Shown here: in pieces, positions 1 to 64,000 of the stretch
Layout of the letters: every line of letters begins with the position of its first letter
How positions within the stretch are numbered: the stretch's first letter is position 1
From: a virus
Lineage: Duplodnaviria > Heunggongvirae > Uroviricota > Caudoviricetes
DNA length: 64,000 nt
IMG/VR virus record: IMGVR_UViG_3300035698_025354
Strand: one strand, 5' to 3'
Position numbers and translations under genes: made by a program
The notes under the pieces: model-generated
Told to the model about the DNA's origin: nothing
The model's input: the letters and a program-made list of their open reading frames with translations, nothing else
Databases searched by the model: none

Positions 1-158
1 GCATCTATTACAGTAGACCAAGCAATAAAGATGAAAGAGATAAATTAGCGAAAGAACAACAAGAAGAAGTGCTAGCAAACCACACATACCATAATAGGTT
101 ATCGGTATTGTTTGATAGTTTAGATTTAAAAGATGACGCTGAATTTATGCTAGCATAA
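1..158 (+). CDS. 3' end of an upstream gene (partial), hypothetical protein
   Basis: Open frame from the window edge to TAA at 156-158. The minus-strand ORF 145..342 that overlaps it has implausible composition. Confidence 0.3.
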   Translation, partial: IYYSRPSNKDERDKLAKEQQEEVLANHTYHNRLSVLFDSLDLKDDAEFMLA

Positions 159-172
159 TTTGGGAATTATAA

Positions 173-820
173 ATGGCATTAGCTACTGATAAAATAGTTT
201 TTTTACATGTTCCAAAAACCGGTGGGATATGGATTAAAAATGCACTGAATTCTCTTGGTTTGAATCCTATTGAAATTGGGACACAGCATGATTCATTTCC
301 AGAATTATTTAATTCTGAGCCAAGAGAATTTTTTGAAAACAAATTGGTCTTTACTTTTATAAGGCACCCAGTCTTTTGGTATCAATCTAGATGGGCATTT
401 AGAATAAAACATGGATGGCAATCAAGACATCCATTAGATTTTAATTGTGCGTCTAATGATTTTCTTTTGTTTGTTGATAAAGCTTTGTCTTATAAACCAG
501 ATGGGTGGTGCTCTTGGTTATTTGAACGATATATTAGCAAAGATACTGGTCTTGTTGATAAAATAGGTAGAACAGAAAATCTCGTAGGGGATTTTATTGA
601 TATTATGCGTGAGGCTGGTCATGACGTGGATGAACAACAGGTTAGAGATTTTTCTTTTGTTAATTCATCGGATATGGATGGCTTTGGATCAAAATATTGG
701 GCTAAATATTCAGAAGAATTGTTAGATAGAGTGATGGTTGTTGAGGATTCTATAATAAGCCGATACTATCATGATTTTCCGATTGATCCCAAAACCCTTT
801 GTGGATCTCGAAATTATTGA
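173..820 (+). CDS. carbohydrate sulfotransferase-family protein
   Basis: N-terminal HVPKTGG resembles the 5'-PAPS-binding loop (PKTGGT-type). A downstream FIRHPVFWYQSRW resembles the 3'-phosphate-binding R-x-P...S motif of sulfotransferases. Size about 215 aa. Confidence 0.55.
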   Translation: MALATDKIVFLHVPKTGGIWIKNALNSLGLNPIEIGTQHDSFPELFNSEPREFFENKLVFTFIRHPVFWYQSRWAFRIKHGWQSRHPLDFNCASNDFLLFVDKALSYKPDGWCSWLFERYISKDTGLVDKIGRTENLVGDFIDIMREAGHDVDEQQVRDFSFVNSSDMDGFGSKYWAKYSEELLDRVMVVEDSIISRYYHDFPIDPKTLCGSRNY

Positions 821-1520
821 GGTTTTTAACTTTCCATTTATTATACCCAATTGTGCAATTGTTGTTTAGATGAACACATGACACATCTGTGGTAAATCCA
901 ATAAATTTTTTCAGTTTCAATGCTTGACTACAAATATACCCATCATCATGTCCAAATATGCAGTCTCCTGGGTATCCATTAATAGATTCAAAAAATTTTT
1001 TTGATATTAAAAACAAAGAGCCAGCAGTTTTTATGTTGTAATATATTCCCTGTTGAATTTGTTTTTTATACTTAAATCCATCATAGCCACCATGCATTGT
1101 TAAATTTTTATTCTTTAATTGTTCTTGGAATGTGTCTTTATGATTTTTTTGTAGCACTGGAGCTATGGCCCCGAATTGTTTGGTTTTATTTGCTGCAGAT
1201 ATTAATTTATATAACCATTTTGGTGGGACTAAAATATCGCAATCTAGCGATACTATATATGGTGATCTTTTGTTTTTCATTATAAGGTGGTACCATTTTT
1301 TAAATGATGCTCCTTTACCGATGTTTTCATTGTTTCTTATTATTTTAATATTATGTGCTTGATAATTATTTAATTCTTTATTAATTGAGCCACATGAATT
1401 GTCTATTATTGTTAAGTTATATGGAACGTGTGTGTTTTGTATTATTGAATCTATACATAATGTGAAATCTTGTGGTCTATGATATGATATTGCTATTATT
1501 TCAATTGGTTCATATAACAT
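750..1520 (-). CDS. glycosyltransferase family 2
   Basis: The N-terminal Rossmann-like segment IIAISYHRPQDFTLCIDSIIQNT...LTIIDNSCG and a DxD motif (LDCDILV) are typical of GT2. It overlaps the sulfotransferase gene end-to-end, convergently. Confidence 0.6.
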   Translation of the reverse strand: MLYEPIEIIAISYHRPQDFTLCIDSIIQNTHVPYNLTIIDNSCGSINKELNNYQAHNIKIIRNNENIGKGASFKKWYHLIMKNKRSPYIVSLDCDILVPPKWLYKLISAANKTKQFGAIAPVLQKNHKDTFQEQLKNKNLTMHGGYDGFKYKKQIQQGIYYNIKTAGSLFLISKKFFESINGYPGDCIFGHDDGYICSQALKLKKFIGFTTDVSCVHLNNNCTIGYNKWKVKNLNNFEIHKGFWDQSENHDSIGLL

Positions 1521-1604
1521 ATTTTTAGATACACAAAAGGCACAGGATGTGAATAATTCCTGTGCCTTTTTATATTAGTTTGTAAAAGTGATTAATTTTT
1601 TATT

Positions 1605-1802
1605 TTATAAACTTTCTAATTGTCCTAAATCGAGGCGTTGCAATTCGATTGTTATTTGTGCTCCTGAAGCAATCATGGTCTGGTTTGCAACGCTCGATGC
1701 GACATTAGAAAGCGAATTTGCAGACGCAATACTAATGTCATTTACCAGAATTGGTATTACTTGTTCTGATACATTGCTGATTGTAGTTAATTTTGTAGCC
1801 AT
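1605..1802 (-). CDS. small hypothetical protein (65 aa, Ala/Ser/Ile-rich)
   Basis: ATG preceded by GGAGAAAT at good spacing on the minus strand. It lies directly upstream of, and co-oriented with, the GT2 gene. The overlapping + strand ORF 1588..1839 has a GTG start and no RBS. Confidence 0.35.
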   Translation of the reverse strand: MATKLTTISNVSEQVIPILVNDISIASANSLSNVASSVANQTMIASGAQITIELQRLDLGQLESL

Positions 1803-1831
1803 TTTAAATTTCTCCTATGTCGTATTTTTGA

Positions 1832-2719
1832 TTGGATAGAAAATTGCCTGATTTTTCTGTGGTCACATGTATTTCAAAACCCGATGTTTATGAATCATGC
1901 CTGTTAAGCTCAATAAATGCAACTAGAGGTAATTTTGATGTAGAAATTATCCCTCTTATAAATCATAATAATCTGTATTCGGCCAGTAATGCTCTTAATA
2001 TATGTTTAGATGCTGCAAATAGTGATATTGTGATTTTCGCTCACCAGGACGTGAAATTATTGCCAAGTTGGTTTGATATATTATCATCGACTGTCAATAA
2101 ATTGCCTGAAGATTGGGGAATTCTTGGATCTGCTGGGATTGATCTTCAATATAAAAGAGAGGATATTGGTAAATGGGGCGGTGCGAGAAATGTTAAAACC
2201 GTTGCTGTTGGAACAGTGTATGATAATGATCCAGAAATATCAGGTGACCCATATTGGGACGGTGCCAAAGAATTGACACAATCTCACTGTGCTGATGAAT
2301 GTTTATTTATATTGAATAAAAAAACTGGATTAAGGTTTGACGCACAATTCACTGGGTTTCACTTTTATGGTGTTGATATTTGTTTGCAAGCTAGATCTGC
2401 GGCATACTCAGTTTATTGCTCGCATTTACCAATAGTCCATTATGGTAAATATTCTGCCAGTTTTTCTGGTGATAAAAAGTATTGGGTATATCTTAGGTAT
2501 CTGCATAATAAGTGGAAATTAAGGTTTCCGGATATGCTTGGAACTCATATGCACTGGGGTAAAGATCCTGAAAGAGAAACGGATGAACTTACTAGTTATA
2601 TATCCTTACAATTGGAAGATAATAGTGGTTTGTCTGTTGGAATAAAGTCAATGGGTATTGAAAAAGCTAAATTGAGTGTTGATGAATCGAATAATTTTAT
2701 AGGCGGATATGATGCTTAA
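1832..2719 (+). CDS. glycosyltransferase-like protein (GT2-like fold)
   Basis: FSVVTCISKPDVYESCLLSSI...DIVIFAHQDVKLLPSW resembles the GT2 N-terminal nucleotide-sugar binding region and a DxD-like motif. The start codon is uncertain (TTG/GTG). Confidence 0.45.
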   Translation: MDRKLPDFSVVTCISKPDVYESCLLSSINATRGNFDVEIIPLINHNNLYSASNALNICLDAANSDIVIFAHQDVKLLPSWFDILSSTVNKLPEDWGILGSAGIDLQYKREDIGKWGGARNVKTVAVGTVYDNDPEISGDPYWDGAKELTQSHCADECLFILNKKTGLRFDAQFTGFHFYGVDICLQARSAAYSVYCSHLPIVHYGKYSASFSGDKKYWVYLRYLHNKWKLRFPDMLGTHMHWGKDPERETDELTSYISLQLEDNSGLSVGIKSMGIEKAKLSVDESNNFIGGYDA

Positions 2720-3530
2720 AGCTATAATGCTATGCCACCCATCTTCAAAAGAACTGATTTCTAAATCTGCTTTTAGATCTAAAAAAGTTGATTGTATTAG
2801 AATATCATGCGGTATGTCTAAAGTTAAAAATTGTGACTTTTCTGAATCAAATGATTTTTTCCCAACATATGCCCCATGGAATTCAGCTTTATTTGAAACA
2901 TCTGTTATCTTGACGGTATGGGAACACGCTGATCAACTGATTGGTGATAATAATGTTGCGATAATTCATTCGGATATTACACCAAATCATCAACCATCAA
3001 AATCTTGGGCTAAAATTGATAAGTGGTTAGATTCTAACCCAGACAAATCGGTTGGTTTAACTGTTCCAAATTCGTATATGGGTCTTTTCGATGATTGGAC
3101 TATACCTGATGATTTTCCTATAACAGTTAATAATGACCCAATGTTGTTGCATGCATTTGATAATAATCTACATGTTTGGGATTTTATTAAAGATTATGAT
3201 TATGATATTTGGGAATGGGCTATGGACTCTAATCCAAGAATGATATATTCACACCAATTTGCGTGCACAAGGAAAACTTTTGATTATCTTGGAAATAAAT
3301 TATACAACACAATCAGCAATCTTCGATTTAAAGATGTTGGATTTTGGACACCACATGTTTTTGAAAGGCTTATCAGTTTGTATTTAGCTAAATTGAGTGA
3401 GCCAATTCTATCAACTGCTTTTTGGCATTATTCTTCATCTGGGGTGCTTGGGCCAGGAGATCAATGCTTGTATGGCCCAAGGGCTTTAAAATATTATAAA
3501 ACATCTACTAGAGCAAATCAAAATTTCTAA
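2709..3530 (+). CDS. hypothetical protein, possible glycan-modification accessory enzyme
   Basis: 273 aa ORF that overlaps the upstream GT gene by a few codons (operon-like). No motif recognised. Confidence 0.4.
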   Translation: MMLKAIMLCHPSSKELISKSAFRSKKVDCIRISCGMSKVKNCDFSESNDFFPTYAPWNSALFETSVILTVWEHADQLIGDNNVAIIHSDITPNHQPSKSWAKIDKWLDSNPDKSVGLTVPNSYMGLFDDWTIPDDFPITVNNDPMLLHAFDNNLHVWDFIKDYDYDIWEWAMDSNPRMIYSHQFACTRKTFDYLGNKLYNTISNLRFKDVGFWTPHVFERLISLYLAKLSEPILSTAFWHYSSSGVLGPGDQCLYGPRALKYYKTSTRANQNF

Positions 3531-3804
3531 CCAATTCAAAAGCCTCGTTTACAAATTTGTTGATATCATCAGCACGAATATCACGTTCTAGCATTACTTT
3601 TGGTGGTGATTTAAGCAATCTGATCTTATTATCTTCTATTACTATATAAGCAATTATTTTATCTGAAAATTTGATTTCTAAAAAATAATTATAAAAATAA
3701 TAAGAATCTTTAGTGATTTTAAATTTCATTGGGAATGAAGTGCCACGTTGTTTATCTTCAATGATGCTTATGATTTGTTTTAAAATTTTTCTGTTGAGAT
3801 CCAT
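3508..3804 (-). CDS. hypothetical protein
   Basis: 98 aa ORF, first of a three-gene minus-strand block (3508-4648). Coding-like composition. Confidence 0.35.
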   Translation of the reverse strand: MDLNRKILKQIISIIEDKQRGTSFPMKFKITKDSYYFYNYFLEIKFSDKIIAYIVIEDNKIRLLKSPPKVMLERDIRADDINKFVNEAFELVRNFDLL

Positions 3805-3913
3805 TTTTATTTCCGGTTCTGTGGACGATTTTAAACAATTGTCTTTGCCTCTTTCGTCTGCTCTCCCGAATTGGTTGTTTTTAGTAATGTTTCGTATTAG
3901 AAATTGAATTAGT

Positions 3914-4210
3914 TTATCGAACCCGCTTGATCGTAAAACCCGTAATGTCGTCTAGTGCATTTATCACTTCCCCTTTCGGCAACATCGTAAGCTCTGCAGT
4001 TTCGCCGCTAACAGAAACCGCAGCACCATTCAGATCAACCCCATGTGGCAACCCGATAAAACGGAAAGGCAATTCGCAATTCCTGCAACGAATCGAAATG
4101 CTTGCAGTAAATCTCACAGGTGGTTCTTTTCCATCGTTTCCAAGCATTCTCCCGCATTCAACTGATACATCAAACTCTAAATGATTGCATTCAGATTGTT
4201 TTTTGTTCAT
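3914..4210 (-). CDS. Cys-rich putative zinc-binding protein
   Basis: 98 aa with cysteine pairs (SECNH...ECGR and CRNCE). Its GC content is visibly higher than its neighbours. Confidence 0.4.
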   Translation of the reverse strand: MNKKQSECNHLEFDVSVECGRMLGNDGKEPPVRFTASISIRCRNCELPFRFIGLPHGVDLNGAAVSVSGETAELTMLPKGEVINALDDITGFTIKRVR

Positions 4211-4255
4211 CTTTAATTTTTCCTTTCGATTTACAAAGCTCGTTTAGAATAAAAG

Positions 4256-4648
4256 TTATTTTCCACTTTTTGAAAAGTCATATATAAATCTTATCATTTT
4301 TTCTTTGCATTTTATTGTGAATTTGTCATCGTCTATTAATTTTCCCAATAATTGTGGGTAACCGGAATCACAAAGGTAGTAATACATTAAAAGTAGGGTT
4401 TCACCATCATCTGATATAATATACATGCTTTCCATGGAACTAGACCATTTAGCATGATTGTCCCATAAACTTTTGGCACGTTTAAATGGTCCTTTATTTC
4501 CAAATTCAAATTTTACATAACTTTCGAATTTATGCTTCGGAATTTCTACACAAACATGTGGTTTTGTGTTTGGCTCATTTGGTACTTGCTTAACATGTTG
4601 TGTGCTACTAAAATACGCAATAAATGGTTCGATTTTTGGTTCTTGCAT
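4256..4648 (-). CDS. hypothetical protein
   Basis: 130 aa ORF on the minus strand, diverging from the cupin gene at 4684. Confidence 0.4.
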   Translation of the reverse strand: MQEPKIEPFIAYFSSTQHVKQVPNEPNTKPHVCVEIPKHKFESYVKFEFGNKGPFKRAKSLWDNHAKWSSSMESMYIISDDGETLLLMYYYLCDSGYPQLLGKLIDDDKFTIKCKEKMIRFIYDFSKSGK

Positions 4649-4683
4649 ACTATTCCTTTTTCAATTAAAATACTGGTGGTAAT

Positions 4684-5019
4684 ATGGATTCAATTCGCCC
4701 TTGGGGTAAGTATTGCGATCATTTTAGGTCAAATCAAGTAGTATTTAAAATGATCTACGTTGATCCCGGTAAAAGATTATCCTTACAATCTCATGACTTT
4801 AGAGAAGAAGTTTGGATTTGCATAGACGGATGTGGTGTTGCAACAATCGATTCTGAGATAATTGAACTTGGTAAGAATGTTAGAGTTGATATTAATAAAA
4901 AGCAAATTCATAGGCTTGAAAATACTGGTAATGCAGTTCTCGTTATTGCTGAAACACAAATTGGGCTATGTTATGAGGATGATATTGTCAGGTATGAGGA
5001 TGATTTTGGAAGAAAATGA
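4684..5019 (+). CDS. cupin-domain protein, mannose-6-phosphate isomerase (type II C-terminal domain)-like
   Basis: A small double-stranded beta-helix signature: G..L.SHDF.EEVWI...G.G (metal-binding His/Glu pattern) and HRLEN, typical of PMI/GDP-mannose pathway cupins. 111 aa. Confidence 0.5.
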   Translation: MDSIRPWGKYCDHFRSNQVVFKMIYVDPGKRLSLQSHDFREEVWICIDGCGVATIDSEIIELGKNVRVDINKKQIHRLENTGNAVLVIAETQIGLCYEDDIVRYEDDFGRK

Positions 5020-5048
5020 CTATTATATAAAGATAAAGTGAATAAATT

Positions 5049-5258
5049 ATGCATTATGGTGTTCCGCAGCTTGGCAGATGTTATAAGACCAAACGAGTGA
5101 AAATTATGACTATGTATGCAGATACCTTTGCAGAAGAAAAATTTTTGACCATATTAGAAGAAGGTTTTAGAGAAGGAAATATCGAACATTTTTCTTTGAA
5201 AATGAATGATGGTCGTGAAATATTTTTCACATTCCCAGATAAAGAGGAAGAAGTTTGA
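5049..5258 (+). CDS. hypothetical small protein
   Basis: 69 aa ORF, first of four tightly packed small genes. The true start may be an internal Met. Confidence 0.3.
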   Translation: MHYGVPQLGRCYKTKRVKIMTMYADTFAEEKFLTILEEGFREGNIEHFSLKMNDGREIFFTFPDKEEEV

Positions 5259-5707
5259 TTATAAATATAGAAGATATCTTAAAAGACCAGGTACCTGAGA
5301 TCGAAACGATAATTCGATATCAACGATCAGACGCAGGTCAGGGTCATTATCCTTCACAGAGCAGCAGAGATCGTACATACATGGCTATGCGGTACGATGC
5401 TTTTACTGAGAAAATTTTTTCTGTTTATTATTATGATACGAGCAGCAATTGCAAAACTTTCTTTTTAGATATTATGCAAAATATCGATCTGACTATCGTT
5501 GTGACATCGATTAGTGCTACAGAATCTGAAACATTCGAATATGATTTAAATAATCAAAAGGATTTTATTAAATTAGTTGATGATGTTAAGAATTTCTTAA
5601 CATCATCAACTATAAGACAAAAAGCAATACGAGGGGTACTTTCGCATAGTGATGTTTCTAGAAGTAAACGATTAGCGGAGGCATGGGCTTCTCGTAAAGG
5701 GAATTAA
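5255..5707 (+). CDS. hypothetical protein (paralog of 5926..6282)
   Basis: The N-terminus IINIEDILKDQVPEIE and the internal YDLNNQKDFIKLVDDVKNF match IIDILKDQIPEISE and YDMNNQKDLLELIHNIK of the downstream gene. Confidence 0.45.
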   Translation: MIINIEDILKDQVPEIETIIRYQRSDAGQGHYPSQSSRDRTYMAMRYDAFTEKIFSVYYYDTSSNCKTFFLDIMQNIDLTIVVTSISATESETFEYDLNNQKDFIKLVDDVKNFLTSSTIRQKAIRGVLSHSDVSRSKRLAEAWASRKGN

Positions 5708-5725
5708 CTAAGAAAGAAACAAAAA

Positions 5726-5923
5726 ATGGATAATTTTGGTGCTAAGGTGTACAGAATGTCCGATGGTAAGGTTGTTGTAAAACAAACAAAACAAAATAAA
5801 AATAGGTATACTGTTTGCCTACGCAATGATTTTACACATATACAAAGAGTGATTGTAAAGTCTGATGATCAAGCTAAATGCATTGGCGAGGCTATTTTAG
5901 ATGCATTTGATGGAAAAATCTAA
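5726..5923 (+). CDS. hypothetical small protein
   Basis: 65 aa ORF sitting between the two paralogs. Confidence 0.35.
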   Translation: MDNFGAKVYRMSDGKVVVKQTKQNKNRYTVCLRNDFTHIQRVIVKSDDQAKCIGEAILDAFDGKI

Positions 5924-5925
5924 TT

Positions 5926-6282
5926 ATGAATATAATTGATATATTAAAAGATCAAATACCTGAAATTAGCGAAGTGATACATTTTGGCTCTGTTCGAACA
6001 GAGCAAAGTATTAGTGTCACTTCTACTATGTATTATACTGAAGATTCTGAAACCTTGCGATCCATCCCCAATCGTAATAAAAGTGTTGAGTTATTAGATA
6101 TCACACAAAATGGTGACATTATAACATATTCAGGTAAATATATAAATAATGAAAGAAGATATGATATGAATAATCAGAAAGATTTGCTTGAATTAATACA
6201 CAATATAAAGCTGGAAATTAAAGCTAATTTAAATTCATGGCGAGCAGCCATAAATTTGGCTAAATTCATGGCTGGAAATTAA
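5926..6282 (+). CDS. hypothetical protein (paralog of 5255..5707)
   Basis: Shared N-terminal and internal motifs with 5255..5707. Its 3' end lies inside a 45 bp tandem duplication. Confidence 0.45.
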   Translation: MNIIDILKDQIPEISEVIHFGSVRTEQSISVTSTMYYTEDSETLRSIPNRNKSVELLDITQNGDIITYSGKYINNERRYDMNNQKDLLELIHNIKLEIKANLNSWRAAINLAKFMAGN

Positions 6283-6321
6283 AGCTAATTTAAATTCATG
6301 GTAAGCAGCCATAAATAAGCG
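6228..6321 (+). repeat. two direct copies of a ~45 bp unit (ctggaaattaaagctaatttaaattcatgg[c/t][g/a]agcagccataaat) separated by a short spacer, spanning the stop codon of 5926..6282
   Basis: Read directly: copy 1 at about 6228-6272, copy 2 at about 6277-6321, differing at two positions. Confidence 0.6.
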
Positions 6322-6610
6322 ATAAAAAAGCCGCTTCTATTGCCTCGTACCATCCTTCTTGTAAATCATCTATGCTTTTTAATCCGTGATTTATGTCTGC
6401 CGGTATAAATATTTGTATAATCCCTTGTGATAATTTTAATATTGCTGGATCTATTCGTACATCAGTGCCAAATTCGCCTTTTATATCCCTACCTTTTTTA
6501 CGTTTTATCACTGCGTAAATATAACAATCAAATTCGGTTACTTGCGGTGGAATTGCTTGCAAGAATGGTGATGTGATTCTTCTTGTTAGAATTATGTCTT
6601 TGTTTTCCAT
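6296..6610 (-). CDS. hypothetical protein (~104 aa)
   Basis: ATG at 6608-6610 (MENKDIIL...). The ORF-track TTG start at 6697 would add an implausible N-terminus. A weak resemblance to tunnel-fold/QueF-like TEF..C segments was not trusted. Confidence 0.35.
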   Translation of the reverse strand: MENKDIILTRRITSPFLQAIPPQVTEFDCYIYAVIKRKKGRDIKGEFGTDVRIDPAILKLSQGIIQIFIPADINHGLKSIDDLQEGWYEAIEAAFLSLIYGCLP

Positions 6611-6628
6611 GATGTTATTTACGGGGTG

Positions 6629-6973
6629 ATGATTGTGACAACAATTACTGATGTTAATAGTGAACTTGCTGAAAGTGCTTTGAATATTCAAAATCAAATT
6701 AATAAATTGAACAAAGAGCTTGATGCTAAAAAAGAAGAGCTACGGACAATCGCAAATGGCAATAAAATGGAAATTATTGTCCCAGAAATCGGAAAGGTTA
6801 CTGTTTCGTCTCCGCGTGATGGAAGTGAGAGAACTGTTATGGTCTTTAATGAGGAAAGACTAAAAGAATCCCCAGTTCTTCGTAAGAAACTTCTTGATAA
6901 AAATATTATTAAAGAAGAAATTAAGAAAGTTTCTCCAGCTAAAGCATCTGTTTCTATTAAACCAAATGTGTGA
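6629..6973 (+). CDS. hypothetical coiled-coil protein
   Basis: 114 aa, K/E-rich heptad-like sequence. ATG at 6629 with a weak GGGG upstream. It starts only about 18 bp from the divergent gene 6296..6610. Confidence 0.4.
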   Translation: MIVTTITDVNSELAESALNIQNQINKLNKELDAKKEELRTIANGNKMEIIVPEIGKVTVSSPRDGSERTVMVFNEERLKESPVLRKKLLDKNIIKEEIKKVSPAKASVSIKPNV

Positions 6974-7149
6974 ATATGTTGGGGGGAGTTATATGGCGGT
7001 ACTTCAATGTTATTGCCATCTAGCGTACCTCAGCCCATCCGGGAACTAGTTTAAGTTGTACAACCGATTTAAAAAGTAGTCCAGAGGGTTTTCCTACCGG
7101 GAAGAAAGTCGCGGGTGCAAATCCTAGCCGCTGGCCCCCCAACATTTTA

Positions 7150-7210
7150 AATAACAAAAGCCAGTTGTTGGTATTGTCTGACAATTGGCTTTTGTTATTA
7201 ACAGTTAATA
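7150..7210. terminator. bidirectional rho-independent terminator hairpin
   Basis: Near-perfect 18 bp inverted repeat aataacaaaagccaGttg / caaTtggcttttgttatt with a 14 nt loop. U-rich 3' flanks in both orientations. Confidence 0.5.
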
Positions 7211-7212
7211 TT

Positions 7213-7241
7213 TTGTTTGTAACATATTCGGGTAGTATTAA
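7213..7241 (+). promoter_or_regulatory. candidate sigma70-like promoter for the ligase gene
   Basis: TTGTTT-N17-TATTAA, about 30 bp upstream of the ligase ATG at 7274. Pattern match only. Confidence 0.25.
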
Positions 7242-7273
7242 AAAGTAAAACTTTTGCAAATTGGGATTGAAAT

Positions 7274-9484
7274 ATGCGATCAATTGATGAAATTATTAAC
7301 GTTTTACGATCTACCAAAGATGGAATTTTTGATCTTGAATTGGAAGAAATCCAGCACTTAATCGATAAGGCTGATGCTACTTATCACAGAATCGGGTTAA
7401 CTTCTCCTATCTCGGATGAAGAATATGACCTGATTAGAAATCAGCTACGTAAAACCAATCCAGACGATGAAAGATTGTCTAGGATTGGTCCGAAATATAG
7501 TATGATTGAATTGCGTAATAAAATCACTCACACTATTCCAATGGGGTCACTTGATAATACTGTCGATGGTATCCTTGGATATCATAAATGGTATACTGAT
7601 ACTTGCAAAGTAATCGGTGAAGACAATACTGATATTTTTGTGTCGTTAAAAGTGGATGGTGGTAGTATCAGAGCTAGATATGAAAATGGGTTTTTAGTTG
7701 TCATTGCTACACGTGGTAATGGTGAAGTTGGTGAAGATATTACGGCAAATGGTATTAATTTCCGTGGCATTCCGACTAAATTGTCTGAACCAATTACATG
7801 CGATATTCGAGGTGAAGCTGTTTTACCTATTTCTGATTTTAAGGAAATTGTTGAAAGAGAATTTGGTAAGTCTTTTGAAGACATTCCAATCAAAGAAATC
7901 AGTAATCCAAGAAATATTGGTAACGGCATCTTTTCAAGAGATAGCGGGCAGGATTCAAACAGAATCAGTTTTTTGGCGTTTAATATTGTTTGTGACGATG
8001 TAGATTATAATTCCGAATTTGAAAAGATGAAACATCTTAAAGATTTAGGTCTTGAGACTGTTCCTCATCGTGTTGTTTCTGATGAAAAGGGGCTAACTGA
8101 ATTTTATAATGATATTGCTTCAAAAAGAGATGAGCTATCATTTGAAATCGATGGTCTTGTTACTGTTGTTGATAATGTTAATCATCAAAAGAAATTTTTA
8201 ACTGATGATATCAGATCTCATTTGCGTCCAAAACATTCTAGGGCTATTAAATTTCCGCATAAATCATCTATTACTACTTTAGAAGATGCTACAATTTCGG
8301 TTGGTCACACTGGGTCTATTATTCCAACTGCTAATCTTAAAGAAGTTAGGATCGGTGGTGTAAATGTCACGCATGCCCTGCTTAATAATTGGGATGAAAT
8401 CGGCAGGCTTGATGTTTCTATTGGCGATACTGTGGAAGTGATTCTGGCTGGTGATATTATACCAAAAATCATTAGATGCGTTGAACGTTCTCCAAATAGA
8501 AAAGAAATCTTAGAGCCAACAGAATGCCCATCTTGCGGTAAACCAACAAGCCGCGAATTACGCGGTAACCATGGTGCTGTTACTTATTGTTCTGATCCAC
8601 TTAATTGCCCAACTGTTCTTCGTGAGAAAATCGATCATTGGATTGGTAGTTCTAAAAAAGGTGTTGGGATCATGGATATTGGTGAAAACATATTAGCTGC
8701 TTTATGGGATAACAACCTTGTATCAGATCCGGCTGATTTATACACTTTAACTGTAGATGATTTAAAAGATCTTACGCTTGAAAGTGGTGTCCGTGTTGGC
8801 TCTTCACGAGCTGTTAAAATTGTTGAAAATATTGCCAGTAAGAAGAACCTATCATTACCGATGTTTCTTGGATCAATTGGGATTGATCTTTTAGGAAGAA
8901 GAAGAGTGAAAATCCTGCGGGATGCTGCTGATAGTAAACTTGATTCTCTTGATGATTGGTTAGATACGGAAAAATTTGGTGAATTAAAAATTAAGGGATT
9001 AGGTAAGTCTATAAAACAATCTGTGATCCGTGGCATTGAAACCAATCGTAAGCTAATTGAAAAATTTATCGCGAATGGTGTCACTATTGACTATCCAACC
9101 GCTACAACCATTATCACTGAAAAGCCATTTGATGGCATTAATTTTTGTCTTACTGGATCAAGAGAGTGCTCTGATGATATTACACGTCTTGGTGGAGAAT
9201 TAAAAAGTTCTATTTCTAAGAAGGTAAATTATCTTGTGCAAAAAGACGCACTAAGCACTACTAATAAGACAAAGAAAGCTGATGAATATGGTATCAGGGT
9301 GATTTCGTTCGATTTTTTAAAGCAAGTTATTGCTGGTGAAGAATCTTTGGATGGTGTTATCTGTAATGCTGGCTCTGGTGCGAGTGCGGTCAAAGAAGAA
9401 AATACAATATTGAATAAGACAAAGACAAAGACAAATTCTGACGTTGCAGATAATGCGGATAGGTTGGTGAATGAGTTGTTCTGA
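7274..9484 (+). CDS. ligA: NAD+-dependent DNA ligase (LigA-type)
   Basis: 736 aa. Adenylation motif K-V-D-G (SLKVDGGSIRARYENG). Cys4 zinc finger (CPSCGKP...C..C). HhH region. C-terminal BRCT-like segment (INFCLTGSRECSDD...LGGEL...VNYLV). Confidence 0.85.
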   Translation: MRSIDEIINVLRSTKDGIFDLELEEIQHLIDKADATYHRIGLTSPISDEEYDLIRNQLRKTNPDDERLSRIGPKYSMIELRNKITHTIPMGSLDNTVDGILGYHKWYTDTCKVIGEDNTDIFVSLKVDGGSIRARYENGFLVVIATRGNGEVGEDITANGINFRGIPTKLSEPITCDIRGEAVLPISDFKEIVEREFGKSFEDIPIKEISNPRNIGNGIFSRDSGQDSNRISFLAFNIVCDDVDYNSEFEKMKHLKDLGLETVPHRVVSDEKGLTEFYNDIASKRDELSFEIDGLVTVVDNVNHQKKFLTDDIRSHLRPKHSRAIKFPHKSSITTLEDATISVGHTGSIIPTANLKEVRIGGVNVTHALLNNWDEIGRLDVSIGDTVEVILAGDIIPKIIRCVERSPNRKEILEPTECPSCGKPTSRELRGNHGAVTYCSDPLNCPTVLREKIDHWIGSSKKGVGIMDIGENILAALWDNNLVSDPADLYTLTVDDLKDLTLESGVRVGSSRAVKIVENIASKKNLSLPMFLGSIGIDLLGRRRVKILRDAADSKLDSLDDWLDTEKFGELKIKGLGKSIKQSVIRGIETNRKLIEKFIANGVTIDYPTATTIITEKPFDGINFCLTGSRECSDDITRLGGELKSSISKKVNYLVQKDALSTTNKTKKADEYGIRVISFDFLKQVIAGEESLDGVICNAGSGASAVKEENTILNKTKTKTNSDVADNADRLVNELF

Positions 9485-10166
9485 TGTAGATCAGGGACGT
9501 AAATTTCCTGTTAGAATTCAGTTGTCAATACCTAACGGATACTTTTATAATTTTACGGCACTGGATGTTCCATTTGTTGTAGATCCTATAATTGATTCTA
9601 CTATCATATTTAATTTTAAAGAAGATTTGGTGTATATCTCTAAAATTAAATCAGTTATATGCTATATGCTAAATCATTGTGTTTTAGTGAATACAATACC
9701 TTTTAACTGTCATCCAGATCAGATAAAGTTGTTTATTTCCGCTTTTAAAGATTTATATGAAATAAGTGATATTTGTGAAAGTGAATCTCCTATTGCAAAT
9801 AAGTTTGTGTCGATCTTTGAGAAACTTGCTTATATTTCTGTTGATAGCACTACTTATATTGAAGTAGATTATAAACAGGTTAAGAAAATTGGTGAATATT
9901 GTAGATCAATTCTCATTGGTCAATTTTTTAAAGGAAGACCAAAAAGTGGGTCTGAATTTGATGATTGTTTTAGGAACTATAATACAGCTGTTGAAAAATT
10001 GCATAATATTATAATAAATAAAAAGCATGACAATATGATATGTCTTCATGATGTTTTGTGTGAGTGGGAAACTTATATTAATCAAAATAATGCTATATCT
10101 TGGGATGCTGATATGTCCGATTATTTGGATGCTAAAGATATAGTTTTTCAAAAATCTGCTATTTGA
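9471..10166 (+). CDS. hypothetical protein
   Basis: 231 aa ORF overlapping the ligase stop. Coding-like. No recognised motif. Confidence 0.45.
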   Translation: MSCSDVDQGRKFPVRIQLSIPNGYFYNFTALDVPFVVDPIIDSTIIFNFKEDLVYISKIKSVICYMLNHCVLVNTIPFNCHPDQIKLFISAFKDLYEISDICESESPIANKFVSIFEKLAYISVDSTTYIEVDYKQVKKIGEYCRSILIGQFFKGRPKSGSEFDDCFRNYNTAVEKLHNIIINKKHDNMICLHDVLCEWETYINQNNAISWDADMSDYLDAKDIVFQKSAI

Positions 10167-10501
10167 TAATCAGGTTAGAATATCAAATTAACCTATTATT
10201 CACATTTTGTAATAATCCTTTTGAGGGATTAGTTTTATCCCTGGATATTCGCAAATTAATGTAAAGGGGTAAGATTAATGCAAAGTGATGATCAGAAGTC
10301 AGATATGGAATTCACAATCGAAACCGGAACAAGATCGTAGCCGTGCGATGGAGCGTATATTGACCAACACGATGATGAACATTGGTGGTGGGTAGTTAAA
10401 TTTGACAGCTTGGAATCTTTAATGCAATTCGTCGCCAAGTATAAAAGTTGTACTGTTAGTAGATTCGGAACAATAAACTATATTAAAATTGGGGGAGACC
10501 T

Positions 10502-11176
10502 ATGAATAAAGAACAAAGCCAGTCAGAAGAAATTGAAGAGCATGAGAGTTTTGGTCTGATTAGTGCCACAAGGGTTACTGGTGGTAGGGATGTTTTGTTT
10601 GGATCGTCTATTAAACATGATAATGTGATTGCATTAGAAATTAAGCGTGCTTGCAGAAGACGTGATTTGTACCGTAACTGGTATTGTGGTAAAGAAACCT
10701 TGGTGAGAATTGAAATGAGTCATTCTCAATTCGCCGATTTTATCACGTCCTTAAATCAGGGCGATGGTGTTCCGTGTACTTTAAGGCGGTTAGATAATAA
10801 ACCAGTTGAAGAATGTCCTGTTATTGATGAGCGGCTTAAATTTGAAACTGAATTTAAACAGAAAATAAATTCAATTTCTTCAGATGCATCTAAATTAGTG
10901 GAAGATGCGTCACGAATTTTATCAGATAAGAGACCTCCTAAAAAAACTGATAGAAATCAGTTGATTGAGGATATGCGAATGTTGATGCAAGATATTAATA
11001 ATAATTTACCATTTGTTCAAAGTCAATTTAATGAGGCTATGGATAAAGTTGTAAAAGAGGCAAAGGGTGAAATTGAAGCGTATACGGCACAAAAACTTGG
11101 GTCTGGTAGTTTACCTGATAATTTACCTGATAATTTACCTGATAATTCACTTGATAATGTGAAATTTATTGAATAA
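10502..11176 (+). CDS. hypothetical protein with C-terminal LPDN pentapeptide repeats
   Basis: Strong RBS GGGGGAG 7 nt upstream of the ATG. The C-terminus LPDNLPDNLPDNSLDN is encoded by a 12-15 bp tandem DNA repeat at about 11113-11160. Confidence 0.5.
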   Translation: MNKEQSQSEEIEEHESFGLISATRVTGGRDVLFGSSIKHDNVIALEIKRACRRRDLYRNWYCGKETLVRIEMSHSQFADFITSLNQGDGVPCTLRRLDNKPVEECPVIDERLKFETEFKQKINSISSDASKLVEDASRILSDKRPPKKTDRNQLIEDMRMLMQDINNNLPFVQSQFNEAMDKVVKEAKGEIEAYTAQKLGSGSLPDNLPDNLPDNSLDNVKFIE

Positions 11177-11271
11177 TGTTTGTAGCTTCATAAGTTATTC
11201 TTATATTTTTAATATGCTTTTGTAGTGTATTGAAAAAGTATATAGAATTTTGTGGATTATTTGGAGCTAAT

Positions 11272-12237
11272 ATGACAAATCAAAAAAGAGCACTTATTAT
11301 AGGTTGTACTGGTCAGGATGGATCATATCTTTGCGAATTCTTGTTGTCAAAGGGATATGAAGTCCATGGTGTTGTTAGAAGATCCAGTATTTCAAATACT
11401 GATCGTATTGACCATATTTTAGATTTTTTAACAATACACCAGTCTGATATTACCGACCAAGGTTCATTGAGAAGACTGATAGATAATGTTAAACCGGATG
11501 AGGTCTATAATTTAGCTGCACAATCATTTGTTAAGGCTAGTTTTGATCATCCTGTTTCTACTGGTGATATGACGGCTCTTGGTGTTGCTAGAATTCTTGA
11601 AGCTATTCGCGATTCTAATAAATATATCAAATTTTACCAAGCTTCCTCTAGTGAGATGTTTGGTAAGGTTCAGGAAACGCCGCAGGTTGAGACTACTCCC
11701 TTTTATCCTAGAAGTCCGTATGGTGCTGCTAAATTATATGGTCATTTTATGACTGTTAATTATCGCGAGAGTTATGATATGTTTTGTGTTTCTGGTATAT
11801 TATTTAATCATGAAAGCCCAAGACGTGGTATTGAATTTGTTACTAGGAAGATCTCTAATGCTGTTGCTAGGATCAAACTTGGTAAACAGGATAAGTTATT
11901 TCTTGGTAATCTTGATGCAAAGCGTGATTGGGGACATGCTAGGGATTATGTTGAGGCTATGTGGTTGATGCTTCAACAGAGTGTACCAGATGATTATGTT
12001 ATTTCTACTGGTAAGACATACTCTGTTAGGGATTTTGTTAGGTCTGCGTTTGAACATGTTGGTCTTGATTATAATAATTATGTGGAGATTGATCCTAAGT
12101 TTTATAGGCCGTCAGAGGTTAATTTGTTATTGGGTGATTCTACTAAGGCTAAAGAAAAGCTTGGGTGGGTTCCTAAGATTGATTTTAAACAGTTGGTTGC
12201 TGAAATGGTTGATGATGATATTATTAAAGAGTCTTAA
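11272..12237 (+). CDS. gmd: GDP-mannose 4,6-dehydratase
   Basis: N-terminus [33 protein letters not shown] (Rossmann GxxGxxG). Catalytic YxxxK (YGAAKLY). NHESPRRG motif. About 320 aa, typical Gmd length. GGAG 8 nt upstream of the ATG at 11272. Confidence 0.85.
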
Positions 12238-12359
12238 TCTCCATGAAAGTTTGTTTATTATGCATAATAGTGCAAACATATTAACAAACCAAGAACCCAC
12301 CTGTTTTATCAAAAATAATGTAGTTACAGGAATTACCTAATTACTGAAGGAGATTACTT

Positions 12360-12764
12360 ATGGCACAACCTGCCAACACTGACATTAAGGTCTATCGTAG
12401 ATTAAGAGCATACCGGCAGGCTCATCGTCATGAGTCGATCGCTGCTCTTATCAAACGACTCCGTCCACTTGCTATGAGCATCCCAGCGGATGAAATCCTC
12501 ACTGAGGTTAAAACGCGGGATACCACTACTGCTGACTTCAGTTCGTATATGGGTGAAGCTCGTCACAATGCAACTCGCGGCTTTCCGATTGTTATTGGGC
12601 TGAAAGATCAAGTGTCTTTCTCTGCAGCTCAAACAAATTTGACAGCTATTGATTTTGCATTCCAGATTGGACATGACAAGTTCTTGGCTAATACAACCTC
12701 TGGGTTGGCTACTCAAGATCTGCATGCTGATGCTCGTGCTCTGACACCTGACCTCGACATGTAA
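12360..12764 (+). CDS. hypothetical small protein (134 aa) with atypical, high-GC, optimal-codon-like usage
   Basis: Strong SD GAAGGAGAT 7 nt upstream. Codons biased to GCT/CGT/ACT/CTG, unlike its neighbours. Followed immediately by a strong terminator. Confidence 0.55.
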   Translation: MAQPANTDIKVYRRLRAYRQAHRHESIAALIKRLRPLAMSIPADEILTEVKTRDTTTADFSSYMGEARHNATRGFPIVIGLKDQVSFSAAQTNLTAIDFAFQIGHDKFLANTTSGLATQDLHADARALTPDLDM

Positions 12765-12772
12765 GAAAATTG

Positions 12773-12815
12773 GGGCGGTTATGGCTTGTAATCATAACCG
12801 CCCCATCTGTATATA
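12773..12815 (+). terminator. rho-independent terminator
   Basis: Perfect 12 bp stem ggggcggttatg / cataaccgcccc with a 9 nt loop, then a U-rich tail. Confidence 0.55.
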
Positions 12816-12886
12816 TAATCTATTTATAACTTTTATTCTGATATGCCATTAGCTCACACAAAAATAATTGTAAGGAGCATTAAAAT

Positions 12887-13417
12887 ATGTCAATACAAGT
12901 ACCATTTACGGCACACATTCGAGTAGTTCCATCTCGTGGGACTGGTAAAAGATTTGAATATATTAGATCAATGCAAAAAATTGCAATCGAAGTATATTCA
13001 CAATTAGAAAATGATTCTGATTTAAATCTTGCATGGCCCGGTGGCGGTCAATTTAATTCATTAAAAAGTGCAAGCTCAGGTATCAAAAGTGGTACAGCAA
13101 TTAAGCCACAAATTGGTGAAAATCCAGCTCAATTGATGATAACTGGATTTCTAACATCTAGTGGCACCAATGCACCAACTCATCCAGATAAAGCAATAAT
13201 CCACTCCGGAACTTACCAAGAAGGATATGGTGGATCACATGGATGGTCCGCAAATCCTGCTTCCGCCACTGATACATATGCGTCAACTCTTAAAACTAAG
13301 ATAAATGCCGCTGTGACATCTGCGTCTAATGTGTTAACATTCTCGGCAGATTGGAATATTTTTAAGTTAGAAGTTGCTGGTGTTGTTTATGGCGATAAAG
13401 GATACACTTTTCCATAA
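12887..13417 (+). CDS. hypothetical protein (possible virion component)
   Basis: 176 aa. Strong SD TAAGGAG 8 nt upstream. Gly/Ser/Thr/Ala-rich. Confidence 0.45.
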   Translation: MSIQVPFTAHIRVVPSRGTGKRFEYIRSMQKIAIEVYSQLENDSDLNLAWPGGGQFNSLKSASSGIKSGTAIKPQIGENPAQLMITGFLTSSGTNAPTHPDKAIIHSGTYQEGYGGSHGWSANPASATDTYASTLKTKINAAVTSASNVLTFSADWNIFKLEVAGVVYGDKGYTFP

Positions 13418-13426
13418 AGGGTTGAT

Positions 13427-14134
13427 ATGGCGATAATTGGACCAGATGACGTTCCGAGTATTCTCAAAGTTAATAGTGAGCCGATGAAAAAGTATGTCCT
13501 AACTAAGTTAGGGCATCCAAATGTCGAAGTGGAAATCACTGAAGATCAGTGGGAAACGCTGTGGAGGGTTGCTGGTGATTTTATTTCTGCATATTTTCCA
13601 CGTGAACAAAAGCTTGGTTTGTTTTGGACTACTCCATTGCAATCAACATATCCACTACCAGAAGATGCGTATTGGATTCAAGAAGTTTCATGGGACCCAG
13701 TCACTACTAGAATTGATGATGTATTTGGTGCAGAAAGTTTCCTATTTTGTTTTTCGCCGGAATTGCGAATATTAGATAAATTTGGTAAATTACAATATCT
13801 TGACGATTGGAAGAGGACATGGAAAGCTAAGACTCCATATGGTGATAGCACTATGTTGATTCAGAAGCATGATAATTTTAGGGCGTTACCTAAAATCAAA
13901 ATAGAATATTCTGGTGGAATGATTGAAGCTACTTCAAATCATATTATTAAATCTAATGAAAAGTGGAGAGAATTATCTGAAATAAATATTGGTGATAAAT
14001 TGTCTGGTGTCAAAAATATGTTGGATGTTCAAAATATTTCAAGATCTGAAAGCACAGATGCTATATCATTAAGAGCTAATAATTCGGGGTGTTATTACGG
14101 ATGCATAAAAGGAAAGCCAATTTTGATCCATTAA
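13427..14134 (+). CDS. hypothetical protein (possible neck/structural protein) with a Hint-like C-terminal tail
   Basis: 235 aa. The last ~80 aa (IEATSNHIIKSNEKWRELSEINIGDKLSG) resemble intein/Hint blocks. The 3' end overlaps the next ORF by 46 bp in another frame. Confidence 0.35.
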   Translation: MAIIGPDDVPSILKVNSEPMKKYVLTKLGHPNVEVEITEDQWETLWRVAGDFISAYFPREQKLGLFWTTPLQSTYPLPEDAYWIQEVSWDPVTTRIDDVFGAESFLFCFSPELRILDKFGKLQYLDDWKRTWKAKTPYGDSTMLIQKHDNFRALPKIKIEYSGGMIEATSNHIIKSNEKWRELSEINIGDKLSGVKNMLDVQNISRSESTDAISLRANNSGCYYGCIKGKPILIH

Positions 14135-15099
14135 AATTTACTCCATCAACCATACATAATAAAATTTATATAAATATAGACGATTTAAAAGAATACTTTA
14201 AAGAGCATACTTTAAAAGAATGCTCTCTTAAATATAAATGCTCTCCTGTTACTATAAAAAGAAAACTTAGATCTGTTGATGTAGATACATCAATACATAA
14301 TCATAGTAAATTATCTGCTAAAAAATCAGCAGAAGCTTCTATAAATGGTAAAAATAAGCCAACCGAAGAAGAACTATATTCCTTATTAGTGGAAAAGAAT
14401 CTTGATTCTAAAACTATAGCAGAAATGTATGGTCTACATTATAATACTATTAGAAGTATGGCACGTAAGCAAGGTATAAAGAAAAGCCATGCTGATATTG
14501 CTAAATCTATGCAAAATAGGCATATGTTAAAGCATGGTGTGATGCATCCAGCACAAAGACCAGATGTGATAGCTAAAACATCTATTAGTTTGAATAAGGT
14601 AAAATATAATAATATTTGTTTTAAATCTTTAACTGAATTTGGATATGCGTTATTATTAAATAAAATGAACAAAGAATGGTATTATGAGGAAATGCGTATC
14701 CCATATGTTGATATGATGACTGGAAAAAGAAGAATATATGTTATTGATTTTACGGTTGTTAGTGATGAGAAAATAGAGTGGATTGAAATTAAACCAAATA
14801 ATAAAATGATACCAGAAGACAAAAGAATATATGCTGAAAGAAGGGCCGAAGAAGCTAATGTTGAGTATAGGGGGATTGATCTTGAAGAGAGGGAAGACTT
14901 GTGGAAATTAATTGTTGATGGATATGATTTTGATAATGTCGAATTTCTTCATAGAACCCCAAGATCTACTAGTTCAAAAATAACGTACTACTTTAAAAAC
15001 CAAAATGACGCGGTTGATTATAAATTAGATGGATGGCGTCAATTTACAAAACCAACAAATGAAGGTGCATTATGGAAAAAGATATTGGTAAGAAAATAA
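14101..15099 (+). CDS. free-standing homing-endonuclease-like protein (tandem HTH DNA-binding modules + PD-(D/E)xK-like nuclease domain)
   Basis: HTH segments KECSLKYKCSPVTIKRKL and TIAEMYGLHYNTIRSMARKQGI resemble NUMOD1/Seg-like modules. The C-terminal YVIDF...EWIEIKP fits a D...E.K nuclease motif. It is inserted among structural genes. Confidence 0.45.
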   Translation: MHKRKANFDPLKFTPSTIHNKIYINIDDLKEYFKEHTLKECSLKYKCSPVTIKRKLRSVDVDTSIHNHSKLSAKKSAEASINGKNKPTEEELYSLLVEKNLDSKTIAEMYGLHYNTIRSMARKQGIKKSHADIAKSMQNRHMLKHGVMHPAQRPDVIAKTSISLNKVKYNNICFKSLTEFGYALLLNKMNKEWYYEEMRIPYVDMMTGKRRIYVIDFTVVSDEKIEWIEIKPNNKMIPEDKRIYAERRAEEANVEYRGIDLEEREDLWKLIVDGYDFDNVEFLHRTPRSTSSKITYYFKNQNDAVDYKLDGWRQFTKPTNEGALWKKILVRK

Positions 15100-15815
15100 C
15101 CATTCTGCCATTTCAACATATAAGTGCGTTCTCAGATATTGATACTGGAGAAATTTTTGTAAATCAATCTTTTATAGACAATGCTTTAGAAGAAAATGTA
15201 GCTCACGAATTATCGCATATTATATCATGTGATCCAGATCATAGTTTTAAATTTATTGATCAATTAAATGATTTTGGTTATCAATATAATAATTTTAATG
15301 ATTTATTTAAAACTATGAGAAGAAGATGTGGAATCAAATCAAGTATTGCGGCTAATATAGGTAATGTGTCTGGAATACAAAATATATTAACAGATTATCA
15401 TTTATTGCAAGCCTATAGGAAATTTTCGCAGAAAATTCTTGGTACGGAGGGCCATTGGGAAGTAATTAATGAGGGTACTAGTAATGTTACTGGTGATTCA
15501 TTAAGTGCAAAAGATCAGCTTATTAGATTATATCCAACACCAAAAGGTGCATTTCCAGTAGTTGTACTTTATATTCCTGTTGTTAATCATTTTAGAAGTC
15601 CGCAAGCGAGACAGTTGTGTTATAATATGATGTGTGCCGAAGCTAAAATATGTGTTGGGATGTCTCGTAGAAAAATATCTGGGATGCCAACACCAGATGG
15701 CGGATCAATAAGTTATGATGGATCTGACTTGGTTCAAGAGGGCGAAAAGATGAAAGAAAATATTCTTAAAGAGGCTCTTGATCTTGGTGAGCCATTGTCG
15801 GTTTATGTATTGTAA
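15072..15815 (+). CDS. hypothetical structural protein (neck/head-completion candidate)
   Basis: 247 aa in the position of neck genes upstream of the sheath. No motif recognised. Confidence 0.35.
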   Translation: MEKDIGKKITILPFQHISAFSDIDTGEIFVNQSFIDNALEENVAHELSHIISCDPDHSFKFIDQLNDFGYQYNNFNDLFKTMRRRCGIKSSIAANIGNVSGIQNILTDYHLLQAYRKFSQKILGTEGHWEVINEGTSNVTGDSLSAKDQLIRLYPTPKGAFPVVVLYIPVVNHFRSPQARQLCYNMMCAEAKICVGMSRRKISGMPTPDGGSISYDGSDLVQEGEKMKENILKEALDLGEPLSVYVL

Positions 15816-15826
15816 TAGGGCTAAAA

Positions 15827-16330
15827 ATGTCTAGATTAGAAACAAGTATTCACATTCAATTAGAAGTTATTCCTTCTGGGAAAATACTTATCCCAGGATG
15901 TGAGCCAACATCTGCTGTATCTTCTAATAAATTATCTAGTTGGTTGGCACAATCTGGGTGCACGGATGGTGCATTGGTAAATCTTGAAGATGCTTTGAAC
16001 GCTATTCCTGGTTCGTATGTTAAATTTGGATCTAATTTTTCTAGGGGGAATATGCGTCAAAAGTGGTTTGTGTTTCCATCTAGGGATGTTGATTGTCCTT
16101 GTGCTGATCAGCCCGATTGGTATAATGAACTTCGAAAATTGAATCAAATAGAAGAAGATGTGGTGGAGGATTTTGATTCTTGTGATACTATAGATATGGG
16201 ATATTGCCCGTCACCAGATTTTAATTCTACTCCGGCTCCTCCACCAAATCCATATAAGAAAGAAGGATCTTTTCCGGCTGGTGTTGGTATATTACCACCA
16301 ATCCCGCCATGGTCTCTTAGCGGCACATAA
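15827..16330 (+). CDS. hypothetical protein, Pro-rich C-terminus
   Basis: 167 aa ORF in the tight + strand array. Confidence 0.4.
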   Translation: MSRLETSIHIQLEVIPSGKILIPGCEPTSAVSSNKLSSWLAQSGCTDGALVNLEDALNAIPGSYVKFGSNFSRGNMRQKWFVFPSRDVDCPCADQPDWYNELRKLNQIEEDVVEDFDSCDTIDMGYCPSPDFNSTPAPPPNPYKKEGSFPAGVGILPPIPPWSLSGT

Positions 16331-16348
16331 TTTCTTCCCAAATATACT

Positions 16349-16987
16349 TTGGAGGAAATTATGGGAGTACACAATTTTGCTATAAACACTGGCGAAGTAT
16401 CATCGGATGCTTTTAGATCTGTTTGGCAAAGTAATAGAACCGAATCTGAACAGCGTCATACACCGCTTGCTATTCACGACAATAGTTCAGCTGATATTAA
16501 GATGGCTAGAAGATTAGCCGATGAGATGATAAATGTTTCTGGTGCTGAAGTCAAGATATTCAGAAGAACTGATAATGCTGATTATGATAGGACTTGGGAT
16601 GAAGACGCGGACCCATCCTATTGGCCAGCTGAATATCTGAAAGGGTACTTTGCTCCAAGACCATTAGAAGTGGTACTAATTGATTTTGGGGTTGACAATC
16701 CAAATCAAACTGAAATTATTTTTAGTCATCTACAAATAATTGAAAAATTTGATAATAGAATGCTACGGGCTGGCGATGTTATTCAGTTGCCATATAATGA
16801 TGCTAGTATGAAGATTGAAAATTTTAGAGTTTTAAATGCTGCTCCATCTGGTAATTTTAGATATGTGTGGTTGTACTTTACATGTCAGGTTGAAGTTTTA
16901 ACAGCTGATATTACTGTTAGAGTTCAGGAGGATATTCAAGGTAATGCTGATTTGGATTCTGGCGGTGTTTTCAGGGAAATGATTTAA
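16349..16987 (+). CDS. hypothetical structural protein (neck candidate)
   Basis: 212 aa. RBS GGAGGAAAT before the ATG. Confidence 0.4.
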   Translation: MEEIMGVHNFAINTGEVSSDAFRSVWQSNRTESEQRHTPLAIHDNSSADIKMARRLADEMINVSGAEVKIFRRTDNADYDRTWDEDADPSYWPAEYLKGYFAPRPLEVVLIDFGVDNPNQTEIIFSHLQIIEKFDNRMLRAGDVIQLPYNDASMKIENFRVLNAAPSGNFRYVWLYFTCQVEVLTADITVRVQEDIQGNADLDSGGVFREMI

Positions 16988-17271
16988 TGGATATTGAAAG
17001 ACAATTTAGTAATTTGAGGAATAAATTTGAGGTGTCTAACCATGCTTTTATTAATAAAATCGCGGCTGGTGTTGCTGATGAAATTAATGAAGTAGATGGT
17101 TTAAATGTTAAGTCATCTGGAAAAACATCTGATGGTGGTGTTATTAAGATGAATTTATCTGGATCTATGATTACTAAGGATTCAGACAGGCATCAAGAAG
17201 TCAGTGATGAAGTTAGGCGGATTCTTGATAAATTAAAAAATCCAGCTTATTTGTTGTCATTGATTAAATAG
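16987..17271 (+). CDS. hypothetical protein
   Basis: 94 aa, start overlaps the upstream stop (ATGA). Confidence 0.4.
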   Translation: MDIERQFSNLRNKFEVSNHAFINKIAAGVADEINEVDGLNVKSSGKTSDGGVIKMNLSGSMITKDSDRHQEVSDEVRRILDKLKNPAYLLSLIK

Positions 17272-17279
17272 GTATTATT

Positions 17280-18158
17280 TTGCCAATTTACGATTTTAAT
17301 TCTGATTTTTCTGTCAATGGGCTTAAACATAATGTTTCTCCCAATATGGCACCTGATGGGTTGAGAGAACCACCAGCTATGCGGCAGTTGTCTCATGCTG
17401 AAGGTGGAAGGAATCCATTTGATGGTTCTGATTTTTTGGCATATAAGAGTCATCTTGAAGAATTTGTAACTCCTGCTTTTAGGGCTCTTGATGATGCTAT
17501 GAAGCAATATTGGACTGGTATTAGGGTTCCTACTAAGGATTCATATAGGTTTTTGAGGGTTAAAATTGCTGGTGGTGATAAAAGCTTGTTAATATGGGCT
17601 GATGATATTAAAGAAGGTAGGGCTAGAATGCCTGTTGCTGCTCTTAGCAGAGATTCACATAAATTTAATCCTGAGAAATATAGTCCTAGATATCATGCTA
17701 TGACTGCTAGATATCTCAGCACGAGGGGTGATCAGGTTGCTAGGGTGTTTAGACCTGTACCGTTCTTGGTTGATTATAATATGATTATTTGGACTGAGAG
17801 TAAGCGTGATGCTGAATATGTTTTATATCAGACTTTAACACGGTTTAACCCTCTCGCTGAATTTAGGATGTTTGATGGCAAGGTTGAGGGAAATATACAG
17901 TTACAATTCAATGGTTCAACTGACGCTAGTGATAAAGAAGCGGGGCATGATCAGAATGCAAAAGTACGGTATGAAGTTTCTATGACAGCTGAGGCTTGGT
18001 TGCCATTACCAGAGCAGATTGTACCAACTGTTCTTGGTAGAGTAATGTCATTACAGGAAAAATCTGGAGAAATCCTTGCAGCATCTAAGGTACAATCTAC
18101 TGGAGCGGCTGGTGGCAATATGTGGTATGAGCCTATCCAAGATCCCAACAAAATATAA
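17280..18158 (+). CDS. putative tail completion / sheath stabiliser protein (gp15-like position)
   Basis: 292 aa immediately upstream of the sheath module. Size and position fit T4 gp15-type tail terminators. Sequence similarity not verified. Confidence 0.3.
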   Translation: MPIYDFNSDFSVNGLKHNVSPNMAPDGLREPPAMRQLSHAEGGRNPFDGSDFLAYKSHLEEFVTPAFRALDDAMKQYWTGIRVPTKDSYRFLRVKIAGGDKSLLIWADDIKEGRARMPVAALSRDSHKFNPEKYSPRYHAMTARYLSTRGDQVARVFRPVPFLVDYNMIIWTESKRDAEYVLYQTLTRFNPLAEFRMFDGKVEGNIQLQFNGSTDASDKEAGHDQNAKVRYEVSMTAEAWLPLPEQIVPTVLGRVMSLQEKSGEILAASKVQSTGAAGGNMWYEPIQDPNKI

Positions 18159-18172
18159 TATGGAGAATTAAA

Positions 18173-18430
18173 ATGGCCGGAAAACAAAAGTCTCATGTTG
18201 TGAAAATTTACAATTGTTCGAATCAAATGATTCCAATTCAGGTTCGAGCACCAAACAGTGATTTTTACAGTAATGAGCAACAAATTCGTGTTATGCCCGG
18301 CAGAGACACATTATTACCAAAATCTCATTTGCGGTTTGAACAGATTGAAAATCTTAAAGCCAAAAGAATGATTAAAATTGTTTATGATAGTGAAGAACAG
18401 GCAGAACGTGACACAGCACTTATTTCCTAA
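18173..18430 (+). CDS. hypothetical small protein
   Basis: 85 aa, GGAGAAT upstream. Confidence 0.4.
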   Translation: MAGKQKSHVVKIYNCSNQMIPIQVRAPNSDFYSNEQQIRVMPGRDTLLPKSHLRFEQIENLKAKRMIKIVYDSEEQAERDTALIS

Positions 18431-18486
18431 TAATAAGGTCGTGTCAAAAATAATCGTGAGAAAACATCAACCGGAGTTATAAAAAT

Positions 18487-21357
18487 ATGTCAGTATTCCT
18501 AAGCCCAGGCGTTTTTCCACGAGAAATCGACCTAAGTGTATTACCAACAAGTATTGGTCCATTACGACCAGGATTTCTTGGGACAGCCAAAAAAGGCCCA
18601 TTAAATGTCCCAATCCTGGTTACTAATGCAACCCAATATGTTGAAACATTCGGCAATCCATTCCCAGAAATTTATCTTGGGTATGCTGTTATGGCATACT
18701 TGGAAGAAGGAAACGCATGCTATGTAATGCGTGTTGGGATTGAATGCGAAACAGGGCAACCATCCTCGTTATCAAGTGTCTGCGTTGATACTTCAGGCAA
18801 TAGAGGTGCTGGGTGGGGCAGAATCCCATTATTCTCCGGTATCGATTATGGTAGAATCGATTTACGAACGATTGGCGATGGAACAGATGATAATCCTGAG
18901 CCGTTGACCTTCCATGATGCAGAAATAGAAAATATTGATTACACTGATGTTGAAGTTTCAACAACTGATGGTGCAACAACTGCAACGTTAAATACCTTTG
19001 GTGCTTATAATGGATCGATTGATGATTCATTCGTTATGATCATTACAAGCCCGCCAGGTTTGTCTGATGTCGCGTCGGTTTCTGGTGCCGAATATCAAAT
19101 CGTTAGAAATAGCGACGGTGAAATTGTTGCTGAAGGTACGCTGACCGATGATGCAGCAGACGGAACATCGCAATTTATTCCAGTCGGAACAAGCGGATTT
19201 TCAATTCAAGTCGAAGTAACTTCTGGTGTTTTAGACACTAATGATACTTTCACTTGGTCTGTGAAGCCCGATAATAGAGATTTTTCTATTTCTGTTGATG
19301 GTGGTGTTGCAAATTCTTACTCCATGCTGGCTGCTTCATACACAACTGTTTCATCATTCATCACAGCTGCTAATGCACTTCTCAGTAGTGAAGATTATCA
19401 ATTTGTTGAATATACCTTAAGTGACGGTGTCACAATTATTCCGCAAATCAGATCAACCATTTCTGGTGAGAGAATCCAATTGATGACAACTCAGGGTTTT
19501 GCTCTTGAAGTTGGCACTCAACAATATGCGTGGGATATTCCAAGAGCTTATTTGATTGGTACTGATCAAGGCCCGTATGATATTACTACGCAAAATAGTC
19601 GTGTTAAAATTAATATCATTGGCTCTGAAGAGACCGAAGAAGTTGAATTTAATATTCCATCTGGTCTTGCACAAACCACTGAGGCAATTGCTCCTATTGT
19701 TGATGCTGCTGGTGTTGTTGCTGGTGATGTTGTTTGGAACGCTTATTCCCTGACAATCCCCGGTGGTGCTACTCATTTGGTGATTGAAACTTCTTCTTCG
19801 CATCAGCTTGATACTATTGAGATGTTATCAAACTACTCAAATATTAAGACTCTTCGGTTTGCTGAAGAATTTAATATCACATATCCCTACAAGGGAACAT
19901 ATCGTGGGTTTGTTGATAATAGGGTTACTTTACCAGCTTCTGGTGAAAATGATTCTTCAACACCATTGTCTTGTGAAACTGACTCTAGTAGCACTACTTG
20001 TACTAATGACACAACATACTTTGCTAATATTGTTGGATGGTTAGTTGCACCATCTGCTGGTACATGGATGGCTGGTATTACTGCCACTCTTTCACTTTAC
20101 ACACAAGGTCTTGGTGATGCGTCCGGTAGGTATTCGTTAGCACTAACTGGTGTTAATGGTGAAGCATTGGATTTTATTGAGGATATTAGCTTCGATAAGC
20201 GAGAAGATCGTTATGTTGGTAAGGTTATTAATCCCGGTACTAAATATGGTGGTACTAATGGTAATTCATTTGTGAATTGGGATGAACGTCCAGCATTCTT
20301 AAATAATGATGCTAATACATTATCCACTTTTGCTGTTAGACAACCATCGCAGTTTGCTGGGAAAGCATTTACTGGAATGGCTAATGGTATTCCAACTGAT
20401 CCGGCTTACTCCAGTGAGTTGGATGCGGCAATTATTGGTAATCCAGCACTTTCTACTGGATTGTATGCCTTTCAAAACCCTGAATCGATCGACATTAATT
20501 TATTGTTAACTCCTGGTTTTTCGACTGGGGCTGTTATCGGAACCGCCCTGCAGTTGTGTGAAAGCCGTGGTGATGTTCTTTACATTGTCGATCCTCCTTT
20601 TGGTCTTCGTCCTCAACAGGCTGTTGATTGGCATAATGGTATGCTATTGTCGGACTTAAGAGCTGCTATTAATAGTAGTTATGGTGCCATGTACTGGGGA
20701 TGGTTAAGAATTTACGATCAATTTAATTCTATTGAAATGTGGGTTCCTCCTAGTGGTCATGTTTCTGCTGTATTCAGTAGAACTGCTCGTGAGGCAGAAC
20801 AATGGGCAGCTCCTGCTGGCTTAAGACGTGGTAAACTCTTGACTGCTCTTGATGTTGAATTTTCACCAACACAGGGTGAACGTGATTTGCTTTATGGTTC
20901 CGGAAATGCTGTGAATCCGATTGTTAAATTCCCTCAGGATGGAATTGTTGTTTACGGTCAGCGTACTTTGCAACGTACACAATCTGCTTTGGATCGTGTA
21001 AATGTTAGAATGTTGATGACCTTTGTTAAGAAAAATCTTGTTCAGCTTTTAAGAAATTACATCTTTGAACCAAATGATAAGATTTTGTGGCGTCAAGTTC
21101 AATCGACAATTGAACCATTTTTGTCTGATATTCAGTCTAGGCGTGGACTTTCCGCGTATCGTGTTATTGTTGATGAGACTAATAATACTGCTGAGAGGCA
21201 AGATAGGAATGAATTGTGGGTATCGGTATTCTTAAAGCCGACTCGGACTGTGGAATTTGTTGTTTTAAACCTCGTTGTTTTAAGAACGGGTGCATCCTTT
21301 TCAGCTGAAGAAGTTCTCGCGGTTGGTGGGATTGTTGATTCTCAAACTTCAACTTAA
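18487..21357 (+). CDS. contractile tail sheath protein
   Basis: 956 aa. The conserved sheath C-terminal domain (NPIVKFPQDGIVVYGQRTLQ...LDRVNVRMLMTFVKKNL...) is recognisable. GGAG 7 nt upstream. Confidence 0.85.
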   Translation: MSVFLSPGVFPREIDLSVLPTSIGPLRPGFLGTAKKGPLNVPILVTNATQYVETFGNPFPEIYLGYAVMAYLEEGNACYVMRVGIECETGQPSSLSSVCVDTSGNRGAGWGRIPLFSGIDYGRIDLRTIGDGTDDNPEPLTFHDAEIENIDYTDVEVSTTDGATTATLNTFGAYNGSIDDSFVMIITSPPGLSDVASVSGAEYQIVRNSDGEIVAEGTLTDDAADGTSQFIPVGTSGFSIQVEVTSGVLDTNDTFTWSVKPDNRDFSISVDGGVANSYSMLAASYTTVSSFITAANALLSSEDYQFVEYTLSDGVTIIPQIRSTISGERIQLMTTQGFALEVGTQQYAWDIPRAYLIGTDQGPYDITTQNSRVKINIIGSEETEEVEFNIPSGLAQTTEAIAPIVDAAGVVAGDVVWNAYSLTIPGGATHLVIETSSSHQLDTIEMLSNYSNIKTLRFAEEFNITYPYKGTYRGFVDNRVTLPASGENDSSTPLSCETDSSSTTCTNDTTYFANIVGWLVAPSAGTWMAGITATLSLYTQGLGDASGRYSLALTGVNGEALDFIEDISFDKREDRYVGKVINPGTKYGGTNGNSFVNWDERPAFLNNDANTLSTFAVRQPSQFAGKAFTGMANGIPTDPAYSSELDAAIIGNPALSTGLYAFQNPESIDINLLLTPGFSTGAVIGTALQLCESRGDVLYIVDPPFGLRPQQAVDWHNGMLLSDLRAAINSSYGAMYWGWLRIYDQFNSIEMWVPPSGHVSAVFSRTAREAEQWAAPAGLRRGKLLTALDVEFSPTQGERDLLYGSGNAVNPIVKFPQDGIVVYGQRTLQRTQSALDRVNVRMLMTFVKKNLVQLLRNYIFEPNDKILWRQVQSTIEPFLSDIQSRRGLSAYRVIVDETNNTAERQDRNELWVSVFLKPTRTVEFVVLNLVVLRTGASFSAEEVLAVGGIVDSQTST

Positions 21358-21365
21358 TGATAAAG

Positions 21366-21400
21366 GAAAGCCGGGGAAATGCCTCCGGCTTTCTTTGTCA
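21366..21400 (+). terminator. rho-independent terminator after the sheath gene
   Basis: Stem gaaagccgg / ccggctttc with a short loop, followed by TTTGTC. Confidence 0.55.
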
Positions 21401-21447
21401 AAGATACTTTAGTAACACATTAAGTTATTTGCTAAGGGAGATGGGTA

Positions 21448-22047
21448 GTGCCAGGATTTAATATAAACCCTTTCGGCGGAGGTTATTCTGCTCAGGGACC
21501 ATCAAATACAGTTGAAGTTCGAAGAAAGCATCGTTGGGTTTTTGAAACACTTGGACGTGGGACAGGTCAATTCTCACAATCCGAATTGTTAGTCTTGCAA
21601 TCAGCGTCAAGACCAAGTTTCAAATTCGAAGAACCAGAAATGCATCATAATCAGGAAGTTGCTCGTTTTGCTGGTAAGCAAGACTGGGACCCTGTTACTT
21701 TGGTGTGGTATGATGTTGAACAAGACCCAGATATTTCTCGTGGTATTTATCATTGGGTCGAGACGGTTGTCAACATGCAGTCTATGTCTGTTGCCCATCC
21801 AAGATTTTACAAGAAAACAGCTAGTTTATTGATGGTTGACGGTTCCGGTCAGACATCAGAGCAATGGTCTATGATGGGAACTTGGCCAGCTGCCTCTAAT
21901 TGGCAAGAATTGGATTACACATCGACTGATTTACTTACTCTTGAATGTACAATGCGTTATGATCGTGCGGTAAGGTCAAGATCCGATGGGTCTTGTGTTC
22001 AGGCTCCAGCTCCTGTTCCAATTACACCTAATTGTCCGCAATTTTAA
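21448..22047 (+). CDS. tail tube protein (paralog 1)
   Basis: 199 aa, GTG start with GGGAG upstream. The MPGFNI N-terminus and W..YD core are shared with the two downstream paralogs. Directly follows the sheath and is flanked by terminators. Confidence 0.6.
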   Translation: MPGFNINPFGGGYSAQGPSNTVEVRRKHRWVFETLGRGTGQFSQSELLVLQSASRPSFKFEEPEMHHNQEVARFAGKQDWDPVTLVWYDVEQDPDISRGIYHWVETVVNMQSMSVAHPRFYKKTASLLMVDGSGQTSEQWSMMGTWPAASNWQELDYTSTDLLTLECTMRYDRAVRSRSDGSCVQAPAPVPITPNCPQF

Positions 22048-22083
22048 CATAACTTCCGCTGGTGGGCAGTTGTGATTAATATA

Positions 22084-22120
22084 GATGGGAATCTTCTTTT
22101 TGAAGATTCCCATCTTTCGT
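22084..22120 (+). terminator. rho-independent terminator
   Basis: Perfect 13 bp stem gatgggaatcttc / gaagattcccatc, loop ttttt, then TTTCGT. Confidence 0.6.
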
Positions 22121-22132
22121 AGATAGATTATC

Positions 22133-22714
22133 ATGCCAGGATTTAATATTCAAATTAGTGGTGACTGTCACGATGAAAATGCGTGGCAAGTCAATTCAGC
22201 ATTTCAAGGTCCAGCTTATAATATTGAGACCGCCAGGTCACATAGATATGCATTAGAAATATTGCAACCATTATCTAACAGTAATGGCAATCTATTGTTA
22301 TTCCTAGCAAAGTGTTCTAGGCCATCTGCTGAAATAGATGAAATAAAAGTACATAATGGTCAAGATGAAATATTCAGACCAGGCAAACAACACTGGAGAC
22401 CAATAGAATTCACATTTTATGAGGTGTTAAAAAACACTGGCGATACATCAGAAGATATGGCCGCTAAACTTATTCATGAATGGTGGTCTGAAAATTGTGT
22501 TGATATTCGTAATTCTAGAATATTACCACCGGATCAATTCACTTCTGATGCACAATTAGATATGTTAGATGGTGCTGGTAATTCGGTTTGGACTTATGAT
22601 ATTTATAGATCATGGCCATCGAAAATATCACCATCAGATCTTGATTATTCTAGTAGTGAAATAGCCAGAATATCTGTTACCTTAAAGTATGATAAAGCTA
22701 TTGAAAGGAAATAA
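22133..22714 (+). CDS. tail tube-family protein (paralog 2)
   Basis: 193 aa. MPGFNIQ N-terminus. Shares segments with paralogs 1 and 3. Confidence 0.5.
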   Translation: MPGFNIQISGDCHDENAWQVNSAFQGPAYNIETARSHRYALEILQPLSNSNGNLLLFLAKCSRPSAEIDEIKVHNGQDEIFRPGKQHWRPIEFTFYEVLKNTGDTSEDMAAKLIHEWWSENCVDIRNSRILPPDQFTSDAQLDMLDGAGNSVWTYDIYRSWPSKISPSDLDYSSSEIARISVTLKYDKAIERK

Positions 22715-22719
22715 ATTTA

Positions 22720-23295
22720 ATGCCCGGATTTGTTGTTAATGGCGTTGGTGGGAATGGTAATTCGGCAAAAGCTACTGAAACATATTATTATACATACACA
22801 TGGGAAATTAAGAATATTTTTGGTGATAATGATGACGCACTAATTAATGCTAAAGATATGACATTACCAGTATTTAATGTTTCAAAAGAAAATGTGCCTG
22901 GAGCGTCATTAGAATATAAATTTGCAAAATCTGTGAATTGGGATGATATTAAAATAAGCTGGTATGATACTGTCGGTATGATAGATGTTATAAGAAGATG
23001 GCGAGAAAGTGTTTGGACACCCAATAGTGGATTACAACCAGCGTCTGATTATAAAAAAGAATCGAGAGTTACAACATATTCACCAGATAGAAAAAATGAT
23101 ACCGCAAATGATGTTGATTTTTTGTTGCATAATTCATGGCCATCTATTATAAGACACGGCGATTTGTCTTATACTAATAGTGATATTAAATTGATTGATG
23201 TTACCCTCACTTATGATTGGGCTGAGGAATATTCACAAATTGTTTCTGGTGGCTTTCCAACCGGGACTTTTTCTAATCTTGCGAACTTTCCTTAA
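22720..23295 (+). CDS. tail tube-family protein (paralog 3)
   Basis: 191 aa. MPGFVVNGVGG N-terminus and a SWYDTVG core. Confidence 0.5.
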   Translation: MPGFVVNGVGGNGNSAKATETYYYTYTWEIKNIFGDNDDALINAKDMTLPVFNVSKENVPGASLEYKFAKSVNWDDIKISWYDTVGMIDVIRRWRESVWTPNSGLQPASDYKKESRVTTYSPDRKNDTANDVDFLLHNSWPSIIRHGDLSYTNSDIKLIDVTLTYDWAEEYSQIVSGGFPTGTFSNLANFP

Positions 23296-23689
23296 AATAT
23301 TTTGCAATAAATTCTACTCCACATATAAATTTATTTAAACTTTGTTGTGAATTTATATTGTATGATGAATTATTTATAAAATTTTTTATATAAATAGCTT
23401 GATGTAATTTTTTAACACTGCATTTTTCATTGACAATATGTGATTTTGATATTTGTGATAAATCAGTATAAAATATTCCAGATAATTTTATTCTTACTTT
23501 ACATTTATCGAAAAAAATAAAAAATGCTGAATATCCACAATTAAGTACCTCATAATCATCGTTGATGACATTAATTATTAAAAATTCGCTTGGTAATTTA
23601 TTGATTATTGCCTTTACGATATTGTTCATAAAATTTTTAATACTCCATGTGCTTTTAAAATATTTTGAGATAGTACATAATATTGCCAC
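23273..23689 (-). CDS. hypothetical protein, very AT-rich (Asn/Lys/Ile/Phe-rich)
   Basis: 138 aa ORF on the opposite strand inside the tail module. Composition distinct from its neighbours. Confidence 0.3.
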   Translation of the reverse strand: MAILCTISKYFKSTWSIKNFMNNIVKAIINKLPSEFLIINVINDDYEVLNCGYSAFFIFFDKCKVRIKLSGIFYTDLSQISKSHIVNEKCSVKKLHQAIYIKNFINNSSYNINSQQSLNKFICGVEFIAKYFKESSQD

Positions 23690-23725
23690 ATTTTACATTG
23701 TACTTTTAATTGGATTTGTACACTC

Positions 23726-24796
23726 ATGACAATTGAAGATGATCAAAACGAGTCGCAAGACGAAGAATTAGATTTAGATGGTTCTGTTGAAAATAATAAA
23801 CCAGAAAAATTAGCTGAGGGTTCTGAGGGTTCTGAGGGTTCTGAGGGTTCTAAGGATTTTGTTGGTAAGCTTGAATCACATCATCATGATCTTTCTGATC
23901 TGATTAAACCTGGTGCTACGGCTGAAGAAATTATCAATATTATTGATAGTGTTCCACACGATACTTTGATCCCGTGGGAAGAATGCCATTTACCATCTAT
24001 GGGTTATTATTACGGTTGGCCAGATGGTATTATCAAAGTAAGAGCTATGGGTCAGCAGGCGGAAAAAATTCTTACAACACAACGCCTTGCAAAAACTGGT
24101 CAATCTATTGATCATCTTTTTCAAGAATGTTGCCAATTCCCAGATGGATTTTCTTCCAGCGATCTTTTAGTTGGTGATAGAACATTTTTACTTTATTTCT
24201 TGCGTGGTGTTACCCATGGAAATATGTATGAATTTGCTGTTACTTGTCCAAATGAGGAATGTGAGACAACAAACACTCATGTTTATGATTTGAATGATCT
24301 GCAATCATCCATTACGCCAGCACGAGCAGATATTGGTAATGAGCCATTCAAAGTCACACTACCATTTCTATCTGAGTTGTTTAAGAAGGATATTTGGGTT
24401 GAAGTAAAATTCCTACGAGCATATGATACAAATGATATAGTTGCTCGTAGGAGAATTAGAGATAAAACATTTAAGAAGCGTGGTGGTATTAAGTCTAAGA
24501 CGAAATCTGTTGACCCACGTGAGCAAGTTTCTCAAAATGTTATTTATAGTGATGCTCTTGACAATAACATGGATAAAATGATTGTCAGCTTTTTAGGTGA
24601 TCCAGACCGTTTGAAAATAAGGAGTTTAATTTCTAAGCTGCATTCTAGAGATACGTCTGCTATTAGGGAGTGGATGCGTGAAAACACCCCCGGTATTGAT
24701 ACCTCTATCGAGATTGTTTGTCCAGATTGTGGGCATGAGTTTAAAATGGAGCTTCCGATTACGGAAGACTTTTTTCGCTCGACAAAGCGGAGATGA
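23726..24796 (+). CDS. hypothetical protein with (EGS)4 repeat and C-terminal zinc ribbons
   Basis: 356 aa. Acidic N-terminus. EGSEGSEGSEGS from (GAGGGTTCT)4 at 23816-23851. CPNEEC and CPDCGHEF Cys pairs. Confidence 0.5.
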   Translation: MTIEDDQNESQDEELDLDGSVENNKPEKLAEGSEGSEGSEGSKDFVGKLESHHHDLSDLIKPGATAEEIINIIDSVPHDTLIPWEECHLPSMGYYYGWPDGIIKVRAMGQQAEKILTTQRLAKTGQSIDHLFQECCQFPDGFSSSDLLVGDRTFLLYFLRGVTHGNMYEFAVTCPNEECETTNTHVYDLNDLQSSITPARADIGNEPFKVTLPFLSELFKKDIWVEVKFLRAYDTNDIVARRRIRDKTFKKRGGIKSKTKSVDPREQVSQNVIYSDALDNNMDKMIVSFLGDPDRLKIRSLISKLHSRDTSAIREWMRENTPGIDTSIEIVCPDCGHEFKMELPITEDFFRSTKRR

Positions 24797-24971
24797 ATTA
24801 GATAGAGCTTATTTTGGCATTCTTGAGCAACAATTTCAGTTGAAACAATATGGCAATTTGTCGTTGTTTGAACAAGAAACTTTAATTGCTGAAGATAGGG
24901 CCTGGTGGATGAGAAGACTTGAAAAGGAAGCTAAAGAAAAACAAGAAGCACAAAATAAAAACCAACGATAA
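24735..24971 (+). CDS. small hypothetical protein (start uncertain)
   Basis: Frame overlaps the 3' end of the previous gene. K/E-rich helical tail. The start could be anywhere between 24678 and ~24800. Confidence 0.25.
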   Translation: MSLKWSFRLRKTFFARQSGDELDRAYFGILEQQFQLKQYGNLSLFEQETLIAEDRAWWMRRLEKEAKEKQEAQNKNQR

Positions 24972-24987
24972 CTTTTGAGGAATATTC

Positions 24988-25788
24988 ATGGAAACGACTA
25001 GAAGAAATTTTATTTGTAGTTCTATCGCAGCTTCTATCTCTATCCCTGCCTTTGGTTTAAGTGAACTTTCTGATGCTGCTGAAAGTCATCAAAATAGCCT
25101 CACTTATGAAGGGCTTGAGACTTTAGAAAACAATCAATTGAGAAAGAATCCAAAATTTGTTAGAAAATTGGTTTCTTATTTTAAAAATAATGAATTTTTA
25201 AAAGATATTGGTATTCAACCTGTTTCAATTGTGAAATATAATCAAGAGTTAAACGATTCAGGCAAATCGGCGGCGTATTACTTAAAAGCCGTTGCTGGTA
25301 ATGAATCATTTAACTTATGGATTGATCGTGCATATGTTGAGCGAGATAGTTCAATATATTTAGAAGATATTGAAAAGCATATTATTAATGTGTTAATTTC
25401 TTCTGCGACTATGAAATCGGATGTATATGGATTTAGGGATAGAGGTCCATTTCTTTCTGATGGGCTTGGTGGTATGGGTAATATTATATCAGCACACTAT
25501 AAAGTATCCGCAACATGTAAAAGGGAACGTAGTGTTGTATATTGCAATGCTTATAATTATAGATTATTATCTGTCCGAAAAATCAAATTATTAAAAAAAC
25601 ATGATATTAATATTAGATGTAATGAGAATATTGATAATGATTCGTTACTTTTGTGTAATTGTGGCGAATCATCCTCATTAGATCATGGGTATATTTTTAT
25701 GCCATGGTATATTGGAGATGATGGGAAATTATTATATCATGGTGAAATTGTTGATGAAAAGCGATTTTGTTTGATTAATATCTTATAA
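24988..25788 (+). CDS. hypothetical exported protein with twin-arginine (Tat)-like signal peptide
   Basis: N-terminus METTRRNFICSSIAASISIPAFG: RR-x-F-I/L followed by a hydrophobic stretch. Confidence 0.45.
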   Translation: METTRRNFICSSIAASISIPAFGLSELSDAAESHQNSLTYEGLETLENNQLRKNPKFVRKLVSYFKNNEFLKDIGIQPVSIVKYNQELNDSGKSAAYYLKAVAGNESFNLWIDRAYVERDSSIYLEDIEKHIINVLISSATMKSDVYGFRDRGPFLSDGLGGMGNIISAHYKVSATCKRERSVVYCNAYNYRLLSVRKIKLLKKHDINIRCNENIDNDSLLLCNCGESSSLDHGYIFMPWYIGDDGKLLYHGEIVDEKRFCLINIL

Positions 25789-25803
25789 TTCTGATTAATA
25801 TTA

Positions 25804-25844
25804 TGATCTCCATAATCAAAAATAATATTAGATTATGGAGATCA
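25804..25844 (+). promoter_or_regulatory. perfect 14 bp inverted repeat hairpin sequestering the SD of gene 25849
   Basis: tgatctccataatc ... gattatggagatca. The GGAG lies inside the 3' arm and is followed by TTTTATG. Confidence 0.4.
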
Positions 25845-25848
25845 TTTT

Positions 25849-26712
25849 ATGTCGTGTTCAGAATTATTAAGTGGTGCTTTTCCAAGAATATCAGCCAGAC
25901 GTGGGCAAGTGGTCGATTTAAATGTCGATTTTTTGCATGGTGGTGTTCTTGACGATCCGTACGCAATACGATATGTTGAAATATACAAATCGCAAGTGCT
26001 GCCACATAATTTAGTTTCTACAATACCTATAACTGATCCAGATAATATATTATACCCATCACCAGCCTGCCAAGATACAGTAGCAACTGCTGTAGGGGAT
26101 TGTGGGACAGAACCAACGGCTGATGAAGATTACCTTGCTGGTAAATATCATCTTCCATTTTCAATTCCAGATGACTTTGAAGCACCAAATGTTTATTTTG
26201 ATGTTTGGTATTATTTTGCTAATGATCCATGTGGAAGTTCTTCTGGTTCAGAATGTGATATTGATTCTGCCGAGAATTCTGCTAAATTAATTAAATGCTG
26301 TCATAGATTTTGGGTTTATCCTGATGAATGGTTTTGTGATGACAGATTGCAAACAATCAGATTTGGATTTGAGCCATTAGATCAAAAATTTCATACTCCA
26401 GAGGTTAGACCATTAGAAATTGGTATTATGCCTCTTCCACTATACGATTATAATTTTAATCTTGTTAATCCGATTATACCATTTTTGCAGCCAACAATCA
26501 CTGTTGAAACACAACATAATGAATTATTAATTAACAATGAAGTATGTACAATTGGCTTACGACAGGGATCTTATCGTTCTAATCCATGGGTTATAAAATA
26601 TGATCTTGATACTACTAGGTTTTTAAAAGGGACATATAGTTACCAGATAAAATTAACCTTACCGAATCAAACTACTATAGTTAGTAGAAAATTCATTTTT
26701 ACTATTTCTTAA
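25849..26712 (+). CDS. Cys-rich hypothetical protein
   Basis: 287 aa with several cysteines (CQD...CGT...CGSSSGSEC...CC...C). Confidence 0.45.
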   Translation: MSCSELLSGAFPRISARRGQVVDLNVDFLHGGVLDDPYAIRYVEIYKSQVLPHNLVSTIPITDPDNILYPSPACQDTVATAVGDCGTEPTADEDYLAGKYHLPFSIPDDFEAPNVYFDVWYYFANDPCGSSSGSECDIDSAENSAKLIKCCHRFWVYPDEWFCDDRLQTIRFGFEPLDQKFHTPEVRPLEIGIMPLPLYDYNFNLVNPIIPFLQPTITVETQHNELLINNEVCTIGLRQGSYRSNPWVIKYDLDTTRFLKGTYSYQIKLTLPNQTTIVSRKFIFTIS

Positions 26713-26727
26713 TAGGTATAATCTAAA

Positions 26728-27180
26728 ATGAACAAAACAGATTGTTGTATATCTTCAAACAGAATAAAATTTAAACCAAGCCATCTGTCGAGAATAAAAG
26801 AATTGACGGAGGTTTTTGAAAATGACGACTTTGAATTAGTTAAATTATTCTTCAATCTATCACCTGAAATGTTTTGTGTATTGTCAAGAGATTTCAGATT
26901 TATCAAAACAAATAAATCATGGCAATCGATTCTGGGGTGGTCAACACAAGATCTTACAGATAAATCAGTTCTTGATTTTATCCATAAGGACGATATTGAA
27001 TGTATTAAGAATGCGTTTAATTCATATGATGTTGACCCAGTTACAGTCATTTTGCGTTGTAAAATTAAAAAAGATGGATATAAAAATTTAGAATGGAACA
27101 TATTATTTTGGAAAGATGAAAGATTTTATGCTGTTGTGAGAGAAGCATCTTCAAAATGCGTGAAATGTGCGTCTAAATAA
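26728..27180 (+). CDS. PAS-domain protein
   Basis: LSPEMFCVLSRDFRFIKTNKSWQSILGWSTQDLTDKSVLDFIHKDDIE followed by beta-strand-like segments matches a PAS fold. About 150 aa, single domain. Confidence 0.55.
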   Translation: MNKTDCCISSNRIKFKPSHLSRIKELTEVFENDDFELVKLFFNLSPEMFCVLSRDFRFIKTNKSWQSILGWSTQDLTDKSVLDFIHKDDIECIKNAFNSYDVDPVTVILRCKIKKDGYKNLEWNILFWKDERFYAVVREASSKCVKCASK

Positions 27181-27193
27181 GATTGGTTATCGT

Positions 27194-27601
27194 ATGCCTA
27201 TGCCAACAAGGTCTTCTAGCGATAGTTGGAATGAGTACAAAAGACTAGTTCTATCAGAATTACAACGATTAAACGATTGTGCTGAAAAATTACGTACAGA
27301 CCAAGAAAAATTAAGAATTGAAATGTCAAAAAGCTATGATATTATTTATAAATCAACAGATGAAAAAATAAAGACTTGTGGTGAAGCAATAATGTTAGCT
27401 AATGCTGAAAGAGTAGAACAATATTCTAATTCTATACAAAAAGATATGTCTGATTTAAATGCTAAAATTAACGCCTTAAATGAAACTATTGAAAAATCGG
27501 GTGTTCAAGAATTGAAAAAACATAGCATAACATTTTGGACTTCAATTATAACAGCACTTGTGGCTGTTATAACAATCATTGGATCTATGCTTCTTAAATA
27601 A
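27194..27601 (+). CDS. coiled-coil protein with C-terminal transmembrane anchor
   Basis: Long K/E/L heptad region, then FWTSIITALVAVITIIGSMLL at the extreme C-terminus. ATG at 27194 (an in-frame GTG at 27167 is possible). Confidence 0.45.
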   Translation: MPMPTRSSSDSWNEYKRLVLSELQRLNDCAEKLRTDQEKLRIEMSKSYDIIYKSTDEKIKTCGEAIMLANAERVEQYSNSIQKDMSDLNAKINALNETIEKSGVQELKKHSITFWTSIITALVAVITIIGSMLLK

Positions 27602-27619
27602 AAATGTATTAAATATGGT

Positions 27620-28720
27620 ATGATCCAAATTAAGAAAAATTTTAAAAATATTCCCCCCCAAGCTATAGAAAGATGGGTGGATAAAAATTTTGACTATAAA
27701 AAGAGAAAAGGTAAAAATGGAGAAGAACTATTAATAGAAAATCCATTTTATCATAATGATAATAAAAAGTTTAATATCTCTCTGAGTAGAGCTGCATGCC
27801 ATGATTGGAGAGGAGATGAATGGGCCGGACCAATAAATCCGGAAACAGGGAAAAGAAATTGCTCATTTATAAAATTTGTCAGATTATATAATAAATGCTC
27901 GTATAAAGAGGCATTGGAAGATATCCTTGGTGACAAGGAAGACATTAGAGACTTTCTGAAACCAGAAGGCCGAATGACGGATAAGGAAGCCCAGAAAAAG
28001 GTATCTGTTGCTCTTCCTAATGGTGCAAGATTATTATCGAACGCTAATGACACACAAGCAAATGCTCTTAAAAAATGGCTAAATACTAGGGGATATTCGG
28101 AAGAAGATATTTCGAAAAATGAATTGTACTATCTTGGAATGGAAGTCTATTGGCCATACTATGAATTCGACACATTAATATACTGGCAAAGCAGATCACG
28201 TGTTAACAAAAGATTTAACTTTCCATCATTAGAAGTGTATGATAAAGATGGAAAAGTGGTTGGAATTACAGACGGGACAAAAGGAGATTTTTTATATGGA
28301 TTCGATGACATAGAAGCAGCCTCATATGTTATTATAACTGAAGCAATATTTGATAAGCATATCTTGGGAGAACAAACACTGGCGTCCGGTGGAGCAGTGG
28401 TCACAGATAATCAAATAAAAAAACTAAAAATACTTGGACCTAAGAAAGGAGTGATATTGTCTCCAGATAATGATAAAGCCGGGATTAATAGTATAATTAG
28501 CAATGTTAATCTTTTGTCAAGACACGGTCTAAAAATATACTTTTCAATACCACCAAGAATTAAATATATAAAAAAGGGTGAAAAATTGATGACTAAAGAT
28601 TGGAATGAATTTTTCACTGAGTTAAATATGTCAACAGATGAAATTAGAAAAATTCACGATAAAAATATAAAATCAGCTAACACAATGGAACTGGTGAAAT
28701 TGCGGAAGATTTTGAAATAA
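27620..28720 (+). CDS. DnaG-type DNA primase (TOPRIM domain)
   Basis: TOPRIM signature: conserved Glu in VIITEAIFD and DxD in ILSPDNDKAG. A Cys/His-rich N-terminal region is a possible zinc-binding domain. Confidence 0.5.
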   Translation: MIQIKKNFKNIPPQAIERWVDKNFDYKKRKGKNGEELLIENPFYHNDNKKFNISLSRAACHDWRGDEWAGPINPETGKRNCSFIKFVRLYNKCSYKEALEDILGDKEDIRDFLKPEGRMTDKEAQKKVSVALPNGARLLSNANDTQANALKKWLNTRGYSEEDISKNELYYLGMEVYWPYYEFDTLIYWQSRSRVNKRFNFPSLEVYDKDGKVVGITDGTKGDFLYGFDDIEAASYVIITEAIFDKHILGEQTLASGGAVVTDNQIKKLKILGPKKGVILSPDNDKAGINSIISNVNLLSRHGLKIYFSIPPRIKYIKKGEKLMTKDWNEFFTELNMSTDEIRKIHDKNIKSANTMELVKLRKILK

Positions 28721-29323
28721 TTATGAAAGAATCAGCCCAACAGCTTTTTCTAATTTTAAGACAAGTGGATAAATTGGGTCATCTTTTTCGATTTTTTTAA
28801 TCGTATTTGCCGTGGTTATGAAGGACCCGCTATAGTTTGATCTAAAACATCCGTCTGAGCAGAAAATTAAATTAAAAAAAGTATGGTCGTCACCGATTTC
28901 ATCCTTATATGATTTTTTGGTTTCAATCCTTAATCGTAAACCTGGATAACATTCTGGATGTTGTAGACGATTTTCGTCGATTTTTTTATATGATTTATTA
29001 TTTAAGTCAATTTCTACCCATTGCGGATCTTGGCATTTGTTTTGTGTTCCGATAATGGCTGCGATTGTCGCTAATTTTTGCAGAGTATGATCTGTTATCG
29101 GTTTATAATCATATTGATTGACGTATCCTTTTTCTTGCTTTTTATAAGTGGCACTAGAAATCCACGATTCAGCTTGGTAGTCTGTTGGGAATGGTTTGGT
29201 TTTTGATTGTCCTTTTGTTCCTATTCTCCCCCATTTTGTTGTGACGATTTTAGTGCTTTTGTTGTATTCTGCGATCCAAAATTTATTATGGATATCGTCT
29301 TGATGAATTAGTATTGTTTTCAT
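28721..29323 (-). CDS. WGR-domain protein
   Basis: FWIAEYNKSTKIVTTKWGRIGTKGQSKTK matches the WGR (Trp-Gly-Arg) domain signature. 200 aa. Abuts the primase stop convergently with zero spacing. Confidence 0.5.
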   Translation of the reverse strand: MKTILIHQDDIHNKFWIAEYNKSTKIVTTKWGRIGTKGQSKTKPFPTDYQAESWISSATYKKQEKGYVNQYDYKPITDHTLQKLATIAAIIGTQNKCQDPQWVEIDLNNKSYKKIDENRLQHPECYPGLRLRIETKKSYKDEIGDDHTFFNLIFCSDGCFRSNYSGSFITTANTIKKIEKDDPIYPLVLKLEKAVGLILS

Positions 29324-29583
29324 TATTCTCTCAATGAATGGATTTTGCCAATGGTCGCTATTTTTAGATTATTGGTGGTTGCCCATTTTTTTATTTTATT
29401 TAGTCTTTTTATTGATAATTTTTCGGTGTCCCCTAACTCAATCATACCTGTTATTGAGTTAGGGGTACTGCCGCCGCCAAATAAACAATCATTTAGTTCG
29501 ATAGCTTCGTCGATGAATCTGTATATCATATTTTCATTAGTGTCAAATTCAAGACTGATTTCAACTCCGAAGATATCTTTCAT
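29323..29583 (-). CDS. hypothetical small protein
   Basis: 86 aa, translationally coupled (ATGA overlap) to the WGR gene, same strand. Confidence 0.4.
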   Translation of the reverse strand: MKDIFGVEISLEFDTNENMIYRFIDEAIELNDCLFGGGSTPNSITGMIELGDTEKLSIKRLNKIKKWATTNNLKIATIGKIHSLRE

Positions 29584-29585
29584 TT

Positions 29586-30782
29586 TTACTTGCTTTCGTT
29601 CAGTGGGATTGTTGCTCGAACTCCAAAACTTCCGGGTGATTTATCCATGTCTATCCAGAGAGTTCCTTGTCCGGCGAAGATTAATTGTAATTTAACATCA
29701 CTTGGTAGGTTTGTTGCGAAATACCAGTTGTTGTATGCCTTGGCGGTGCCAAATGCTTCCACTGCTAATCTGAATCTGTCAGATTTGGCCTCTTCGATAA
29801 GAAGTTTTCCGTCATTTTCAGCTTTTCCAAGTATTTCAACCGCTTGTGCCTTTAATTCTTCTGTTTCTTTTTTAATTGACGCAATTTGTCTTTGGGTGTC
29901 GGCTCGAATTCCTTCTGCTTTACGATTTCCACCCGCATGTTTTGATGCGACTAATCTTAATGTTTCTACTTCAACCGTTTTTGTTGCTAAAGTGACATTT
30001 TCTTCTGCCTCTCTTAATTTTCCTTCCTCTTTGGCCGTGATTTGTTGTTGTTGTCTTGTTAAGGTGTTTTCATCTGCAATAAAGCTTTGTTGAATTGGCT
30101 CACGAACTTCTTTTGGAACGTAGACATGTCTAACAAGGCCGTATAACACGGTAATTTGTTTATTATCTAATACTGAATGAAATTCTGAAACGATTGATCC
30201 TTGAAAAATTTCTCGTTCATTCCCAACTAGCAATTCGACTGCTTTATATTCAGATCCATTATTTCTGCAGATCGATTCAATTTGCGGGATAACAATTTTT
30301 TCTTCTACCATATCAACATTACCGATGGTCCGAACAGCATGGGCCGCTTGATCTGGCATTAAACCCCAGATTGCCGTAAAGTCAATGTGCATTTTAAACC
30401 CATCACTTGATGGGAATTCAATACCACTACTTGCGTCGGCAATTATTGGCTCACCTGATATTTCATCGGCGACGGTTTTACCATCTTTATCGTGTTTTAC
30501 TTCTGTTTGAACTGTAGAATGCGTGTATCCAATTTCTACAATATCAATGTTTTGTTCACGACCATTGATTGGATAAATTCCAGGTGGTAAAACGTTGTTT
30601 TGGACTCCCTTTATCATTTTAGTGGTCGGGTCGTCTGATAAATTTGTAACAACTCCGACATATCCTGTTGGGATATTAACCCATCCAGCGACTTTCTTTT
30701 GATTACCACTTTCAAATTCTTGGAGTTGCACAATTTCCACTGTATATCCGTATGGATTGACTCGATACCGACCGGGATGCAA
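29586..30782 (-). CDS. SPFH/band-7 (prohibitin/flotillin-like) protein with long C-terminal coiled coil; N-terminus truncated by a foreign segment
   Basis: SPFH-like core then a Q/E/K/A-rich coiled coil. Homology to its upstream paralog continues in-frame to ~30899 with no start codon, ending at a stop at the GC-rich junction. The track start at 30782 is a TTG. Confidence 0.55.
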   Translation of the reverse strand: MHPGRYRVNPYGYTVEIVQLQEFESGNQKKVAGWVNIPTGYVGVVTNLSDDPTTKMIKGVQNNVLPPGIYPINGREQNIDIVEIGYTHSTVQTEVKHDKDGKTVADEISGEPIIADASSGIEFPSSDGFKMHIDFTAIWGLMPDQAAHAVRTIGNVDMVEEKIVIPQIESICRNNGSEYKAVELLVGNEREIFQGSIVSEFHSVLDNKQITVLYGLVRHVYVPKEVREPIQQSFIADENTLTRQQQQITAKEEGKLREAEENVTLATKTVEVETLRLVASKHAGGNRKAEGIRADTQRQIASIKKETEELKAQAVEILGKAENDGKLLIEEAKSDRFRLAVEAFGTAKAYNNWYFATNLPSDVKLQLIFAGQGTLWIDMDKSPGSFGVRATIPLNESK

Positions 30783-30910
30783 AACTTTTCTTAAAATCCC
30801 TTTGAATTTTGTGTCTCCAACATCACCATCAACTAAGTATTGTCCAGATGGGAGATCATTGCCAAGTTTGCATGTTACAATTCCAACTGATCCTGGCTGT
30901 TACCCGGACG

Positions 30911-31348
30911 TTAAGTTGTCGCGGTCCCTGACGGGGCCATGTCGAGCAGATCGTTATAGGCATCCCAGCTGTCCAGGCTGGTCGGCAGGTAACGTCCGGT
31001 GTCAGCCTTCAGAACTTCCAGATTACCGTGAAACGCCAACATAAAAGCTTCGATACCGTGCCTTCCGTAATGTTCTGGGGTTCCATTAGCAGCGTCCCAA
31101 AACTGCCTAAGACTGCCCTGCATTAAAACCGATCCGCGTGGGTCACATGGAATTCTGGATCCGGGGCACTTGTACGGCATCCATTCGTCTGCATAGAGCG
31201 ACCACCATGGACTGTGAACCGCATAAACACATTCCTGATTCGGATTCTGCAGCCGCTTTACGATGTCGGTCTGTGTCGATCGGCCTGTCAGCCGAAAGCG
31301 TTTGCCCTCTTTCGTAGCAATGTAAATCATGACTGTTCCTTTCATCAA
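30911..31348 (-). CDS. hypothetical protein encoded within the foreign GC-rich segment (145 aa)
   Basis: Complete ORF (MMKGTVMIYIATKEGKRFRL...) with E. coli-like codon usage. Family not recognised. Confidence 0.5.
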   Translation of the reverse strand: MMKGTVMIYIATKEGKRFRLTGRSTQTDIVKRLQNPNQECVYAVHSPWWSLYADEWMPYKCPGSRIPCDPRGSVLMQGSLRQFWDAANGTPEHYGRHGIEAFMLAFHGNLEVLKADTGRYLPTSLDSWDAYNDLLDMAPSGTATT

Positions 31349-31388
31349 AGAGATTCAATTTGTTGACAGGGTAATTGCTATTACCCCG

Positions 31389-31565
31389 TCAGTTTTCCGA
31401 CACGTCGCCTACCACTTGACTGGTAAAATCTTCCGGATCTTCGGCCAGCGGTTCGCCTTCATCCGGTTCATTCCAGGCGTCACGTTCAATCAGTTTTCCT
31501 TTCCAGGCTTCCCGGATTTCGGGGGCACAATGGGCGACCGCATCGGCCCACGTCGGCCATCGGCT
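31389..31565 (-). pseudogene. 3' fragment (~57 codons) of a foreign gene truncated at the junction
   Basis: Frame reads ...WPTWADAVAHCAPEIREAWKGKLIERDAWNEPDEGEPLAEDPEDFTSQVVGDVSEN-stop. There is no start. It runs into the AT-rich boundary. Confidence 0.4.
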
Positions 31566-32509
31566 TCACGTGCCGAAGAATTAGCACCTTGAATCCTACA
31601 AAATGCACGAGCATTTGGCATGATTACTTTTTTGATAATTTCTTCGGCAATTCTACTAGCCCCTGGTGTATCATTTGTTATATCATTATATGTAACATAT
31701 GTATTAGCGGCTTCGTCGGGTTTTACTCGAAATTCAATGATTGCGTCTAAACTGATTGGAAATCCATCTTTTGATGGAAATAACATGTTTCCACCTTGTG
31801 CTAAATTAAATCGCTGTGACCGAGTGTCGATTGTGTTGATGCGAAATTGGTATGGATTAAGATAATATGTTCCCTCATCTAGAGTTTTCTTTTGAGGTCC
31901 ACGTTTTCCTTCTTCTACCAATAATTGGTTTGGATCATCTGGTATAGGCCCAGATAAGTTTGTTACAATGCCTTTATAACCAGCTGGGATAATCTTCGGT
32001 TCCCAAAGTTCAATTATTTCAACATAATCTGATTTACCACGTTCAATGCCGATAATATTTTTATTATCTTTATCAATAGTGATTGCATTAATCGCGTATC
32101 GCCCAGGTCTTAGAACTTCCGCGATGATTCCTTTTGTCTTGTCAGATGTTGCCATGAAATCACCGCGTGGTAAATCTTCTCCATGTAGTCGAATTCGCAC
32201 ACCCATTTTATCGTGTGGGATTTCAATCATTGGGTAAACTGCCCATTTCCACGAATAGCAATTGTAAAAATATCTGCCTTCTGGTAGAACATTGAGTTGT
32301 AACCCTTTATGATCTGCGTCTGGGGCGATTTCTTGATTATTTTCTAAGTCAATACCAGTTTTCTTTGTGAGAACTGAAAAATGCTTTGCTGGTACATCGA
32401 TTCTGAATTGTGTATACGCAAAATATGCGAAAATGCAAAAGAGTAATGAAAGTGCGATTCCAAGCCCTCCCCCAATTTTCATTAATGATAATTTTCTTTT
32501 GTGGTCCAT
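31490..32509 (-). CDS. SPFH/band-7 protein paralog with N-terminal transmembrane segment; C-terminus replaced by the foreign segment
   Basis: N-terminal TM (IGGGLGIALSLLFCIFAYFAY). SPFH core aligns with 29586..30782 (GIIAEVLRPGRY vs KGILRKVLHPGRY). Homology stops at ~31575 and the frame then reads through GC-rich DNA to a stop at 31490. Confidence 0.55.
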   Translation of the reverse strand: MDHKRKLSLMKIGGGLGIALSLLFCIFAYFAYTQFRIDVPAKHFSVLTKKTGIDLENNQEIAPDADHKGLQLNVLPEGRYFYNCYSWKWAVYPMIEIPHDKMGVRIRLHGEDLPRGDFMATSDKTKGIIAEVLRPGRYAINAITIDKDNKNIIGIERGKSDYVEIIELWEPKIIPAGYKGIVTNLSGPIPDDPNQLLVEEGKRGPQKKTLDEGTYYLNPYQFRINTIDTRSQRFNLAQGGNMLFPSKDGFPISLDAIIEFRVKPDEAANTYVTYNDITNDTPGASRIAEEIIKKVIMPNARAFCRIQGANSSAREADGRRGPMRSPIVPPKSGKPGKEN

Positions 32510-32537
32510 TTATTTTTCCGATCTTGTTTGAGATATT

Positions 32538-32564
32538 CATTCTACGTAGAAATTATATAGAATG
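32538..32564. promoter_or_regulatory. palindromic operator-like site upstream of the SPFH gene
   Basis: cattcta-N13-tagaatg inverted repeat containing the perfect 12 bp palindrome ttctacgtagaa. Confidence 0.3.
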
Positions 32565-32573
32565 ATTGAAAAG

Positions 32574-32954
32574 TTATGTGATTTTTTTTGATCCGCTGAT
32601 TATTCCACCGAGTAACCATCCCTCGGATGCTGAAGCCAAGAAATCTACCATGGACATGCCCTTATCTCTTTTTTTAACAGCTTTTTCATGCATAATTCTA
32701 ATATTAGAAGTATATTGCAATAATTTGCGTCCTCTCATTCCGCTTTCCTTAGCTTTTGAAATAGCATCAATAGTGATTTCTTTGTCGTCTTCGTTTAGAC
32801 TTTTGATCCAAGCAATTAATTCTTGTTCAGTCCATTGTTTTTTATTTAGCCCATTATGCTCCTCGATTAATTTGTCAAACATTGTTTTCTCCAAAGAGGT
32901 TATTATTTCGTAATAGTGTTTATTTCCCATAGCGTGCCAGCCATTTTGTTGCAA
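32574..32954 (-). CDS. hypothetical protein, first gene of the minus-strand cassette
   Basis: 126 aa (a start at internal Met is possible). Divergent from the tape measure gene across a 67 bp intergenic region. Confidence 0.4.
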   Translation of the reverse strand: MQQNGWHAMGNKHYYEIITSLEKTMFDKLIEEHNGLNKKQWTEQELIAWIKSLNEDDKEITIDAISKAKESGMRGRKLLQYTSNIRIMHEKAVKKRDKGMSMVDFLASASEGWLLGGIISGSKKIT

Positions 32955-33021
32955 AATAATACCATTTCGTTAAATACATAATAAAATTGAAAAATAAATT
33001 TTATATGGGAATAAAATTTTT

Positions 33022-36000
33022 ATGTCAGTAGATCCAAACATTTACGCACTTAATATGGAATTATCTCTAAGCACTGTAAGTGCGTATAATGAATTAGATA
33101 AATTTGAAAAATCTGTTGTAGATTTGGAAGAAAGTGTATCTTCAGCTGCTCAAAACGCTATAAATGAAATCAGCCGAACAATTGATAATGCCGCTAAAGG
33201 GCTTGATTCAATAGCAGATTCAATCAAAGGAATAAATTCAGAGAGCGATATACTTTCGTCAACTATGTCTGGGATAGGTATAAATACATCAGACTTTGGG
33301 GACAATGTCAGCGATCAAATGGATGATATAAAAAAGTCTATTGATTATTGGCAACAAATACACGATCTTAATGAAGAAATTGTTGACTTTGGGGAACAGG
33401 AATTAGACAGAGTTAACAGTTATATAAAAGTAATCCAACAAATTACAAAAGCAGTTGATACAAAAAATAAATCACATGAAGAAGAATTAGGTTTAGTAGA
33501 ATCTGAATTTCCAGCTCTTCAGGACATATATGATTCATATCTAAATATAGGTTCTGCAGTAGACGACAGTGCTAAGAAAAATAGGAATCTATTTAATATT
33601 ATAAAACAGGTCGTGGATGTATTCGCACGTGCAGACAAAGCTACAGACAATTTCACACAAGCTAATTATAGATTGTATGGGTCTCAGCAGGAAATTATCC
33701 AAAATGTTAGAATATTAAGTGGTGAGCTTGGGGTCACAGAAAGCACGACGATTGCGGCATATAAAGCCCTAGCAGATATTAAGTATCCAAGAGAAGAAAT
33801 AGGGAAATTAGCGGGTGAAATAGGAAGACTGAATTTAATAACTGGATCTTCTGTGGACACTATGGTTTTGTTTACACATGAGATGAGACAATCCGGTTTT
33901 GATGCGGCAGAGACATCGCGTCAATTGAACATAATGGCAGCAGCTCAGCGGTCTTTGGGCTTATCGACATTTGACCTCAATAAAGTCATGCAGGGCTCTG
34001 CATTAACGATATCACAACAGCTATCGATGTTTGGTAAAGATGCACCAGCAGCATTTCAAATGATGGATATGGGATTGCGTGCTATTAGTAAACAAGTTGG
34101 TATGTCTGAGGCAGATATTGTGTCTTGGAACAAATCACTGCAAGCTACAGGTGTTGAAAGTGTGATGATTTGGCAGAGATTGGCTGGGCTGACAGCAGCA
34201 GAAGCGTCAAAGATTGAAAATAGATATGGGGCGATGGGAACAGCAGCTCAAAATTTCGCCAGACAAGCTGGTATGTCTTTAGAATCTTTAGCTGACCCAT
34301 CTGGGATTTCTCAATCACAACAGATAAAATTACAAGCATTAGCTGATGCTTATGAGGTAACTGTAGAGCAAATGTCTTCAATGGCGAGAGCGTCATTAAA
34401 TTTAACAGATGCTCAAAAAGAACAACTTATGACCACTGATGGTCTAAATAAAGTGTTCGAAGAAACTCTCAAACGCCAAAAAATGTGGTCGGAGACACAA
34501 GCTACATTAACAAGACAACTGCAAAAATTGAAAAATAGTCTATCTGTGGTGCTTAATGTGATTTTGCAGCTTGGAGCAGATGCACTTATCCCACTACTTA
34601 AAGTTTTAAATGTTGTTTTAAGTTCTGTCGCCGGATTCATTAATCTGATAAGATCCGCTATAGGTTGGCTTGAAGAATGGATACCTGGATTTGGTTATGT
34701 TGTAAGTGCTGCTAAATTTATGATAGGGTGGGTCCTCATAGCTGGTGCCGCATTTACAGTGTTTTATAAAGTTGGGGCTATACTTGGCGGGTTCTTTAAT
34801 TTTGTAACAACTGGAATGAACGGAATTGCTGGTGTATTCACATCTGGATTTAATATAATCAAAAGTATAACCAGCGGTATAATGCAAGTCCTTAATACGA
34901 TTGTTAAGGGATTGGCTACATCAATTCGTATAATTGGAAAAGCAGCATCAACAGTAATGCTACCATTATTAGCACTTGGTGCAGCTATGCTTATGACTGG
35001 TACTGCAGCATATATGTTGGCACAATCAGTCAAAATAATCGCAGAAGTTGGTTGGGATGCCGTACCAGCGATAATTGGGCTTATAGCTGCTGTGTCTATA
35101 CTTGGTGGTGTGCTAATATTTCTTGGAAGTTTGGCCCAGGGACCAGTTGCATTGGGTATGTTAGCAGTTGGTGCTACTTTAATGATGGTTGGAGCTGCTG
35201 CTTGGCTTGTTGGAGCCGGTGTTGACATGATGGCTAATGCTTTTTTAAAATTAGCACAAGCTGTTGGTATGCTTTCTACTGATGTGTTACCAAATTTTGC
35301 GTCTTCATTATTAAGGGCGTCATATGATATGTTTGAGGCTTCTGTTCTATTGTTACCAGCCGTATTAGCGTTGTTACCTGGAGCTATAATGCTTGGTATT
35401 GTTGGTGGCATCCTTGGATTGTCTCTTTCGATATTTTCTTACGCTATTGGTGCTTTGGGAGATGCTGGTGTCAGATTTGAAGAAGGAATAAAAGGTATTC
35501 TTAATGGGTCTGATCTTATAAACTCAATAAACTGGGGTAAATTTTTAAGTAGTGCTATAGCATTGGCTAAAATTGGTGCTGCGTTATTAGCAGCGTCTGT
35601 TTTATTCACACCTGCTGCGTATATTATCGGGTCAGCTGGATTAATACTCGGTAGTGGGTTAAAATCGATGGCTAAGGGGGCGGAATTAGCTAGTTCAATT
35701 GATTTTGTTGAGTTAGCTAATAATTTAATGGCTGGTGGGCTAGTATTATTATCAGCTGCTCCGATAATAGCTTATGCGTCAGCTGCGATAATGCCAGGTG
35801 GGTTGCTTTTACTGGCCGCTGGTGCTTCATTATTGGTTGGAGCGTCTGCATTGTATGCTGCATCATACTTAATTAATTCATCTGCTGAATACTTAGAGCC
35901 AGCTGCCGCTAAAATAAAAGCAGCTGTTGATATGTTAAAATCATCGTCTGATGACATGCGTGCTTCTGTTGATGATTTGATTGTTTTTGGATCAAGAATG

Positions 36001-37251
36001 GCTGCTGTTGGAGTTTCTCTGCTTATTGGGTCTATGTCCTTAGGTGTTGCGTCTGTTGCCTTGTATGGTGCATCCAGTGCGATTTATTTAGCTAATGCTG
36101 TGTTTACACCAGCAGCTGCTGCTTTATACCTTTCAGGGAGTGTATTATATGGTGCATCTGAATTAATTCTCATTGCTTCATATAATTTATTATTTTCTTT
36201 TAAAAGATTGTCATATGCCTCTGATACTAGTTTGGAGGTTGGTTATAAATTAGCGTTAGCTGGCACTATGGTCATGTCTGGTGCTGCTATGTTAGCATCT
36301 GGGGCATTTATTTTAGGATTAGCATCTTCTTTAATGGTTTTAGCCGGATCTATGCTATTACCAGCTTCAATATCAATGTTTTTTGGTATGTTGTGGTTAA
36401 GCATGGCGTTGTCTAAATTTTGGAGCATTGCCCCTAAAATCGACACTATTGGTAAAGGGATGCTTTCTCTTGCTACTGGATTCATGATACTTACTGGTTT
36501 AAATTTTGGCGGTTTAACGAATGCTGCTGAAGCTGGATTAAGTTCTATTCCTAAGCTTAACCAATTTGCAACTGAATTAGATAGAGTGTCTGTTAGATTT
36601 GATGATTCTATTGATAGATTTTCAAAGCTAGATGCTAATATTGACGGGTTCGCTGCACGATTAAATATTTCTGCTAATACCTTGGAAAATTCTGTTGATA
36701 AATTTGCTTCACCGGTTAGAAAATTAATTGATGGATTAAATATTTCTGCTAATTCTTTAGATGCTGCTGTAAACAAATTTTCAACACCAGCTGATAGGCT
36801 TGTTGAAACATTGCTTAGAATACAAAATGTTGTTAATAATATTGATTTTCAAGGATTAAATCTTGAATCCGATATAGGTCGCATGGGTATTAATTTAGAA
36901 GAATATGCTACGATGCTTGAAAGAGCATCTGAAAGAATGGAAGTGGCTATTAATTCTAAAGCGATACCCACTATTGAAAATGCTGAAAACGCTGGAATAA
37001 CCGGTATTTCTAGACCGGATTCTATAATGACTGTTAAAATTTTAGATCAGAGAGAAGGTGGTGAAGTTAATAAATCTGAAGAATTATTAACAACATCAAA
37101 TATGCTTCTTATTCAATTATTAGAAGCATTGAAATTAATTGATAATCAAAGCGGAAAAAGCATCTATGATCTTTTGGAATCACATTTGCCACAACTGAAA
37201 AATGATGAGAATGGTTTGATTTCTAATGAGCTTAATGAATGGAATAATTAA
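33022..37251 (+). CDS. tail tape measure protein
   Basis: 1409 aa. Helical N- and C-terminal thirds. Very long Ala/Gly/Leu/Ile-rich central region. Located between the tube and baseplate genes. Confidence 0.8.
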   Translation: MSVDPNIYALNMELSLSTVSAYNELDKFEKSVVDLEESVSSAAQNAINEISRTIDNAAKGLDSIADSIKGINSESDILSSTMSGIGINTSDFGDNVSDQMDDIKKSIDYWQQIHDLNEEIVDFGEQELDRVNSYIKVIQQITKAVDTKNKSHEEELGLVESEFPALQDIYDSYLNIGSAVDDSAKKNRNLFNIIKQVVDVFARADKATDNFTQANYRLYGSQQEIIQNVRILSGELGVTESTTIAAYKALADIKYPREEIGKLAGEIGRLNLITGSSVDTMVLFTHEMRQSGFDAAETSRQLNIMAAAQRSLGLSTFDLNKVMQGSALTISQQLSMFGKDAPAAFQMMDMGLRAISKQVGMSEADIVSWNKSLQATGVESVMIWQRLAGLTAAEASKIENRYGAMGTAAQNFARQAGMSLESLADPSGISQSQQIKLQALADAYEVTVEQMSSMARASLNLTDAQKEQLMTTDGLNKVFEETLKRQKMWSETQATLTRQLQKLKNSLSVVLNVILQLGADALIPLLKVLNVVLSSVAGFINLIRSAIGWLEEWIPGFGYVVSAAKFMIGWVLIAGAAFTVFYKVGAILGGFFNFVTTGMNGIAGVFTSGFNIIKSITSGIMQVLNTIVKGLATSIRIIGKAASTVMLPLLALGAAMLMTGTAAYMLAQSVKIIAEVGWDAVPAIIGLIAAVSILGGVLIFLGSLAQGPVALGMLAVGATLMMVGAAAWLVGAGVDMMANAFLKLAQAVGMLSTDVLPNFASSLLRASYDMFEASVLLLPAVLALLPGAIMLGIVGGILGLSLSIFSYAIGALGDAGVRFEEGIKGILNGSDLINSINWGKFLSSAIALAKIGAALLAASVLFTPAAYIIGSAGLILGSGLKSMAKGAELASSIDFVELANNLMAGGLVLLSAAPIIAYASAAIMPGGLLLLAAGASLLVGASALYAASYLINSSAEYLEPAAAKIKAAVDMLKSSSDDMRASVDDLIVFGSRMAAVGVSLLIGSMSLGVASVALYGASSAIYLANAVFTPAAAALYLSGSVLYGASELILIASYNLLFSFKRLSYASDTSLEVGYKLALAGTMVMSGAAMLASGAFILGLASSLMVLAGSMLLPASISMFFGMLWLSMALSKFWSIAPKIDTIGKGMLSLATGFMILTGLNFGGLTNAAEAGLSSIPKLNQFATELDRVSVRFDDSIDRFSKLDANIDGFAARLNISANTLENSVDKFASPVRKLIDGLNISANSLDAAVNKFSTPADRLVETLLRIQNVVNNIDFQGLNLESDIGRMGINLEEYATMLERASERMEVAINSKAIPTIENAENAGITGISRPDSIMTVKILDQREGGEVNKSEELLTTSNMLLIQLLEALKLIDNQSGKSIYDLLESHLPQLKNDENGLISNELNEWNN

Positions 37252-37856
37252 TGGTTAGTAAGTATACTAGGCAAGATAGAGTGATAGCGGAATTAGTGTA
37301 TCTTAAAATAAGCAGTTTCGATGCTGTTGAATTTCAATTTCCACCGAGGATTCCGTCTGATAATAGAAAAGGTAATTGGGAGGAGAAAGATCTGCCTGGA
37401 ATTGAGCCATTTGCTGTTTATAAGACGTCTGGTGCAAGAGAATTTAGTCTTACTTGGACATATATAGTAGATAGTTATCAAAGTCCTGGCGGCGGATTGC
37501 CTAATTTTGGGAATGGATATTGGACGATAGAGAGAATAAAAAATCAAGTGCAGAAATTGAGAGGGTATTTTGCTGTTTTAAGGGGACTTGATACTAGAGA
37601 AAATATGGTTGTGCAATTCGCATATCCACATTTTACTGGCATTGAAACATGGTCTTGTAGGCTTCGGTCCACTGATGTTAAACATGGTGATACATTAGTG
37701 GGTATTGATGAAAACATATATCCACTAAGGACCGACATTACGTTGGACTTGAGGCTTTGGACTACTGGTATTCCAGACTTTGAAGATGATTTTAAGAGTA
37801 TCCAAGATATTGACGGTCTTGACCCAGAACCTACTTTAGATGATGGATGGTATTAA
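37251..37856 (+). CDS. putative baseplate / tail-tube initiator protein
   Basis: 201 aa, start overlaps the TMP stop (coupled). Positional inference only. Confidence 0.35.
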   Translation: MVSKYTRQDRVIAELVYLKISSFDAVEFQFPPRIPSDNRKGNWEEKDLPGIEPFAVYKTSGAREFSLTWTYIVDSYQSPGGGLPNFGNGYWTIERIKNQVQKLRGYFAVLRGLDTRENMVVQFAYPHFTGIETWSCRLRSTDVKHGDTLVGIDENIYPLRTDITLDLRLWTTGIPDFEDDFKSIQDIDGLDPEPTLDDGWY

Positions 37857-38185
37857 TGCTTGGTGAATTTTCAAGATTTACAAAGACAAATAAAATTATT
37901 GTTGATGGTAAAGAAACATATGGATCATGGCAGACTCAGTCATGGCTAAAAGAAAAACCAGATGATGCATACATATTAGTGTTTAGAGTTAATAATCTTT
38001 TTGAAGGTAGACCTGATTTAATATCAAATCAAGTTTATGGTACACCATTTTTAGATTGGGTTTTAATATCGTTTAATCATAAATATTATGATAATGAGGC
38101 GGATCAAGTTTTAAATTGGCCAAAAGCAGGGTCAATTATCAGATATCCGTCAGAAATTATTGTTTTTCCAGAAATTTCAACATAA
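37847..38185 (+). CDS. hypothetical tail/baseplate-associated protein
   Basis: 112 aa, overlapping the upstream gene end. Confidence 0.4.
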   Translation: MVLMLGEFSRFTKTNKIIVDGKETYGSWQTQSWLKEKPDDAYILVFRVNNLFEGRPDLISNQVYGTPFLDWVLISFNHKYYDNEADQVLNWPKAGSIIRYPSEIIVFPEIST

Positions 38186-38380
38186 TTCTGTTCTACATTC
38201 CGCACATTGTGATAATATCAGACTGCACTTATCACAAAGTTTTGGTGGGCTACCAACTGCAGCATCAACTTTGTTTCCACAATTCTCGCAATTTCCCTGT
38301 GAGCATCTTGCTCCACCAATTATACCACGACATTTGTAACAAACTTTTCTACGTTTTCCATATCCTTTTAATTTTTTCAT
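38177..38380 (-). CDS. small Cys-rich zinc-ribbon protein
   Basis: 67 aa with 12 cysteines in CxxC pairs (CYKCRG...CSQGNCENCGN...CDKC...CAEC). Confidence 0.4.
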   Translation of the reverse strand: MKKLKGYGKRRKVCYKCRGIIGGARCSQGNCENCGNKVDAAVGSPPKLCDKCSLILSQCAECRTELC

Positions 38381-39681
38381 ATTATGCTACCTCCGACTTT
38401 TTCGGCTGATGAATTATGATCATATCTTGACAAGTATAAATCTGTGAGCCATCTACCATTTTGGACTTTGTGTTGAAAACCATAGATTATCCAATTTCCG
38501 GATAAAAACCATAACTTTTTCCCACTGCTTGCTGCTGACATCCATTTTATAAATACTGTGTCGGTTCCTAAACCCTTACAGCTTGACCATTCTCCGTGTC
38601 CTACAACTGTTAATTTCATCCTCATAAGACCATTTGTGAGACCTAAAAATATCCCTCTTGGTCTACCATCAATATATTGGTTATACTTTAGTCCAAGATC
38701 TCCTGCCGAATAAATTTCTGGTATTGCAGAAATAGAAGTCCATCCTACTTTTGGTGGGTCAGACCCTGGCGAATCATCTGGCTTAGAAAATGATTGATCT
38801 GGTTTTGTTTGAGCTATTTTCTTATGTGATGTCGTGGTGTCTTTTGCGAATACCATTGTCTCTTCTGGGTCTGTTGTCCTGTCCAAATATTGCCCTGAAA
38901 CTGCAGATAATCCTTGTGTTATGATTTTAGTTTCCGCTATTGATAAAGCGTTATTTGCTAGAAATTCCCATTTGCTAATTGTGTCGTGTGCTTCACCATC
39001 CCAGAATCTGTAATATGCTCTTGGGATTGATCTTATATCTGCTTGCTCTTTTATTTCTAATTTTTTACCATCTACAATCACTATCCAATTTGTTTTATTA
39101 ATAGTTATTGATGATGACCAATCTAATAATGACCCTATAAATGTTTTAGGGTCCATTCTCATCATTTGCCACTTGTTGTGCTTTGAATCGAGGGTAGAAC
39201 TTACTTCTACTTCAATGTCCGGTGCGTATTCGTTTACGACTTGTTTTATAACTCCTTGGACATTTCCGGTGTATATCTTGCCAGATCCGTCTCCTGTGTT
39301 AAGATGCCAAGATGGTATATCTATTCCTATAAATTCGAGATATGCATTATCCGATGACTCTCCATATGCTTTTAAGCTTGTAACGTATGTTGATTGATAA
39401 TCTGTTGCCTTTTCAGGCACTGGTTGTGATCCAGCCCCCCATTTTATTTTGAATTTCATTAGGAGGGTTTTACTTCTTGACTCTTGTAAATAACCCGAAT
39501 CTATTAGGATTCTTTGTAAATTAAAATGGGGGTCGAAAAGTTTTACTTTTACAATATATCCGCCATTTAACATTCCCTTGAATTCTAATTTACTAAATTT
39601 AATTCCCCAATCTTTTCCATTAACATCTGGGAAATATAATTCAATTTGTGGTCTTGCTTCAGCTTTAGGAATACTTGGCAT
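38377..39681 (-). CDS. hypothetical protein (possible baseplate hub/gpD-like or moron), reverse-oriented inside the baseplate module
   Basis: 434 aa, translationally coupled to the zinc-ribbon gene. No confident motif. Confidence 0.4.
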   Translation of the reverse strand: MPSIPKAEARPQIELYFPDVNGKDWGIKFSKLEFKGMLNGGYIVKVKLFDPHFNLQRILIDSGYLQESRSKTLLMKFKIKWGAGSQPVPEKATDYQSTYVTSLKAYGESSDNAYLEFIGIDIPSWHLNTGDGSGKIYTGNVQGVIKQVVNEYAPDIEVEVSSTLDSKHNKWQMMRMDPKTFIGSLLDWSSSITINKTNWIVIVDGKKLEIKEQADIRSIPRAYYRFWDGEAHDTISKWEFLANNALSIAETKIITQGLSAVSGQYLDRTTDPEETMVFAKDTTTSHKKIAQTKPDQSFSKPDDSPGSDPPKVGWTSISAIPEIYSAGDLGLKYNQYIDGRPRGIFLGLTNGLMRMKLTVVGHGEWSSCKGLGTDTVFIKWMSAASSGKKLWFLSGNWIIYGFQHKVQNGRWLTDLYLSRYDHNSSAEKVGGSII

Positions 39682-39979
39682 GCGTTTACTCTGGATACAT
39701 TATAAAGGTAAGACTTCTAAATACGTACTTTTGTTGGAACTCGGACGCACTAGTGATAAAATAATTGGAATAGACACAAAAGGTATTAGCACGAATATAC
39801 GGAAAAAAATTACATCAAATGTCAAATCACTCAAAAATTTATCTTTGGATAAGAAAATAGTATGGTTGAAAAATAATTGCCCACACGCTATGCCTAGTTG
39901 TAAATCATTACTAATAAGTAATTCTAATATTGTAAAGATATATGACATTCCGGAATAAATATAACTTTAGGAATAAAAC

Positions 39980-42163
39980 ATGTCAGATAATGTATCAGTA
40001 ATTTGGAATAAGTTCTTTAATGAGAGAACTAAAAGTATTTGGGAAAAATTCTCAGGTAAACTAAGGGCTCTTGTAGTTGAAACAAATGACCCATTAAATA
40101 TGGGTAGAGTAAAATTCAAATGCCCGGAATTACATGACTTTGATGTTGATGTAAAAGATTGCCCATGGGCTGTTCCGGATTTTGACTTAGGTGGTAAAAG
40201 AGCAGCAAGATTCTCATGCCCTGTTGTAGGAGATTGGGTGTGGATAACATTTGAAAAAAACCATGCATATAGCCCAGTATGGACCGGGTTTGCCACACCA
40301 ACTAGAAGAAAATATTACGCATATCCTCAGATATCTAATGTTTCACCACTATCTGTTGATGAAGGTGGAAATCCGGCAGATAAACCAATTGATTATGATG
40401 AAAACTATCTTCCATCGGATGGAAGACCAATGTCGCACGGTTGGATAGATAGGTATGGTCATTTAGATATACATTCATCTGTTGGTTATTACCCAGCAGA
40501 ACACAAAGACCCACCACCATCACCTGATTACGATGCGGTTGGTGGCGGTGAATTTGAGCAACAAAAAAGATCTCCGAAAGTAAACAACCCAGATAAAAAG
40601 TATATGGCTAGGGTTACAAAATATGGTAATATATTTTTAATGGGAGATCAAGGATATTATTGGAAAAATGAAGGTGATTATGGTGAATTTTCTGGAAATC
40701 CAGAAGAAGATGAAAAATTTGAAACTAAAAGATGGCTTTATGTTCAGAAGTTGTTGAATGATAATATCCCAGACTCTTCTCAGCCAGGCGGCGATCAACG
40801 TAAAATGCTGATCATGAGCAGGTATGGTACTAGGTTTGAAATACGTGATGTTGGATGGGCTCAAGAAGGTCCCGTAAAGTCAATGTCTCGTAGTAATGAA
40901 TTTGGGCCACCGAGAATTTTGTCTAAAGAAACTAAGCAAGATTTTAGATGGGTAAAAATAAGAACTAAGGGTGGGATGTTATTTCAAGCTTATGATAAAG
41001 GAGCACATCCAAATGATGATAAATTTATCAGAAGACCTCTTTTGGAAGAAAGTGGTCCTAGAAGTGAACAAGAAAATAAGCATTGGGGCGGCGATAAAGA
41101 TGCTAGATGGATTAGACTAGTCACACGACATGGTATTAAATTTGTTTTGGATGATAGAGGATCTGATGATAAAAATGCTGATAAAAGGGAATCACCACGA
41201 GGAGTTGGTGTTTTAATTAAAGGTCGAAGAACCCCCAGTGTTAAAAAGAAAGGGTTAAAAGGTAATCCAAGAGGATTTCTTTGGGAATTTAATGAAAATG
41301 ATGATGCTAATCATACTACATGGGCATCTCCTCGTGGTCAATCTATCGAGATGAATGATAGATATCAATATACTATGATGGTATCGTCAATGGGCAAGGG
41401 ATGGGTTAGAAAATACAGAGGATTGAAACAAAATGAATTTATAAGAAAACCACTTATGCTTAGAAGTCCTGAATTTAGGACACATCATTTAAAACTTGAT
41501 CATGATAATGAATATGTAAGATTTAAGACACGGGGTGGCAAAGGAACCAAACCGAGAGGTGGGGTGAATCCAAGTGGTGTTGGTAAGAGAGAAATCCAAC
41601 AGGGTCTTGAGGCTAGAGATGGTCGAAAAGGAGATGGCCCATGGGTTGAGATTAATGATTGTCAACGTCGCGGTATGTGGTTTAGTAAAAAGCAACAACT
41701 TGGGGTATGGAGGTCTAAAAAAGGCAGGAGAATGTATCAATGGTTTGATGATCGAGCTAAAAAGATAATCATATTTAATAATGAGGAATTAGGTGTAATT
41801 GAGATTTATGCCAATCAAAAGGTTAATGTTATTTCTAATAATGATATAAATCTTAGAGCCGATGGTAATGTGAATATTAAAGCTGGTCGGGCGATTAGAA
41901 TGCAAGCTGGTGGGTCTAAGCTTACAATAAGGGATTCTATTAGAACAAATGCTGATTACTTTGGTCCAAAGGTAACTGGGTTTATTACGGGGACATTTCC
42001 TGGTCCGGGAGCTGGATCTCCAGCTCCCGGTGGTGATACAGTGGAAAGAATAGTTAGACCAATTCAACCTGAGCAATTGGAACCCAAAGATAGAGGTAGG
42101 ACTTACAATGGTCCTTTTGAAGAGTGTCCAAGAGATGAAGTGGAGCATAGGACTGAAGAATGA
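39980..42163 (+). CDS. baseplate central spike protein (gp5/gpV-like, OB-fold N-domain + C-terminal beta-helix)
   Basis: N-terminus LRALVVETNDPLNMGRVKFKCPEL...WAVPDFDLGG...FSCPVVGDWVWITFEKNHAYSPVWTG matches the phage_base_V/gp5 OB-fold signature. C-terminal GVIEIYANQKVNVISNNDINLRADGNVNIKAG is beta-helix-like. Confidence 0.7.
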   Translation: MSDNVSVIWNKFFNERTKSIWEKFSGKLRALVVETNDPLNMGRVKFKCPELHDFDVDVKDCPWAVPDFDLGGKRAARFSCPVVGDWVWITFEKNHAYSPVWTGFATPTRRKYYAYPQISNVSPLSVDEGGNPADKPIDYDENYLPSDGRPMSHGWIDRYGHLDIHSSVGYYPAEHKDPPPSPDYDAVGGGEFEQQKRSPKVNNPDKKYMARVTKYGNIFLMGDQGYYWKNEGDYGEFSGNPEEDEKFETKRWLYVQKLLNDNIPDSSQPGGDQRKMLIMSRYGTRFEIRDVGWAQEGPVKSMSRSNEFGPPRILSKETKQDFRWVKIRTKGGMLFQAYDKGAHPNDDKFIRRPLLEESGPRSEQENKHWGGDKDARWIRLVTRHGIKFVLDDRGSDDKNADKRESPRGVGVLIKGRRTPSVKKKGLKGNPRGFLWEFNENDDANHTTWASPRGQSIEMNDRYQYTMMVSSMGKGWVRKYRGLKQNEFIRKPLMLRSPEFRTHHLKLDHDNEYVRFKTRGGKGTKPRGGVNPSGVGKREIQQGLEARDGRKGDGPWVEINDCQRRGMWFSKKQQLGVWRSKKGRRMYQWFDDRAKKIIIFNNEELGVIEIYANQKVNVISNNDINLRADGNVNIKAGRAIRMQAGGSKLTIRDSIRTNADYFGPKVTGFITGTFPGPGAGSPAPGGDTVERIVRPIQPEQLEPKDRGRTYNGPFEECPRDEVEHRTEE

Positions 42164-42888
42164 TTATAAATTATCCAACTGGGTTATATAAAACAGCATT
42201 ACCTGTTGGCACTAAATCTGGTAATATAACTTTTGTAATTAGCAATGGGCCACCACCTAGAACTAATTTATTATTCCCTAAAATACCATCTGGGATTGTT
42301 GTTAGAGAAAAAGAACCTAAGACAATAAGCGACCAACAAAGAAGAGATGCGGTCGGAGAATTAATTTACTCATCTTCATACTCGTCAAAATCAATCGCTG
42401 GTGACAGCTCAAACATGTATGAGATTGGTCAAGTAATTGATTTTGACGATAATGCTTCTGGCTCTATTGATCCAATGTATGTTTCTGCTAGAAATGAAAC
42501 AAAGCATAATACTAATCAATTTGATTATGATAAATTGCAAATTGATGCTAGTGAGGTTGCTTTATTGAATAAAGTTTCAAGTGAAACTCAAAAATTGTTA
42601 TCTGATAAATTAAATTCTGCTAAGGAAAAACGTGCGAATGCTGAAGAAAAAATTACTGCTCAACAAAAGATTATAAATGAGTCTAATAGGAATATCTCAG
42701 CTTTAGAAGTTATGATTTTAAATTCAAGTGAAGATGATGATATTGTTGATCTTTTGAATAAATTTGAAAATAAGAAAAATGCTGCGTTGGAAATCAGGGA
42801 TTTGGCTATTATTGAAGCTAATCAATCAGCCGCTGATGCTTATGTTATTAATGATCAATTAAATGCTGTTTCAGTGGTGGTAAAATAA
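42160..42888 (+). CDS. hypothetical baseplate-associated protein
   Basis: 242 aa, coupled to the spike gene. Coiled-coil C-terminal half. Confidence 0.4.
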   Translation: MIINYPTGLYKTALPVGTKSGNITFVISNGPPPRTNLLFPKIPSGIVVREKEPKTISDQQRRDAVGELIYSSSYSSKSIAGDSSNMYEIGQVIDFDDNASGSIDPMYVSARNETKHNTNQFDYDKLQIDASEVALLNKVSSETQKLLSDKLNSAKEKRANAEEKITAQQKIINESNRNISALEVMILNSSEDDDIVDLLNKFENKKNAALEIRDLAIIEANQSAADAYVINDQLNAVSVVVK

Positions 42889-43274
42889 TGGCTGAGTATT
42901 ATGGGATGAACCCACCATTTATTGGCGGAGCACAAAATGTTCTTTCTAGGCAAGAAGATGAGCAATTGATTAAGAATGATTTATTACAATTGCTTTTGAC
43001 TATTCCTGGGGAGCGTGTGAATAGGCCAAAATTTGGTACTCCTTTGAGATCGTATGTTTTTGAGCAAGGTGCTAAGGCAGATTTAATATCATTGCAACAA
43101 GATGTGTCGTTGTCTATAGCTACTTTTGAGAAGCGTGTTAATAAAGAATTTTTACAAATTACTTTTAATGAAGATGAAAATAAACTGTTAATAAAACTTA
43201 TAGTTTCTATTAAAAAAGATCCTAAGAAGCAACTAACAATACAAACATTTATTGATTCGCCAGCAAATCAGTAG
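42888..43274 (+). CDS. baseplate wedge protein gp25/GPW family
   Basis: 128 aa. NPPFIGGAQNVLSRQEDEQLIKNDLLQLLLTIPGERVNRPKFGTPL matches the GPW/gp25 lysozyme-like fold signature. Confidence 0.7.
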   Translation: MAEYYGMNPPFIGGAQNVLSRQEDEQLIKNDLLQLLLTIPGERVNRPKFGTPLRSYVFEQGAKADLISLQQDVSLSIATFEKRVNKEFLQITFNEDENKLLIKLIVSIKKDPKKQLTIQTFIDSPANQ

Positions 43275-43282
43275 GGATTATT

Positions 43283-44869
43283 ATGGCCGACATAGAAACT
43301 TTGTTTGACTTACCTAATTCTCCAGATGAGATTGGTGTTTTTTTACCTGAGTCTAATTTACGTAAAATTGATTTTAGTAGTCTTGATTATGATAATTCTA
43401 GAAGAGCTATAATAGAATATATCCAAACATATTTTCCAGATGATTTTAATGATTTCGTTGCTAGCAACGGGGTTATAATGATAATGGAAATTATAGCAGC
43501 TACGACATCTAAATTATCATTACGGAGTGATTTGTCTGCTAATGAAGGATTTTTACCAACCGCTAAATCTGAAGAAGCTATTGTTAACCATCTTGCACTT
43601 ATAAATCAAAGAATAAAAAGGCAAACACCAGCTATTGTTGATATTGAGTGTACCCTTGATTTACCGTCGTTTACAGATGTTGAAATAACTGCAGGTACCA
43701 AATTCTCTGTCACTGGTCCAGATAATACTCAGATTCTTTATGAGGTTTATAGTGCACCAAATGATTGGACTAGTAATATTATAATTCCAGCAAATAAAAG
43801 GGGAGTTATAGCTTGGGGTATTCAAGGTCAATTTGCTACACCTTCAACATTTGTTAGTTCTGGTGGTTCCAATCAAGAATATGATATTGTTGATTCTAAC
43901 ATTCTTGAAGACCCAATCACTGTGACTATTCAACTTGGTGAGGATATTGAGGAATGGTTTGTTATTACTGAGCCGATTGAAAGATACTCAGCTAATGATA
44001 AAGTTGTTGAAGTGAACTTTATTGGAGATAAAGCAGTCTTTAGGTTTGGTGATGATATTACCGGTAAGGCACCATTATCTGGATCTATTGTGAAAATTAG
44101 TTATAGGGTTGGTGGTGGTAAAGTTGGTAGGATTGGTGTTGGGCAGATTAGCACAACTGCACAATTTACTTCTAATCCTCCATCCAGATCATCTGTTACA
44201 ATTAATTTTAGAAATATTACCCCGTCTAGTGGTGGTGTTGATAAAGAAACGTTGTCTCAAGCTAAAAAACGTGCCCCTAGAGATTTTGCCTTACAAAGGA
44301 GTATTGTCACTGCTTCTGATTATTCTCAAGCTGCTAATTCATTTAGCCATCCAGCATTTGGGTCTATTTCTAAAGCCATTGCGACAGTAAGGACTTCTTT
44401 AAATGCGAATAGAGTTGAGATTTATGCATTATCCCAAGGGCCAGATGATATACCGATTATACCAAATGCTGGTTTGAAGACTGGTTTGGCAACTTATTTT
44501 AGAAATTTGAATGTTCTTACTGATAATATAGTTGTTTTAGATGGTATATTGAAGCCAGTCGATATCGATATGAACATTATTATTGACAGAAATGCTGATG
44601 CATCTGTTGTTAAGACTAGGGTTGAATCGTTACTGGATGATTATTTTGATTCAAGTAATTGGGATATGGGTGAGTCATTATATATTTCTAATTTAATTGA
44701 ATTAATTAAATCTATTGATGGCATAACATATGTTGATTTGTTCTCTCCAAATGACAATATTTTGAAGACTAATAAGTTGTATGAAGAAGGTTCTTTTGGG
44801 ATTGGTATAAATGAGTTAATTGTGGCTGGTAAGCGAAAAACAAATTATTATTATGATAAGGTGAAATAA
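43283..44869 (+). CDS. baseplate J-like protein (gp6-like)
   Basis: 528 aa immediately after the gp25-like gene. Size and position fit the conserved gpW-gpJ pair. Motif match is loose. Confidence 0.55.
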   Translation: MADIETLFDLPNSPDEIGVFLPESNLRKIDFSSLDYDNSRRAIIEYIQTYFPDDFNDFVASNGVIMIMEIIAATTSKLSLRSDLSANEGFLPTAKSEEAIVNHLALINQRIKRQTPAIVDIECTLDLPSFTDVEITAGTKFSVTGPDNTQILYEVYSAPNDWTSNIIIPANKRGVIAWGIQGQFATPSTFVSSGGSNQEYDIVDSNILEDPITVTIQLGEDIEEWFVITEPIERYSANDKVVEVNFIGDKAVFRFGDDITGKAPLSGSIVKISYRVGGGKVGRIGVGQISTTAQFTSNPPSRSSVTINFRNITPSSGGVDKETLSQAKKRAPRDFALQRSIVTASDYSQAANSFSHPAFGSISKAIATVRTSLNANRVEIYALSQGPDDIPIIPNAGLKTGLATYFRNLNVLTDNIVVLDGILKPVDIDMNIIIDRNADASVVKTRVESLLDDYFDSSNWDMGESLYISNLIELIKSIDGITYVDLFSPNDNILKTNKLYEEGSFGIGINELIVAGKRKTNYYYDKVK

Positions 44870-45241
44870 ATGCTTGGTTTACCGGAGGGTAAAGATTGGG
44901 GAACTACACAATGCATTTTTAAAAATGATAGTGTTGAGGTTCATCGGATTTTTGCTTTTAAAGGTGGTTATTGCTCTGAGCATGTGCATTCTTCAAAGTT
45001 TAATCAATTTTATGTTGAATCTGGTTCTTTGGAGGTAAGCATTTTTAGTAATAATAACCAACAAAGTATGCATAGTGCAAAATCAACTGTTAATCATGGA
45101 ATGTCTTTAGTTGTGAAGCCTGGTGTTAAACATAAATTTGAGGCAATGGAAGATACTATTGCCTTTGAGATTTATTGGACTGAGATTGATAGTTTTGATA
45201 TTACAAGATATAAATCAGGTGGGATTGTTAATGATCCATGA
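44870..45241 (+). CDS. cupin-domain protein
   Basis: 123 aa. FKGGYCSEHVHSSKFNQFYVESGSLEV matches a cupin motif-1-like G(x)5HxH(x)n pattern. Confidence 0.4.
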   Translation: MLGLPEGKDWGTTQCIFKNDSVEVHRIFAFKGGYCSEHVHSSKFNQFYVESGSLEVSIFSNNNQQSMHSAKSTVNHGMSLVVKPGVKHKFEAMEDTIAFEIYWTEIDSFDITRYKSGGIVNDP

Positions 45242-45266
45242 ATGCCGGTTAATTATGTCATAAATA

Positions 45267-45539
45267 TTATTCTGTTTTTAATTGTTCTAGGATGCTTTCT
45301 TTGATATTTTTTAGAACATGTGCTGTTAGCTTTCCGATATCATATTCGTCACCACGCATAAAAACTATTGGGTGATCTTCATCTGGGTGTATTGCTATTG
45401 CGATAGCTAATTCAACTTTTTCTGATTCGCATTTTTCACCAAATCCATTCATCAGCGTATGGAATCGTTCTTCAAAAATTTGTTGTGGATTTTCTACCTT
45501 TGCGTTTTCTTCTTCATCGGATTGGATTTCTTCTTTCAT
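45267..45539 (-). CDS. acidic hypothetical protein
   Basis: 90 aa. RBS AGGAAA before the ATG on the minus strand. Glu/Asp-rich. Confidence 0.4.
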   Translation of the reverse strand: MKEEIQSDEEENAKVENPQQIFEERFHTLMNGFGEKCESEKVELAIAIAIHPDEDHPIVFMRGDEYDIGKLTAHVLKNIKESILEQLKTE

Positions 45540-45563
45540 TTTATTTTCCTGTATTTGGTTGTT

Positions 45564-46253
45564 ATGAAAACTTTAGATATCACAGATGATAATATCATGA
45601 CAGTTTGGAACTGGTGTCTTTCTGCTTATTTACATCACGGCAGAAAACTTAGATTCCCAAAAGGTACAGATCCGCAAAAAACATATCAGTGGAGGTATGC
45701 GAAATCATTAACTAAAAAGTTTATTGAGTGGGAATTTAGTGATGAAACAGCACAAAAATTTATTTCGATTGCTGTTGATCATGCTGATTCTCAAAACAAA
45801 CTAAATAAAGGACTTGCTGCACTCCATCAGGATAATTTATTAAAAATTTGTTATGACACTCTTATGAATGATAAAAAGAAATGCAAGCAGTCTTTTTCAT
45901 CATTAGAGCAAATCAAAATATGGTTTGATAATGAAATAGGTAATAAAGATCCTGTTAAAATGTTGTTGAAACGCAAAGATCCTGATATGTTTTGTAATTT
46001 AACTTTGTGGTATCAATCGTTTCAATTGTCTCCTTTATTTTTATCTCTGTCACGAGCCTGCGGGCAAGCATCAGTAAGTTTAAGCAAAGTTGATGAATGT
46101 GAAAGATCAATTCTACCAGATCCATCAAAGCTATACTTAATTCGTACTAAATTTCTTAATGACCAAACCAATATTAAACTAGCAAACAAATTACTGGGAG
46201 AAGATAGTGTCTGCAACAAGACTACAAGAAACAATAAATACCGCACCAGATGA
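45564..46253 (+). CDS. hypothetical protein
   Basis: ATG at 45564 preferred. The track start at 45459 adds a Phe-rich stretch overlapping the divergent gene. Confidence 0.4.
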   Translation: MKTLDITDDNIMTVWNWCLSAYLHHGRKLRFPKGTDPQKTYQWRYAKSLTKKFIEWEFSDETAQKFISIAVDHADSQNKLNKGLAALHQDNLLKICYDTLMNDKKKCKQSFSSLEQIKIWFDNEIGNKDPVKMLLKRKDPDMFCNLTLWYQSFQLSPLFLSLSRACGQASVSLSKVDECERSILPDPSKLYLIRTKFLNDQTNIKLANKLLGEDSVCNKTTRNNKYRTR

Positions 46254-48396
46254 TATTCCAAATATTTCAACACAATATTTTGGAGAGATGAAGCAATCCA
46301 AAGATTACTTTAGGCTTGATGAAGAATTTATTAAAGGATTTGAAGGTAAAAAGCCAAAATTTGGTTTTAATGGTCTTGGTGAATTCATATTTTACAGAAC
46401 ATACTCCAGAATTAAAGAAAATGGTGAAAAAGAAACATTTGTCGATATGGCAAAACGAGTCGTCGAAGGATGCTATGAAATCCAACGAAGGCATTGTAAA
46501 AGACTTCATATCCCATGGGATTATGTTAAAGCACAAAATTCTGCGAAAGAAATGTTCCTAAGAATGTGGGAATTCAAATTCTTGCCGCCTGGACGTGGGC
46601 TTTGGATGATGGGAACAAAATTCATGTGGGAAAGAGGATCTGCAGCATTAAATAATTGCGGATTTGTTTCAACAGATGATCAAATTGAATCGGACCCAGC
46701 TGAACCATTTTGTTTCTTAATGGATATGTCAATGCTTGGTGTAGGTGTTGGGTTTGATACAAAAGGAGCAGAAAAGATTTATGTTGACACACCATCAGAA
46801 AATGAATTTATTTATACAATCCAGGATTCTAGAGAAGGTTGGGTTGACTCATTACGAGTCCTTATAAGATCATACACGACACACGCCAAAAAAGGCAATA
46901 TTAAATTTGTGTATGATGAGATTAGAGAAGCTGGTGAAACTATCGATGGGTTTGGAGGAAAAGCATCCGGTGCTAAAATCCTTATTGAACTACATGATTT
47001 AGTGAAGTCCCATCTATCTAAAAAAGCCGGAAAATGGCTAACTAGCGTCGATATTACCGACATTATGAATTATATCGGAAGATGTGTTGTTGCTGGTAAT
47101 GTTCGCAGAACCGCTGAAATTGCCTTTGGAGAAGCAGACGATTCAAATTACTGCAGCATGAAAAATCCGACTGCCACACTTATTGAAAAAGATCTTGCTG
47201 AATGGCATAAAGTTACAAGTGGTCTTTACGCTAAGGGAAAATCATCTGCTAAAATTAGCGATTTTGAAGTTATTCCATTATCTAGGTTAGAACCGGCTAT
47301 TAATACTTGGAATAGTTTAAATCATCATAGATGGGCATCAAATAATTCAATTTTTGCAAAAATTGGGATGGATTATACAAAAGTTGGAAAACAAATTGCT
47401 GCTAATGGTGAGCCAGGATTAATGTGGTTAGATAATATGCGTGATTTTGGACGTATGATTGACGGTCGCCAGCCTGGAATTGACGGTCGCGTAAAAGGTG
47501 GTAACCCATGTCTTGAGCAATCCCTTGAATCATATGAATTATGCAACCTTGTTGAAACGTTTCCTGACAATCATGAAGACGCTGATGATTATATGCGAAC
47601 ATTAAAATTCGCATATCTTTATGCTAAGACAGTTACATTATTACCAACTCATAATTTAAGAACTAATCAAGTTACTTTAAGAAATAGGAGAATTGGCTTA
47701 TCACAAAGCGGGATTGTTCAAGCATTTGCGAAATTTGGTCGTCGTGTTGTGCTATCTGATTTTTGTGATGCTGGTTATAATGAAATTAGAAGATGGGATG
47801 ATATTTATTCTGAATGGCTTTGCGTTCAGAGGTCGATTAAAGTGACATCTGTTAAACCATCTGGGACTGTATCTCTTGTGGCTGGTGCGACTCCAGGGAT
47901 TCATTATCCTGAGGCTAAAACATATTGGCGAAGAGTTAGAGTTTCTAAAGACAGTGTTCTTGTTGGAATTTTAAAAGATGCTGGATTTCATATAGAACCA
48001 GCATCTAGTGATCCTGATAGGACAGTTGTTGTTAAATTCGCGATTAGCGATGAGAGAGTTCGGCCTGTTGAAAGTGCTTCTGTTTATGAGCAGATGCAAA
48101 ATGTTGTCGATTACCAAAAATATTGGGCTGATAATCAAGTATCTTGCACAGTGAAATTTCAAAATAAAGAAAAAAATGAAATTTCACACATTCTTGAAAT
48201 ATATGAAGATCAGTTAAAAGGAATTAGCTTTCTTCCACATTCTGACCATGGATATGATCAAGCCCCATACGAAAAATGCACTATAGAAGAAGTTAATGAT
48301 TATAATTCTAAATTAAAAAATGCTGATTATAGCACATACATTAATGAAGCGATTGGAAGTCATTATTGTGATAGTGATAAGTGCACTATAATATAA
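46207..48396 (+). CDS. nrdJ: ribonucleotide reductase, class II (adenosylcobalamin-dependent, NrdJ-like)
   Basis: 729 aa. Active-site region GNPCLEQSLESYELCNL fits the class II NPC-E-Q...E-CNL pattern. Class I would read NLCSEI. Confidence 0.7.
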   Translation: MSATRLQETINTAPDDIPNISTQYFGEMKQSKDYFRLDEEFIKGFEGKKPKFGFNGLGEFIFYRTYSRIKENGEKETFVDMAKRVVEGCYEIQRRHCKRLHIPWDYVKAQNSAKEMFLRMWEFKFLPPGRGLWMMGTKFMWERGSAALNNCGFVSTDDQIESDPAEPFCFLMDMSMLGVGVGFDTKGAEKIYVDTPSENEFIYTIQDSREGWVDSLRVLIRSYTTHAKKGNIKFVYDEIREAGETIDGFGGKASGAKILIELHDLVKSHLSKKAGKWLTSVDITDIMNYIGRCVVAGNVRRTAEIAFGEADDSNYCSMKNPTATLIEKDLAEWHKVTSGLYAKGKSSAKISDFEVIPLSRLEPAINTWNSLNHHRWASNNSIFAKIGMDYTKVGKQIAANGEPGLMWLDNMRDFGRMIDGRQPGIDGRVKGGNPCLEQSLESYELCNLVETFPDNHEDADDYMRTLKFAYLYAKTVTLLPTHNLRTNQVTLRNRRIGLSQSGIVQAFAKFGRRVVLSDFCDAGYNEIRRWDDIYSEWLCVQRSIKVTSVKPSGTVSLVAGATPGIHYPEAKTYWRRVRVSKDSVLVGILKDAGFHIEPASSDPDRTVVVKFAISDERVRPVESASVYEQMQNVVDYQKYWADNQVSCTVKFQNKEKNEISHILEIYEDQLKGISFLPHSDHGYDQAPYEKCTIEEVNDYNSKLKNADYSTYINEAIGSHYCDSDKCTII

Positions 48397-48403
48397 GTAA
48401 ATA

Positions 48404-48441
48404 AGGGCCAAGAGTATTTTTATTCTTGGCCCTATTTTTAT
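48404..48441 (+). terminator. rho-independent terminator after the RNR gene
   Basis: 10 bp stem agggccaaga / tcttggccct, AT loop, then ATTTTTA. Confidence 0.6.
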
Positions 48442-48455
48442 AGATTGATTTAAAC

Positions 48456-50066
48456 ATGCGAGCTATTTTTAACGATAATAAAAGCATTTATTTTGATAAC
48501 ATTACAACTAATGAAGAAGATGTGTTATGGAATGAACTCAGTGTAGAAAGCCCAAATACTTTTGTTGATTCGTCTGATAGTATGTGGGATGGAGTATATA
48601 GAAAATACAATAGAAGTAAAAGAAAAATAGCTAGGCCATTATTTAGCATACTACGTGGGATTTGTAAAAAATATAATTTCCCATTGGATATTGTTGATAA
48701 CAGGGGAAAACCAGAATATAGCCCAATCAGTCATGAAGATGTTGACGAAAATTTTTTGCCTGGGATAACTCTTGATGAACATCAAGTTAGATCTATAAAG
48801 CAGGCATGTAGGATAGAATGTGGTATATTTAGCATACCAACTGGTGGCGGTAAGGGAGAAATCATTTGCGGCGTCTGTAAAGCTATCGATTGTCCAACGG
48901 TTATTATTGCAGAAGAGAAAATTGTTATTGATCAACTTAAATCGAGATTAGAATTAAGAGAAATCAAATCAGATATAGGTTTGTTTTACGCTGGTAAAAG
49001 ACCATCTGGACAATCGATAGTAGTTGGGTCAATACAATCTTTACAAACCCCTCCGCCAATTAAAGACATTGATAGTAGAGCTATTGGAGAAACAAAAGAA
49101 TCATATGAAAAACGCTTGAAGAAGTGGGAATCTTCTCTTAAAGCATATAAGACTAGGCTTAAAAATGCTAGATACTTGCAGAAATATATTAAGGCTGCGG
49201 ATATGGTGATTGTTGATGAATGTGATAAAGCAACGTCTGACCCATATAAAAAATTATTTAGACATTGGTTCTCCGGACGTAGGCGATATGGGTTTAGTGG
49301 TACCCCATTTGATCCTGAAAAGCCAGTTGAAGCTTTGGTGATGCAAGAACATCTTGGGTCTGTTATAGCGAAAGAAAGTCGTAGGAAATTAGTTGAAATA
49401 GGTAGAATTATTTCTTGTGATTATATGATGCTTGGTATTGGGCCATTTAGTGGTAATAATGAATCATCTGCCTATGATATAGCTAGGGATGAGCATATTG
49501 TAAATAGTCCTAGTTTTCATATGCTGATAGCTAAAACTGCGAAAAAGTACAAAGGTGATGGAACATTAGTTTTAGTTGATAGAGAGATTTTGGGTTATGC
49601 TCTAGTGGCAGCTATGGCTAAAGTTGGATTAACTGCTCATTATATTTTTGGTAAGACACCGAAAAAACGTCGTGACGAACATTTGCGTGCATTTGAAAGG
49701 CGTGAATTTGATGTGTTAATTGGTGGTAAAATTATTAATCGTGGTCTTGATCTTTCTGGTGGGTGTGAGAATTTAATTGTCGCCACTGGTGGAAAATTAC
49801 AGTCAGAATTTGAACAAAAAATTGGTAGAGCTTTAAGAAGAAATAAGAATGGGAAGAGTAGAGTAATAGATTTCTTTTTTAGATGTAATAAATACCTATA
49901 TAAGCATTCTAAAGCTAGATTGCAAATAATGGTTAATAATGAATATGATACTAAAGTTATTTTTCCTGGTGGTTCTTTCACTGGTGAAGAATTAATCAAG
50001 AGACGTTTTCAGATACCTAAAAAATACTTTATTCCAAACAGACAGAAAAAATTGTTTGATAAATAA
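48456..50066 (+). CDS. SF2 DNA/RNA helicase (UvsW-like)
   Basis: Walker A-like PTGGGKGEI. DECD box VIVDECDKA. Motif III-like FSGTP. Motif VI-like GRALRRNKNG. 536 aa. Confidence 0.6.
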   Translation: MRAIFNDNKSIYFDNITTNEEDVLWNELSVESPNTFVDSSDSMWDGVYRKYNRSKRKIARPLFSILRGICKKYNFPLDIVDNRGKPEYSPISHEDVDENFLPGITLDEHQVRSIKQACRIECGIFSIPTGGGKGEIICGVCKAIDCPTVIIAEEKIVIDQLKSRLELREIKSDIGLFYAGKRPSGQSIVVGSIQSLQTPPPIKDIDSRAIGETKESYEKRLKKWESSLKAYKTRLKNARYLQKYIKAADMVIVDECDKATSDPYKKLFRHWFSGRRRYGFSGTPFDPEKPVEALVMQEHLGSVIAKESRRKLVEIGRIISCDYMMLGIGPFSGNNESSAYDIARDEHIVNSPSFHMLIAKTAKKYKGDGTLVLVDREILGYALVAAMAKVGLTAHYIFGKTPKKRRDEHLRAFERREFDVLIGGKIINRGLDLSGGCENLIVATGGKLQSEFEQKIGRALRRNKNGKSRVIDFFFRCNKYLYKHSKARLQIMVNNEYDTKVIFPGGSFTGEELIKRRFQIPKKYFIPNRQKKLFDK

Positions 50067-50162
50067 TGTGTTATACTTAAATTCTTAATTATAAATTCCA
50101 ATAGCTTACGTCAAATGTACTTATTATATCAAAATTATAAGTAAGCATTTGGAATTATAAGT

Positions 50163-51128
50163 ATGAAAAATGAAGAATTAGATAAGATACTAAATGACGA
50201 TAAGTCAGATATTGATACAGAATTAGCTAAAAAAAGGCTATACTTTGTTAATGAAATCGTCGAATGGCAGTTGACTCAATATATTTGGACTGGTTGCACA
50301 GATGTTGAACTACGTGATGATATTATGTCACATGCTACAGAACTTATTAGACAGATAATACGCAAACAGGGCTTGCATACAATATATCCAGGTCAAGAAG
50401 AATCAGCATTTGGTGATTTATTACAAACAGCTTGGTGTCAAATTGAAAGAACTCTTTATAAATATAGATCTAAACCGTATTGTAGGTCATGCTATAATCC
50501 AGATAGACCATCTGATTCTTTACTTTATAATCCCGGAATTATCGAATATGGAATTAAAACATTTGGTGAAGTAATAGACATGCATAATGGAGTATGCCCA
50601 AAATGTAAATCAAGTTTGACAGATTCTCCCATGATTATGCCAGAACAGGGTAGATTTGGTGGGTCCGAGACGATGTTGTTTAGGGGAATGTCAAAAGTCT
50701 TTAATATGTGGTCTCAAGTTGCTAGAACAGTTATCTTAGCATATATCAAAAAAGAAGGCAGAGATCGCAGGAATTCTCCAACATATAAAACTCATCTTAG
50801 CAATAAGCAAAAACCATCGAATGATATGTTAAATAGGTTTCTTACTGAAGCTATTGAGATTTGCAGATTTAACGATGACTATATTACAATAATTAAAGCT
50901 GTTGAGGAATTAGTTACAACTGATGATAGACCACATGATGGTATTATCGGTAAATTAGTAACTATTACTGGTTTATCTAGATCTACTATTACAAGTTTCA
51001 TGAAACACGTGAAATTGCGGAGTTTTGAATTTACAGATTCACCACTAAGCAGAAGTGCTGAAACAAATAATACTGATGATCGCAAAAAGGATAATAATAC
51101 TACTAATGAATTTGAAGACGAGCAATAA
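50163..51128 (+). CDS. hypothetical protein with Cys clusters (possible zinc-binding / late-regulator candidate)
   Basis: 321 aa. CRSCYNPDRP and CPKCKSS pairs. A loose gp55-like late sigma idea is not supported by clear motifs. Confidence 0.4.
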   Translation: MKNEELDKILNDDKSDIDTELAKKRLYFVNEIVEWQLTQYIWTGCTDVELRDDIMSHATELIRQIIRKQGLHTIYPGQEESAFGDLLQTAWCQIERTLYKYRSKPYCRSCYNPDRPSDSLLYNPGIIEYGIKTFGEVIDMHNGVCPKCKSSLTDSPMIMPEQGRFGGSETMLFRGMSKVFNMWSQVARTVILAYIKKEGRDRRNSPTYKTHLSNKQKPSNDMLNRFLTEAIEICRFNDDYITIIKAVEELVTTDDRPHDGIIGKLVTITGLSRSTITSFMKHVKLRSFEFTDSPLSRSAETNNTDDRKKDNNTTNEFEDEQ

Positions 51129-51238
51129 TAACGATAATAATGATAATTTATTGTCTAAATTCAATGATATAATACTTGGATTTTCAATACCATTTGTGAT
51201 AATTATTATTATATGTATAATTAAACAAATATAATTTT

Positions 51239-51715
51239 ATGAAATTATCACAGGTAATAACTGAATCAGCATATGATTTCTCAATACAATATTGGGATGA
51301 AATGGCTGAAGAATATGACCCTTGGGTTACTGCTAGTCAAGCAGAAGCTATAGCTGATTCATCTGGAATCAGAATATCTCGAAATAAAGAATTGACATTC
51401 ATTGCTATGCGTGATGGTGATGTTATTGGTGCTGTGTGGTCTGATATAGTTCAAAATGATGATGATTTTGATGATACATCATACGATTATGATTTTGATA
51501 TTGCTGTTGATAAAGAGTCGAGAGGAATGGTTGGTCTAAAATTAATAGAATCAGCTATAAGCGATTATTATGATAAATTGAGTGATCAACAAAATTCTAG
51601 GATAAAAGTTTGGGTCATTAACCCGAAGTTGGTTAGGGTTTTAGAAAATAAGTATCACTTTGATATCGAATCTGAATATTCAGATGGTTCTGCGTATATG
51701 GTCTATTATGGTTAA
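51239..51715 (+). CDS. putative GNAT-family acetyltransferase-like protein
   Basis: 158 aa. IGAVW strand and VDKESRGMVGLKLIESAI resemble GNAT motif A. Weak. Confidence 0.3.
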   Translation: MKLSQVITESAYDFSIQYWDEMAEEYDPWVTASQAEAIADSSGIRISRNKELTFIAMRDGDVIGAVWSDIVQNDDDFDDTSYDYDFDIAVDKESRGMVGLKLIESAISDYYDKLSDQQNSRIKVWVINPKLVRVLENKYHFDIESEYSDGSAYMVYYG

Positions 51716-51730
51716 GGATTTGAACTGATT

Positions 51731-52291
51731 ATGTCTGAATTACCAATTATTGAAAAAATTGAAAATGGCACTGTGACTATTGGCGATTTTGATGATTTGT
51801 TTTTAGAATATGTGAGAAAAAACAAAAACGCTATTTTAGAAGCCACTCCGGAATCGGCGAGAGATAGAATAAGGCGTAGAACTAATAAAAATGAAACAGA
51901 TAAACACCAAGATAATAAGGGCCATCAGCAATTAAATCAACCAAAATTTGCGGCTAGAATTCAACCTAAAAGAGAACGTGCTAATAATACGCAGATGCAT
52001 GGGCAAGGTAAAGCGGCACATAGGAAGAGCACAAGAACTCAAAGACGTAAAGCTAAGGCCAGATCAGAATCTAAACAATTTGAATTAACGTTTGATAAGG
52101 CTGGATATTATAATAGTCTTAAAGAATTGATGGAAAGTCATGATCTTGTTGAAGGGCGTGACTATGCAATTTCTAATCATGTTTTATCGATTCCGGTTGA
52201 CTTAAAATTAAGCGATGATATAAAATCATTCTTAATAGATGTTGGTAAAGCCCAAAGGATTGATAAGACGATAGATATTTTTGATTATTAG
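51731..52291 (+). CDS. hypothetical protein with basic Lys/Arg-rich segment
   Basis: 186 aa. KAAHRKSTRTQRRKAKARS stretch. Confidence 0.4.
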   Translation: MSELPIIEKIENGTVTIGDFDDLFLEYVRKNKNAILEATPESARDRIRRRTNKNETDKHQDNKGHQQLNQPKFAARIQPKRERANNTQMHGQGKAAHRKSTRTQRRKAKARSESKQFELTFDKAGYYNSLKELMESHDLVEGRDYAISNHVLSIPVDLKLSDDIKSFLIDVGKAQRIDKTIDIFDY

Positions 52292-52296
52292 GAGAT

Positions 52297-52959
52297 GTGA
52301 TGTCTGATCCAGAAGACTCAGAAAATTTAGATGATATTCAGGACTTATTAGATGAACTTGATGCACAGGATGAGTCTGTTTCTGATGTTATTGAGCAATC
52401 TGAACAATCTGAAGATGTTTTAGGACAGAACGGCATTGTTGATGATATTGGGAAGTCTAATCCTTTAGATGATGTTGAAAATATTATTGATGGGTTTACT
52501 GCAGAACCACCAATGCGACCGATAGACGTTAGAAAAGTGGATCTATCAGAAGAAAAAGTGACAGACAATGTGGTTGAACAAGAAATATCTAATATTCCAG
52601 TTGATGTTGAAAAATATAAAGAACAATTAGATATTGTTACTCAAGAGGTTTTAAATGCTTGTAGATCGGATAGGCAGGAAGCTCAAGACGTTATAAATAA
52701 TATACAATCTAAAATTGAAGAATTTTGTAAGAATTCTCCTAAGTCTCCTCCGCCTAAGGCATTGATTGATGGTCTTGTTAAAACCGTAGAAGTTAAAAGT
52801 AATATTAATCAAAATGCTATACGAATGATGGATACAAATGCAAAATTTCTATCATCTATAAAATCTAGTATAAATTTTAAGCAAAATAATAATATTTCAA
52901 CTAGCCCAAAAGAATTAATTGAAATATTAAATAACCCTAACAATGACAGTGATGCGTAA
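52297..52959 (+). CDS. hypothetical acidic protein (small terminase subunit candidate by position)
   Basis: 220 aa directly upstream of, and coupled to, the large terminase gene. Very acidic N-terminal half. No motif. Confidence 0.3.
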   Translation: MMSDPEDSENLDDIQDLLDELDAQDESVSDVIEQSEQSEDVLGQNGIVDDIGKSNPLDDVENIIDGFTAEPPMRPIDVRKVDLSEEKVTDNVVEQEISNIPVDVEKYKEQLDIVTQEVLNACRSDRQEAQDVINNIQSKIEEFCKNSPKSPPPKALIDGLVKTVEVKSNINQNAIRMMDTNAKFLSSIKSSINFKQNNNISTSPKELIEILNNPNNDSDA

Positions 52960-54920
52960 TGGATCAATATCAGAAATTAGCGATAAAAGAAAGTAAAAAA
53001 TCAGTTTCTTGGTTTTTACGCAATTTCTGTAAATTAAAGCACCCATCTGCTGGCGTTTTGCCGTTTTATCCATTTAGCTATCAAAGGCGAGCTTTAAAGG
53101 CTTTTAGACAACATAGATTAAATATTTTTAGAAAATGTAGACAATCTGGTGTGAGTAAAATATCCGGAGCATTTGCTACTTGGTTTGCTATGTTTCACCC
53201 ATATAAGAAAATACTTATTGTATCTAGAACTGATGAAGATGCAATGGGCTTTTTGCGTGAAAATGTTGTATTCTTGTTTCAAAATCTCCCAGAATGGATG
53301 CAAGAAGTATGGCAACCAACTAAATTAAATGAGCATGAAATTGTCTTCCCAAATGGGTCAAGTATCAAATCGCTGACCAGTCATCCTGATGTTCTTAGAT
53401 CAAACGCTTCATCATTAAATATTATTGATGAAGCCGCATTTGTTCAAGGCATGGACGTGATGTGGGCTGCTGGTTGGCCTACATTACAACATGGTGGTAA
53501 TGTTATCGTCATCAGCACTACAAATGGCGTCGGGAATTGGTATTGGTCGGCTATGACTGATGCTGAAGCTGGAGCTAATCCATTTAATCCAATTATTATT
53601 AATTGGTGGGACATGGATTGGGTAATTGAATACACTGACCCATTATCTCTGCAAGATAAGAGGATCGCTCCTCGTGATGGTATTAGAAAATGTACGACTC
53701 AAGATGATATCGATAAATATGGGAAGTATTGGTCTCCTTGGCTAGAAGAACAATATCGAGCGTTACAAGAGCAGGGTGAAGCTTGGAAATTTGAACAAGA
53801 AATTTTGGCTTCATTTGTTGGATCTGGTAACACTGTTGTGTCTAAGAGTGTTTTAAGTCATATTGCTACAACAATTAAAGAACCGTTAGAAATTATTAAG
53901 GGCTATCAAACTTATGTTCATCCAATAACAAGACAGACTGAGGATGTAAGCTTTGACTTTAAAGAGCCAGATGAGGGATTTTGGATTTGGAAAAAACCTG
54001 TTGGTGCTACTGAGCCTAGGAGAGATAAAGATGGCGATATTATAAAGAAAGGAGATCGCCAGCATTCTTATGTTATGGGGGTGGATATTGCTACTGGTAA
54101 AAGTAGAGACTTCAGTGCCATTGAAGTTTTTGATATTGACACTATGGAACAGGTTGCTGAATTTATGGCTAGATGCCTACCACATGAATTTGTGAAATTT
54201 ATAGATTGGATAGGTAGATATTATAATTTGGCACTTTCTGTTATTGAACGTAATAATGGTGCTGATACTTTGATTCATAGTTTACGAGTAGATTATGCCT
54301 ATCCTAACGTTTGGCGTGAGACTAGTGTTAATGATAAACCTAGACCAAATAGTGCTAGTGGAAAACAAAGAGCGTTACAATATAAAGAATATGGTTGGAG
54401 TACCACCATGGCGTCTAAACCAACTTTAAATAAGTTTATATATGATTATATTCGCGACAATGATGATGGGTATACAATTTATAGTAAGAGATTATTAAAA
54501 CAATTTCAGACATATGTTAGAAAAAGAGATAGGCTAGGTAAGGATACTGGTAAGACTGAAGCTGAAGAGGGTGCTGGTAACTTTGACGACCTTGTTATGG
54601 CTTGTGCTATGGGCTTGAGGGGCACTATTGATGCACAACCTATTGATGTGTCTGGTTTAATGCCAAGATCTTCGAGTAATTTTTATTCTTCCGGTTCTCC
54701 TAGTTTGAGTCCTGGTATTGTGGTTGGTAAAAGTAATATTCCAAGTAAGATTATAACTACTGGTCATGATTTTTTGGCCCCTATTTCTATGTCACCCGAC
54801 GAATCGCCCGATGAGTCAATTGCTAGACATATCGACTCTTTTGCTATACAACTTGGTGGAATACCTATTAGTGATGGTAGACCTTTGGTTACTCCACCTA
54901 AGCATTTTTTCAGAGGCTGA
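52959..54920 (+). CDS. terminase large subunit (gp17-like)
   Basis: 653 aa. N-terminal ATPase region. C-terminal RNaseH-like nuclease segment (VMGVDIATGKSRDFSAIEVFDI). Immediately precedes the portal. Confidence 0.8.
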   Translation: MDQYQKLAIKESKKSVSWFLRNFCKLKHPSAGVLPFYPFSYQRRALKAFRQHRLNIFRKCRQSGVSKISGAFATWFAMFHPYKKILIVSRTDEDAMGFLRENVVFLFQNLPEWMQEVWQPTKLNEHEIVFPNGSSIKSLTSHPDVLRSNASSLNIIDEAAFVQGMDVMWAAGWPTLQHGGNVIVISTTNGVGNWYWSAMTDAEAGANPFNPIIINWWDMDWVIEYTDPLSLQDKRIAPRDGIRKCTTQDDIDKYGKYWSPWLEEQYRALQEQGEAWKFEQEILASFVGSGNTVVSKSVLSHIATTIKEPLEIIKGYQTYVHPITRQTEDVSFDFKEPDEGFWIWKKPVGATEPRRDKDGDIIKKGDRQHSYVMGVDIATGKSRDFSAIEVFDIDTMEQVAEFMARCLPHEFVKFIDWIGRYYNLALSVIERNNGADTLIHSLRVDYAYPNVWRETSVNDKPRPNSASGKQRALQYKEYGWSTTMASKPTLNKFIYDYIRDNDDGYTIYSKRLLKQFQTYVRKRDRLGKDTGKTEAEEGAGNFDDLVMACAMGLRGTIDAQPIDVSGLMPRSSSNFYSSGSPSLSPGIVVGKSNIPSKIITTGHDFLAPISMSPDESPDESIARHIDSFAIQLGGIPISDGRPLVTPPKHFFRG

Positions 54921-54975
54921 TAATCTGAATTCTGAATATTGCTAGTCCAGTAAATATATAATATGGAGATTATAT

Positions 54976-56841
54976 ATGGCTAGCAGCTGGTTGATTTTTG
55001 ACAAGATTCGTGCTTTTACAAAGCAAAACAGGATACATCAGGCTGAAAAAGTATTTCAGGACCAATCAGCTCTTGATAGGCTAGTATCTGGCGGTGAATT
55101 TCTAGACTTTAATTCACAGGCAGCTATACTTGATCAAACTAATCTTCAAATTAATAGATTAGAGCGATATAAAGATTATGAGCAGATGGATCAAACTGGT
55201 GAAGTGGCACTAGCTTTAGATTTATACGCTGATGAGGCAAGCTTAGTAGATCCAGAACGTAAGCATACTCTTGTTATTAGAGCTAGAAATAGAAGATTAA
55301 AATCAGAACTTGAGCACTTTTTATTTAATACTTTATTATGGGATACTCAATGTAGACCAGCTATTAGATATTTGTGCAAATATGGTGATCTTCCGTGTGA
55401 AATAGTCCCAACTGTTAATAGGGATGGTGTTTCTTCTTTGAGATTTATGAATGTTTATAATTTTACAAGAATTGAAACGAAATTTGGTGATTTAGTTGGA
55501 TTTTTTTATCAAGACGAGGCGACTCCTGAACCAGTGTTTATGCATCCATGGCAGGTAATGCATTTAAGATTGACTAGTTTTGAAAATTTATTTCATCCGT
55601 ATGGTCGATCTATTTTAGATGGAGGTAGGAAAGCCTTTAAACAATTAAGGTTGATGGAAGATTCTGCCCTTATTTATAGAATAACGCGTGCTCCTGAAAA
55701 GAGAAAATTTACTATTCCTGTTGGTAAAATTCCACCGCATGAAGTTGCTGAATATATGCAAATGATTGCAAGAGATTTTAAACGTCAGAGATTTTATAAT
55801 CCAACTACTGGAACATTTGATGAGAGATATTCTCCGTTAATACAAGAGGATGACTTCTTCTTACCACGTAGAGATGACGGTGTTGGTCCAGATATTACTA
55901 CTCTTCCTGGTGCTGAGAATTTGGATCAAATAGCTGATATAGAATATTTTAAGAAAAAGATGATTGCTCCGATGAAGATCCCATTTGAAAGAGTCGGGAT
56001 TGGAAAAGATGCTGGTCAATCTAGTGAAAAATCATTATCAATGTCTCATTCTGAATTTGCTAAATCTGTTCAATGGATTCAGAGAGAAGTTGCTAGTGGG
56101 ATCACTAAGGTTGCCATCGTTCATTTAGCACTCAAGGGGTATACTGTTGAGGATCTTAGAGGATTTGATATTACTCTTTCTGCTACATCAGCTATGGAAG
56201 AATTATATAGGATTGAAACTTGGCAAACACGTGCTAGTGTAATGAATGAGCTTAAAGAACTCGGATGGTTTCCTAAGGAATGGATAGTCACTCGATTTAC
56301 TGATTTATCTCCAGATGAGATTGAAGAACTAAAGGATATGGAGGAAACTGAATCTCAGGGAGGCGGTGGTGGCGGGATTCCAGGCGGTTTGGATGATGGA
56401 ATGGATCTTGAGGGTGAAGATGGGGAATTACCATTACCAGATGAGAATGGTGGAGATGCTGAAATTGATGAGGCACCAATTGAGGGATTCGATTATGATG
56501 AGAATGAAAAATTGATTAAGGAATTAGATAGACAAGATAGAAGAGAGAAATCAGTTGCTATAATGGAGAATTGGTCTAATAAACTTAAAAAGGATAATTC
56601 TCTACCAACCGATGAGTATAATAATGGATTTGATTATCTTATTGAATCTAAAGAGATTGACGGTTTAACTAGAAGTCAAGAATATAGTGATAATGATGAC
56701 AATACATTGGTTGAATGGTCGGTACCAAAAAAAGATAGAGATGATGTTGTGAATGAAGTTCGTTCTGTTGTTTCTACTAATGAATCTAAATTAAAAGATG
56801 ATAGTGATGATGAGATTACAGATAACGACATTCCAAAATAA
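54976..56841 (+). CDS. portal protein (gp20-like)
   Basis: 621 aa. Conserved portal segment YKDYEQMDQTGEVALALDLYADEA. Acidic C-terminus. Follows the terminase. GGAG 7 nt upstream. Confidence 0.8.
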   Translation: MASSWLIFDKIRAFTKQNRIHQAEKVFQDQSALDRLVSGGEFLDFNSQAAILDQTNLQINRLERYKDYEQMDQTGEVALALDLYADEASLVDPERKHTLVIRARNRRLKSELEHFLFNTLLWDTQCRPAIRYLCKYGDLPCEIVPTVNRDGVSSLRFMNVYNFTRIETKFGDLVGFFYQDEATPEPVFMHPWQVMHLRLTSFENLFHPYGRSILDGGRKAFKQLRLMEDSALIYRITRAPEKRKFTIPVGKIPPHEVAEYMQMIARDFKRQRFYNPTTGTFDERYSPLIQEDDFFLPRRDDGVGPDITTLPGAENLDQIADIEYFKKKMIAPMKIPFERVGIGKDAGQSSEKSLSMSHSEFAKSVQWIQREVASGITKVAIVHLALKGYTVEDLRGFDITLSATSAMEELYRIETWQTRASVMNELKELGWFPKEWIVTRFTDLSPDEIEELKDMEETESQGGGGGGIPGGLDDGMDLEGEDGELPLPDENGGDAEIDEAPIEGFDYDENEKLIKELDRQDRREKSVAIMENWSNKLKKDNSLPTDEYNNGFDYLIESKEIDGLTRSQEYSDNDDNTLVEWSVPKKDRDDVVNEVRSVVSTNESKLKDDSDDEITDNDIPK

Positions 56842-56979
56842 AAAGTATATGCGTAGGTTAGTGTATTCGGGCAAAACTAATTATAAGTCTGATAATTTTA
56901 TCCAGGAATAAAATACTATCTGATTGTTGGAATCGAATCTAATGGTAAATGATAGTGTATGGTATTAGGAGTTATGAAT

Positions 56980-59898
<2,919 letters not shown>

Positions 59899-59911
59899 CG
59901 GAGTAAAGTTT

Positions 59912-60652
59912 ATGATTCCAACTAGGAAGTCATTAAATAGGTATGGTCTTAATCGTGGTGTCATTGCCGAAACTGGCCAGATACCTCTTGGGATGCATCT
60001 TATTCAAGATACTTGTTCTTTTGAAATTAAAGAAAAAGTAAACACTGTTACTGAAGGTACAAATGGTAGAGAGATTCCAGTAACAAAAGTTACTGGGTTA
60101 TTTCAAAGTGGTGACTCTACTAATGCAAATGGTAGAGTCTATCCAACTGAAGACGTCTTAATACCAGCTGTTAGGTCCATTCAAGAAGACATCCAACATA
60201 GAGCTGTTATGGGTGAATATGATCACCCAAGTGATGCTAAGATTCATCTAGATCGTGTTAGCCATCTGATTACAGATATTTGGATGGAAGGCAAAAAGGT
60301 CTTTGGTACTGCTGAAGTTTTGCATAATCAACCATGCGGTGCATCTCTTAGAGGGTTATTTGAGCACAAAGTTCGGGTTGGCATTTCTTCACGTGGTGTT
60401 GGTGATATGGAAGTCACTATGTCAGAAGGTAGTGAAGTATATCGCGTAATGCCCGGATATGCATTTGTGACGTGGGATGCTGTTGCTGAGCCCTCTGTTT
60501 CTGGTGCTATTTTGGGTATCCAGGAATCGATAAACAAAAGAATTAAACCTCTTGCCAAACAAAGAAGTGTAATTGGTGATAAGGCTTATCACAAGTTATT
60601 GGTTTCAGAAATTAATAACTATTTTGGTCTTGATAAGAAGAAATATTTCTAA
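59912..60652 (+). CDS. prohead maturation protease (gp21-like)
   Basis: 246 aa between the scaffold-like genes and the MCP. Segments GEYDHPSD and VRVGISSRGVG are compatible with prohead serine protease families. GGAG upstream. Confidence 0.5.
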   Translation: MIPTRKSLNRYGLNRGVIAETGQIPLGMHLIQDTCSFEIKEKVNTVTEGTNGREIPVTKVTGLFQSGDSTNANGRVYPTEDVLIPAVRSIQEDIQHRAVMGEYDHPSDAKIHLDRVSHLITDIWMEGKKVFGTAEVLHNQPCGASLRGLFEHKVRVGISSRGVGDMEVTMSEGSEVYRVMPGYAFVTWDAVAEPSVSGAILGIQESINKRIKPLAKQRSVIGDKAYHKLLVSEINNYFGLDKKKYF

Positions 60653-60700
60653 TTAATTAATTTTTAGAAGTACAAATTTTATTCAAAAATAATAATACGA

Positions 60701-61441
60701 TTGGATTTCCAGGAGATTATAATGGACAAAATTAAAGAATTGCTTAAAAAGTCTGGGTGTAAACAAGAACTTGTTGATAGTATCATCGAATCTCTTGTTG
60801 GATATAAGCAATCTGTCCTTGAGGATGGCAACAAAGAAGTTTCTGCCAAAATCGAAAGAGCAAAACAAGTTTGCCTTGATGAGACTAACGCTCACAAGCA
60901 AGTTCTTGCTCGTAGATTGCAAACCTTCTGTGAAGCCAAAAGCGTCGCAATCGAAGCACAACTTGCCAAGAAATCAGCCCTTAGCGAATCCGAAAGTGCA
61001 GCCAGGTTACAACAACTCAAGGATCTTCTTGAGGGAATTGAACCAAGTGGCTCATCAAACGGTGTGGCTACCACTGATATTGCCAAAGTGAAGCGAATCG
61101 TTAAAGAAGCGAATGGAGAGAAATTAAAAGCTGTTGAACTTGCTAATAAGCAAACTCAAGTAGCACAAAAGGCTCTAAAACAAGTAAGATATTTGACAAC
61201 CCAGATCGAAAATCTTAAACGTGAACGACACGCTGTGAATGAAAGTAGAAGTAACCCAACACAAAGAATCGATTCACAACGATCACGTAGTAAGCAGCCA
61301 GTAACTTCTCGAAAAACGTTAATCGAAAATCAAGACCGGGCTCCAGTACGAAAACGCAATGAACCCAGTACCACCAGCCCAAATGGGGCAAATGGTGGAA
61401 TCGGATACATTGCCGAATCAATGGAATCAGATCTTATTTAA
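60701..61441 (+). CDS. prohead scaffolding protein (gp22-like)
   Basis: 246 aa, Q/K/E/A-rich predicted coiled coil, directly upstream of the MCP. RBS AGGAGAT. Confidence 0.5.
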   Translation: MDFQEIIMDKIKELLKKSGCKQELVDSIIESLVGYKQSVLEDGNKEVSAKIERAKQVCLDETNAHKQVLARRLQTFCEAKSVAIEAQLAKKSALSESESAARLQQLKDLLEGIEPSGSSNGVATTDIAKVKRIVKEANGEKLKAVELANKQTQVAQKALKQVRYLTTQIENLKRERHAVNESRSNPTQRIDSQRSRSKQPVTSRKTLIENQDRAPVRKRNEPSTTSPNGANGGIGYIAESMESDLI

Positions 61442-61493
61442 CCACTAGGCAATTAAACATAACCCCGGTTATTAAACATAAAAGGAATTGGCA

Positions 61494-63101
61494 ATGTTAC
61501 AAACACGTGCAAATGCAAAACAGCGTCAGCAAAGACGCCACCTCGTTGAGGGAACACACCAGCGTGGAATGCTGACAGAAGAAGCTGACGTACACAACGC
61601 ACAGTTGCTACACGAATCAAAGAAGAACCAACTGGTCAAAAAATGGTCACCAGTTCTTCAAAAATGTCGTGAAGTAACCTCACAAAAATTCGGTCTAATG
61701 GCATCGATCCTCGAAAACCAGCGAAACGCCTGGAATCCCGAAGGACGATCGACAATCTTTGAAGATCAAACAACTACTGCAAACATCGCCGACTTCACGC
61801 GATTTGCACTGCCATTAATCAGAAAATCATACCCCAAACTGATTGCCGACAACCTCGTTGGCGTTCAGCCAATGAGCCAACCAGCAAGCCTTATCTTCTA
61901 CATCAGATATCGCTACGCTCTGTCCAAAGGTCAGACTGTTGCTGGTACTCAGATCATGCGTCAGAACACAGCACAAAACTTCGCCAAACAAAATGGATGG
62001 GCATTAGACCCATACTACTCCTCGCAGGAAGTAAAAGGAGAAGGTGCAACTATCACCGGCGACACAGCCGTTACAGCAACACTAGCACACAGACCAGTTC
62101 TTGCCGGAACAGTCGTCGTTGAAGTGTTTGAAGATGCAGCCGGTGCAGACCCCAATTGTGATGATGCTGTTCCTTGCTTACAGGTTAGCTTCGATAGTGA
62201 CGGTGTTGCAGACTCAATTTTAATCGGCTCATGCACAAACTTCACAAGTACAATCGCAGTCGACACCTCAACATCTGGTGCAACGGAATTCAGTCACACA
62301 ACCGGTGCTGTAACCATCACATTAAGTGCTGGGGCATTCCCAGCCGGTGCTGTTGCCAGAATTAATTATGAATACGACTTGGAAGCTAATCCATTCCAAC
62401 CAGAAGTTACCTTGAGCATCGACAGTGATAGCGTTTCAGCCATCACCCGCAAGCTCAAAACAAGCTGGTCTCTGGAAGCAGCCCAAGACCTTAAAGCAGT
62501 TCATAACATCGACGCAGAATCAGTTCTAACCGACCTGATGGCCGATGAAATGGTTGCTGAAATCGACCGTGAAATCATCAACGACCTCATTATCGCATCA
62601 GCAATTCGAGCAAGCCACAATTTTGCGACGGCAGCCGGTGCAAGTGTCAACTTCACAGACCGTAACATCGCCCTGATGTACAAAGTCCTCGAAGTAGCCA
62701 ACATCATCCACAGAACCACACTCCGTGGTCCGGCAAACTGGATGGTAATGAGTTCTGACATCTGCTCCAAATTTGAACAGCTAAACGACTTCCGGGCAAG
62801 CGACGCAATGAACACAGAAGGCGTCGACATCGGAATCATGAACATGGGAACCATCAACGGGAAACTCAAGATCTACAAAGATCCCCTCTTCCCCAACTGT
62901 AAAATCCTCATGGGCTTCAAAGGAAACAGTGTCCTCGACGCAGGCTACATGTATGCCCCATACATCCCACTGTTAAGCACCCCAACAATCATGGACCCCA
63001 ACAGTTTCACACCAAACAAAGGCGTGATGACTCGTTACGGGAAGAAACTGATTGAAGACGGTGGTCTTTACTACGGTGTGATTAACGTTTCCAATTTGTA
63101 A
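61494..63101 (+). CDS. major capsid protein (T4 gp23-like)
   Basis: 535 aa. ATG at 61494 with AAGGA upstream. NLVGVQPMSQP segment typical of gp23-family MCPs. Followed by a strong terminator. Confidence 0.8.
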   Translation: MLQTRANAKQRQQRRHLVEGTHQRGMLTEEADVHNAQLLHESKKNQLVKKWSPVLQKCREVTSQKFGLMASILENQRNAWNPEGRSTIFEDQTTTANIADFTRFALPLIRKSYPKLIADNLVGVQPMSQPASLIFYIRYRYALSKGQTVAGTQIMRQNTAQNFAKQNGWALDPYYSSQEVKGEGATITGDTAVTATLAHRPVLAGTVVVEVFEDAAGADPNCDDAVPCLQVSFDSDGVADSILIGSCTNFTSTIAVDTSTSGATEFSHTTGAVTITLSAGAFPAGAVARINYEYDLEANPFQPEVTLSIDSDSVSAITRKLKTSWSLEAAQDLKAVHNIDAESVLTDLMADEMVAEIDREIINDLIIASAIRASHNFATAAGASVNFTDRNIALMYKVLEVANIIHRTTLRGPANWMVMSSDICSKFEQLNDFRASDAMNTEGVDIGIMNMGTINGKLKIYKDPLFPNCKILMGFKGNSVLDAGYMYAPYIPLLSTPTIMDPNSFTPNKGVMTRYGKKLIEDGGLYYGVINVSNL

Positions 63102-63128
63102 GATTGAATCTTACGATATGAGAAAATA

Positions 63129-63167
63129 AAACCCGCTTTGAAACAGGTTCAAAGCGGGTTTTTTTAT
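63129..63167 (+). terminator. rho-independent terminator after the capsid gene
   Basis: Perfect 14 bp stem aaacccgctttgaa / ttcaaagcgggttt, 5 nt loop, then TTTTT. Confidence 0.7.
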
Positions 63168-63177
63168 GTATTTAAAA

Positions 63178-64000
63178 TGACACAGTGTGAAAAAAGGATA
63201 ATCGATTTGCAAACATTAGATGAAAAATATGATAATTCAATAAAAAGCACCATTCGTAAAATGTTTGGTGATGGGAAAACTCAAAAAGAAATAGGTGAGA
63301 TTCTTGATATTCCCAGACGAACCATAGGTAAATTATGTAAGAAAATGGGTCTTTCTCGTTCTCGTAGTGATTCAGCTAGCTTAGTATTGAAATCTGATCT
63401 TGATGATCCAGAAATGATAAAGAAAATTGTTTTGTTACGTTCTGATCATTCATTGTCTGAGATTGCTGATGAATTATCTAGTTCTATTAGTGCTGTACAT
63501 CGCATATGCGATAAGTATGATATATCTTTACCAGATAATTTTAATGAATTACAATCTAAAAGAATGCTTAAATCTTGGACTGATGAAAAAAGGATGGTGG
63601 CTTCTGTTAAATCTAAAGAATTGGTAACTGATGAATTGAGAAAACAGCTAAGTGAAAGTTCAAAACAACTTTGGAAAGATGAAAAATATAGATCAAATCA
63701 AGAAAAAATCCAACATACTATTTGGGGTTGTGATATAAAACGTGGTAAAATGAGTGATGCTTTGGTGGCTATTTGGTCTGATCAAAAATTACGTGATAGA
63801 ATGTCTAAAATTCAAAAAGAAATTTGGTCCGATCCAGAATTACGTGATAGAATGTCTAAAATTCAAAAAGAAATTTGGTCCGATCCAGAAAGGCGGGAAA
63901 AAATAAGTCAAATCCAAAAAGAAATTTGGAAAGATCCAGATTGTCAATTACGAATGGCTGCATCGCGTGCATCACATCCAATTGTATCTTCTATTCAAAC
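63178..64000 (+). CDS. homing-endonuclease-like protein with HTH modules and NUMOD3-type repeats (partial, runs off window)
   Basis: Translated by hand from the ATG at 63178 with no stop to the window end. HTH segments KEIGEILDIPRRTIGKLCKKMGL and LSEIADELSSSISAVHRICDKYDI. Repeated K-I-Q-K-E-I-W-S/K-D-P-E units. Not in the ORF track because it has no stop codon. Confidence 0.5.
63789..63890 (+). repeat. perfect 51 bp tandem duplication (2 copies) inside the endonuclease-like gene
   Basis: ttacgtgatagaatgtctaaaattcaaaaagaaatttggtccgatccagaa repeated head-to-tail, encoding LRDRMSKIQKEIWSDPE twice. Confidence 0.85.

What the first reader, a model, noticed from the sequence alone, without database searches (positions are those of the whole stretch)
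4684..12237. GDP-mannose pathway genes (PMI-type cupin and Gmd) flank a block of small unknown genes and the DNA ligase
A PMI-like cupin (4684-5019) and a bona fide GDP-mannose 4,6-dehydratase (11272-12237) imply the phage makes GDP-4-keto-6-deoxymannose, the precursor of GDP-fucose, GDP-rhamnose and perosamine. No reductase or epimerase partner is visible in the window. The downstream step is either host-supplied or encoded elsewhere.
Basis: partly seen in the sequence, partly recalled or inferred. Interest (0 to 1): 0.5.

Follow-up and report, generated by a model that had tools for sequence, protein, structure and literature searches.

The report
Phage GDP-mannose dehydratase with sugar-transferase genes
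An uncultured T4-like phage carries an intact GDP-mannose dehydratase and a small mannose-phosphate-isomerase-type protein beside several sugar-transferase genes, which is a familiar kind of viral sugar toolkit whose only unusual trait is that this whole phage lineage lacks the usual partner enzyme next to the dehydratase.

Summary
Both genes are real and sit at the stated coordinates. ORF 11272-12237 is a full-length GDP-mannose 4,6-dehydratase (TIGR01472 478.6 bits, cutoff 415) with all cofactor and catalytic motifs kept. ORF 4684-5019 is a stand-alone type II phosphomannose-isomerase cupin (PF01050 81.4 bits). It is 42% identical to the AlgA isomerase domain and keeps every family-invariant residue.

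No second SDR, aminotransferase or RmlC-type enzyme lies in the 64 kb window or the 10 kb upstream.

- **Glycosyltransferase block.** It lies at window 1-3530 and extends 2.8 kb upstream. It holds five GT-like genes plus a sulfotransferase-like gene.
- **Gmd is core-like, the cupin is not.** Gmd is syntenic in all six related phage loci, always without a nearby partner SDR (0/7, against 55/76 other viral Gmd loci). The cupin occurs only in this genome, inside a variable slot.
- **The intervening genes mean little.** In relative L018, Gmd lies 0.9 kb from the transferase block with no ligase between.

Phage Gmd and phage PMI cupins are already described, so this is a new member of a known kind. 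The fate of the 4-keto product is unresolved: host enzyme, unseen genome, or intrinsic reductase activity.

The parts
1..158 (+). 3' end of a 315 aa GT1-like glycosyltransferase gene (PF13524 Glyco_trans_1_2). It is preceded, outside the window, by a 662 aa GT2 + Glyco_transf_7C protein.
   Evidence: L003 9039-9986 and 7010-8998. L003 is 100% identical to window 1-10820, offset 9828.
173..820 (+). 215 aa sulfotransferase-like protein with an HVPKTGG motif. It is conserved in clade loci L016, L017 and L018.
   Evidence: phrog_3347 'Galactose-3-O-sulfotransferase', E 9e-6. No Pfam or NCBIfam hit. Cluster c127.
750..1520 (-). 256 aa family 2 glycosyltransferase.
   Evidence: PF00535, 46.1 bits, E 6.7e-12.
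1859..2719 (+). 286 aa GT2_5-type glycosyltransferase (the ORF is open from 1832). It is conserved in L016, L017, L018 and L087.
   Evidence: PF13712, 44 bits. Gene call. Cluster c68, 41-63% identity.
2712..3530 (+). 272 aa conserved protein with no Pfam family. The predicted fold is GT-A, so it is a probable glycosyltransferase. It always sits next to the GT2_5 gene.
   Evidence: More than 120 homolog clusters at 53-75% identity, none named. AF2 pLDDT 90, pTM 0.89. Foldseek PDB hits are WbbM 6u4b (E 1e-5), GT6 enzymes and WrtF fucosyltransferase.
3531..6295 (.). Variable slot relative to relative L017, where the 272 aa gene abuts the c72 gene. It holds three small minus-strand ORFs, the cupin, and small + strand ORFs. 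Two of those are paralogs (5255-5707 and 5926-6282).
   Evidence: Synteny maps. Paralogy: 33% identity, E 6e-12.
4684..5019 (+). Stand-alone type II phosphomannose-isomerase cupin, 111 aa.
   Evidence: PF01050, 81.4 bits. 42% identical to AlgA 362-468 with the catalytic motif kept. All 26 invariant family columns kept. AF2 pLDDT 93.9 with a cupin fold.
7274..9484 (+). NAD-dependent DNA ligase. It lies between the two genes but is not part of the sugar system.
   Evidence: NF005932, 380.5 bits, above the cutoff of 369. It is absent between Gmd and the transferase block in L018.
11272..12237 (+). GDP-mannose 4,6-dehydratase, short bacterial type, 321 aa.
   Evidence: TIGR01472, 478.6 bits, above the cutoff of 415. 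Full-length alignment to solved Gmds 1n7g, 1rpn and 7kf3. Motif positions.
12360..12764 (+). 134 aa protein of unknown function. It lies next to Gmd in all 7 clade loci: immediately downstream and co-oriented in six, on the opposite strand upstream of Gmd in the rearranged L018. A 14 bp hairpin follows it at 12771-12805.
   Evidence: Cluster c48, 64-84% identity. Hairpin -25 kcal/mol, z -5.3. No Pfam or PHROG hit.

Best explanation
The window comes from an uncultured, distant T4-like myovirus whose lineage includes jumbo phages.

Gmd is a vertically inherited, core-like gene of this lineage. [quoted passage not shown] That product feeds a phage-encoded glycan-building set of five GT-like proteins plus a sulfotransferase-like protein, which adds a 6-deoxyhexose-containing glycan to a phage or host surface target late in infection.

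The 4-keto reduction or epimerisation step is not encoded near Gmd in any member of the lineage. It is therefore done by a host enzyme (Fcl or Rmd type), by a gene in the unseen part of the genome, or by Gmd itself.

The cupin is an accessory, genome-specific gene. It most likely interconverts fructose-6-P and mannose-6-P and so raises precursor supply, as proposed for the same stand-alone cupin in cyanophages.

What is shown: gene identities, intact motifs, synteny, and absence of a nearby partner. What is inferred: enzyme activities, the link between Gmd and the transferases, and the target of the glycan.
For: Identity of the phage:
- The window carries T4-type portal, gp23 capsid, sheath-region, gp19, gp25 and baseplate genes.
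- The best capsid match is 38.7% identity, to a 595 kb uncultured phage.

Gmd is intact:
- It scores above the equivalog cutoff and keeps all motifs.

Gmd is core-like in the lineage:
- The closest homologs (67-74%) lie in related phage contigs with the same order: ligase, Gmd, 134 aa gene, neck genes, sheath.
- Gmd identity within the clade is 66-74%. That equals sheath, gp15 and gp13 (69-85%) and exceeds the ligase (52-60%).

Link to the transferases:
- The 272 aa GT-A-like gene and Gmd recur on contigs of the same length: 408349, 343852, 136952, 109164, 65449, 59986, 42100, 28019 and 13151 bp.
- In L018, Gmd lies 0.9 kb from the transferase block.
- L013 and L015 carry a different GT2 plus a methyltransferase upstream.

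No nearby partner:
- 0 of 7 clade loci have a second SDR, against 55 of 76 other viral Gmd loci with an Fcl-type gene within 3 kb (Fisher p = 2.9e-4).

The cupin is tied to this pathway in other viruses:
- It directly abuts gmd or fcl in L042, L044, L050, L068 and L086.
- It sits in the MPI, Gmd, Fcl, GME and GT island of cyanophage S-SCSM1 (PMC9602691).
Against: - No activity has been measured for any of these proteins.
- More than half of the genome is probably unseen. Only about 74 kb was examined, while relatives' contigs reach 137-408 kb, so a partner enzyme elsewhere cannot be excluded.
- Gmd and the transferase block are 7.7 kb apart here, separated by replication genes, so co-regulation is not shown. 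Promoter and terminator scans were at chance level.
- The cupin is absent from all six relatives. Bacterial stand-alone cupins show no consistent sugar context.
- E. coli ManC carries the same domain although E. coli relies on ManA for PMI activity (my own knowledge), so the domain does not guarantee isomerase activity.
- The acceptor of the glycan is unknown.
Confidence: 0.55

Rival explanations
1. Gmd is bifunctional. After dehydration it also reduces the 4-keto group with NADPH and so makes GDP-D-rhamnose by itself. The lineage would then need no partner enzyme.
For: - PBCV-1 GMD does exactly this in vitro and in infected cells (PMC5408694, read).
- Lineage-wide absence of any second SDR next to a strongly conserved Gmd is what this model predicts.
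- The protein is the short bacterial type, like P. aeruginosa Gmd (1rpn, 398 bits).
Against: - Bifunctionality is not readable from sequence. The ATCV-1 GMD, 53% identical to PBCV-1 GMD, lacks it.
- No distinguishing residues were identified here.
- The unseen part of the genome or the host could supply the reductase.
Confidence: 0.15
2. Gmd acts as a metabolic sink or takeover tool. It drains host GDP-mannose, shutting down or altering host mannose-containing surface polysaccharide, and no finished phage-specific sugar is needed.
For: - No downstream enzyme is found in any of the 7 clade loci.
- Cell-envelope remodelling is the usual proposal for cyanophage LPS-type genes (PMC9602691).
Against: - A sink does not explain the conserved co-occurrence with several phage glycosyltransferases.
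- Sister phages carry gmd together with fcl, which points to a finished product being wanted.
Confidence: 0.1
3. The cupin is not a phosphomannose isomerase. Instead it acts on the Gmd product as a 3- or 3,5-epimerase or a ketoisomerase, like the cupin domain of CapF or RmlC/FdtA-type cupins. That would make it the missing downstream step.
For: - In five viral loci the cupin directly abuts gmd or fcl.
- The predicted structure superposes on the CapF cupin domain (TM 0.82-0.83, 20% identity).
- No stand-alone PF01050 cupin of this type was found characterised in the searchable literature.
Against: - It is 42% identical to the AlgA isomerase domain, and every residue implicated in PMI catalysis or metal binding is kept (PMC9602691).
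- Where it abuts gmd, an Fcl that already epimerises is present.
- It is absent from the six partnerless relatives.
- The cupin fold match is generic, with 407 PDB hits at E <= 0.001. The highest TM-scores (0.85-0.89) are to stand-alone archaeal proteins deposited as phosphomannose isomerases (7zvy, 7zvm).
Confidence: 0.08
4. The partner enzyme (fcl, rmd, per or similar) is simply encoded elsewhere in the phage genome, outside the 74 kb examined. The pathway would then be conventional.
For: - Relatives' contigs reach 137-408 kb, so most of the genome is unseen.
- Sugar genes in large phages can be scattered. S-SCSM2R, for example, has its cupin far from its glycosyltransferases.
Against: - In 55 of 76 other viral loci the partner is within 3 kb of gmd.
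- A scan of IMG/VR with the sister-clade Fcl returned 44 loci. None is on the four IMG/VR contigs of this clade, including the 137 kb one. This is a weak negative because the scan is word-limited.
Confidence: 0.3

Closest known systems
Cyanophage S-SCSM1 sugar island: MPI cupin, wcaG RNA, Gmd, GDP-L-fucose synthase, GDP-mannose 3,5-epimerase and glycosyltransferases (PMC9602691)
   Same: - Both have a stand-alone roughly 113 aa type II PMI cupin (39% identical), a Gmd (57% identical) and several glycosyltransferases in a T4-like myovirus.
- The authors propose the same role for the cupin in feeding mannose metabolism.
   Different: - There is no Fcl, GME or wcaG RNA here.
- The cupin and Gmd lie 6.3 kb apart, with replication genes between them.
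- This Gmd is closer to those of its own phage lineage and of bacteria (up to 76%) than to any cyanophage Gmd (61% or less), so it was acquired independently.
Chlorovirus PBCV-1 GMD and GMER (PMC5408694)
   Same: The virus encodes its own Gmd to make 6-deoxyhexose donors for glycans built by virus-encoded glycosyltransferases.
   Different: - PBCV-1 also encodes the epimerase/reductase, and its GMD is proven to be bifunctional.
- Its host is eukaryotic.
- Its capsid glycan is chemically characterised, whereas nothing is known here.
Bacterial bifunctional type II PMI-GMP enzymes (P. aeruginosa AlgA, PslB, WbpW)
   Same: The cupin aligns to AlgA 362-468 at 42% identity and keeps the RPWG, S-x-Q-x-H-x-x-R-x-E and HRLEN motifs.
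   Different: It lacks the roughly 350 aa N-terminal guanylyltransferase domain, so it cannot make GDP-mannose.
Sister jumbo phages in IMG/VR (L019, L035, L049, L052; the contigs of L019, L049 and L052 are 269-388 kb, that of L035 is 37 kb)
   Same: - Their portal and the 979 aa head-region protein are homologous to the window's in all four, and the capsid protein in L019, L049 and L052.
- Their Gmd is 62-64% identical.
- In both groups Gmd is embedded in or beside virion gene modules.
   Different: - There, gmd is immediately followed by fcl.
- There, the pair sits between the portal-side genes and the major capsid gene.
Bacterial gmd-fcl-(gmm)-manC-manB clusters of colanic acid and O-antigen loci (own knowledge)
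   Same: The enzymology of the first committed step is the same, and the gene is associated with glycosyltransferases.
   Different: No fcl, manC or manB is present, and the setting is a phage genome.

Membership tests
GDP-mannose 4,6-dehydratase (TIGR01472, EC 4.2.1.47) | Score above the curated equivalog cutoff over the full length | tested here: met
   478.6 bits against a cutoff of 415, covering model positions 1-339 of 342. PF16363 scores 460 bits.
GDP-mannose 4,6-dehydratase (TIGR01472, EC 4.2.1.47) | N-terminal NADP(H)-binding glycine motif and the Arg/Ser that bind the 2'-phosphate | tested here: met
   GCTGQDGSY at 11-19 and RRSS at 36-39. Both align with the same motifs in 1n7g and 1rpn.
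GDP-mannose 4,6-dehydratase (TIGR01472, EC 4.2.1.47) | Catalytic Ser/Thr, Glu, Tyr and Lys (E. coli T133, E135, Y157, K161) | tested here: met
   S126, E128, Y150 and K154. Ser instead of Thr also occurs in active Arabidopsis MUR1 (S162 in the 1n7g alignment).
GDP-mannose 4,6-dehydratase (TIGR01472, EC 4.2.1.47) | [quoted passage not shown] | not testable with these tools
   This needs an enzyme assay.
Type II phosphomannose isomerase cupin domain (PF01050) | Pfam score above the gathering threshold | tested here: met
   81.4 bits against 23.6.
Type II phosphomannose isomerase cupin domain (PF01050) | Shared PMI motif Ser-x-Gln-x-His plus the Arg needed for PMI catalysis in PslB, with Glu and a second His as metal ligands | tested here: met
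   S33, Q35, H37, R40, E42 and H76 align with AlgA S390, Q392, H394, R397, E399 and H433. All are invariant across 45 family members. The residue roles are taken from PMC9602691.
Type II phosphomannose isomerase cupin domain (PF01050) | Cupin (double-stranded beta-helix) fold | tested here: met
   AF2 pLDDT 93.9 with an all-beta structure. Foldseek returns cupins only, and the best TM-scores (0.85-0.89) are to 7zvy, deposited as a stand-alone phosphomannose isomerase.
Type II phosphomannose isomerase cupin domain (PF01050) | Fructose-6-P to mannose-6-P isomerase activity | not testable with these tools
   No characterised stand-alone bacterial or phage member was found in the searchable literature.
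Bifunctional PMI-GMP (TIGR01479) | N-terminal mannose-1-phosphate guanylyltransferase domain | tested here: not met
   Only model positions 359-466 of 467 are matched, at 79.6 bits against a cutoff of 373. The protein is only 111 aa long.
Complete GDP-fucose, GDP-rhamnose or GDP-perosamine pathway | A second enzyme acting on GDP-4-keto-6-deoxymannose (Fcl, Rmd, Per or ColD) encoded with gmd | tested here: not met
   None is present in the window, in the 10 kb upstream, or in six related loci. The rest of the genome was not available.
Complete de novo GDP-mannose supply | Phosphomannomutase (ManB) and guanylyltransferase (ManC) | tested here: not met
   No such Pfam family appears among the scanned window ORFs or in the precomputed upstream annotations.
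wcaG RNA motif (Rfam), which accompanies cyanophage sugar islands | A match at the Rfam gathering score | tested here: not met
   There were no Rfam matches anywhere in the window.

The most novel reading that the evidence does not exclude
A whole lineage of uncultured T4-like (partly jumbo) phages keeps a partnerless Gmd as a core gene at the edge of its virion gene module. It keeps a conserved set of its own glycosyltransferases, including an unclassified GT-A-like family, and a sulfotransferase-like protein. Under this reading Gmd alone makes the donor (GDP-D-rhamnose by intrinsic reduction, or the 4-keto sugar itself), and the phage decorates its own virion with a possibly sulfated deoxyhexose glycan. 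That would be a bacterial-virus counterpart of chlorovirus capsid glycosylation.
Probability: 0.12. Interest if true: 0.6.

Novelty: new member of a known kind. Interest (0 to 1): 0.3.

Why it matters
Virus-encoded nucleotide-sugar enzymes change what appears on virions or infected cells, and so affect host range, receptor masking and immune or defence recognition. This case adds little to the principle, because Gmd occurs in at least 596 IMG/VR loci and 261 GenBank phage records, and phage PMI cupins are already published.

It does define a testable unit for a poorly known phage lineage. That unit is a core-like Gmd with no nearby partner, plus a highly conserved GT-A-like family that no database classifies. 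An assay of this Gmd would show whether single-enzyme GDP-rhamnose synthesis, known from one chlorovirus, also exists in phages.

Tried and rejected
- **Finding the source genome.**
  - Megablast of 4000-12500 against GenBank phages found nothing.
  - An exact 50-mer was absent from IMG/VR.
  - The capsid protein is not on record under my ORF start.
  - I therefore could not read beyond the window, apart from 10 kb upstream via ENA contig k141_152613.
- **RNA motifs.** The Rfam scan for the wcaG RNA or any other motif found none.
- **Promoters and terminators.**
  - The sigma-70 and terminator scans were at chance level (75 against 65 expected, 6 against 6.2).
  - The T4 late-promoter word TATAAATA is enriched (17 against 9.3), but no copy lies just upstream of Gmd or the cupin. 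No transcription-unit claim is made.
- **Context of stand-alone cupins elsewhere (three loci, one per homolog: P0002 on a short contig of unknown origin, P0049 and P0018 bacterial).** It showed no sugar genes, so context could not settle the cupin's function.
- **Cupin against solved structures.** A sequence search found only marginal generic cupins.
- **Literature.** A search for a characterised monofunctional type II cupin PMI returned nothing.
- **A second cupin at 44870-45241 as a possible epimerase.** It matches only generic Cupin_1 and Cupin_2 models, has no PDB relative, and lies 33 kb away. It stays unassigned.
- **My first BLAST-only screen for partner SDRs.** It missed a divergent SDR in L031, so I repeated it with a profile and all filters off. 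The clade result was unchanged.
- **IMG/VR scan with the sister-clade Fcl.** No hit fell on clade contigs. This is a weak negative.

Full report
**1. What is there**

The window is AT-rich (31-43% GC) and encodes a T4-type virion and replication set.
- It has a gp20 portal, gp23 capsid, gp19 tube, gp25 and gpJ baseplate proteins, a tail sheath, terminase, a class II ribonucleotide reductase and an NAD-dependent ligase.
- It is far from any sequenced phage. Megablast finds nothing, and the capsid protein's best match is 38.7% identity, to a 595 kb uncultured phage.
- The same genome is present in public metagenome assemblies. ENA contig k141_152613 (71.5 kb) is 100% identical over the 10.8 kb compared.

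**2. The two genes of the finding**

ORF 11272-12237 is a GDP-mannose 4,6-dehydratase.
- It scores 478.6 bits on the TIGR01472 equivalog model, above the cutoff of 415.
- It aligns end to end with the solved enzymes of Arabidopsis, P. aeruginosa and others.
- It keeps GCTGQDGSY (11-19), RRSS (36-39), S126/E128, Y150/K154 and NHESPRRG (179-186).
- Ser in place of the usual Thr also occurs in Arabidopsis MUR1.
- The ATG at 11272 has a GGAG upstream and equals the database gene call.

ORF 4684-5019 belongs to the widespread family of stand-alone proteins that NCBI names 'phosphomannose isomerase type II C-terminal cupin domain'.
- Members are about 113 aa long. The search returned 728 homolog clusters, and the best non-identical ones are 42-60% identical.
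- PF01050 scores 81.4 bits.
- It is 42% identical to residues 362-468 of P. aeruginosa AlgA, which I recovered from a mis-labelled 'phage' record.
- The residues that PMC9602691 lists as important for PMI (Ser, Gln, His and the PslB Arg), plus the Glu and second His of the cupin metal site, are all present. They are invariant across 45 family members.
- The AF2 model is confident (pLDDT 93.9). Its best structural matches by TM-score are roughly 105-110 aa archaeal proteins deposited as phosphomannose isomerases.

**3. No partner enzyme nearby**

- tblastn with cyanophage Fcl, GDP-mannose 3,5-epimerase and RmlC found nothing in the window or in the 10 kb upstream.
- An SDR profile with all filters off, run on every ORF of 60 aa or more, found only Gmd. 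It did recover a divergent control SDR at 205 bits.
- Pfam scans of the remaining larger ORFs gave virion, replication and other non-sugar families and no oxidoreductase.
- ManB and ManC are also absent, so the phage depends on host GDP-mannose.

**4.

The window opens inside a glycan-building block.
- Upstream, outside the window, lies a 662 aa GT2 + GT7C protein. It is followed by a 315 aa GT1-like gene that ends at window position 158.
- Inside the window come a 215 aa sulfotransferase-like protein (phrog_3347), a GT2 gene on the minus strand, and a GT2_5 gene.
- The last gene of the block encodes a 272 aa protein with no Pfam family. Its family is strongly conserved, at 53-75% identity across more than 120 clusters, all unnamed. 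Its confident model (pLDDT 90) has a GT-A fold resembling WbbM, GT6 enzymes and WrtF fucosyltransferase.

**5. Comparative evidence**

The closest Gmd homologs (67-74%) are not bacterial. They lie in related phage contigs with the same gene order: ligase, Gmd, a 134 aa gene, neck genes and sheath. Seven loci form this clade: the window, L013, L015, L016, L017, L018 and L087.

Conservation of Gmd within the clade:
- Gmd is 66-74% identical. That is as conserved as sheath, gp15 and gp13, and more conserved than the ligase at 52-60%.
- It therefore behaves as a vertically inherited core-like gene, not a sporadic cargo gene.

Link to the transferases:
- Gmd hits and hits of the 272 aa family recur on contigs of identical length, up to 408 kb, so the lineage includes jumbo phages.
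- In L018, Gmd lies 0.9 kb from the transferase block with no ligase between. L013 and L015 carry a different GT2 plus a methyltransferase.

The partnerless state is lineage-wide:
- None of the seven loci has a second SDR within 8-10 kb. Among 76 other IMG/VR Gmd loci, 55 have an Fcl-type gene within 3 kb (Fisher p = 2.9e-4).
- A sister group (L019, L035, L049, L052; the contigs of L019, L049 and L052 are 269-388 kb) shares portal and head-region genes with the window. It carries gmd and fcl together, between the portal region and the capsid gene.

The cupin behaves differently:
- It is found only in this genome, inside a roughly 2.8 kb segment (3531-6295) that L017 lacks.
- Its link to the pathway is nevertheless real in other viruses. 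It directly abuts gmd or fcl in five IMG/VR loci, and it sits in the S-SCSM1 island.

**6. Mechanism**

Most likely, Gmd converts host GDP-mannose to GDP-4-keto-6-deoxymannose for the phage's own transferases. The cupin is an optional booster of mannose-6-P supply.

Who reduces the 4-keto group is open. The candidates are a host Fcl or Rmd, a gene in the unseen genome, or Gmd itself, as in PBCV-1 (PMC5408694).

In both sister groups Gmd sits beside virion genes. This hints at late expression and perhaps virion decoration, but that is inference only. Promoter scans were uninformative.

**7. Novelty**

Phage Gmd genes are common, with 261 GenBank phage records and at least 596 IMG/VR loci. Stand-alone MPI cupins in phages were described in 2022 (PMC9602691). 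The finding is therefore a new member of a known kind. The modestly new points are the lineage-wide partnerless, core-like Gmd and the unclassified GT-A-like family.

Noticed in passing
window 13427-15815: A 336 aa ORF with a TnsA-like endonuclease N-terminal domain and an HTH (14089-15099), plus a 235 aa ORF (13427-14134), sit just before the gp13-like neck gene (15072-15815). The same pair is present in L015 and L087 but absent in L013 and L016. This looks like a mobile (homing-type) endonuclease insertion polymorphism.
   Followed up: partly
window 12360-12805: The 134 aa gene next to Gmd is among the most conserved genes of the clade (64-84% identity). It has a strong GGAG site and is followed by a perfect 14 bp GC-rich hairpin (-25 kcal/mol, z -5.3). 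It has no family match and is probably a highly expressed late protein.
   Followed up: partly
window 44870-45241: A second small cupin (123 aa; Cupin_1 29 bits, Cupin_2 27.6 bits) lies directly after the baseplate J gene. It has no PDB sequence relative and its function is unknown.
   Followed up: partly
window 26728-27180: A 150 aa protein matches several PAS-domain models (E about 2e-6). That is unusual for a phage.
   Followed up: no
window 28721-32509 (minus strand): A WGR-domain protein (28721-29323) and two SPFH/Band 7 proteins (29586-30782 and 31490-32509) are encoded on the opposite strand in a GC-richer stretch (43% at 30-32 kb). This may be a separate acquired cassette.
   Followed up: no
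window 5255-5707 and 5926-6282: Two small neighbouring genes are paralogs (33% identity, E 6e-12). Both lie in the variable slot that also holds the cupin.
   Followed up: yes
L087 9920-10942: The Gmd of this 137 kb relative is split over two reading frames (35 bits and 291 bits to the SDR profile). This is either a frameshift, an assembly error or a pseudogene.
   Followed up: no
L052 838-1743, 9219-9983 and 9995-11946: Sister jumbo phages carry a subtilase and a weakly papain-like protein around a gmd-fcl pair, inside the head-gene region.
   Followed up: partly
L003 3278-4039 (about 6 kb upstream of the window): A 2OG-Fe(II) oxygenase-like protein, a DUF6065 protein and a PD-(D/E)XK nuclease lie upstream of the glycosyltransferase block. 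These annotations were precomputed and I did not re-test them.
   Followed up: no

What the first reader, a model, noticed from the sequence alone, without database searches (positions are those of the whole stretch)
26728..27180. Stand-alone PAS-domain protein in a phage accessory island
A 150 aa single PAS fold with no output domain, next to a Tat-signal protein, a Cys-rich protein and a tail-anchored coiled-coil protein. PAS sensors are uncommon in phages. A solo PAS could sense ligand, redox or light, or act as a decoy for a host PAS-containing regulator.
Basis: partly seen in the sequence, partly recalled or inferred. Interest (0 to 1): 0.55.

Follow-up and report, generated by a model that had tools for sequence, protein, structure and literature searches.

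The report
Phage PAS sensor paired with membrane anchor
The ORF really is a stand-alone PAS-fold protein in an uncultured T4-like phage, and it always travels with the small tail-anchored membrane protein encoded next to it, which points to an undescribed two-gene sensor and membrane-effector cassette of unknown output.

Summary
Observation confirmed. ORF 26728-27180 (+) encodes a 150-aa protein. It passes the curated cut-offs of three Pfam PAS models and of TIGR00229. With a 23-sequence alignment it folds (core pLDDT 92-98) into a canonical five-strand PAS domain (TM 0.88-0.90, rmsd 1.5-1.8 A to solved PAS domains). There is no output domain.

The "accessory island" reading is only partly right. 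The 287-aa "Cys-rich" neighbour and the primase are core genes of an uncultured T4-like clade. The 266-aa "Tat" ORF is a lineage-specific insertion. The real unit is PAS plus the downstream tail-anchored (TA) coiled-coil gene 27194-27601.

Among 43 distinct related backbones, 19 carry both genes, 24 carry neither, and none carries one alone. PAS-TA pairs recur in either gene order in unrelated phage backbones. The conserved N-terminal helix of the PAS protein (xLxRIKELTxxL) also heads a cupin protein and a domain-less protein that sit beside TA genes.

Best explanation: a cytoplasmic PAS sensor docked through that helix to a phage-specific membrane anchor, modulating a membrane event, possibly lysis timing. 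The ligand and the output are unknown. No heme, LOV or NreB signature is present. A C-terminal CxxC occurs in 71% of family members.

The parts
26728..27180 (+). Gene for the 150-aa stand-alone PAS protein
   Evidence: ORF. Pfam PAS, PAS_3 and PAS_4 above cut-off. TIGR00229. AF2 model with core pLDDT 92-98. Foldseek PDB matches to PAS domains.
26770..26826 (+). N-terminal conserved helix motif (residues 15-33, FKPSHLSRIKELTEVFEND; family consensus PSxLxRI[KR]ELTxxL)
   Evidence: R22, L26, T27 and L30 are each >=80% conserved in 51 family members. An HMM of this motif also picks out non-PAS partners of TA genes: the L096 cupin protein and the L154 triple-motif protein. Modelled as helix 20-28 with low confidence.
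26842..27147 (+). PAS core (residues 39-140)
   Evidence: Profile matches cover residues 39-123. Canonical strand and helix order with pLDDT 92-98. rmsd 1.4-1.8 A to solved PAS domains.
27157..27168 (+). C-terminal CxxC (C144-V-K-C147)
   Evidence: Cys at column 144 in 75% and at column 147 in 69% of sequences. A CxxC lies in the last 45 residues in 36 of 51 family members. Low-confidence region of the model.
27194..27601 (+). Gene for the 135-aa tail-anchored coiled-coil partner (TA)
   Evidence: The start is set by conservation with L006. It is always adjacent to the PAS gene in related backbones, spaced -38 to +24 nt. phrog_2990 (unknown function) matches 11 of 18 members.
27227..27268 (+). 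Invariant N-terminal motif of TA (W12-N-E-Y-K-R-L-V-L-S-E-L-Q-R25; family W-x-E-Y-[KR]-R-L-V-L-x-E-L-E-R)
   Evidence: W12, E14, Y15, L18, V19, L20, E22, L23 and R25 are invariant in 18 orthologues that are otherwise 19-51% identical.
27539..27595 (+). C-terminal transmembrane segment of TA (residues 116-134)
   Evidence: Kyte-Doolittle 19-residue maximum of 2.3. A hydrophobic C-terminus is conserved in all orthologues.
25849..26712 (+).
   Evidence: 49-73% identical in 55 IMG/VR loci. It directly abuts the primase where the cassette is absent. No Pfam, PHROG or NCBIfam match.
27620..28720 (+). DNA primase (Toprim); right border of the hotspot
   Evidence: phrog_47 3e-23 and PF13155. 54-62% identical in related loci.
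24988..25788 (+). Lineage-specific 266-aa ORF with an N-terminal TRRNFI twin-arginine-like motif; not part of the cassette
   Evidence: Homologues are found only in identical copies of this phage (L001-L004) and in none of the other related loci. No family hit.
23726..24796 (+). Baseplate hub protein (backbone marker)
   Evidence: PF12322 1.4e-13 and phrog_150. About 50% identical in related loci.

Best explanation
The ORF encodes a genuine cytoplasmic single-PAS protein. It is one half of a two-gene phage cassette. The other half is the tail-anchored membrane protein encoded immediately downstream (27194-27601).

The cassette was inserted once between two core genes (the 287-aa gene and the primase) in an ancestor of a subclade of uncultured T4-like phages. 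It was then inherited vertically with several losses or replacements.

Proposed mechanism, with steps marked:
1. The PAS core binds or senses an intracellular cue. This is inferred; the ligand is unknown.
2. The conserved N-terminal amphipathic helix of the PAS protein (xLxRIKELTxxL) pairs with the invariant cytoplasmic helix of TA (WxEYKRLVLxELERL). That would tether the sensor to the inner membrane as a split, kinase-less sensor. This is inferred from strict co-occurrence and from the same helix heading other domain types next to TA genes.
3. The state of the PAS domain changes what TA does in the membrane. The most plausible output is control of a holin-like or lysis-timing event. This is weakly inferred from context in other phages.
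4. The frequent C-terminal CxxC may clasp a dimer through a metal or act as a thiol switch. This is speculative.
For: PAS identity.

Cassette:
- In 43 distinct hub-p287-primase backbones, 19 have PAS+TA, 19 have p287 abutting the primase, 5 have other cargo, and none has only one of the two genes. L053 keeps a 46-aa TA remnant.
- The chance of perfect co-occurrence is 1.2e-12 if phylogeny is ignored.
- The two genes are spaced -38 to +24 nt on the same strand.
- On the NJ tree of p287+primase the cassette sits in one subclade, with interspersed empty sites. The Fitch minimum is 6 changes.

Independence from the T4-like backbone. PAS-TA pairs occur in other phage contexts and in both gene orders: L101, L106/L107, L122, L124, L125, L127, L128, L140, L152.

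The helix as coupling element:
- An HMM of the N-terminal motif finds, as its three best non-family hits among 5,793 ORFs, exactly three TA neighbours: the L096 Cupin_2 protein (E 0.015), L107 and L101.
- The chance of that is about 1e-8.
- In L154 an 88-aa protein made of three tandem copies of the motif, with no sensor domain, precedes a TA gene.

Membrane or lysis lead:
- L142 reads Holin_LLH-like, lipoprotein, Peptidase_C1, TA. L128 reads Peptidase_C1, TA, PAS.
- A few TA-like proteins hit PHROG 'hemolysin' (XhlA-like) families at about 1e-4.
- XhlA and SPP1 gp24.1 are C-terminally anchored co-holins (PMC6316719).
- The same hotspot in L032/L033 carries a REC receiver, a LydA-holin-like protein and a TM-GAF-PAS protein.

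TA is phage-specific: the scan of 185,579 reference bacterial and archaeal genomes with one exact back-translated TA peptide pattern (EY[KR]RLVL[AS]E) gave only a spurious hit.
Against: - No experiment or complex prediction shows that PAS and TA touch each other. Co-occurrence among related phages is not phylogenetically independent.
- The motif HMM E-values for the non-PAS partners are individually weak (0.015; 1e-3).
- About half of the TA-like genes outside the T4-like clade have no detectable PAS or motif neighbour, so TA can act alone.
- The lysis link is thin. The holin hits are below Pfam cut-offs. hhalign of the TA profile against SPP1 gp24.1 aligns only the TM segment (probability 2%). 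In the window the cassette lies between a baseplate-region gene and the primase, not next to recognisable lysis genes.
- No cofactor signature was found, so 'sensor' is an inference from the fold. Many PAS domains are pure interaction modules.
- The CxxC is missing in 15 of 51 members.
Confidence: 0.45

Rival explanations
1. Decoy or hijacker. The solo PAS domain, captured from a host sensor kinase, heterodimerises with PAS domains of host histidine kinases or regulators and blocks or redirects host signalling. TA merely places it at the membrane, where those kinases sit.
For: The domain is most similar to PAS_3-type domains of long multi-PAS proteins (12,951 hits; several at E<1e-30). A viral hybrid histidine kinase has a PAS domain 37% identical (L020). 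The closest structural matches include PAS domains that work by heterodimerisation (ARNT, HIF, BMAL1). No cofactor signature was found. Membrane tethering would suit targeting of membrane kinases.
Against: The host is unknown, so no target can be named. The family diverges fast (25-36% identity between members, against 55-73% for the flanking genes), which is odd for mimicry of one conserved host interface. The cupin-TA and motif-only-TA pairs show that the partner's body is interchangeable. That fits a sensor input better than a PAS-specific decoy.
Confidence: 0.2
2. Redox or metal switch. The signal is read not in the PAS pocket but by cysteines (C50 and the C-terminal CxxC), which form a disulfide or an inter-subunit Zn or Fe-S site. 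The protein would then report the thiol, oxygen or metal status of the infected cell.
For: The protein has 7 Cys in 150 residues. Column conservation is C50 65%, C144 75%, C147 69%, and a CxxC lies in the last 45 residues in 36 of 51 members. From general knowledge, CxxC pairs from two protomers can share one metal (the Rad50 zinc hook), and NreB is a PAS protein with an Fe-S cluster.
Against: 15 of 51 members lack the CxxC while keeping TA and the synteny. The NreB four-Cys pattern is absent. The tail is modelled with low confidence. No metal-binding profile hit was found.
Confidence: 0.15
3. Morphogenesis or replication accessory. The PAS fold serves as an assembly chaperone or adaptor for the neighbouring baseplate-region protein, or tethers the primase and replisome to the membrane through TA, with no sensing at all.
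For: Its position between the conserved 287-aa gene that follows the baseplate hub and the primase, on the same strand, with no predicted terminator in between.
Against: 24 of 43 related backbones have the same flanking genes (55-73% identical) but lack the cassette, so neither assembly nor priming needs it. The pair also occurs in unrelated contexts without these neighbours.
Confidence: 0.07

Closest known systems
PAS_3 / 'S-box' PAS domains of bacterial sensor histidine kinases (Pfam PF08447, PF00989; TIGR00229)
   Same: Sequence motifs (LGW..EL, FIHP[DE]D, R in G-beta, LEW, YAxAR), the fold, and an N-cap helix. A viral hybrid kinase (L020) has a PAS domain 37% identical.
   Different: No HisKA/HATPase, GGDEF, HTH or any other output domain. 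It is a 150-aa protein encoded by a phage and coupled genetically to a separate tail-anchored membrane protein.
Short stand-alone PAS proteins of cells (for example PYP-like and single-domain PAS proteins) and the 'PAS domain' proteins already annotated in uncultured Caudovirales (BFVD A0A6J5KZZ3, A0A6J5NY05, A0A8D9CBR8)
   Same: Single PAS fold of roughly 150-200 aa with no effector domain, which must therefore signal through protein-protein contacts.
   Different: Only 15% identity to the BFVD examples, so they belong to a different family. No PYP chromophore Cys/Tyr/Glu signature. This family has a specific N-terminal motif, a frequent C-terminal CxxC and an obligatory TA neighbour.
VqmA of vibriophage VP882 (PAS plus HTH quorum-sensing receptor)
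   Same: A phage-encoded PAS protein used to read a small-molecule cue and to decide on a lysis-related outcome (PMC8284805, listed).
   Different: VqmA has a DNA-binding output domain and acts on transcription in a temperate plasmid-like phage. Here there is no DNA-binding domain, and the partner is a membrane protein in a T4-like (presumably lytic) phage.
XhlA of PBSX and gp24.1 of SPP1 (C-terminally anchored co-holins)
   Same: The TA partner has the same architecture: a short N-terminal coiled coil and a single C-terminal TM. Some TA-like proteins give weak hits to PHROG 'hemolysin' families and sit next to holin-like or peptidase genes.
   Different: No detectable homology (hhalign probability 2%, TM segment only). 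No Pfam XhlA hit. TA has its own invariant WxEYKRLVLxELERL motif. No PAS partner is known for XhlA.
Aer-type and other membrane-associated PAS sensors
   Same: A cytoplasmic PAS domain held at the inner membrane and coupled through helices to a transmembrane partner.
   Different: Aer is one polypeptide with FAD, HAMP and a kinase-control module. Here the sensor and the anchor are two proteins, and there is no HAMP and no known downstream kinase.

Membership tests
PAS domain superfamily | Profile match above the curated threshold | tested here: met
   PF00989 28.2 bits (cut-off 22.6), PF08447 27.5 (25.6), PF08448 27.4 (23.1). TIGR00229 39.2 (22.9).
PAS domain superfamily | Five-stranded antiparallel beta-sheet (order B-A-I-H-G) flanked by helices C-alpha to F-alpha | tested here: met
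   AF2 model with core pLDDT 92-98 and the expected order of elements. TM 0.84-0.90 and rmsd 1.4-1.8 A to solved PAS domains.
LOV (FMN-binding) PAS | GxNCRFLQ motif with the adduct-forming Cys | tested here: not met
   NCRF is absent in all 51 family members.
Heme PAS (FixL / EcDOS type) | Proximal His inside helix F-alpha | tested here: not met
   No conserved His in columns 87-98 (frequency <=0.06). H86 belongs to the generic HP[DE]D motif of PAS_3.
NreB-type Fe-S PAS | Four Cys (CxxC-x11-CxxC) within the PAS domain | tested here: not met
   Only C50 is conserved within the domain (65%). The single CxxC lies after the last strand and is missing in 15 of 51 members.
Sensor histidine kinase / two-component system | HisKA and HATPase_c domains, or a receiver domain, in the protein or in the cassette | tested here: not met
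   No such domains in the PAS protein, in TA or in the flanking genes. They are present in other viral contigs (L020, L021).
XhlA / SPP1 gp24.1 holin-like family (for the TA partner) | Sequence homology to PF10779 or gp24.1 | tested here: not met
   No Pfam XhlA hit in 18 members. hhalign against gp24.1 gives probability 2%. Only weak PHROG 'hemolysin' hits, for 2 of 18 members.
XhlA / SPP1 gp24.1 holin-like family (for the TA partner) | Short coiled coil plus a single C-terminal TM; located in a lysis cassette; lethal together with a holin | tested here: inconclusive
   The architecture is met. A lysis-like context is seen only in L142 and L128, not in the window.
Tat-exported protein (for ORF 24988-25788) | Twin-arginine signal peptide | tested here: inconclusive
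   TRRNFI followed by a hydrophobic stretch is visible in the sequence. No family model matched at E<=0.01.

The most novel reading that the evidence does not exclude
The conserved helix pair (xLxRIKELTxxL on the soluble protein, WxEYKRLVLxELERL on the tail-anchored protein) defines a previously unrecognised modular phage signalling system. Interchangeable ligand-binding heads (two kinds of PAS, a cupin, or none) would plug into a holin-like membrane anchor. That would let phages of several unrelated lineages time lysis, or another membrane event, according to the metabolic or redox state of the infected cell, with no kinase or transcription factor involved.
Probability: 0.2. Interest if true: 0.78.

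Novelty: new variant of a known kind. Interest (0 to 1): 0.58.

Why it matters
Lytic phages are usually thought to run a fixed programme. Documented cases of phage-encoded sensors that read the cell's state are few, such as VqmA of VP882 and arbitrium.

Here a bona fide signalling fold is retained under purifying selection in many uncultured large T4-like phages. It is strictly linked to a phage-specific membrane protein, and the same linkage recurs in unrelated phages with other sensor heads.

If the pair controls lysis timing or another membrane decision, it would be a kinase-free way of coupling host physiology to infection outcome in abundant environmental phages. It would also be a compact sensor-to-membrane module for engineering.

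Even in the modest reading, the work gives a testable partner (TA) and a testable interface (two short helices) for an otherwise orphan PAS protein.

Tried and rejected
- Word-indexed protein search with the single protein and with a two-sequence profile found only the identical protein and one 56% relative. The exhaustive HMMER search was needed to see the family.
- tblastn and megablast against 50,697 deposited phage genomes found nothing for the PAS gene, the 287-aa gene or the 12-kb region. The primase gave only 24-25% hits and TerL about 28% to Flavobacterium, Microcystis and Synechococcus phages. There is therefore no cultured relative and no host assignment.
- The first AF2 run, on 2 sequences, was mediocre (pLDDT 61; TM 0.36-0.48 to PAS domains). 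It was superseded by the 23-sequence run.
- A 16-sequence alignment was too diverse for locus scanning.
- The genome-contig scan with the TA motif gave one spurious hit, the C-terminus of a Paenibacillus ABC ATPase.
- The XhlA/gp24.1 homology hypothesis for TA was tested by hhalign and rejected as homology. It is kept only as an analogy.
- The promoter and terminator scan was uninformative in this AT-rich DNA: 44 promoter-like sites against 32.6 +/- 5.5 expected, and no terminator inside the block.
- No tRNAs in the window.
- Shine-Dalgarno usage (17 of 53 genes) gave no host clue.
- dN/dS was mostly not computable because dS is saturated.
- Literature searches found no paper on phage solo-PAS proteins or on PAS-holin links.
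- The antisense ORF 26709-27101 (130 aa) was considered and rejected, because the + frame is the conserved one.
- Pocket and cofactor analysis on the model could not be done, because coordinates are not exposed.

Full report
**1. The observation**

ORF 26728-27180 (+) is present as described: ATG to TAA, 150 aa. It matches three Pfam PAS models above their curated cut-offs: PF00989 28.2 bits (cut-off 22.6), PAS_3 27.5 (25.6) and PAS_4 27.4 (23.1). PAS_9 is just below its cut-off (24.8 against 27). NCBIfam TIGR00229 'sensory_box' scores 39.2 against 22.9. A profile search of PDB sequences finds BMAL1, PER, ARNT and HIF PAS domains (best 2e-7). An exhaustive HMMER search of 1.84 billion representatives finds 12,951 proteins at E<=1e-3, mostly long multi-PAS proteins matched over query positions ~50-155.

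A first AF2 model from two sequences was mediocre (pLDDT 61; TM 0.36-0.48). With 23 family sequences the model has mean pLDDT 82.9, and 92-98 across residues 40-140. It shows the canonical PAS succession of strands (48-52, 57-61, 105-112, 118-127, 133-139) and helices (64-69, 73-77, 81-84, 87-98). Foldseek against the PDB returns 395 hits at E<=1e-3. The top 50 are almost all named PAS domains or PAS-containing proteins. This is a solo PAS protein with an N-cap (two helices, residues 20-44) and a 10-residue tail.

**2. The genome**

The window is a phage of T4-like architecture:
- tail sheath (18487-21357), gp19-type tube proteins, baseplate hub (23726-24796) and baseplate wedge;
- primase (27620-28720), helicase, ribonucleotide reductase, NAD-dependent ligase and large terminase.

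The window has no close relative among 50,697 deposited phage genomes. The PAS gene, the 287-aa gene and the 12-kb region give no match. TerL is about 28% identical to Flavobacterium, Microcystis and Synechococcus myoviruses. The identical PAS protein occurs on five metagenomic contigs, the longest 71.5 kb. The host is unknown.

**3. A family, not an orphan**

The exhaustive search revealed short proteins (124-205 aa) that match the query end to end. Aligned, they share three features:
- an N-terminal motif PSxLxRI[KR]ELTxxL;
- a PAS_3-like core (LGW..EL, FIHP[DE]D, R110, LEW, YAxAR);
- in most members, a C-terminal PxxCxxC.

In 51 distinct members the residues conserved at >=80% are R22, L26, T27, L30, F41, F42, D47, N62, W65, L69, G70, H86, D89, F108, R110, E122, W123, G131, Y134 and R138. 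A CxxC lies in the last 45 residues in 36 of 51 members, and C50 is present in 65%. dS is saturated between members; the one computable pair gives dN/dS of about 0.10.

**4. Context: a two-gene cassette in a hotspot between core genes**

Scanning IMG/VR with the family found 13 loci with the same gene order: hub, small ORF, 287-aa protein, PAS, tail-anchored protein, primase. More distant members on Logan contigs show it too.

Scanning with the 287-aa protein gave 55 loci on contigs up to 408 kb. The hub, the 287-aa gene (49-73% identical) and the primase (54-62%) are always present. Between the 287-aa gene and the primase, three states occur:
- PAS and TA together;
- nothing (a gap of 1-62 nt);
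- other cargo.

After collapsing duplicates there are 43 backbones: 19 with PAS+TA, 19 empty, 5 with other cargo, and none with only one of the two genes. L053 retains a 46-aa TA remnant. Ignoring phylogeny, such perfect co-occurrence has probability 1.2e-12.

On an NJ tree of the two flanking proteins the cassette is confined to one subclade, in which empty and replaced sites are interspersed. The Fitch minimum is 6 changes, which fits one gain and several losses.

- The 287-aa 'Cys-rich' protein is a core gene.
- The 266-aa RR-motif ORF (24988-25788) is found only in this phage's own copies, so it is a separate insertion.
- PAS+TA is the accessory unit.

PAS and TA are spaced -38 to +24 nt on the same strand. 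The true TA start in the window is ATG 27194 (MPMPTRSS...), as shown by the 56%-identical relative L006.

**5. The partner**

TA orthologues are only 19-51% identical to the window protein, yet they share an invariant N-terminal stretch, W-x-E-Y-[KR]-R-L-V-L-x-E-L-E-R. A variable coiled coil follows, then a C-terminal TM segment (Kyte-Doolittle hydropathy 2.3 at residues 116-134).

Database results for TA:
- No Pfam family matches beyond coiled-coil noise.
- phrog_2990 (unknown function) matches 11 of 18 members, and 'hemolysin' PHROGs match 2 of 18 at about 1e-4.
- XhlA of PBSX and gp24.1 of SPP1 are C-terminally anchored co-holins (PMC6316719; PMC10630273). However, hhalign of the TA profile against gp24.1 aligns only the TM segment (probability 2%). 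The resemblance is architectural, not demonstrable homology.
- The scan of 185,579 reference bacterial and archaeal genomes with one exact back-translated TA peptide pattern (EY[KR]RLVL[AS]E) yields only a spurious hit. TA appears to be phage-specific.

**6. The pair outside the T4-like clade, and the coupling helix**

Scans with the TA profile found shorter TA-like proteins (68-131 aa) in unrelated phage contexts. Many are adjacent to a PAS protein, in either order: L101, L106/L107, L122, L124, L125, L127, L128, L140, L152. These PAS proteins begin with the same motif (for example NLTRLRELSEQL, NLLRLRELTERV, TLERLRELSGHL).

Two cases separate the motif from the PAS fold:
- In L096, a Cupin_2 protein (PF07883 7e-8) carrying LTKLRELTSQL precedes a TA-like gene.
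- In L154, an 88-aa protein consisting of three tandem motifs and nothing else precedes a TA gene.

An HMM of the motif alone ranks three TA neighbours as its best three non-family hits among 5,793 six-frame ORFs. The chance of that is about 1e-8. I infer that this helix, not the PAS core, is what links the soluble protein to TA, and that the head domain is an exchangeable input. About half of the TA-like genes outside the clade have no such neighbour.

**7. What the output might be**

Evidence here is thin.
- In L142 the order is Holin_LLH-like (23.5 bits, cut-off 24.9), lipoprotein, Peptidase_C1, TA. In L128 it is Peptidase_C1, TA, PAS.
- In L032/L033 the very same hotspot holds a REC receiver (PF00072 6e-11), a LydA-holin-like membrane protein (below cut-off) and a TM-GAF-PAS protein.

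These contexts, plus the XhlA-like architecture, make control of a lysis-related membrane event the most plausible output, at low confidence. In the window itself no recognisable lysis gene is adjacent.

**8. What the input might be**

- No LOV motif (0 of 51 members).
- No conserved His in F-alpha, so not a FixL/DosP-type heme site.
- No NreB four-Cys pattern.
- The nearest structures (8px4, 3bwl, ARNT PAS-B) are not classic cofactor PAS domains.
- The conserved residues are those of the generic PAS_3 scaffold.
- The C-terminal CxxC (71% of members) and C50 (65%) suggest a possible thiol or metal element, but it is dispensable in 15 members.

The ligand remains unknown. Pocket analysis needs the model coordinates.

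**9. Comparison with known systems and novelty**

As a fold and a family member, this is a PAS_3/S-box domain, and membership is met. It is not a histidine kinase, LOV, heme-PAS or NreB-type protein; the defining features were tested and not met.

PAS domains in viruses are already annotated: short 'PAS domain' proteins of uncultured Caudovirales, the Atu_ph07 kinase and giant-virus kinases. VqmA of phage VP882 is a characterised PAS receptor. None of these has the N-terminal motif and TA linkage, and the BFVD examples are only about 15% identical.

I found no paper on such a pair. I therefore rate it a new variant of a known kind: a known fold in a new, recurrent two-gene arrangement.

**10. 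Verdict**

The interest lies less in 'a PAS in a phage' than in the strictly linked PAS-TA cassette and the portable coupling helix. These give concrete, cheap experiments. Confidence by layer:
- PAS fold: above 0.95.
- Two-gene functional unit: about 0.8.
- Helix-mediated docking: about 0.45.
- Lysis-related output: about 0.2.

Noticed in passing
L032 5893-8505 (= L033; IMG/VR contigs of 228 and 122 kb): At the same hotspot between the 287-aa gene and the primase, these relatives carry a different signalling cargo. It consists of a CheY-like receiver protein (PF00072 6e-11), a 116-aa LydA-holin-like membrane protein (below cut-off) and a 596-aa TM-GAF-PAS protein with no kinase domain.
   Followed up: partly
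L154 3223-3489: An 88-aa protein made of three tandem copies of the xLxx[IL]xELxxxL motif (LLPKIKELEEKI, NLDKLRELHQKL, NLERLQQLHNML), with no sensor domain, lies directly upstream of a 73-aa TA-like gene.
   Followed up: partly
L096 3435-4372: A Cupin_2 protein carrying the PAS-family N-terminal motif is followed by a TA-like protein. In this TA-like protein the TM segment is central and a coiled coil follows it, so the topology differs from the window's TA.
   Followed up: partly
window 29586-30782 (-) and 31490-32509 (-): Two SPFH/Band-7 (stomatin/HflK-like) membrane-scaffold proteins are encoded close together on the opposite strand (PF01145 1.8e-18 for the first; the second is annotated on contig L001). 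The pairing is unusual for a phage, and they lie near the membrane-anchored cassette.
   Followed up: no
window 28721-29323 (-): A 200-aa WGR-domain protein (PF05406 1.4e-13) lies convergent to the primase. It is conserved at this position in many related loci (about 39% identical). Its function in phages is unclear.
   Followed up: no
window 29323-29583 (-): An 86-aa ORF has a sub-threshold match to YggL, a 50S ribosome-binding protein (PF04320, 21.4 bits against a cut-off of 27).
   Followed up: no
window 24988-25788 (+): A 266-aa ORF with a twin-arginine-like N-terminus (TRRNFI) and 7 Cys has no homologue in any related locus and no family match. It is a lineage-specific insertion between the small ORF after the hub and the 287-aa core gene.
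   Followed up: partly
window 33022-37251 (+) and 56959-59898 (+): Very large ORFs (1409 and 979 aa) have no PHROG match at 1e-5. The 1409-aa gene is conserved on the related contigs L001, L002, L025 and L026.
   Followed up: no
L020 5941-7500 (93-kb IMG/VR contig): A viral contig encodes a complete hybrid histidine kinase (PAS, HisKA, HATPase_c, REC; 519 aa). Its PAS domain is 37% identical to the window protein, which makes it a possible source type for the solo PAS family.
   Followed up: partly
L128 343-1119 and L142 2625-3500: Papain-family (Peptidase_C1) genes lie immediately upstream of TA-like genes in two unrelated phage fragments. In L142 they follow a holin-like gene and a lipoprotein gene, so they may be unusual endolysin candidates.
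   Followed up: no
L062 6573-10394: Three tandem paralogous genes (361-468 aa, with a DUF982-like stretch) are inserted between the PAS-TA cassette and the primase in a 177-kb relative.
   Followed up: no

What the first reader, a model, noticed from the sequence alone, without database searches (positions are those of the whole stretch)
28721..32954. Minus-strand five-gene cassette: WGR-domain protein + small protein + two tandem SPFH/band-7 paralogs + small protein, embedded between tail tube and tape measure genes
The genome here is otherwise almost entirely + strand. A co-oriented, translationally coupled block on the other strand is unusual inside a tail-morphogenesis region. It encodes a TM-anchored SPFH protein, a second SPFH protein with a long coiled coil, and a WGR (PARP-type DNA-binding) protein. 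The block has its own divergent promoter region and a palindromic operator-like site. SPFH scaffolds plus a DNA-binding WGR protein suggest a membrane-associated accessory system rather than virion parts. I do not know of a described phage module with this composition.
Basis: partly seen in the sequence, partly recalled or inferred. Interest (0 to 1): 0.7.

Follow-up and report, generated by a model that had tools for sequence, protein, structure and literature searches.

The report
Broken SPFH gene pair in phage island
The supposed five-gene "SPFH + WGR system" is a patchwork of unrelated accessory genes in a variable slot of a T4-like phage, and its two SPFH genes are the cut-off halves of a gene pair typical of Planctomycetota, whose middle was replaced by 666 bases of foreign phage DNA.

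Summary
The minus-strand block is real and the Pfam calls hold: WGR E 1.4e-13; Band_7 E 1.8e-18 and 2.3e-12. It is not a coherent five-gene system.

1. The two SPFH ORFs are remnants of a tandem pair. SPFH-A and SPFH-B are each 530-560 aa. A lies directly upstream of B in 73 of 73 testable Planctomycetota genomes and in all 8 viral-type loci that carry B.
2. In the window, A stops being native after codon 315. B begins at about codon 97, with no start codon and no membrane helix.
3. The roughly 1 kb between them is replaced by a 666-bp insert (30899-31564). Its GC is 53%, against 36% for the phage.
4. The insert looks recent: its GC3 is 0.57, while the SPFH remnants (0.26-0.28) match the phage. 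Remnant B shows no decay.
5. Related phages keep the WGR gene, and weakly the small gene next to the tape measure, in the same slot between primase and tape measure. Their other genes there differ, and none has SPFH.
6. No locus with an intact SPFH pair has WGR, the 86-aa gene or the 126-aa gene nearby.
7. The 86-aa protein is a divergent YggL-like protein.

Verdict: an ordinary mosaic accessory island holding a probably inactivated gene pair of the Planctomycetota type.

The parts
28721..29323 (-). WGR200: a 200-aa protein with an N-terminal WGR domain (residues about 1-75) and a conserved C-terminal domain of unknown fold. It is the conserved occupant of the primase/tape-measure slot in this phage group.
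29323..29583 (-). s86: an 86-aa divergent YggL-like (DUF469) protein. It is tightly packed between SPFH-B and WGR200 and has no counterpart in related phages or in SPFH loci.
   Evidence: Pfam YggL_50S_bp E 4.9e-4, 21.4 bits, below the gathering score of 27. Its nearest relatives among 1.8 billion representatives (E 2.8e-8 to 5e-4) are bona fide YggL proteins with Pfam E 1e-14 to 1e-19. No tblastn hit in L007-L023 or L074-L153.
29586..30898 (-). SPFH-B remnant, corresponding to about codons 97-535 of a family of about 535 aa. The frame is open from 30899 but has no native start. The N-terminal membrane helix is missing. The first in-frame start candidates are TTG at 30782 and GTG at 30740.
   Evidence: 65-78% identical to 525-567-aa SPFH proteins, at 95-100% query coverage. 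Nucleotide homology to L007 SPFH-B begins exactly at 30898. There is no hydrophobic segment, whereas intact L007-B has one at residues 3-29. Band_7 positions 2-175 of 176 are matched. All 94 family-invariant columns are kept.
30899..31564 (-). Foreign 666-bp insert (GC 0.533). It replaces about 1 kb: SPFH-A codons 316 to the end, the spacer, and SPFH-B codons 1 to about 96.
   Evidence: blastn boundaries against L007 and L006. GC and GC3. The gap is 927-1247 bp in 73 Planctomycetota genomes. No Rfam family. No terminal repeats or target-site duplication. RNA fold z -1.5.
31389..31564 (-). Within the insert: the last 57 codons plus stop of a small phage gene (about 107 aa, RWPTWADAVAHC motif). 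Its 5' end is cut off at the junction.
   Evidence: Translation. 49 IMG/VR loci carry homologues, with median GC 0.545. The full-length example is L024 3881-4204.
31364..31391 (-). Within the insert: a 12-bp-stem hairpin in the spacer between the gene fragment and o139, its outer arm overlapping the fragment's stop codon.
   Evidence: the repeat finder I3, 92% complementary.
30911..31330 (-). o139: a complete 139-aa ORF of unknown function inside the insert. An AAAGGAA ribosome-binding site lies upstream of the ATG at 31330.
   Evidence: 87% aa and 84% nt identity to L006 (IMGVR_UViG_3300031957_002612, GC 55%, with integrase and CsrA). dN/dS 0.10 against L006. The family has 18 members, all in metagenomes. 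No Pfam, PHROG, NCBIfam or PADLOC hit.
31565..32509 (-). SPFH-A remnant: native codons 1-315 of a family of about 531 aa, comprising the membrane helix, the beta-rich region and the first two thirds of the SPFH domain. The ORF then runs 24 out-of-frame foreign codons to a stop at 31490-31492.
   Evidence: 78.7% identical to L007 SPFH-A over residues 2-315. Homology ends at 31565. Band_7 positions 2-112 of 176 only. Hydrophobic helix at residues about 7-35.
32574..32954 (-). s126: a small protein of unknown function, transcribed divergently from the tape-measure-like gene. It is more likely 102 aa, starting at the ATG at 32882.
   Evidence: Gene call of 102 aa. GGAG ribosome-binding site seen in the sequence. 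Weak homologues in the same position in L022 (41% over 58 aa, E 5e-10) and L023 (E 7e-9). No family hit.
32981..33027 (.). AT-rich triple half-site repeat (ATAAAATT N8 AATTTTAT N6 ATAAAATT) immediately upstream of, and overlapping, the start of the 1409-aa gene.
   Evidence: It exceeds mononucleotide shuffles (12 of 2000 reach it). It is not conserved in L022 or L023, and there is no promoter-consensus support.

Best explanation
The block is a mosaic accessory island in a recombination-prone slot of a T4-like myovirus, between the primase-like gene and the tape-measure-like gene. It is not one functional system.

Two genes belong to the phage lineage: the WGR-plus-C-terminal-domain protein and the small gene next to the tape-measure gene. 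The rest is cargo.

The main cargo was a tandem SPFH-A/SPFH-B gene pair of the kind found throughout Planctomycetota. Each protein in an intact pair has a membrane helix, a beta-rich region, an SPFH domain and a long helix.

By analogy with HflK/HflC, QmcA, flotillins and prohibitins, an intact pair would assemble through the C-terminal helices into a membrane-anchored cage or ring. That cage would organise or protect the host membrane during infection. This step is inferred, not shown.

In this phage the pair had been resident long enough to take on the phage's base composition. A later illegitimate recombination event then swapped about 1 kb, spanning the end of A and the start of B, for 666 bp from a GC-rich phage.

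The result is as follows:
- A' keeps the anchor but lacks the last third of the SPFH domain and the oligomerising helix.
- B' keeps the SPFH domain and helix but lacks its start codon and anchor.
- The 139-aa newcomer is the only intact gene in the middle.

The SPFH function is therefore most likely lost (inferred). The YggL-like and WGR genes downstream are independent accessory genes. Their products probably bind ribosome or nucleic acid (inferred from family only).
For: Conserved pair:
- B is 65-78% identical to 525-567-aa SPFH proteins.
- A lies directly upstream of B in L007-L010 and L015-L019.
- It does so in 73 of 73 Planctomycetota genomes with enough flank. The distance from A(315) to B(97) there is 927-1247 bp.
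- The A and B identity matrices are parallel.

Breakpoints:
- Homology to L007-A ends at 31565.
- Homology to L007-B starts at 30898.
- Homology to L006 ends at 30899. L007-A continues '...SSARE-FIGGETR', whereas the window reads '...SSARE-ADGRRG'.

Foreign origin and timing:
- Insert GC is 0.533 and o139 GC3 is 0.568, against 0.557 for the L006 homologue.
- Remnant GC3 is 0.26-0.275, against 0.24-0.26 for the phage's own genes.
- The 5' piece is a truncated small phage gene.
- o139 has dN/dS 0.10.

No decay in B: all 94 invariant columns are kept, and there are only 2 private deviations.

Lost parts: no hydrophobic helix in B', and Band_7 positions 2-112 of 176 only in A'.

Not a module:
- No WGR200, s86 or s126 homologue lies within 3-8 kb of any intact pair.
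- WGR200 lies in the same slot with different neighbours in L020-L023.
- L015, a relative of this phage, has the intact pair between the RNR and helicase genes, which are adjacent in the window.

Real sequence: assemblies from two different pipelines are identical across both junctions.
Against: - Both remnants are still open reading frames with no internal stops, and B' shows no excess of substitutions at conserved sites. Continued use of the fragments cannot be excluded.
- B', s86 and WGR200 are tightly packed, which would fit co-expression.
- The exact donor arrangement (gene fragment next to o139) was not found in any contig.
- No close relative (above 80% identity) with an intact pair in this slot was found, so the 'before' state is inferred from more distant genomes.
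- It is not known whether the two supporting assemblies come from independent samples.
- The cage-forming role of the intact pair is by analogy only. The AF2 model of the intact B protein was poor (pLDDT 49.8).
Confidence: 0.8

Rival explanations
1. The split arrangement is functional. A' (anchor plus partial SPFH) and B' (soluble SPFH plus oligomerising helix, translated from the internal TTG or GTG) act on the host's own SPFH-A/B complex, with or without o139. For example, they could be dominant-negative subunits that poison or re-target the host membrane cage.
For: Both fragments stay open. B' keeps every family-invariant residue. B' is about 67-70% identical to planctomycetal host proteins, so co-assembly is conceivable. 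B' is tightly packed with the downstream genes.
Against: The unameliorated GC of the insert shows the event is recent, which alone explains the lack of decay. B' has no native start codon. The insert carries a truncated bystander gene, which points to an accident rather than a design. The arrangement is seen in only one phage.
Confidence: 0.1
2. It is a dedicated membrane-associated SPFH + WGR accessory or anti-defence system, with the six genes working together.
For: The genes are co-oriented and the three distal genes are tightly spaced. The domain calls are correct.
Against: SPFH and WGR are never linked elsewhere: 0 of 80 bacterial loci and 0 of 8 viral-type loci with the pair have WGR200, s86 or s126 nearby. 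Four related phage loci (three distinct phages) have WGR200 without SPFH. There are no PADLOC hits. Both SPFH genes are truncated.
Confidence: 0.04
3. The GC-rich stretch is a self-splicing intron, an intein or another mobile element that interrupts a single gene and is removed to restore function.
For: It is a GC-rich island inside an AT-rich coding region with an internal ORF, which superficially resembles an intron carrying a homing gene.
Against: No Rfam intron at the gathering threshold or at E up to 10. The RNA fold is not unusual, z -1.5. About 1 kb of native coding sequence is missing, so no splicing could restore either protein. The A and B frames differ. The insert starts with a truncated gene. 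There are no terminal repeats.
Confidence: 0.01
4. The junctions are an assembly chimera between this phage and a GC-rich phage from the same sample.
For: Only two contigs span the junctions. The composition changes abruptly.
Against: Assemblies from two different pipelines (ENA megahit-style k141 and Logan) are 100% identical over 1051 bp spanning both junctions. A chimera would need two precise crossovers that return to the same phage 1 kb downstream in the native gene order.
Confidence: 0.04

Closest known systems
Planctomycetota tandem SPFH-A/SPFH-B pair (for example Gimesia aquarii CP037920, 541 aa + 559 aa; annotated only as 'SPFH domain / Band 7 family protein')
   Same: The window remnants are 69% (A) and 67% (B) identical to the Gimesia pair. 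They are in the same order, on the same strand, with the same domain order.
   Different: In the window, A lacks residues 316 to the end and B lacks residues 1 to about 96. A 666-bp foreign insert replaces the junction. The pair sits in a phage, not a bacterium.
Phage-borne copies of the same pair (L007-L009, on contigs up to 280 kb with T4 gp13-like and LAGLIDADG genes; IMG/VR contigs L015-L019, 48-527 kb)
   Same: These are the closest sequences found, at 78% for both A and B against L007. They show that phages carry this pair as accessory cargo.
   Different: All of these copies are intact (512-564 aa). They sit in other genomic contexts. In L015 the pair lies between the RNR and helicase genes, together with CoaBC-like genes and a PspA/IM30 gene.
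HflK/HflC, the SPFH pair of E. coli that forms a cage around FtsH
   Same: Two adjacent paralogous SPFH genes, each with an N-terminal membrane helix, an SPFH domain and a long C-terminal helix. This is the working model for what the intact pair does (established knowledge; reviewed in PMC12005517).
   Different: No match to any NCBIfam model, HflK/HflC included, at E up to 0.01. No PDB sequence hit for single proteins. A profile hit only the helical part of QmcA (8z5g, E 0.0025). The proteins here are about 535 aa with an extra beta-rich region. No link to FtsH was tested.
SPFH/Band 7 ORFs of T4-like phages (44RR ORF098c, Aeh1 ORF064c, RB43 ORF139c; PHROG 200)
   Same: These are SPFH accessory genes in the hyperplastic regions of T4-like phages, known since 2006 (PMC1524935). 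Both remnants hit PHROG 200.
   Different: They are single genes of a different SPFH subfamily, only 22-27% identical (Vibrio phages). They are not a planctomycetal-type pair and are not disrupted.
WGR domain of PARP1/2/3 and bacterial stand-alone WGR proteins (2ra8)
YggL (DUF469), a 50S-subunit-associated protein of E. coli (PMC7498339)
   Same: The only detectable relatives of s86 are YggL-family proteins.
   Different: s86 is shorter (86 aa, against 100-115 aa) and lacks the N-terminal 12-16 residues. Its own Pfam score is below the gathering threshold. Ribosome binding was not tested.

Membership tests
SPFH / Band 7 (Pfam PF01145) | Match to the Band_7 profile above the gathering score, covering the whole domain | tested here: met
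   B remnant: 67.6 bits (cutoff 23.6), model positions 2-175 of 176. A remnant: 47.8 bits, but positions 2-112 of 176 only, so it belongs to the family but has a truncated domain.
Planctomycetota-type tandem SPFH-A/B pair | High sequence identity to both paralogues, in A-then-B order on one strand | tested here: met
   78% and 78% to L007; 69% and 67% to Gimesia. The A-then-B order holds in 73 of 73 genomes.
Planctomycetota-type tandem SPFH-A/B pair | Both proteins full length (about 510-560 aa), each with an N-terminal membrane helix and a C-terminal long helix | tested here: not met
   A has 315 native residues and no helix region. B lacks about 96 N-terminal residues, including the membrane helix and the start codon.
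HflK/HflC | Match to the curated HflK or HflC equivalog models | tested here: not met
   NCBIfam returned no HflK or HflC hit at E up to 0.01 for the remnants or for the intact L007 A and B.
HflK/HflC | Association with the FtsH protease | not testable with these tools
   No FtsH gene lies next to the pair in L007, L010 or L015. Physical association needs an experiment.
WGR domain (Pfam PF05406) | Profile match above the gathering score, plus the WGR fold | tested here: met
PARP-type enzyme | ADP-ribosyltransferase catalytic domain | tested here: not met
   Pfam finds only WGR in the 200-aa protein. The C-terminal domain has no PARP-like structural match.
YggL_50S_bp (Pfam PF04320) | Profile match above the gathering score | tested here: inconclusive
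   s86 scores 21.4 bits against a cutoff of 27. Its nearest relatives (E down to 2.8e-8) score 55-69 bits.
Known anti-phage defence systems (PADLOC 2.0) | Any component matching a defence-system model | tested here: not met
   There are only two insignificant hits (E 0.005-0.008), and none for the SPFH proteins.
Self-splicing intron or other mobile element (for the GC-rich insert) | Structured-RNA family match, terminal repeats or target duplication, and restoration of the host gene on removal | tested here: not met
   No Rfam hit. No terminal repeats. Fold z -1.5. About 1 kb of the host genes is missing.
Phage tape measure protein (for the 1409-aa neighbour) | Tape-measure HMM match, or position between the tail chaperones and the baseplate hub | tested here: inconclusive
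   No Pfam hit, and only a non-specific PHROG hit. Its size and its position upstream of a VgrG-like spike (39980-42163) fit a tape measure.

The most novel reading that the evidence does not exclude
The fragments are not dead. A' (membrane anchor plus half an SPFH domain) and B' (anchor-less SPFH plus assembly helix) are expressed and co-assemble with the host planctomycete's own, roughly 67-70% identical SPFH-A/B complex. There they act as poison subunits, giving the phage a way to dismantle or re-target a host membrane scaffold. More broadly, phages of Planctomycetota repeatedly capture this host SPFH pair, once next to a PspA/IM30 gene, as a membrane-maintenance module.
Probability: 0.1. 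Interest if true: 0.6.

Novelty: new member of a known kind. Interest (0 to 1): 0.27.

Why it matters
Mostly as a correction. A plausible-looking "new phage system" turns out to be a hot-spot island with a broken gene pair, so it should not seed a defence or anti-defence family.

Two modest points are worth keeping:
- A conserved Planctomycetota SPFH-A/B pair is carried by several large phages at different loci. In one relative it sits next to a PspA/IM30 gene. This suggests that phages borrow host membrane-scaffold genes.
- The window gives a clean, datable example of illegitimate recombination that replaces the middle of a two-gene operon in a T4-like phage. The boundaries are defined to the base, and the insert has not yet taken on the phage's composition.

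The small WGR-plus-unknown-domain family fixed next to the primase in this phage group is an uncharacterised, phage-specific use of the WGR fold.

Tried and rejected
- **Intron, intein or single interrupted gene.** This was my first idea on seeing the GC-rich stretch. I rejected it: no Rfam hit, the frames differ, about 1 kb of native sequence is missing, and the RNA fold is unremarkable.
- **Transposon-like element.** There are no terminal inverted repeats or target-site duplication at the insert ends.
- **Near-identical DNA elsewhere.** Searches of GenBank phages (whole block) and of E. coli genomes (insert) found nothing. tblastn of o139 against cultured phages found nothing.
- **IMG/VR scans with single sequences.** Scans with B and with WGR200 found nothing. 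The alignment-based scan worked.
- **AF2 model of intact SPFH-B** (P0002, 18-sequence alignment). It was too poor (pLDDT 49.8) for a fold search and I did not use it.
- **PDB sequence searches with intact A and B.** No hits. A profile hit only the helical part of QmcA.
- **Exact-pattern scans of JGI metagenomes next to both junctions.** These were meant to find an intact allele or further junction-spanning contigs. Both gave 0 hits.
- **Promoter consensus scan.** The number of hits equals the chance expectation.
- **A GTTAAATA motif** shared upstream of the tape-measure gene in three phages. It is not enriched in the window: 5 found, 5.9 expected.
- **Donor arrangement.** None of the 49 loci carrying the small-gene family has o139 within 4 kb.
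- **Literature.** I found nothing on SPFH in planctomycete phages or on phage WGR proteins.

Full report
**1. What is in the sequence**

ORF listing confirms a run of minus-strand ORFs at 28721-32954 in a window that is otherwise mostly + strand. In gene order, reading 5' to 3' on the minus strand, the ORFs are:
- a 126-aa ORF (32574-32954), which the gene callers of two public assemblies start at the ATG at 32882, giving 102 aa;
- a 339-aa ORF (31490-32509);
- a 139/145-aa ORF (30911-31330/31348);
- a 398-aa ORF (29586-30782);
- an 86-aa ORF (29323-29583);
- a 200-aa ORF (28721-29323).

WGR scores E 1.4e-13 in the 200-aa protein. Band_7/SPFH scores E 1.8e-18 in the 398-aa protein and E 2.3e-12 in the 339-aa protein.

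The window is a T4-like myovirus. It carries:
- the gp23 major capsid protein (61488-63101);
- the prohead protease (59912-60652);
- the sheath (18487-21357);
- the gp19 tube (22133-22714);
- a T4 baseplate protein (23726-24796);
- a VgrG-like spike (39980-42163).

The block's immediate neighbours are a Toprim primase-like gene (27620-28720; PHROG 47 'DNA primase', E 3e-23) and a 1409-aa gene. That gene fits a tape measure by size and position only, with no HMM support.

**2. The two SPFH ORFs are truncated halves of a conserved gene pair**

Three oddities prompted a closer look:
- The 339-aa ORF matches only positions 2-112 of the 176-position Band_7 model.
- The 398-aa ORF stays open upstream to a stop at 30900-30902 without any start codon.
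- The 1-kb composition bin covering 31001-32000 has GC 0.46, in a genome of GC 0.36.

BLASTP of the two proteins against each other aligns residues 110-315 of the first with residues 13-222 of the extended second (26% identity, E 6e-17). So each lacks what the other has.

A database search with the extended second ORF returned 1917 hits. The best 120 are 60-78% identical, and all but three are 522-567 aa long. Coverage of the query was 95-100%, so the homologues carry about 100 extra N-terminal residues. Every named hit is from Planctomycetota: Gimesia, Aeoliella, Posidoniimonas and Pirellulales.

Context look-ups show a tandem pair:
- 531 aa + 535 aa in phage-like contigs L007-L009, which carry T4 gp13-like, LAGLIDADG, NAD synthase and NUDIX genes;
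- 541 aa + 559 aa in Gimesia aquarii.

I call the two genes SPFH-A and SPFH-B. A scan of one genome per GTDB species found 190 species with B. The best 80 are all Planctomycetota. In 73 of the 73 loci with enough upstream DNA, A lies directly upstream on the same strand. The distance from the end of the A(1-315) match to the start of the B match is 927-1247 bp, median 1065. Five IMG/VR contigs (48-527 kb) also carry the intact pair.

The identity matrices of A and B are parallel: window to L007 78% and 78%, to Gimesia 69% and 67%, to L015 56% and 54%. The two genes have therefore travelled together.

**3. The breakpoints**

blastn of the window against the fetched loci gives base-level boundaries:
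- Homology to L007 SPFH-A runs up to window position 31565.
- Homology to L007 SPFH-B starts at 30898.
- The 443 bp from 31341 to 30899 are 84% identical to L006, a 55%-GC viral contig with an integrase, a CsrA gene and a methyltransferase.

At the protein level, L007-A reads '...CRIQGANSSARE-FIGGETRTAF...'. The window reads '...CRIQGANSSARE-ADGRRGPMRS...' and stops 24 codons later. L007-B reads '...VIKPGSVGMVTCKLG...', and the window reads 'stop-QPGSVGIVTCKLG...'.

So 974 bp of L007 (A codons 316-531, the spacer, and about 96 codons of B) correspond to 666 unrelated bp in the window (30899-31564).

**4. What the insert is**

Its GC is 0.533. It holds three things:
- The last 57 codons and the stop of a small phage gene, in a frame different from A. 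Homologues with a 'RWPTWADAVAHC' motif occur in 49 IMG/VR loci of median GC 0.545. A full-length example is L024 3881-4204, 107 aa.
- A hairpin with a 12-bp stem (31364-31391).
- A complete 139-aa ORF preceded by AAAGGAA.

The 139-aa ORF is 87% identical to the L006 gene, with dN/dS 0.10, so it is a real coding gene. Its family has only 18 members. The four member contexts I looked up were small-ORF regions of metagenomic contigs, one of them a viral contig. No family library recognises it.

A truncated bystander gene at one end points to illegitimate recombination rather than a mobile element or intron. So do the absence of terminal repeats, the absence of any Rfam family even at E up to 10 and the unremarkable RNA fold (z -1.5).

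The exact donor arrangement was not found.

**5. Timing and state of the remnants**

GC3 values:

| Sequence | GC3 |
|---|---|
| Window SPFH remnants | 0.26 and 0.275 |
| Window's own genes (tape measure, primase) | 0.24 and 0.26 |
| L007 pair | about 0.44 |
| Gimesia pair | about 0.47-0.48 |
| o139 in the window | 0.568 |
| o139 homologue in L006 | 0.557 |

The pair is therefore an old resident of an AT-rich lineage, and the insert is a recent arrival.

The state of remnant B fits this timing. It keeps all 94 columns that are invariant in 119 family members. It has only 2 private deviations at otherwise invariant columns, which is within the range of intact members. This fits recent inactivation but cannot exclude continued use.

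Hydropathy shows a membrane helix only in A'. B' has none, whereas intact L007-B has one at residues 3-29. A' lacks the last third of the SPFH domain and the whole helical region. B' lacks a start codon and the anchor.

**6. The block is not a module**

tblastn with WGR200, s86 and s126 found no homologue within 3-8 kb of any intact pair: 0 of the 8 viral-type loci, 0 in the Gimesia aquarii locus L010, and 0 of 80 further bacterial loci.

Conversely, the WGR200 family has 14 members of about 200 aa, all aligned full length. Its members lie in the same primase/tape-measure slot of syntenic phages L020-L023. In those phages the primase is 56-64% identical, the 287-aa gene 66-76% and the tape measure 30-42%. 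The neighbours there differ, and none is an SPFH gene.

s126 has weak homologues in the same position next to the tape measure in L022 and L023. s86 has none.

L015 (IMG/VR, 355 kb, GC 0.36) shares 51-79% identical RNR, helicase and downstream genes with window 46490-52965. It carries an intact SPFH pair between the RNR and helicase genes, which are adjacent in the window. CoaBC-like genes and a PspA/IM30 gene sit with it.

The pair is therefore movable cargo, and the primase/tape-measure slot is a variable island.

**7. The other genes**

WGR200:
- The AF2 model has pLDDT 86.5.
- There is no catalytic domain.
- A nucleic-acid-binding role near the primase is a guess from family knowledge only.

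s86:
- Its own Pfam score for YggL is below threshold (21.4 bits against 27).
- Its only relatives among 1.8 billion representatives are true YggL proteins.
- YggL associates with the 50S subunit in E. coli (PMC7498339).

No PADLOC model matches anything in the block.

**8. Regulatory claims**

Sigma-70-like hits equal the chance expectation, and none lies in the 139-bp spacer.

The AT-rich repeat ATAAAATT/AATTTTAT/ATAAAATT (32981-33027) is real and unusual against mononucleotide shuffles, 12 of 2000 of which reach it. It is not conserved in L022 or L023. Its role is open.

**9. Is the sequence real?**

Two assemblies made by different pipelines (ENA ERZ27315896 k141_152613, 71.5 kb; Logan SRR7529098) are 100% identical across both junctions. 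I cannot tell whether they derive from independent samples. Two exact-pattern scans of JGI metagenomes found no further copies.

**10. Comparison with known systems, and verdict**

Phage SPFH/Band 7 ORFs have been listed in T4-like phages since 2006 (PMC1524935) and form PHROG 200.

The intact pair resembles HflK/HflC in layout. It fails the curated HflK/HflC models and has only a weak profile match to the helical part of QmcA.

The finding is a new, damaged member of a known kind, namely phage accessory SPFH genes in a hyperplastic region. It is not a new system, and its interest is low to moderate.

The most novel reading still open is that the fragments act as poison subunits of the host SPFH complex. 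I put that at about 10%.

Noticed in passing
L015 1-17518 (IMGVR_UViG_3300014208_000001) versus window 46490-52965: A 355-kb viral contig of GC 0.36 is syntenic with the window's class II RNR (46207-48396), helicase (48456-50066) and downstream genes, at 51-79% aa identity. It has about 9.8 kb inserted between RNR and helicase. The extra stretch holds split CoaBC-like genes (one fused to an M23 peptidase domain), an intact SPFH-A/B pair and a PspA/IM30 gene. This looks like a membrane-related cargo island.
   Followed up: partly
window 38377-39681 (-) versus L020 4299-5648: A 434-aa minus-strand gene with no Pfam hit lies downstream of the tape-measure-like gene in the window. Its homologue (58% identical) sits inside the primase/tape-measure slot, next to the WGR gene, in L020 and L021. 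This gene also changes place between related phages.
   Followed up: no
window 26728-27180 (+): A 150-aa PAS-domain protein (Pfam PAS E 2e-6) is encoded among the baseplate and primase genes. It is conserved, sometimes duplicated, at the same place in L020-L023. A PAS sensor domain is an unusual thing to find in a T4-like tail gene region.
   Followed up: no
window 27620-28720 (+): A primase-like Toprim gene (PHROG 47, E 3e-23) lies between the baseplate-like genes and the tape-measure-like gene. This placement is conserved in L020-L023, so a replication gene is embedded in the tail module of this phage group.
   Followed up: partly
window 32965-32980; L022 and L023 spacers upstream of the tape-measure gene: All three phages share GTTAAAT(A/C) about 45 nt upstream of the start of the tape-measure-like gene. 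The 8-mer GTTAAATA is not enriched in the window (5 found, 5.9 expected), so it may or may not be a promoter element.
   Followed up: partly
L024 3881-4204 and 48 other IMG/VR loci (L025-L072): This is a widespread family of small phage proteins (about 107 aa) with a CPIC...H motif followed by RWPTWADAVAHC. It has no Pfam match and often occurs in GC-rich viral contigs; an integrase-like gene lies upstream in L034. Its function is unknown. A 57-codon fragment of one member is fossilised in the window's insert.
   Followed up: partly
window 750-1520 (-): This is another minus-strand accessory gene, a family 2 glycosyltransferase (Pfam E 6.7e-12). It shows that minus-strand islands of accessory genes recur in this genome.
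   Followed up: no
window 61001-63000: A second GC-rich stretch (0.44-0.49, with negative GC skew) is simply the gp23-type major capsid gene (Pfam Gp23 E 3e-79). It is not foreign DNA.
   Followed up: yes
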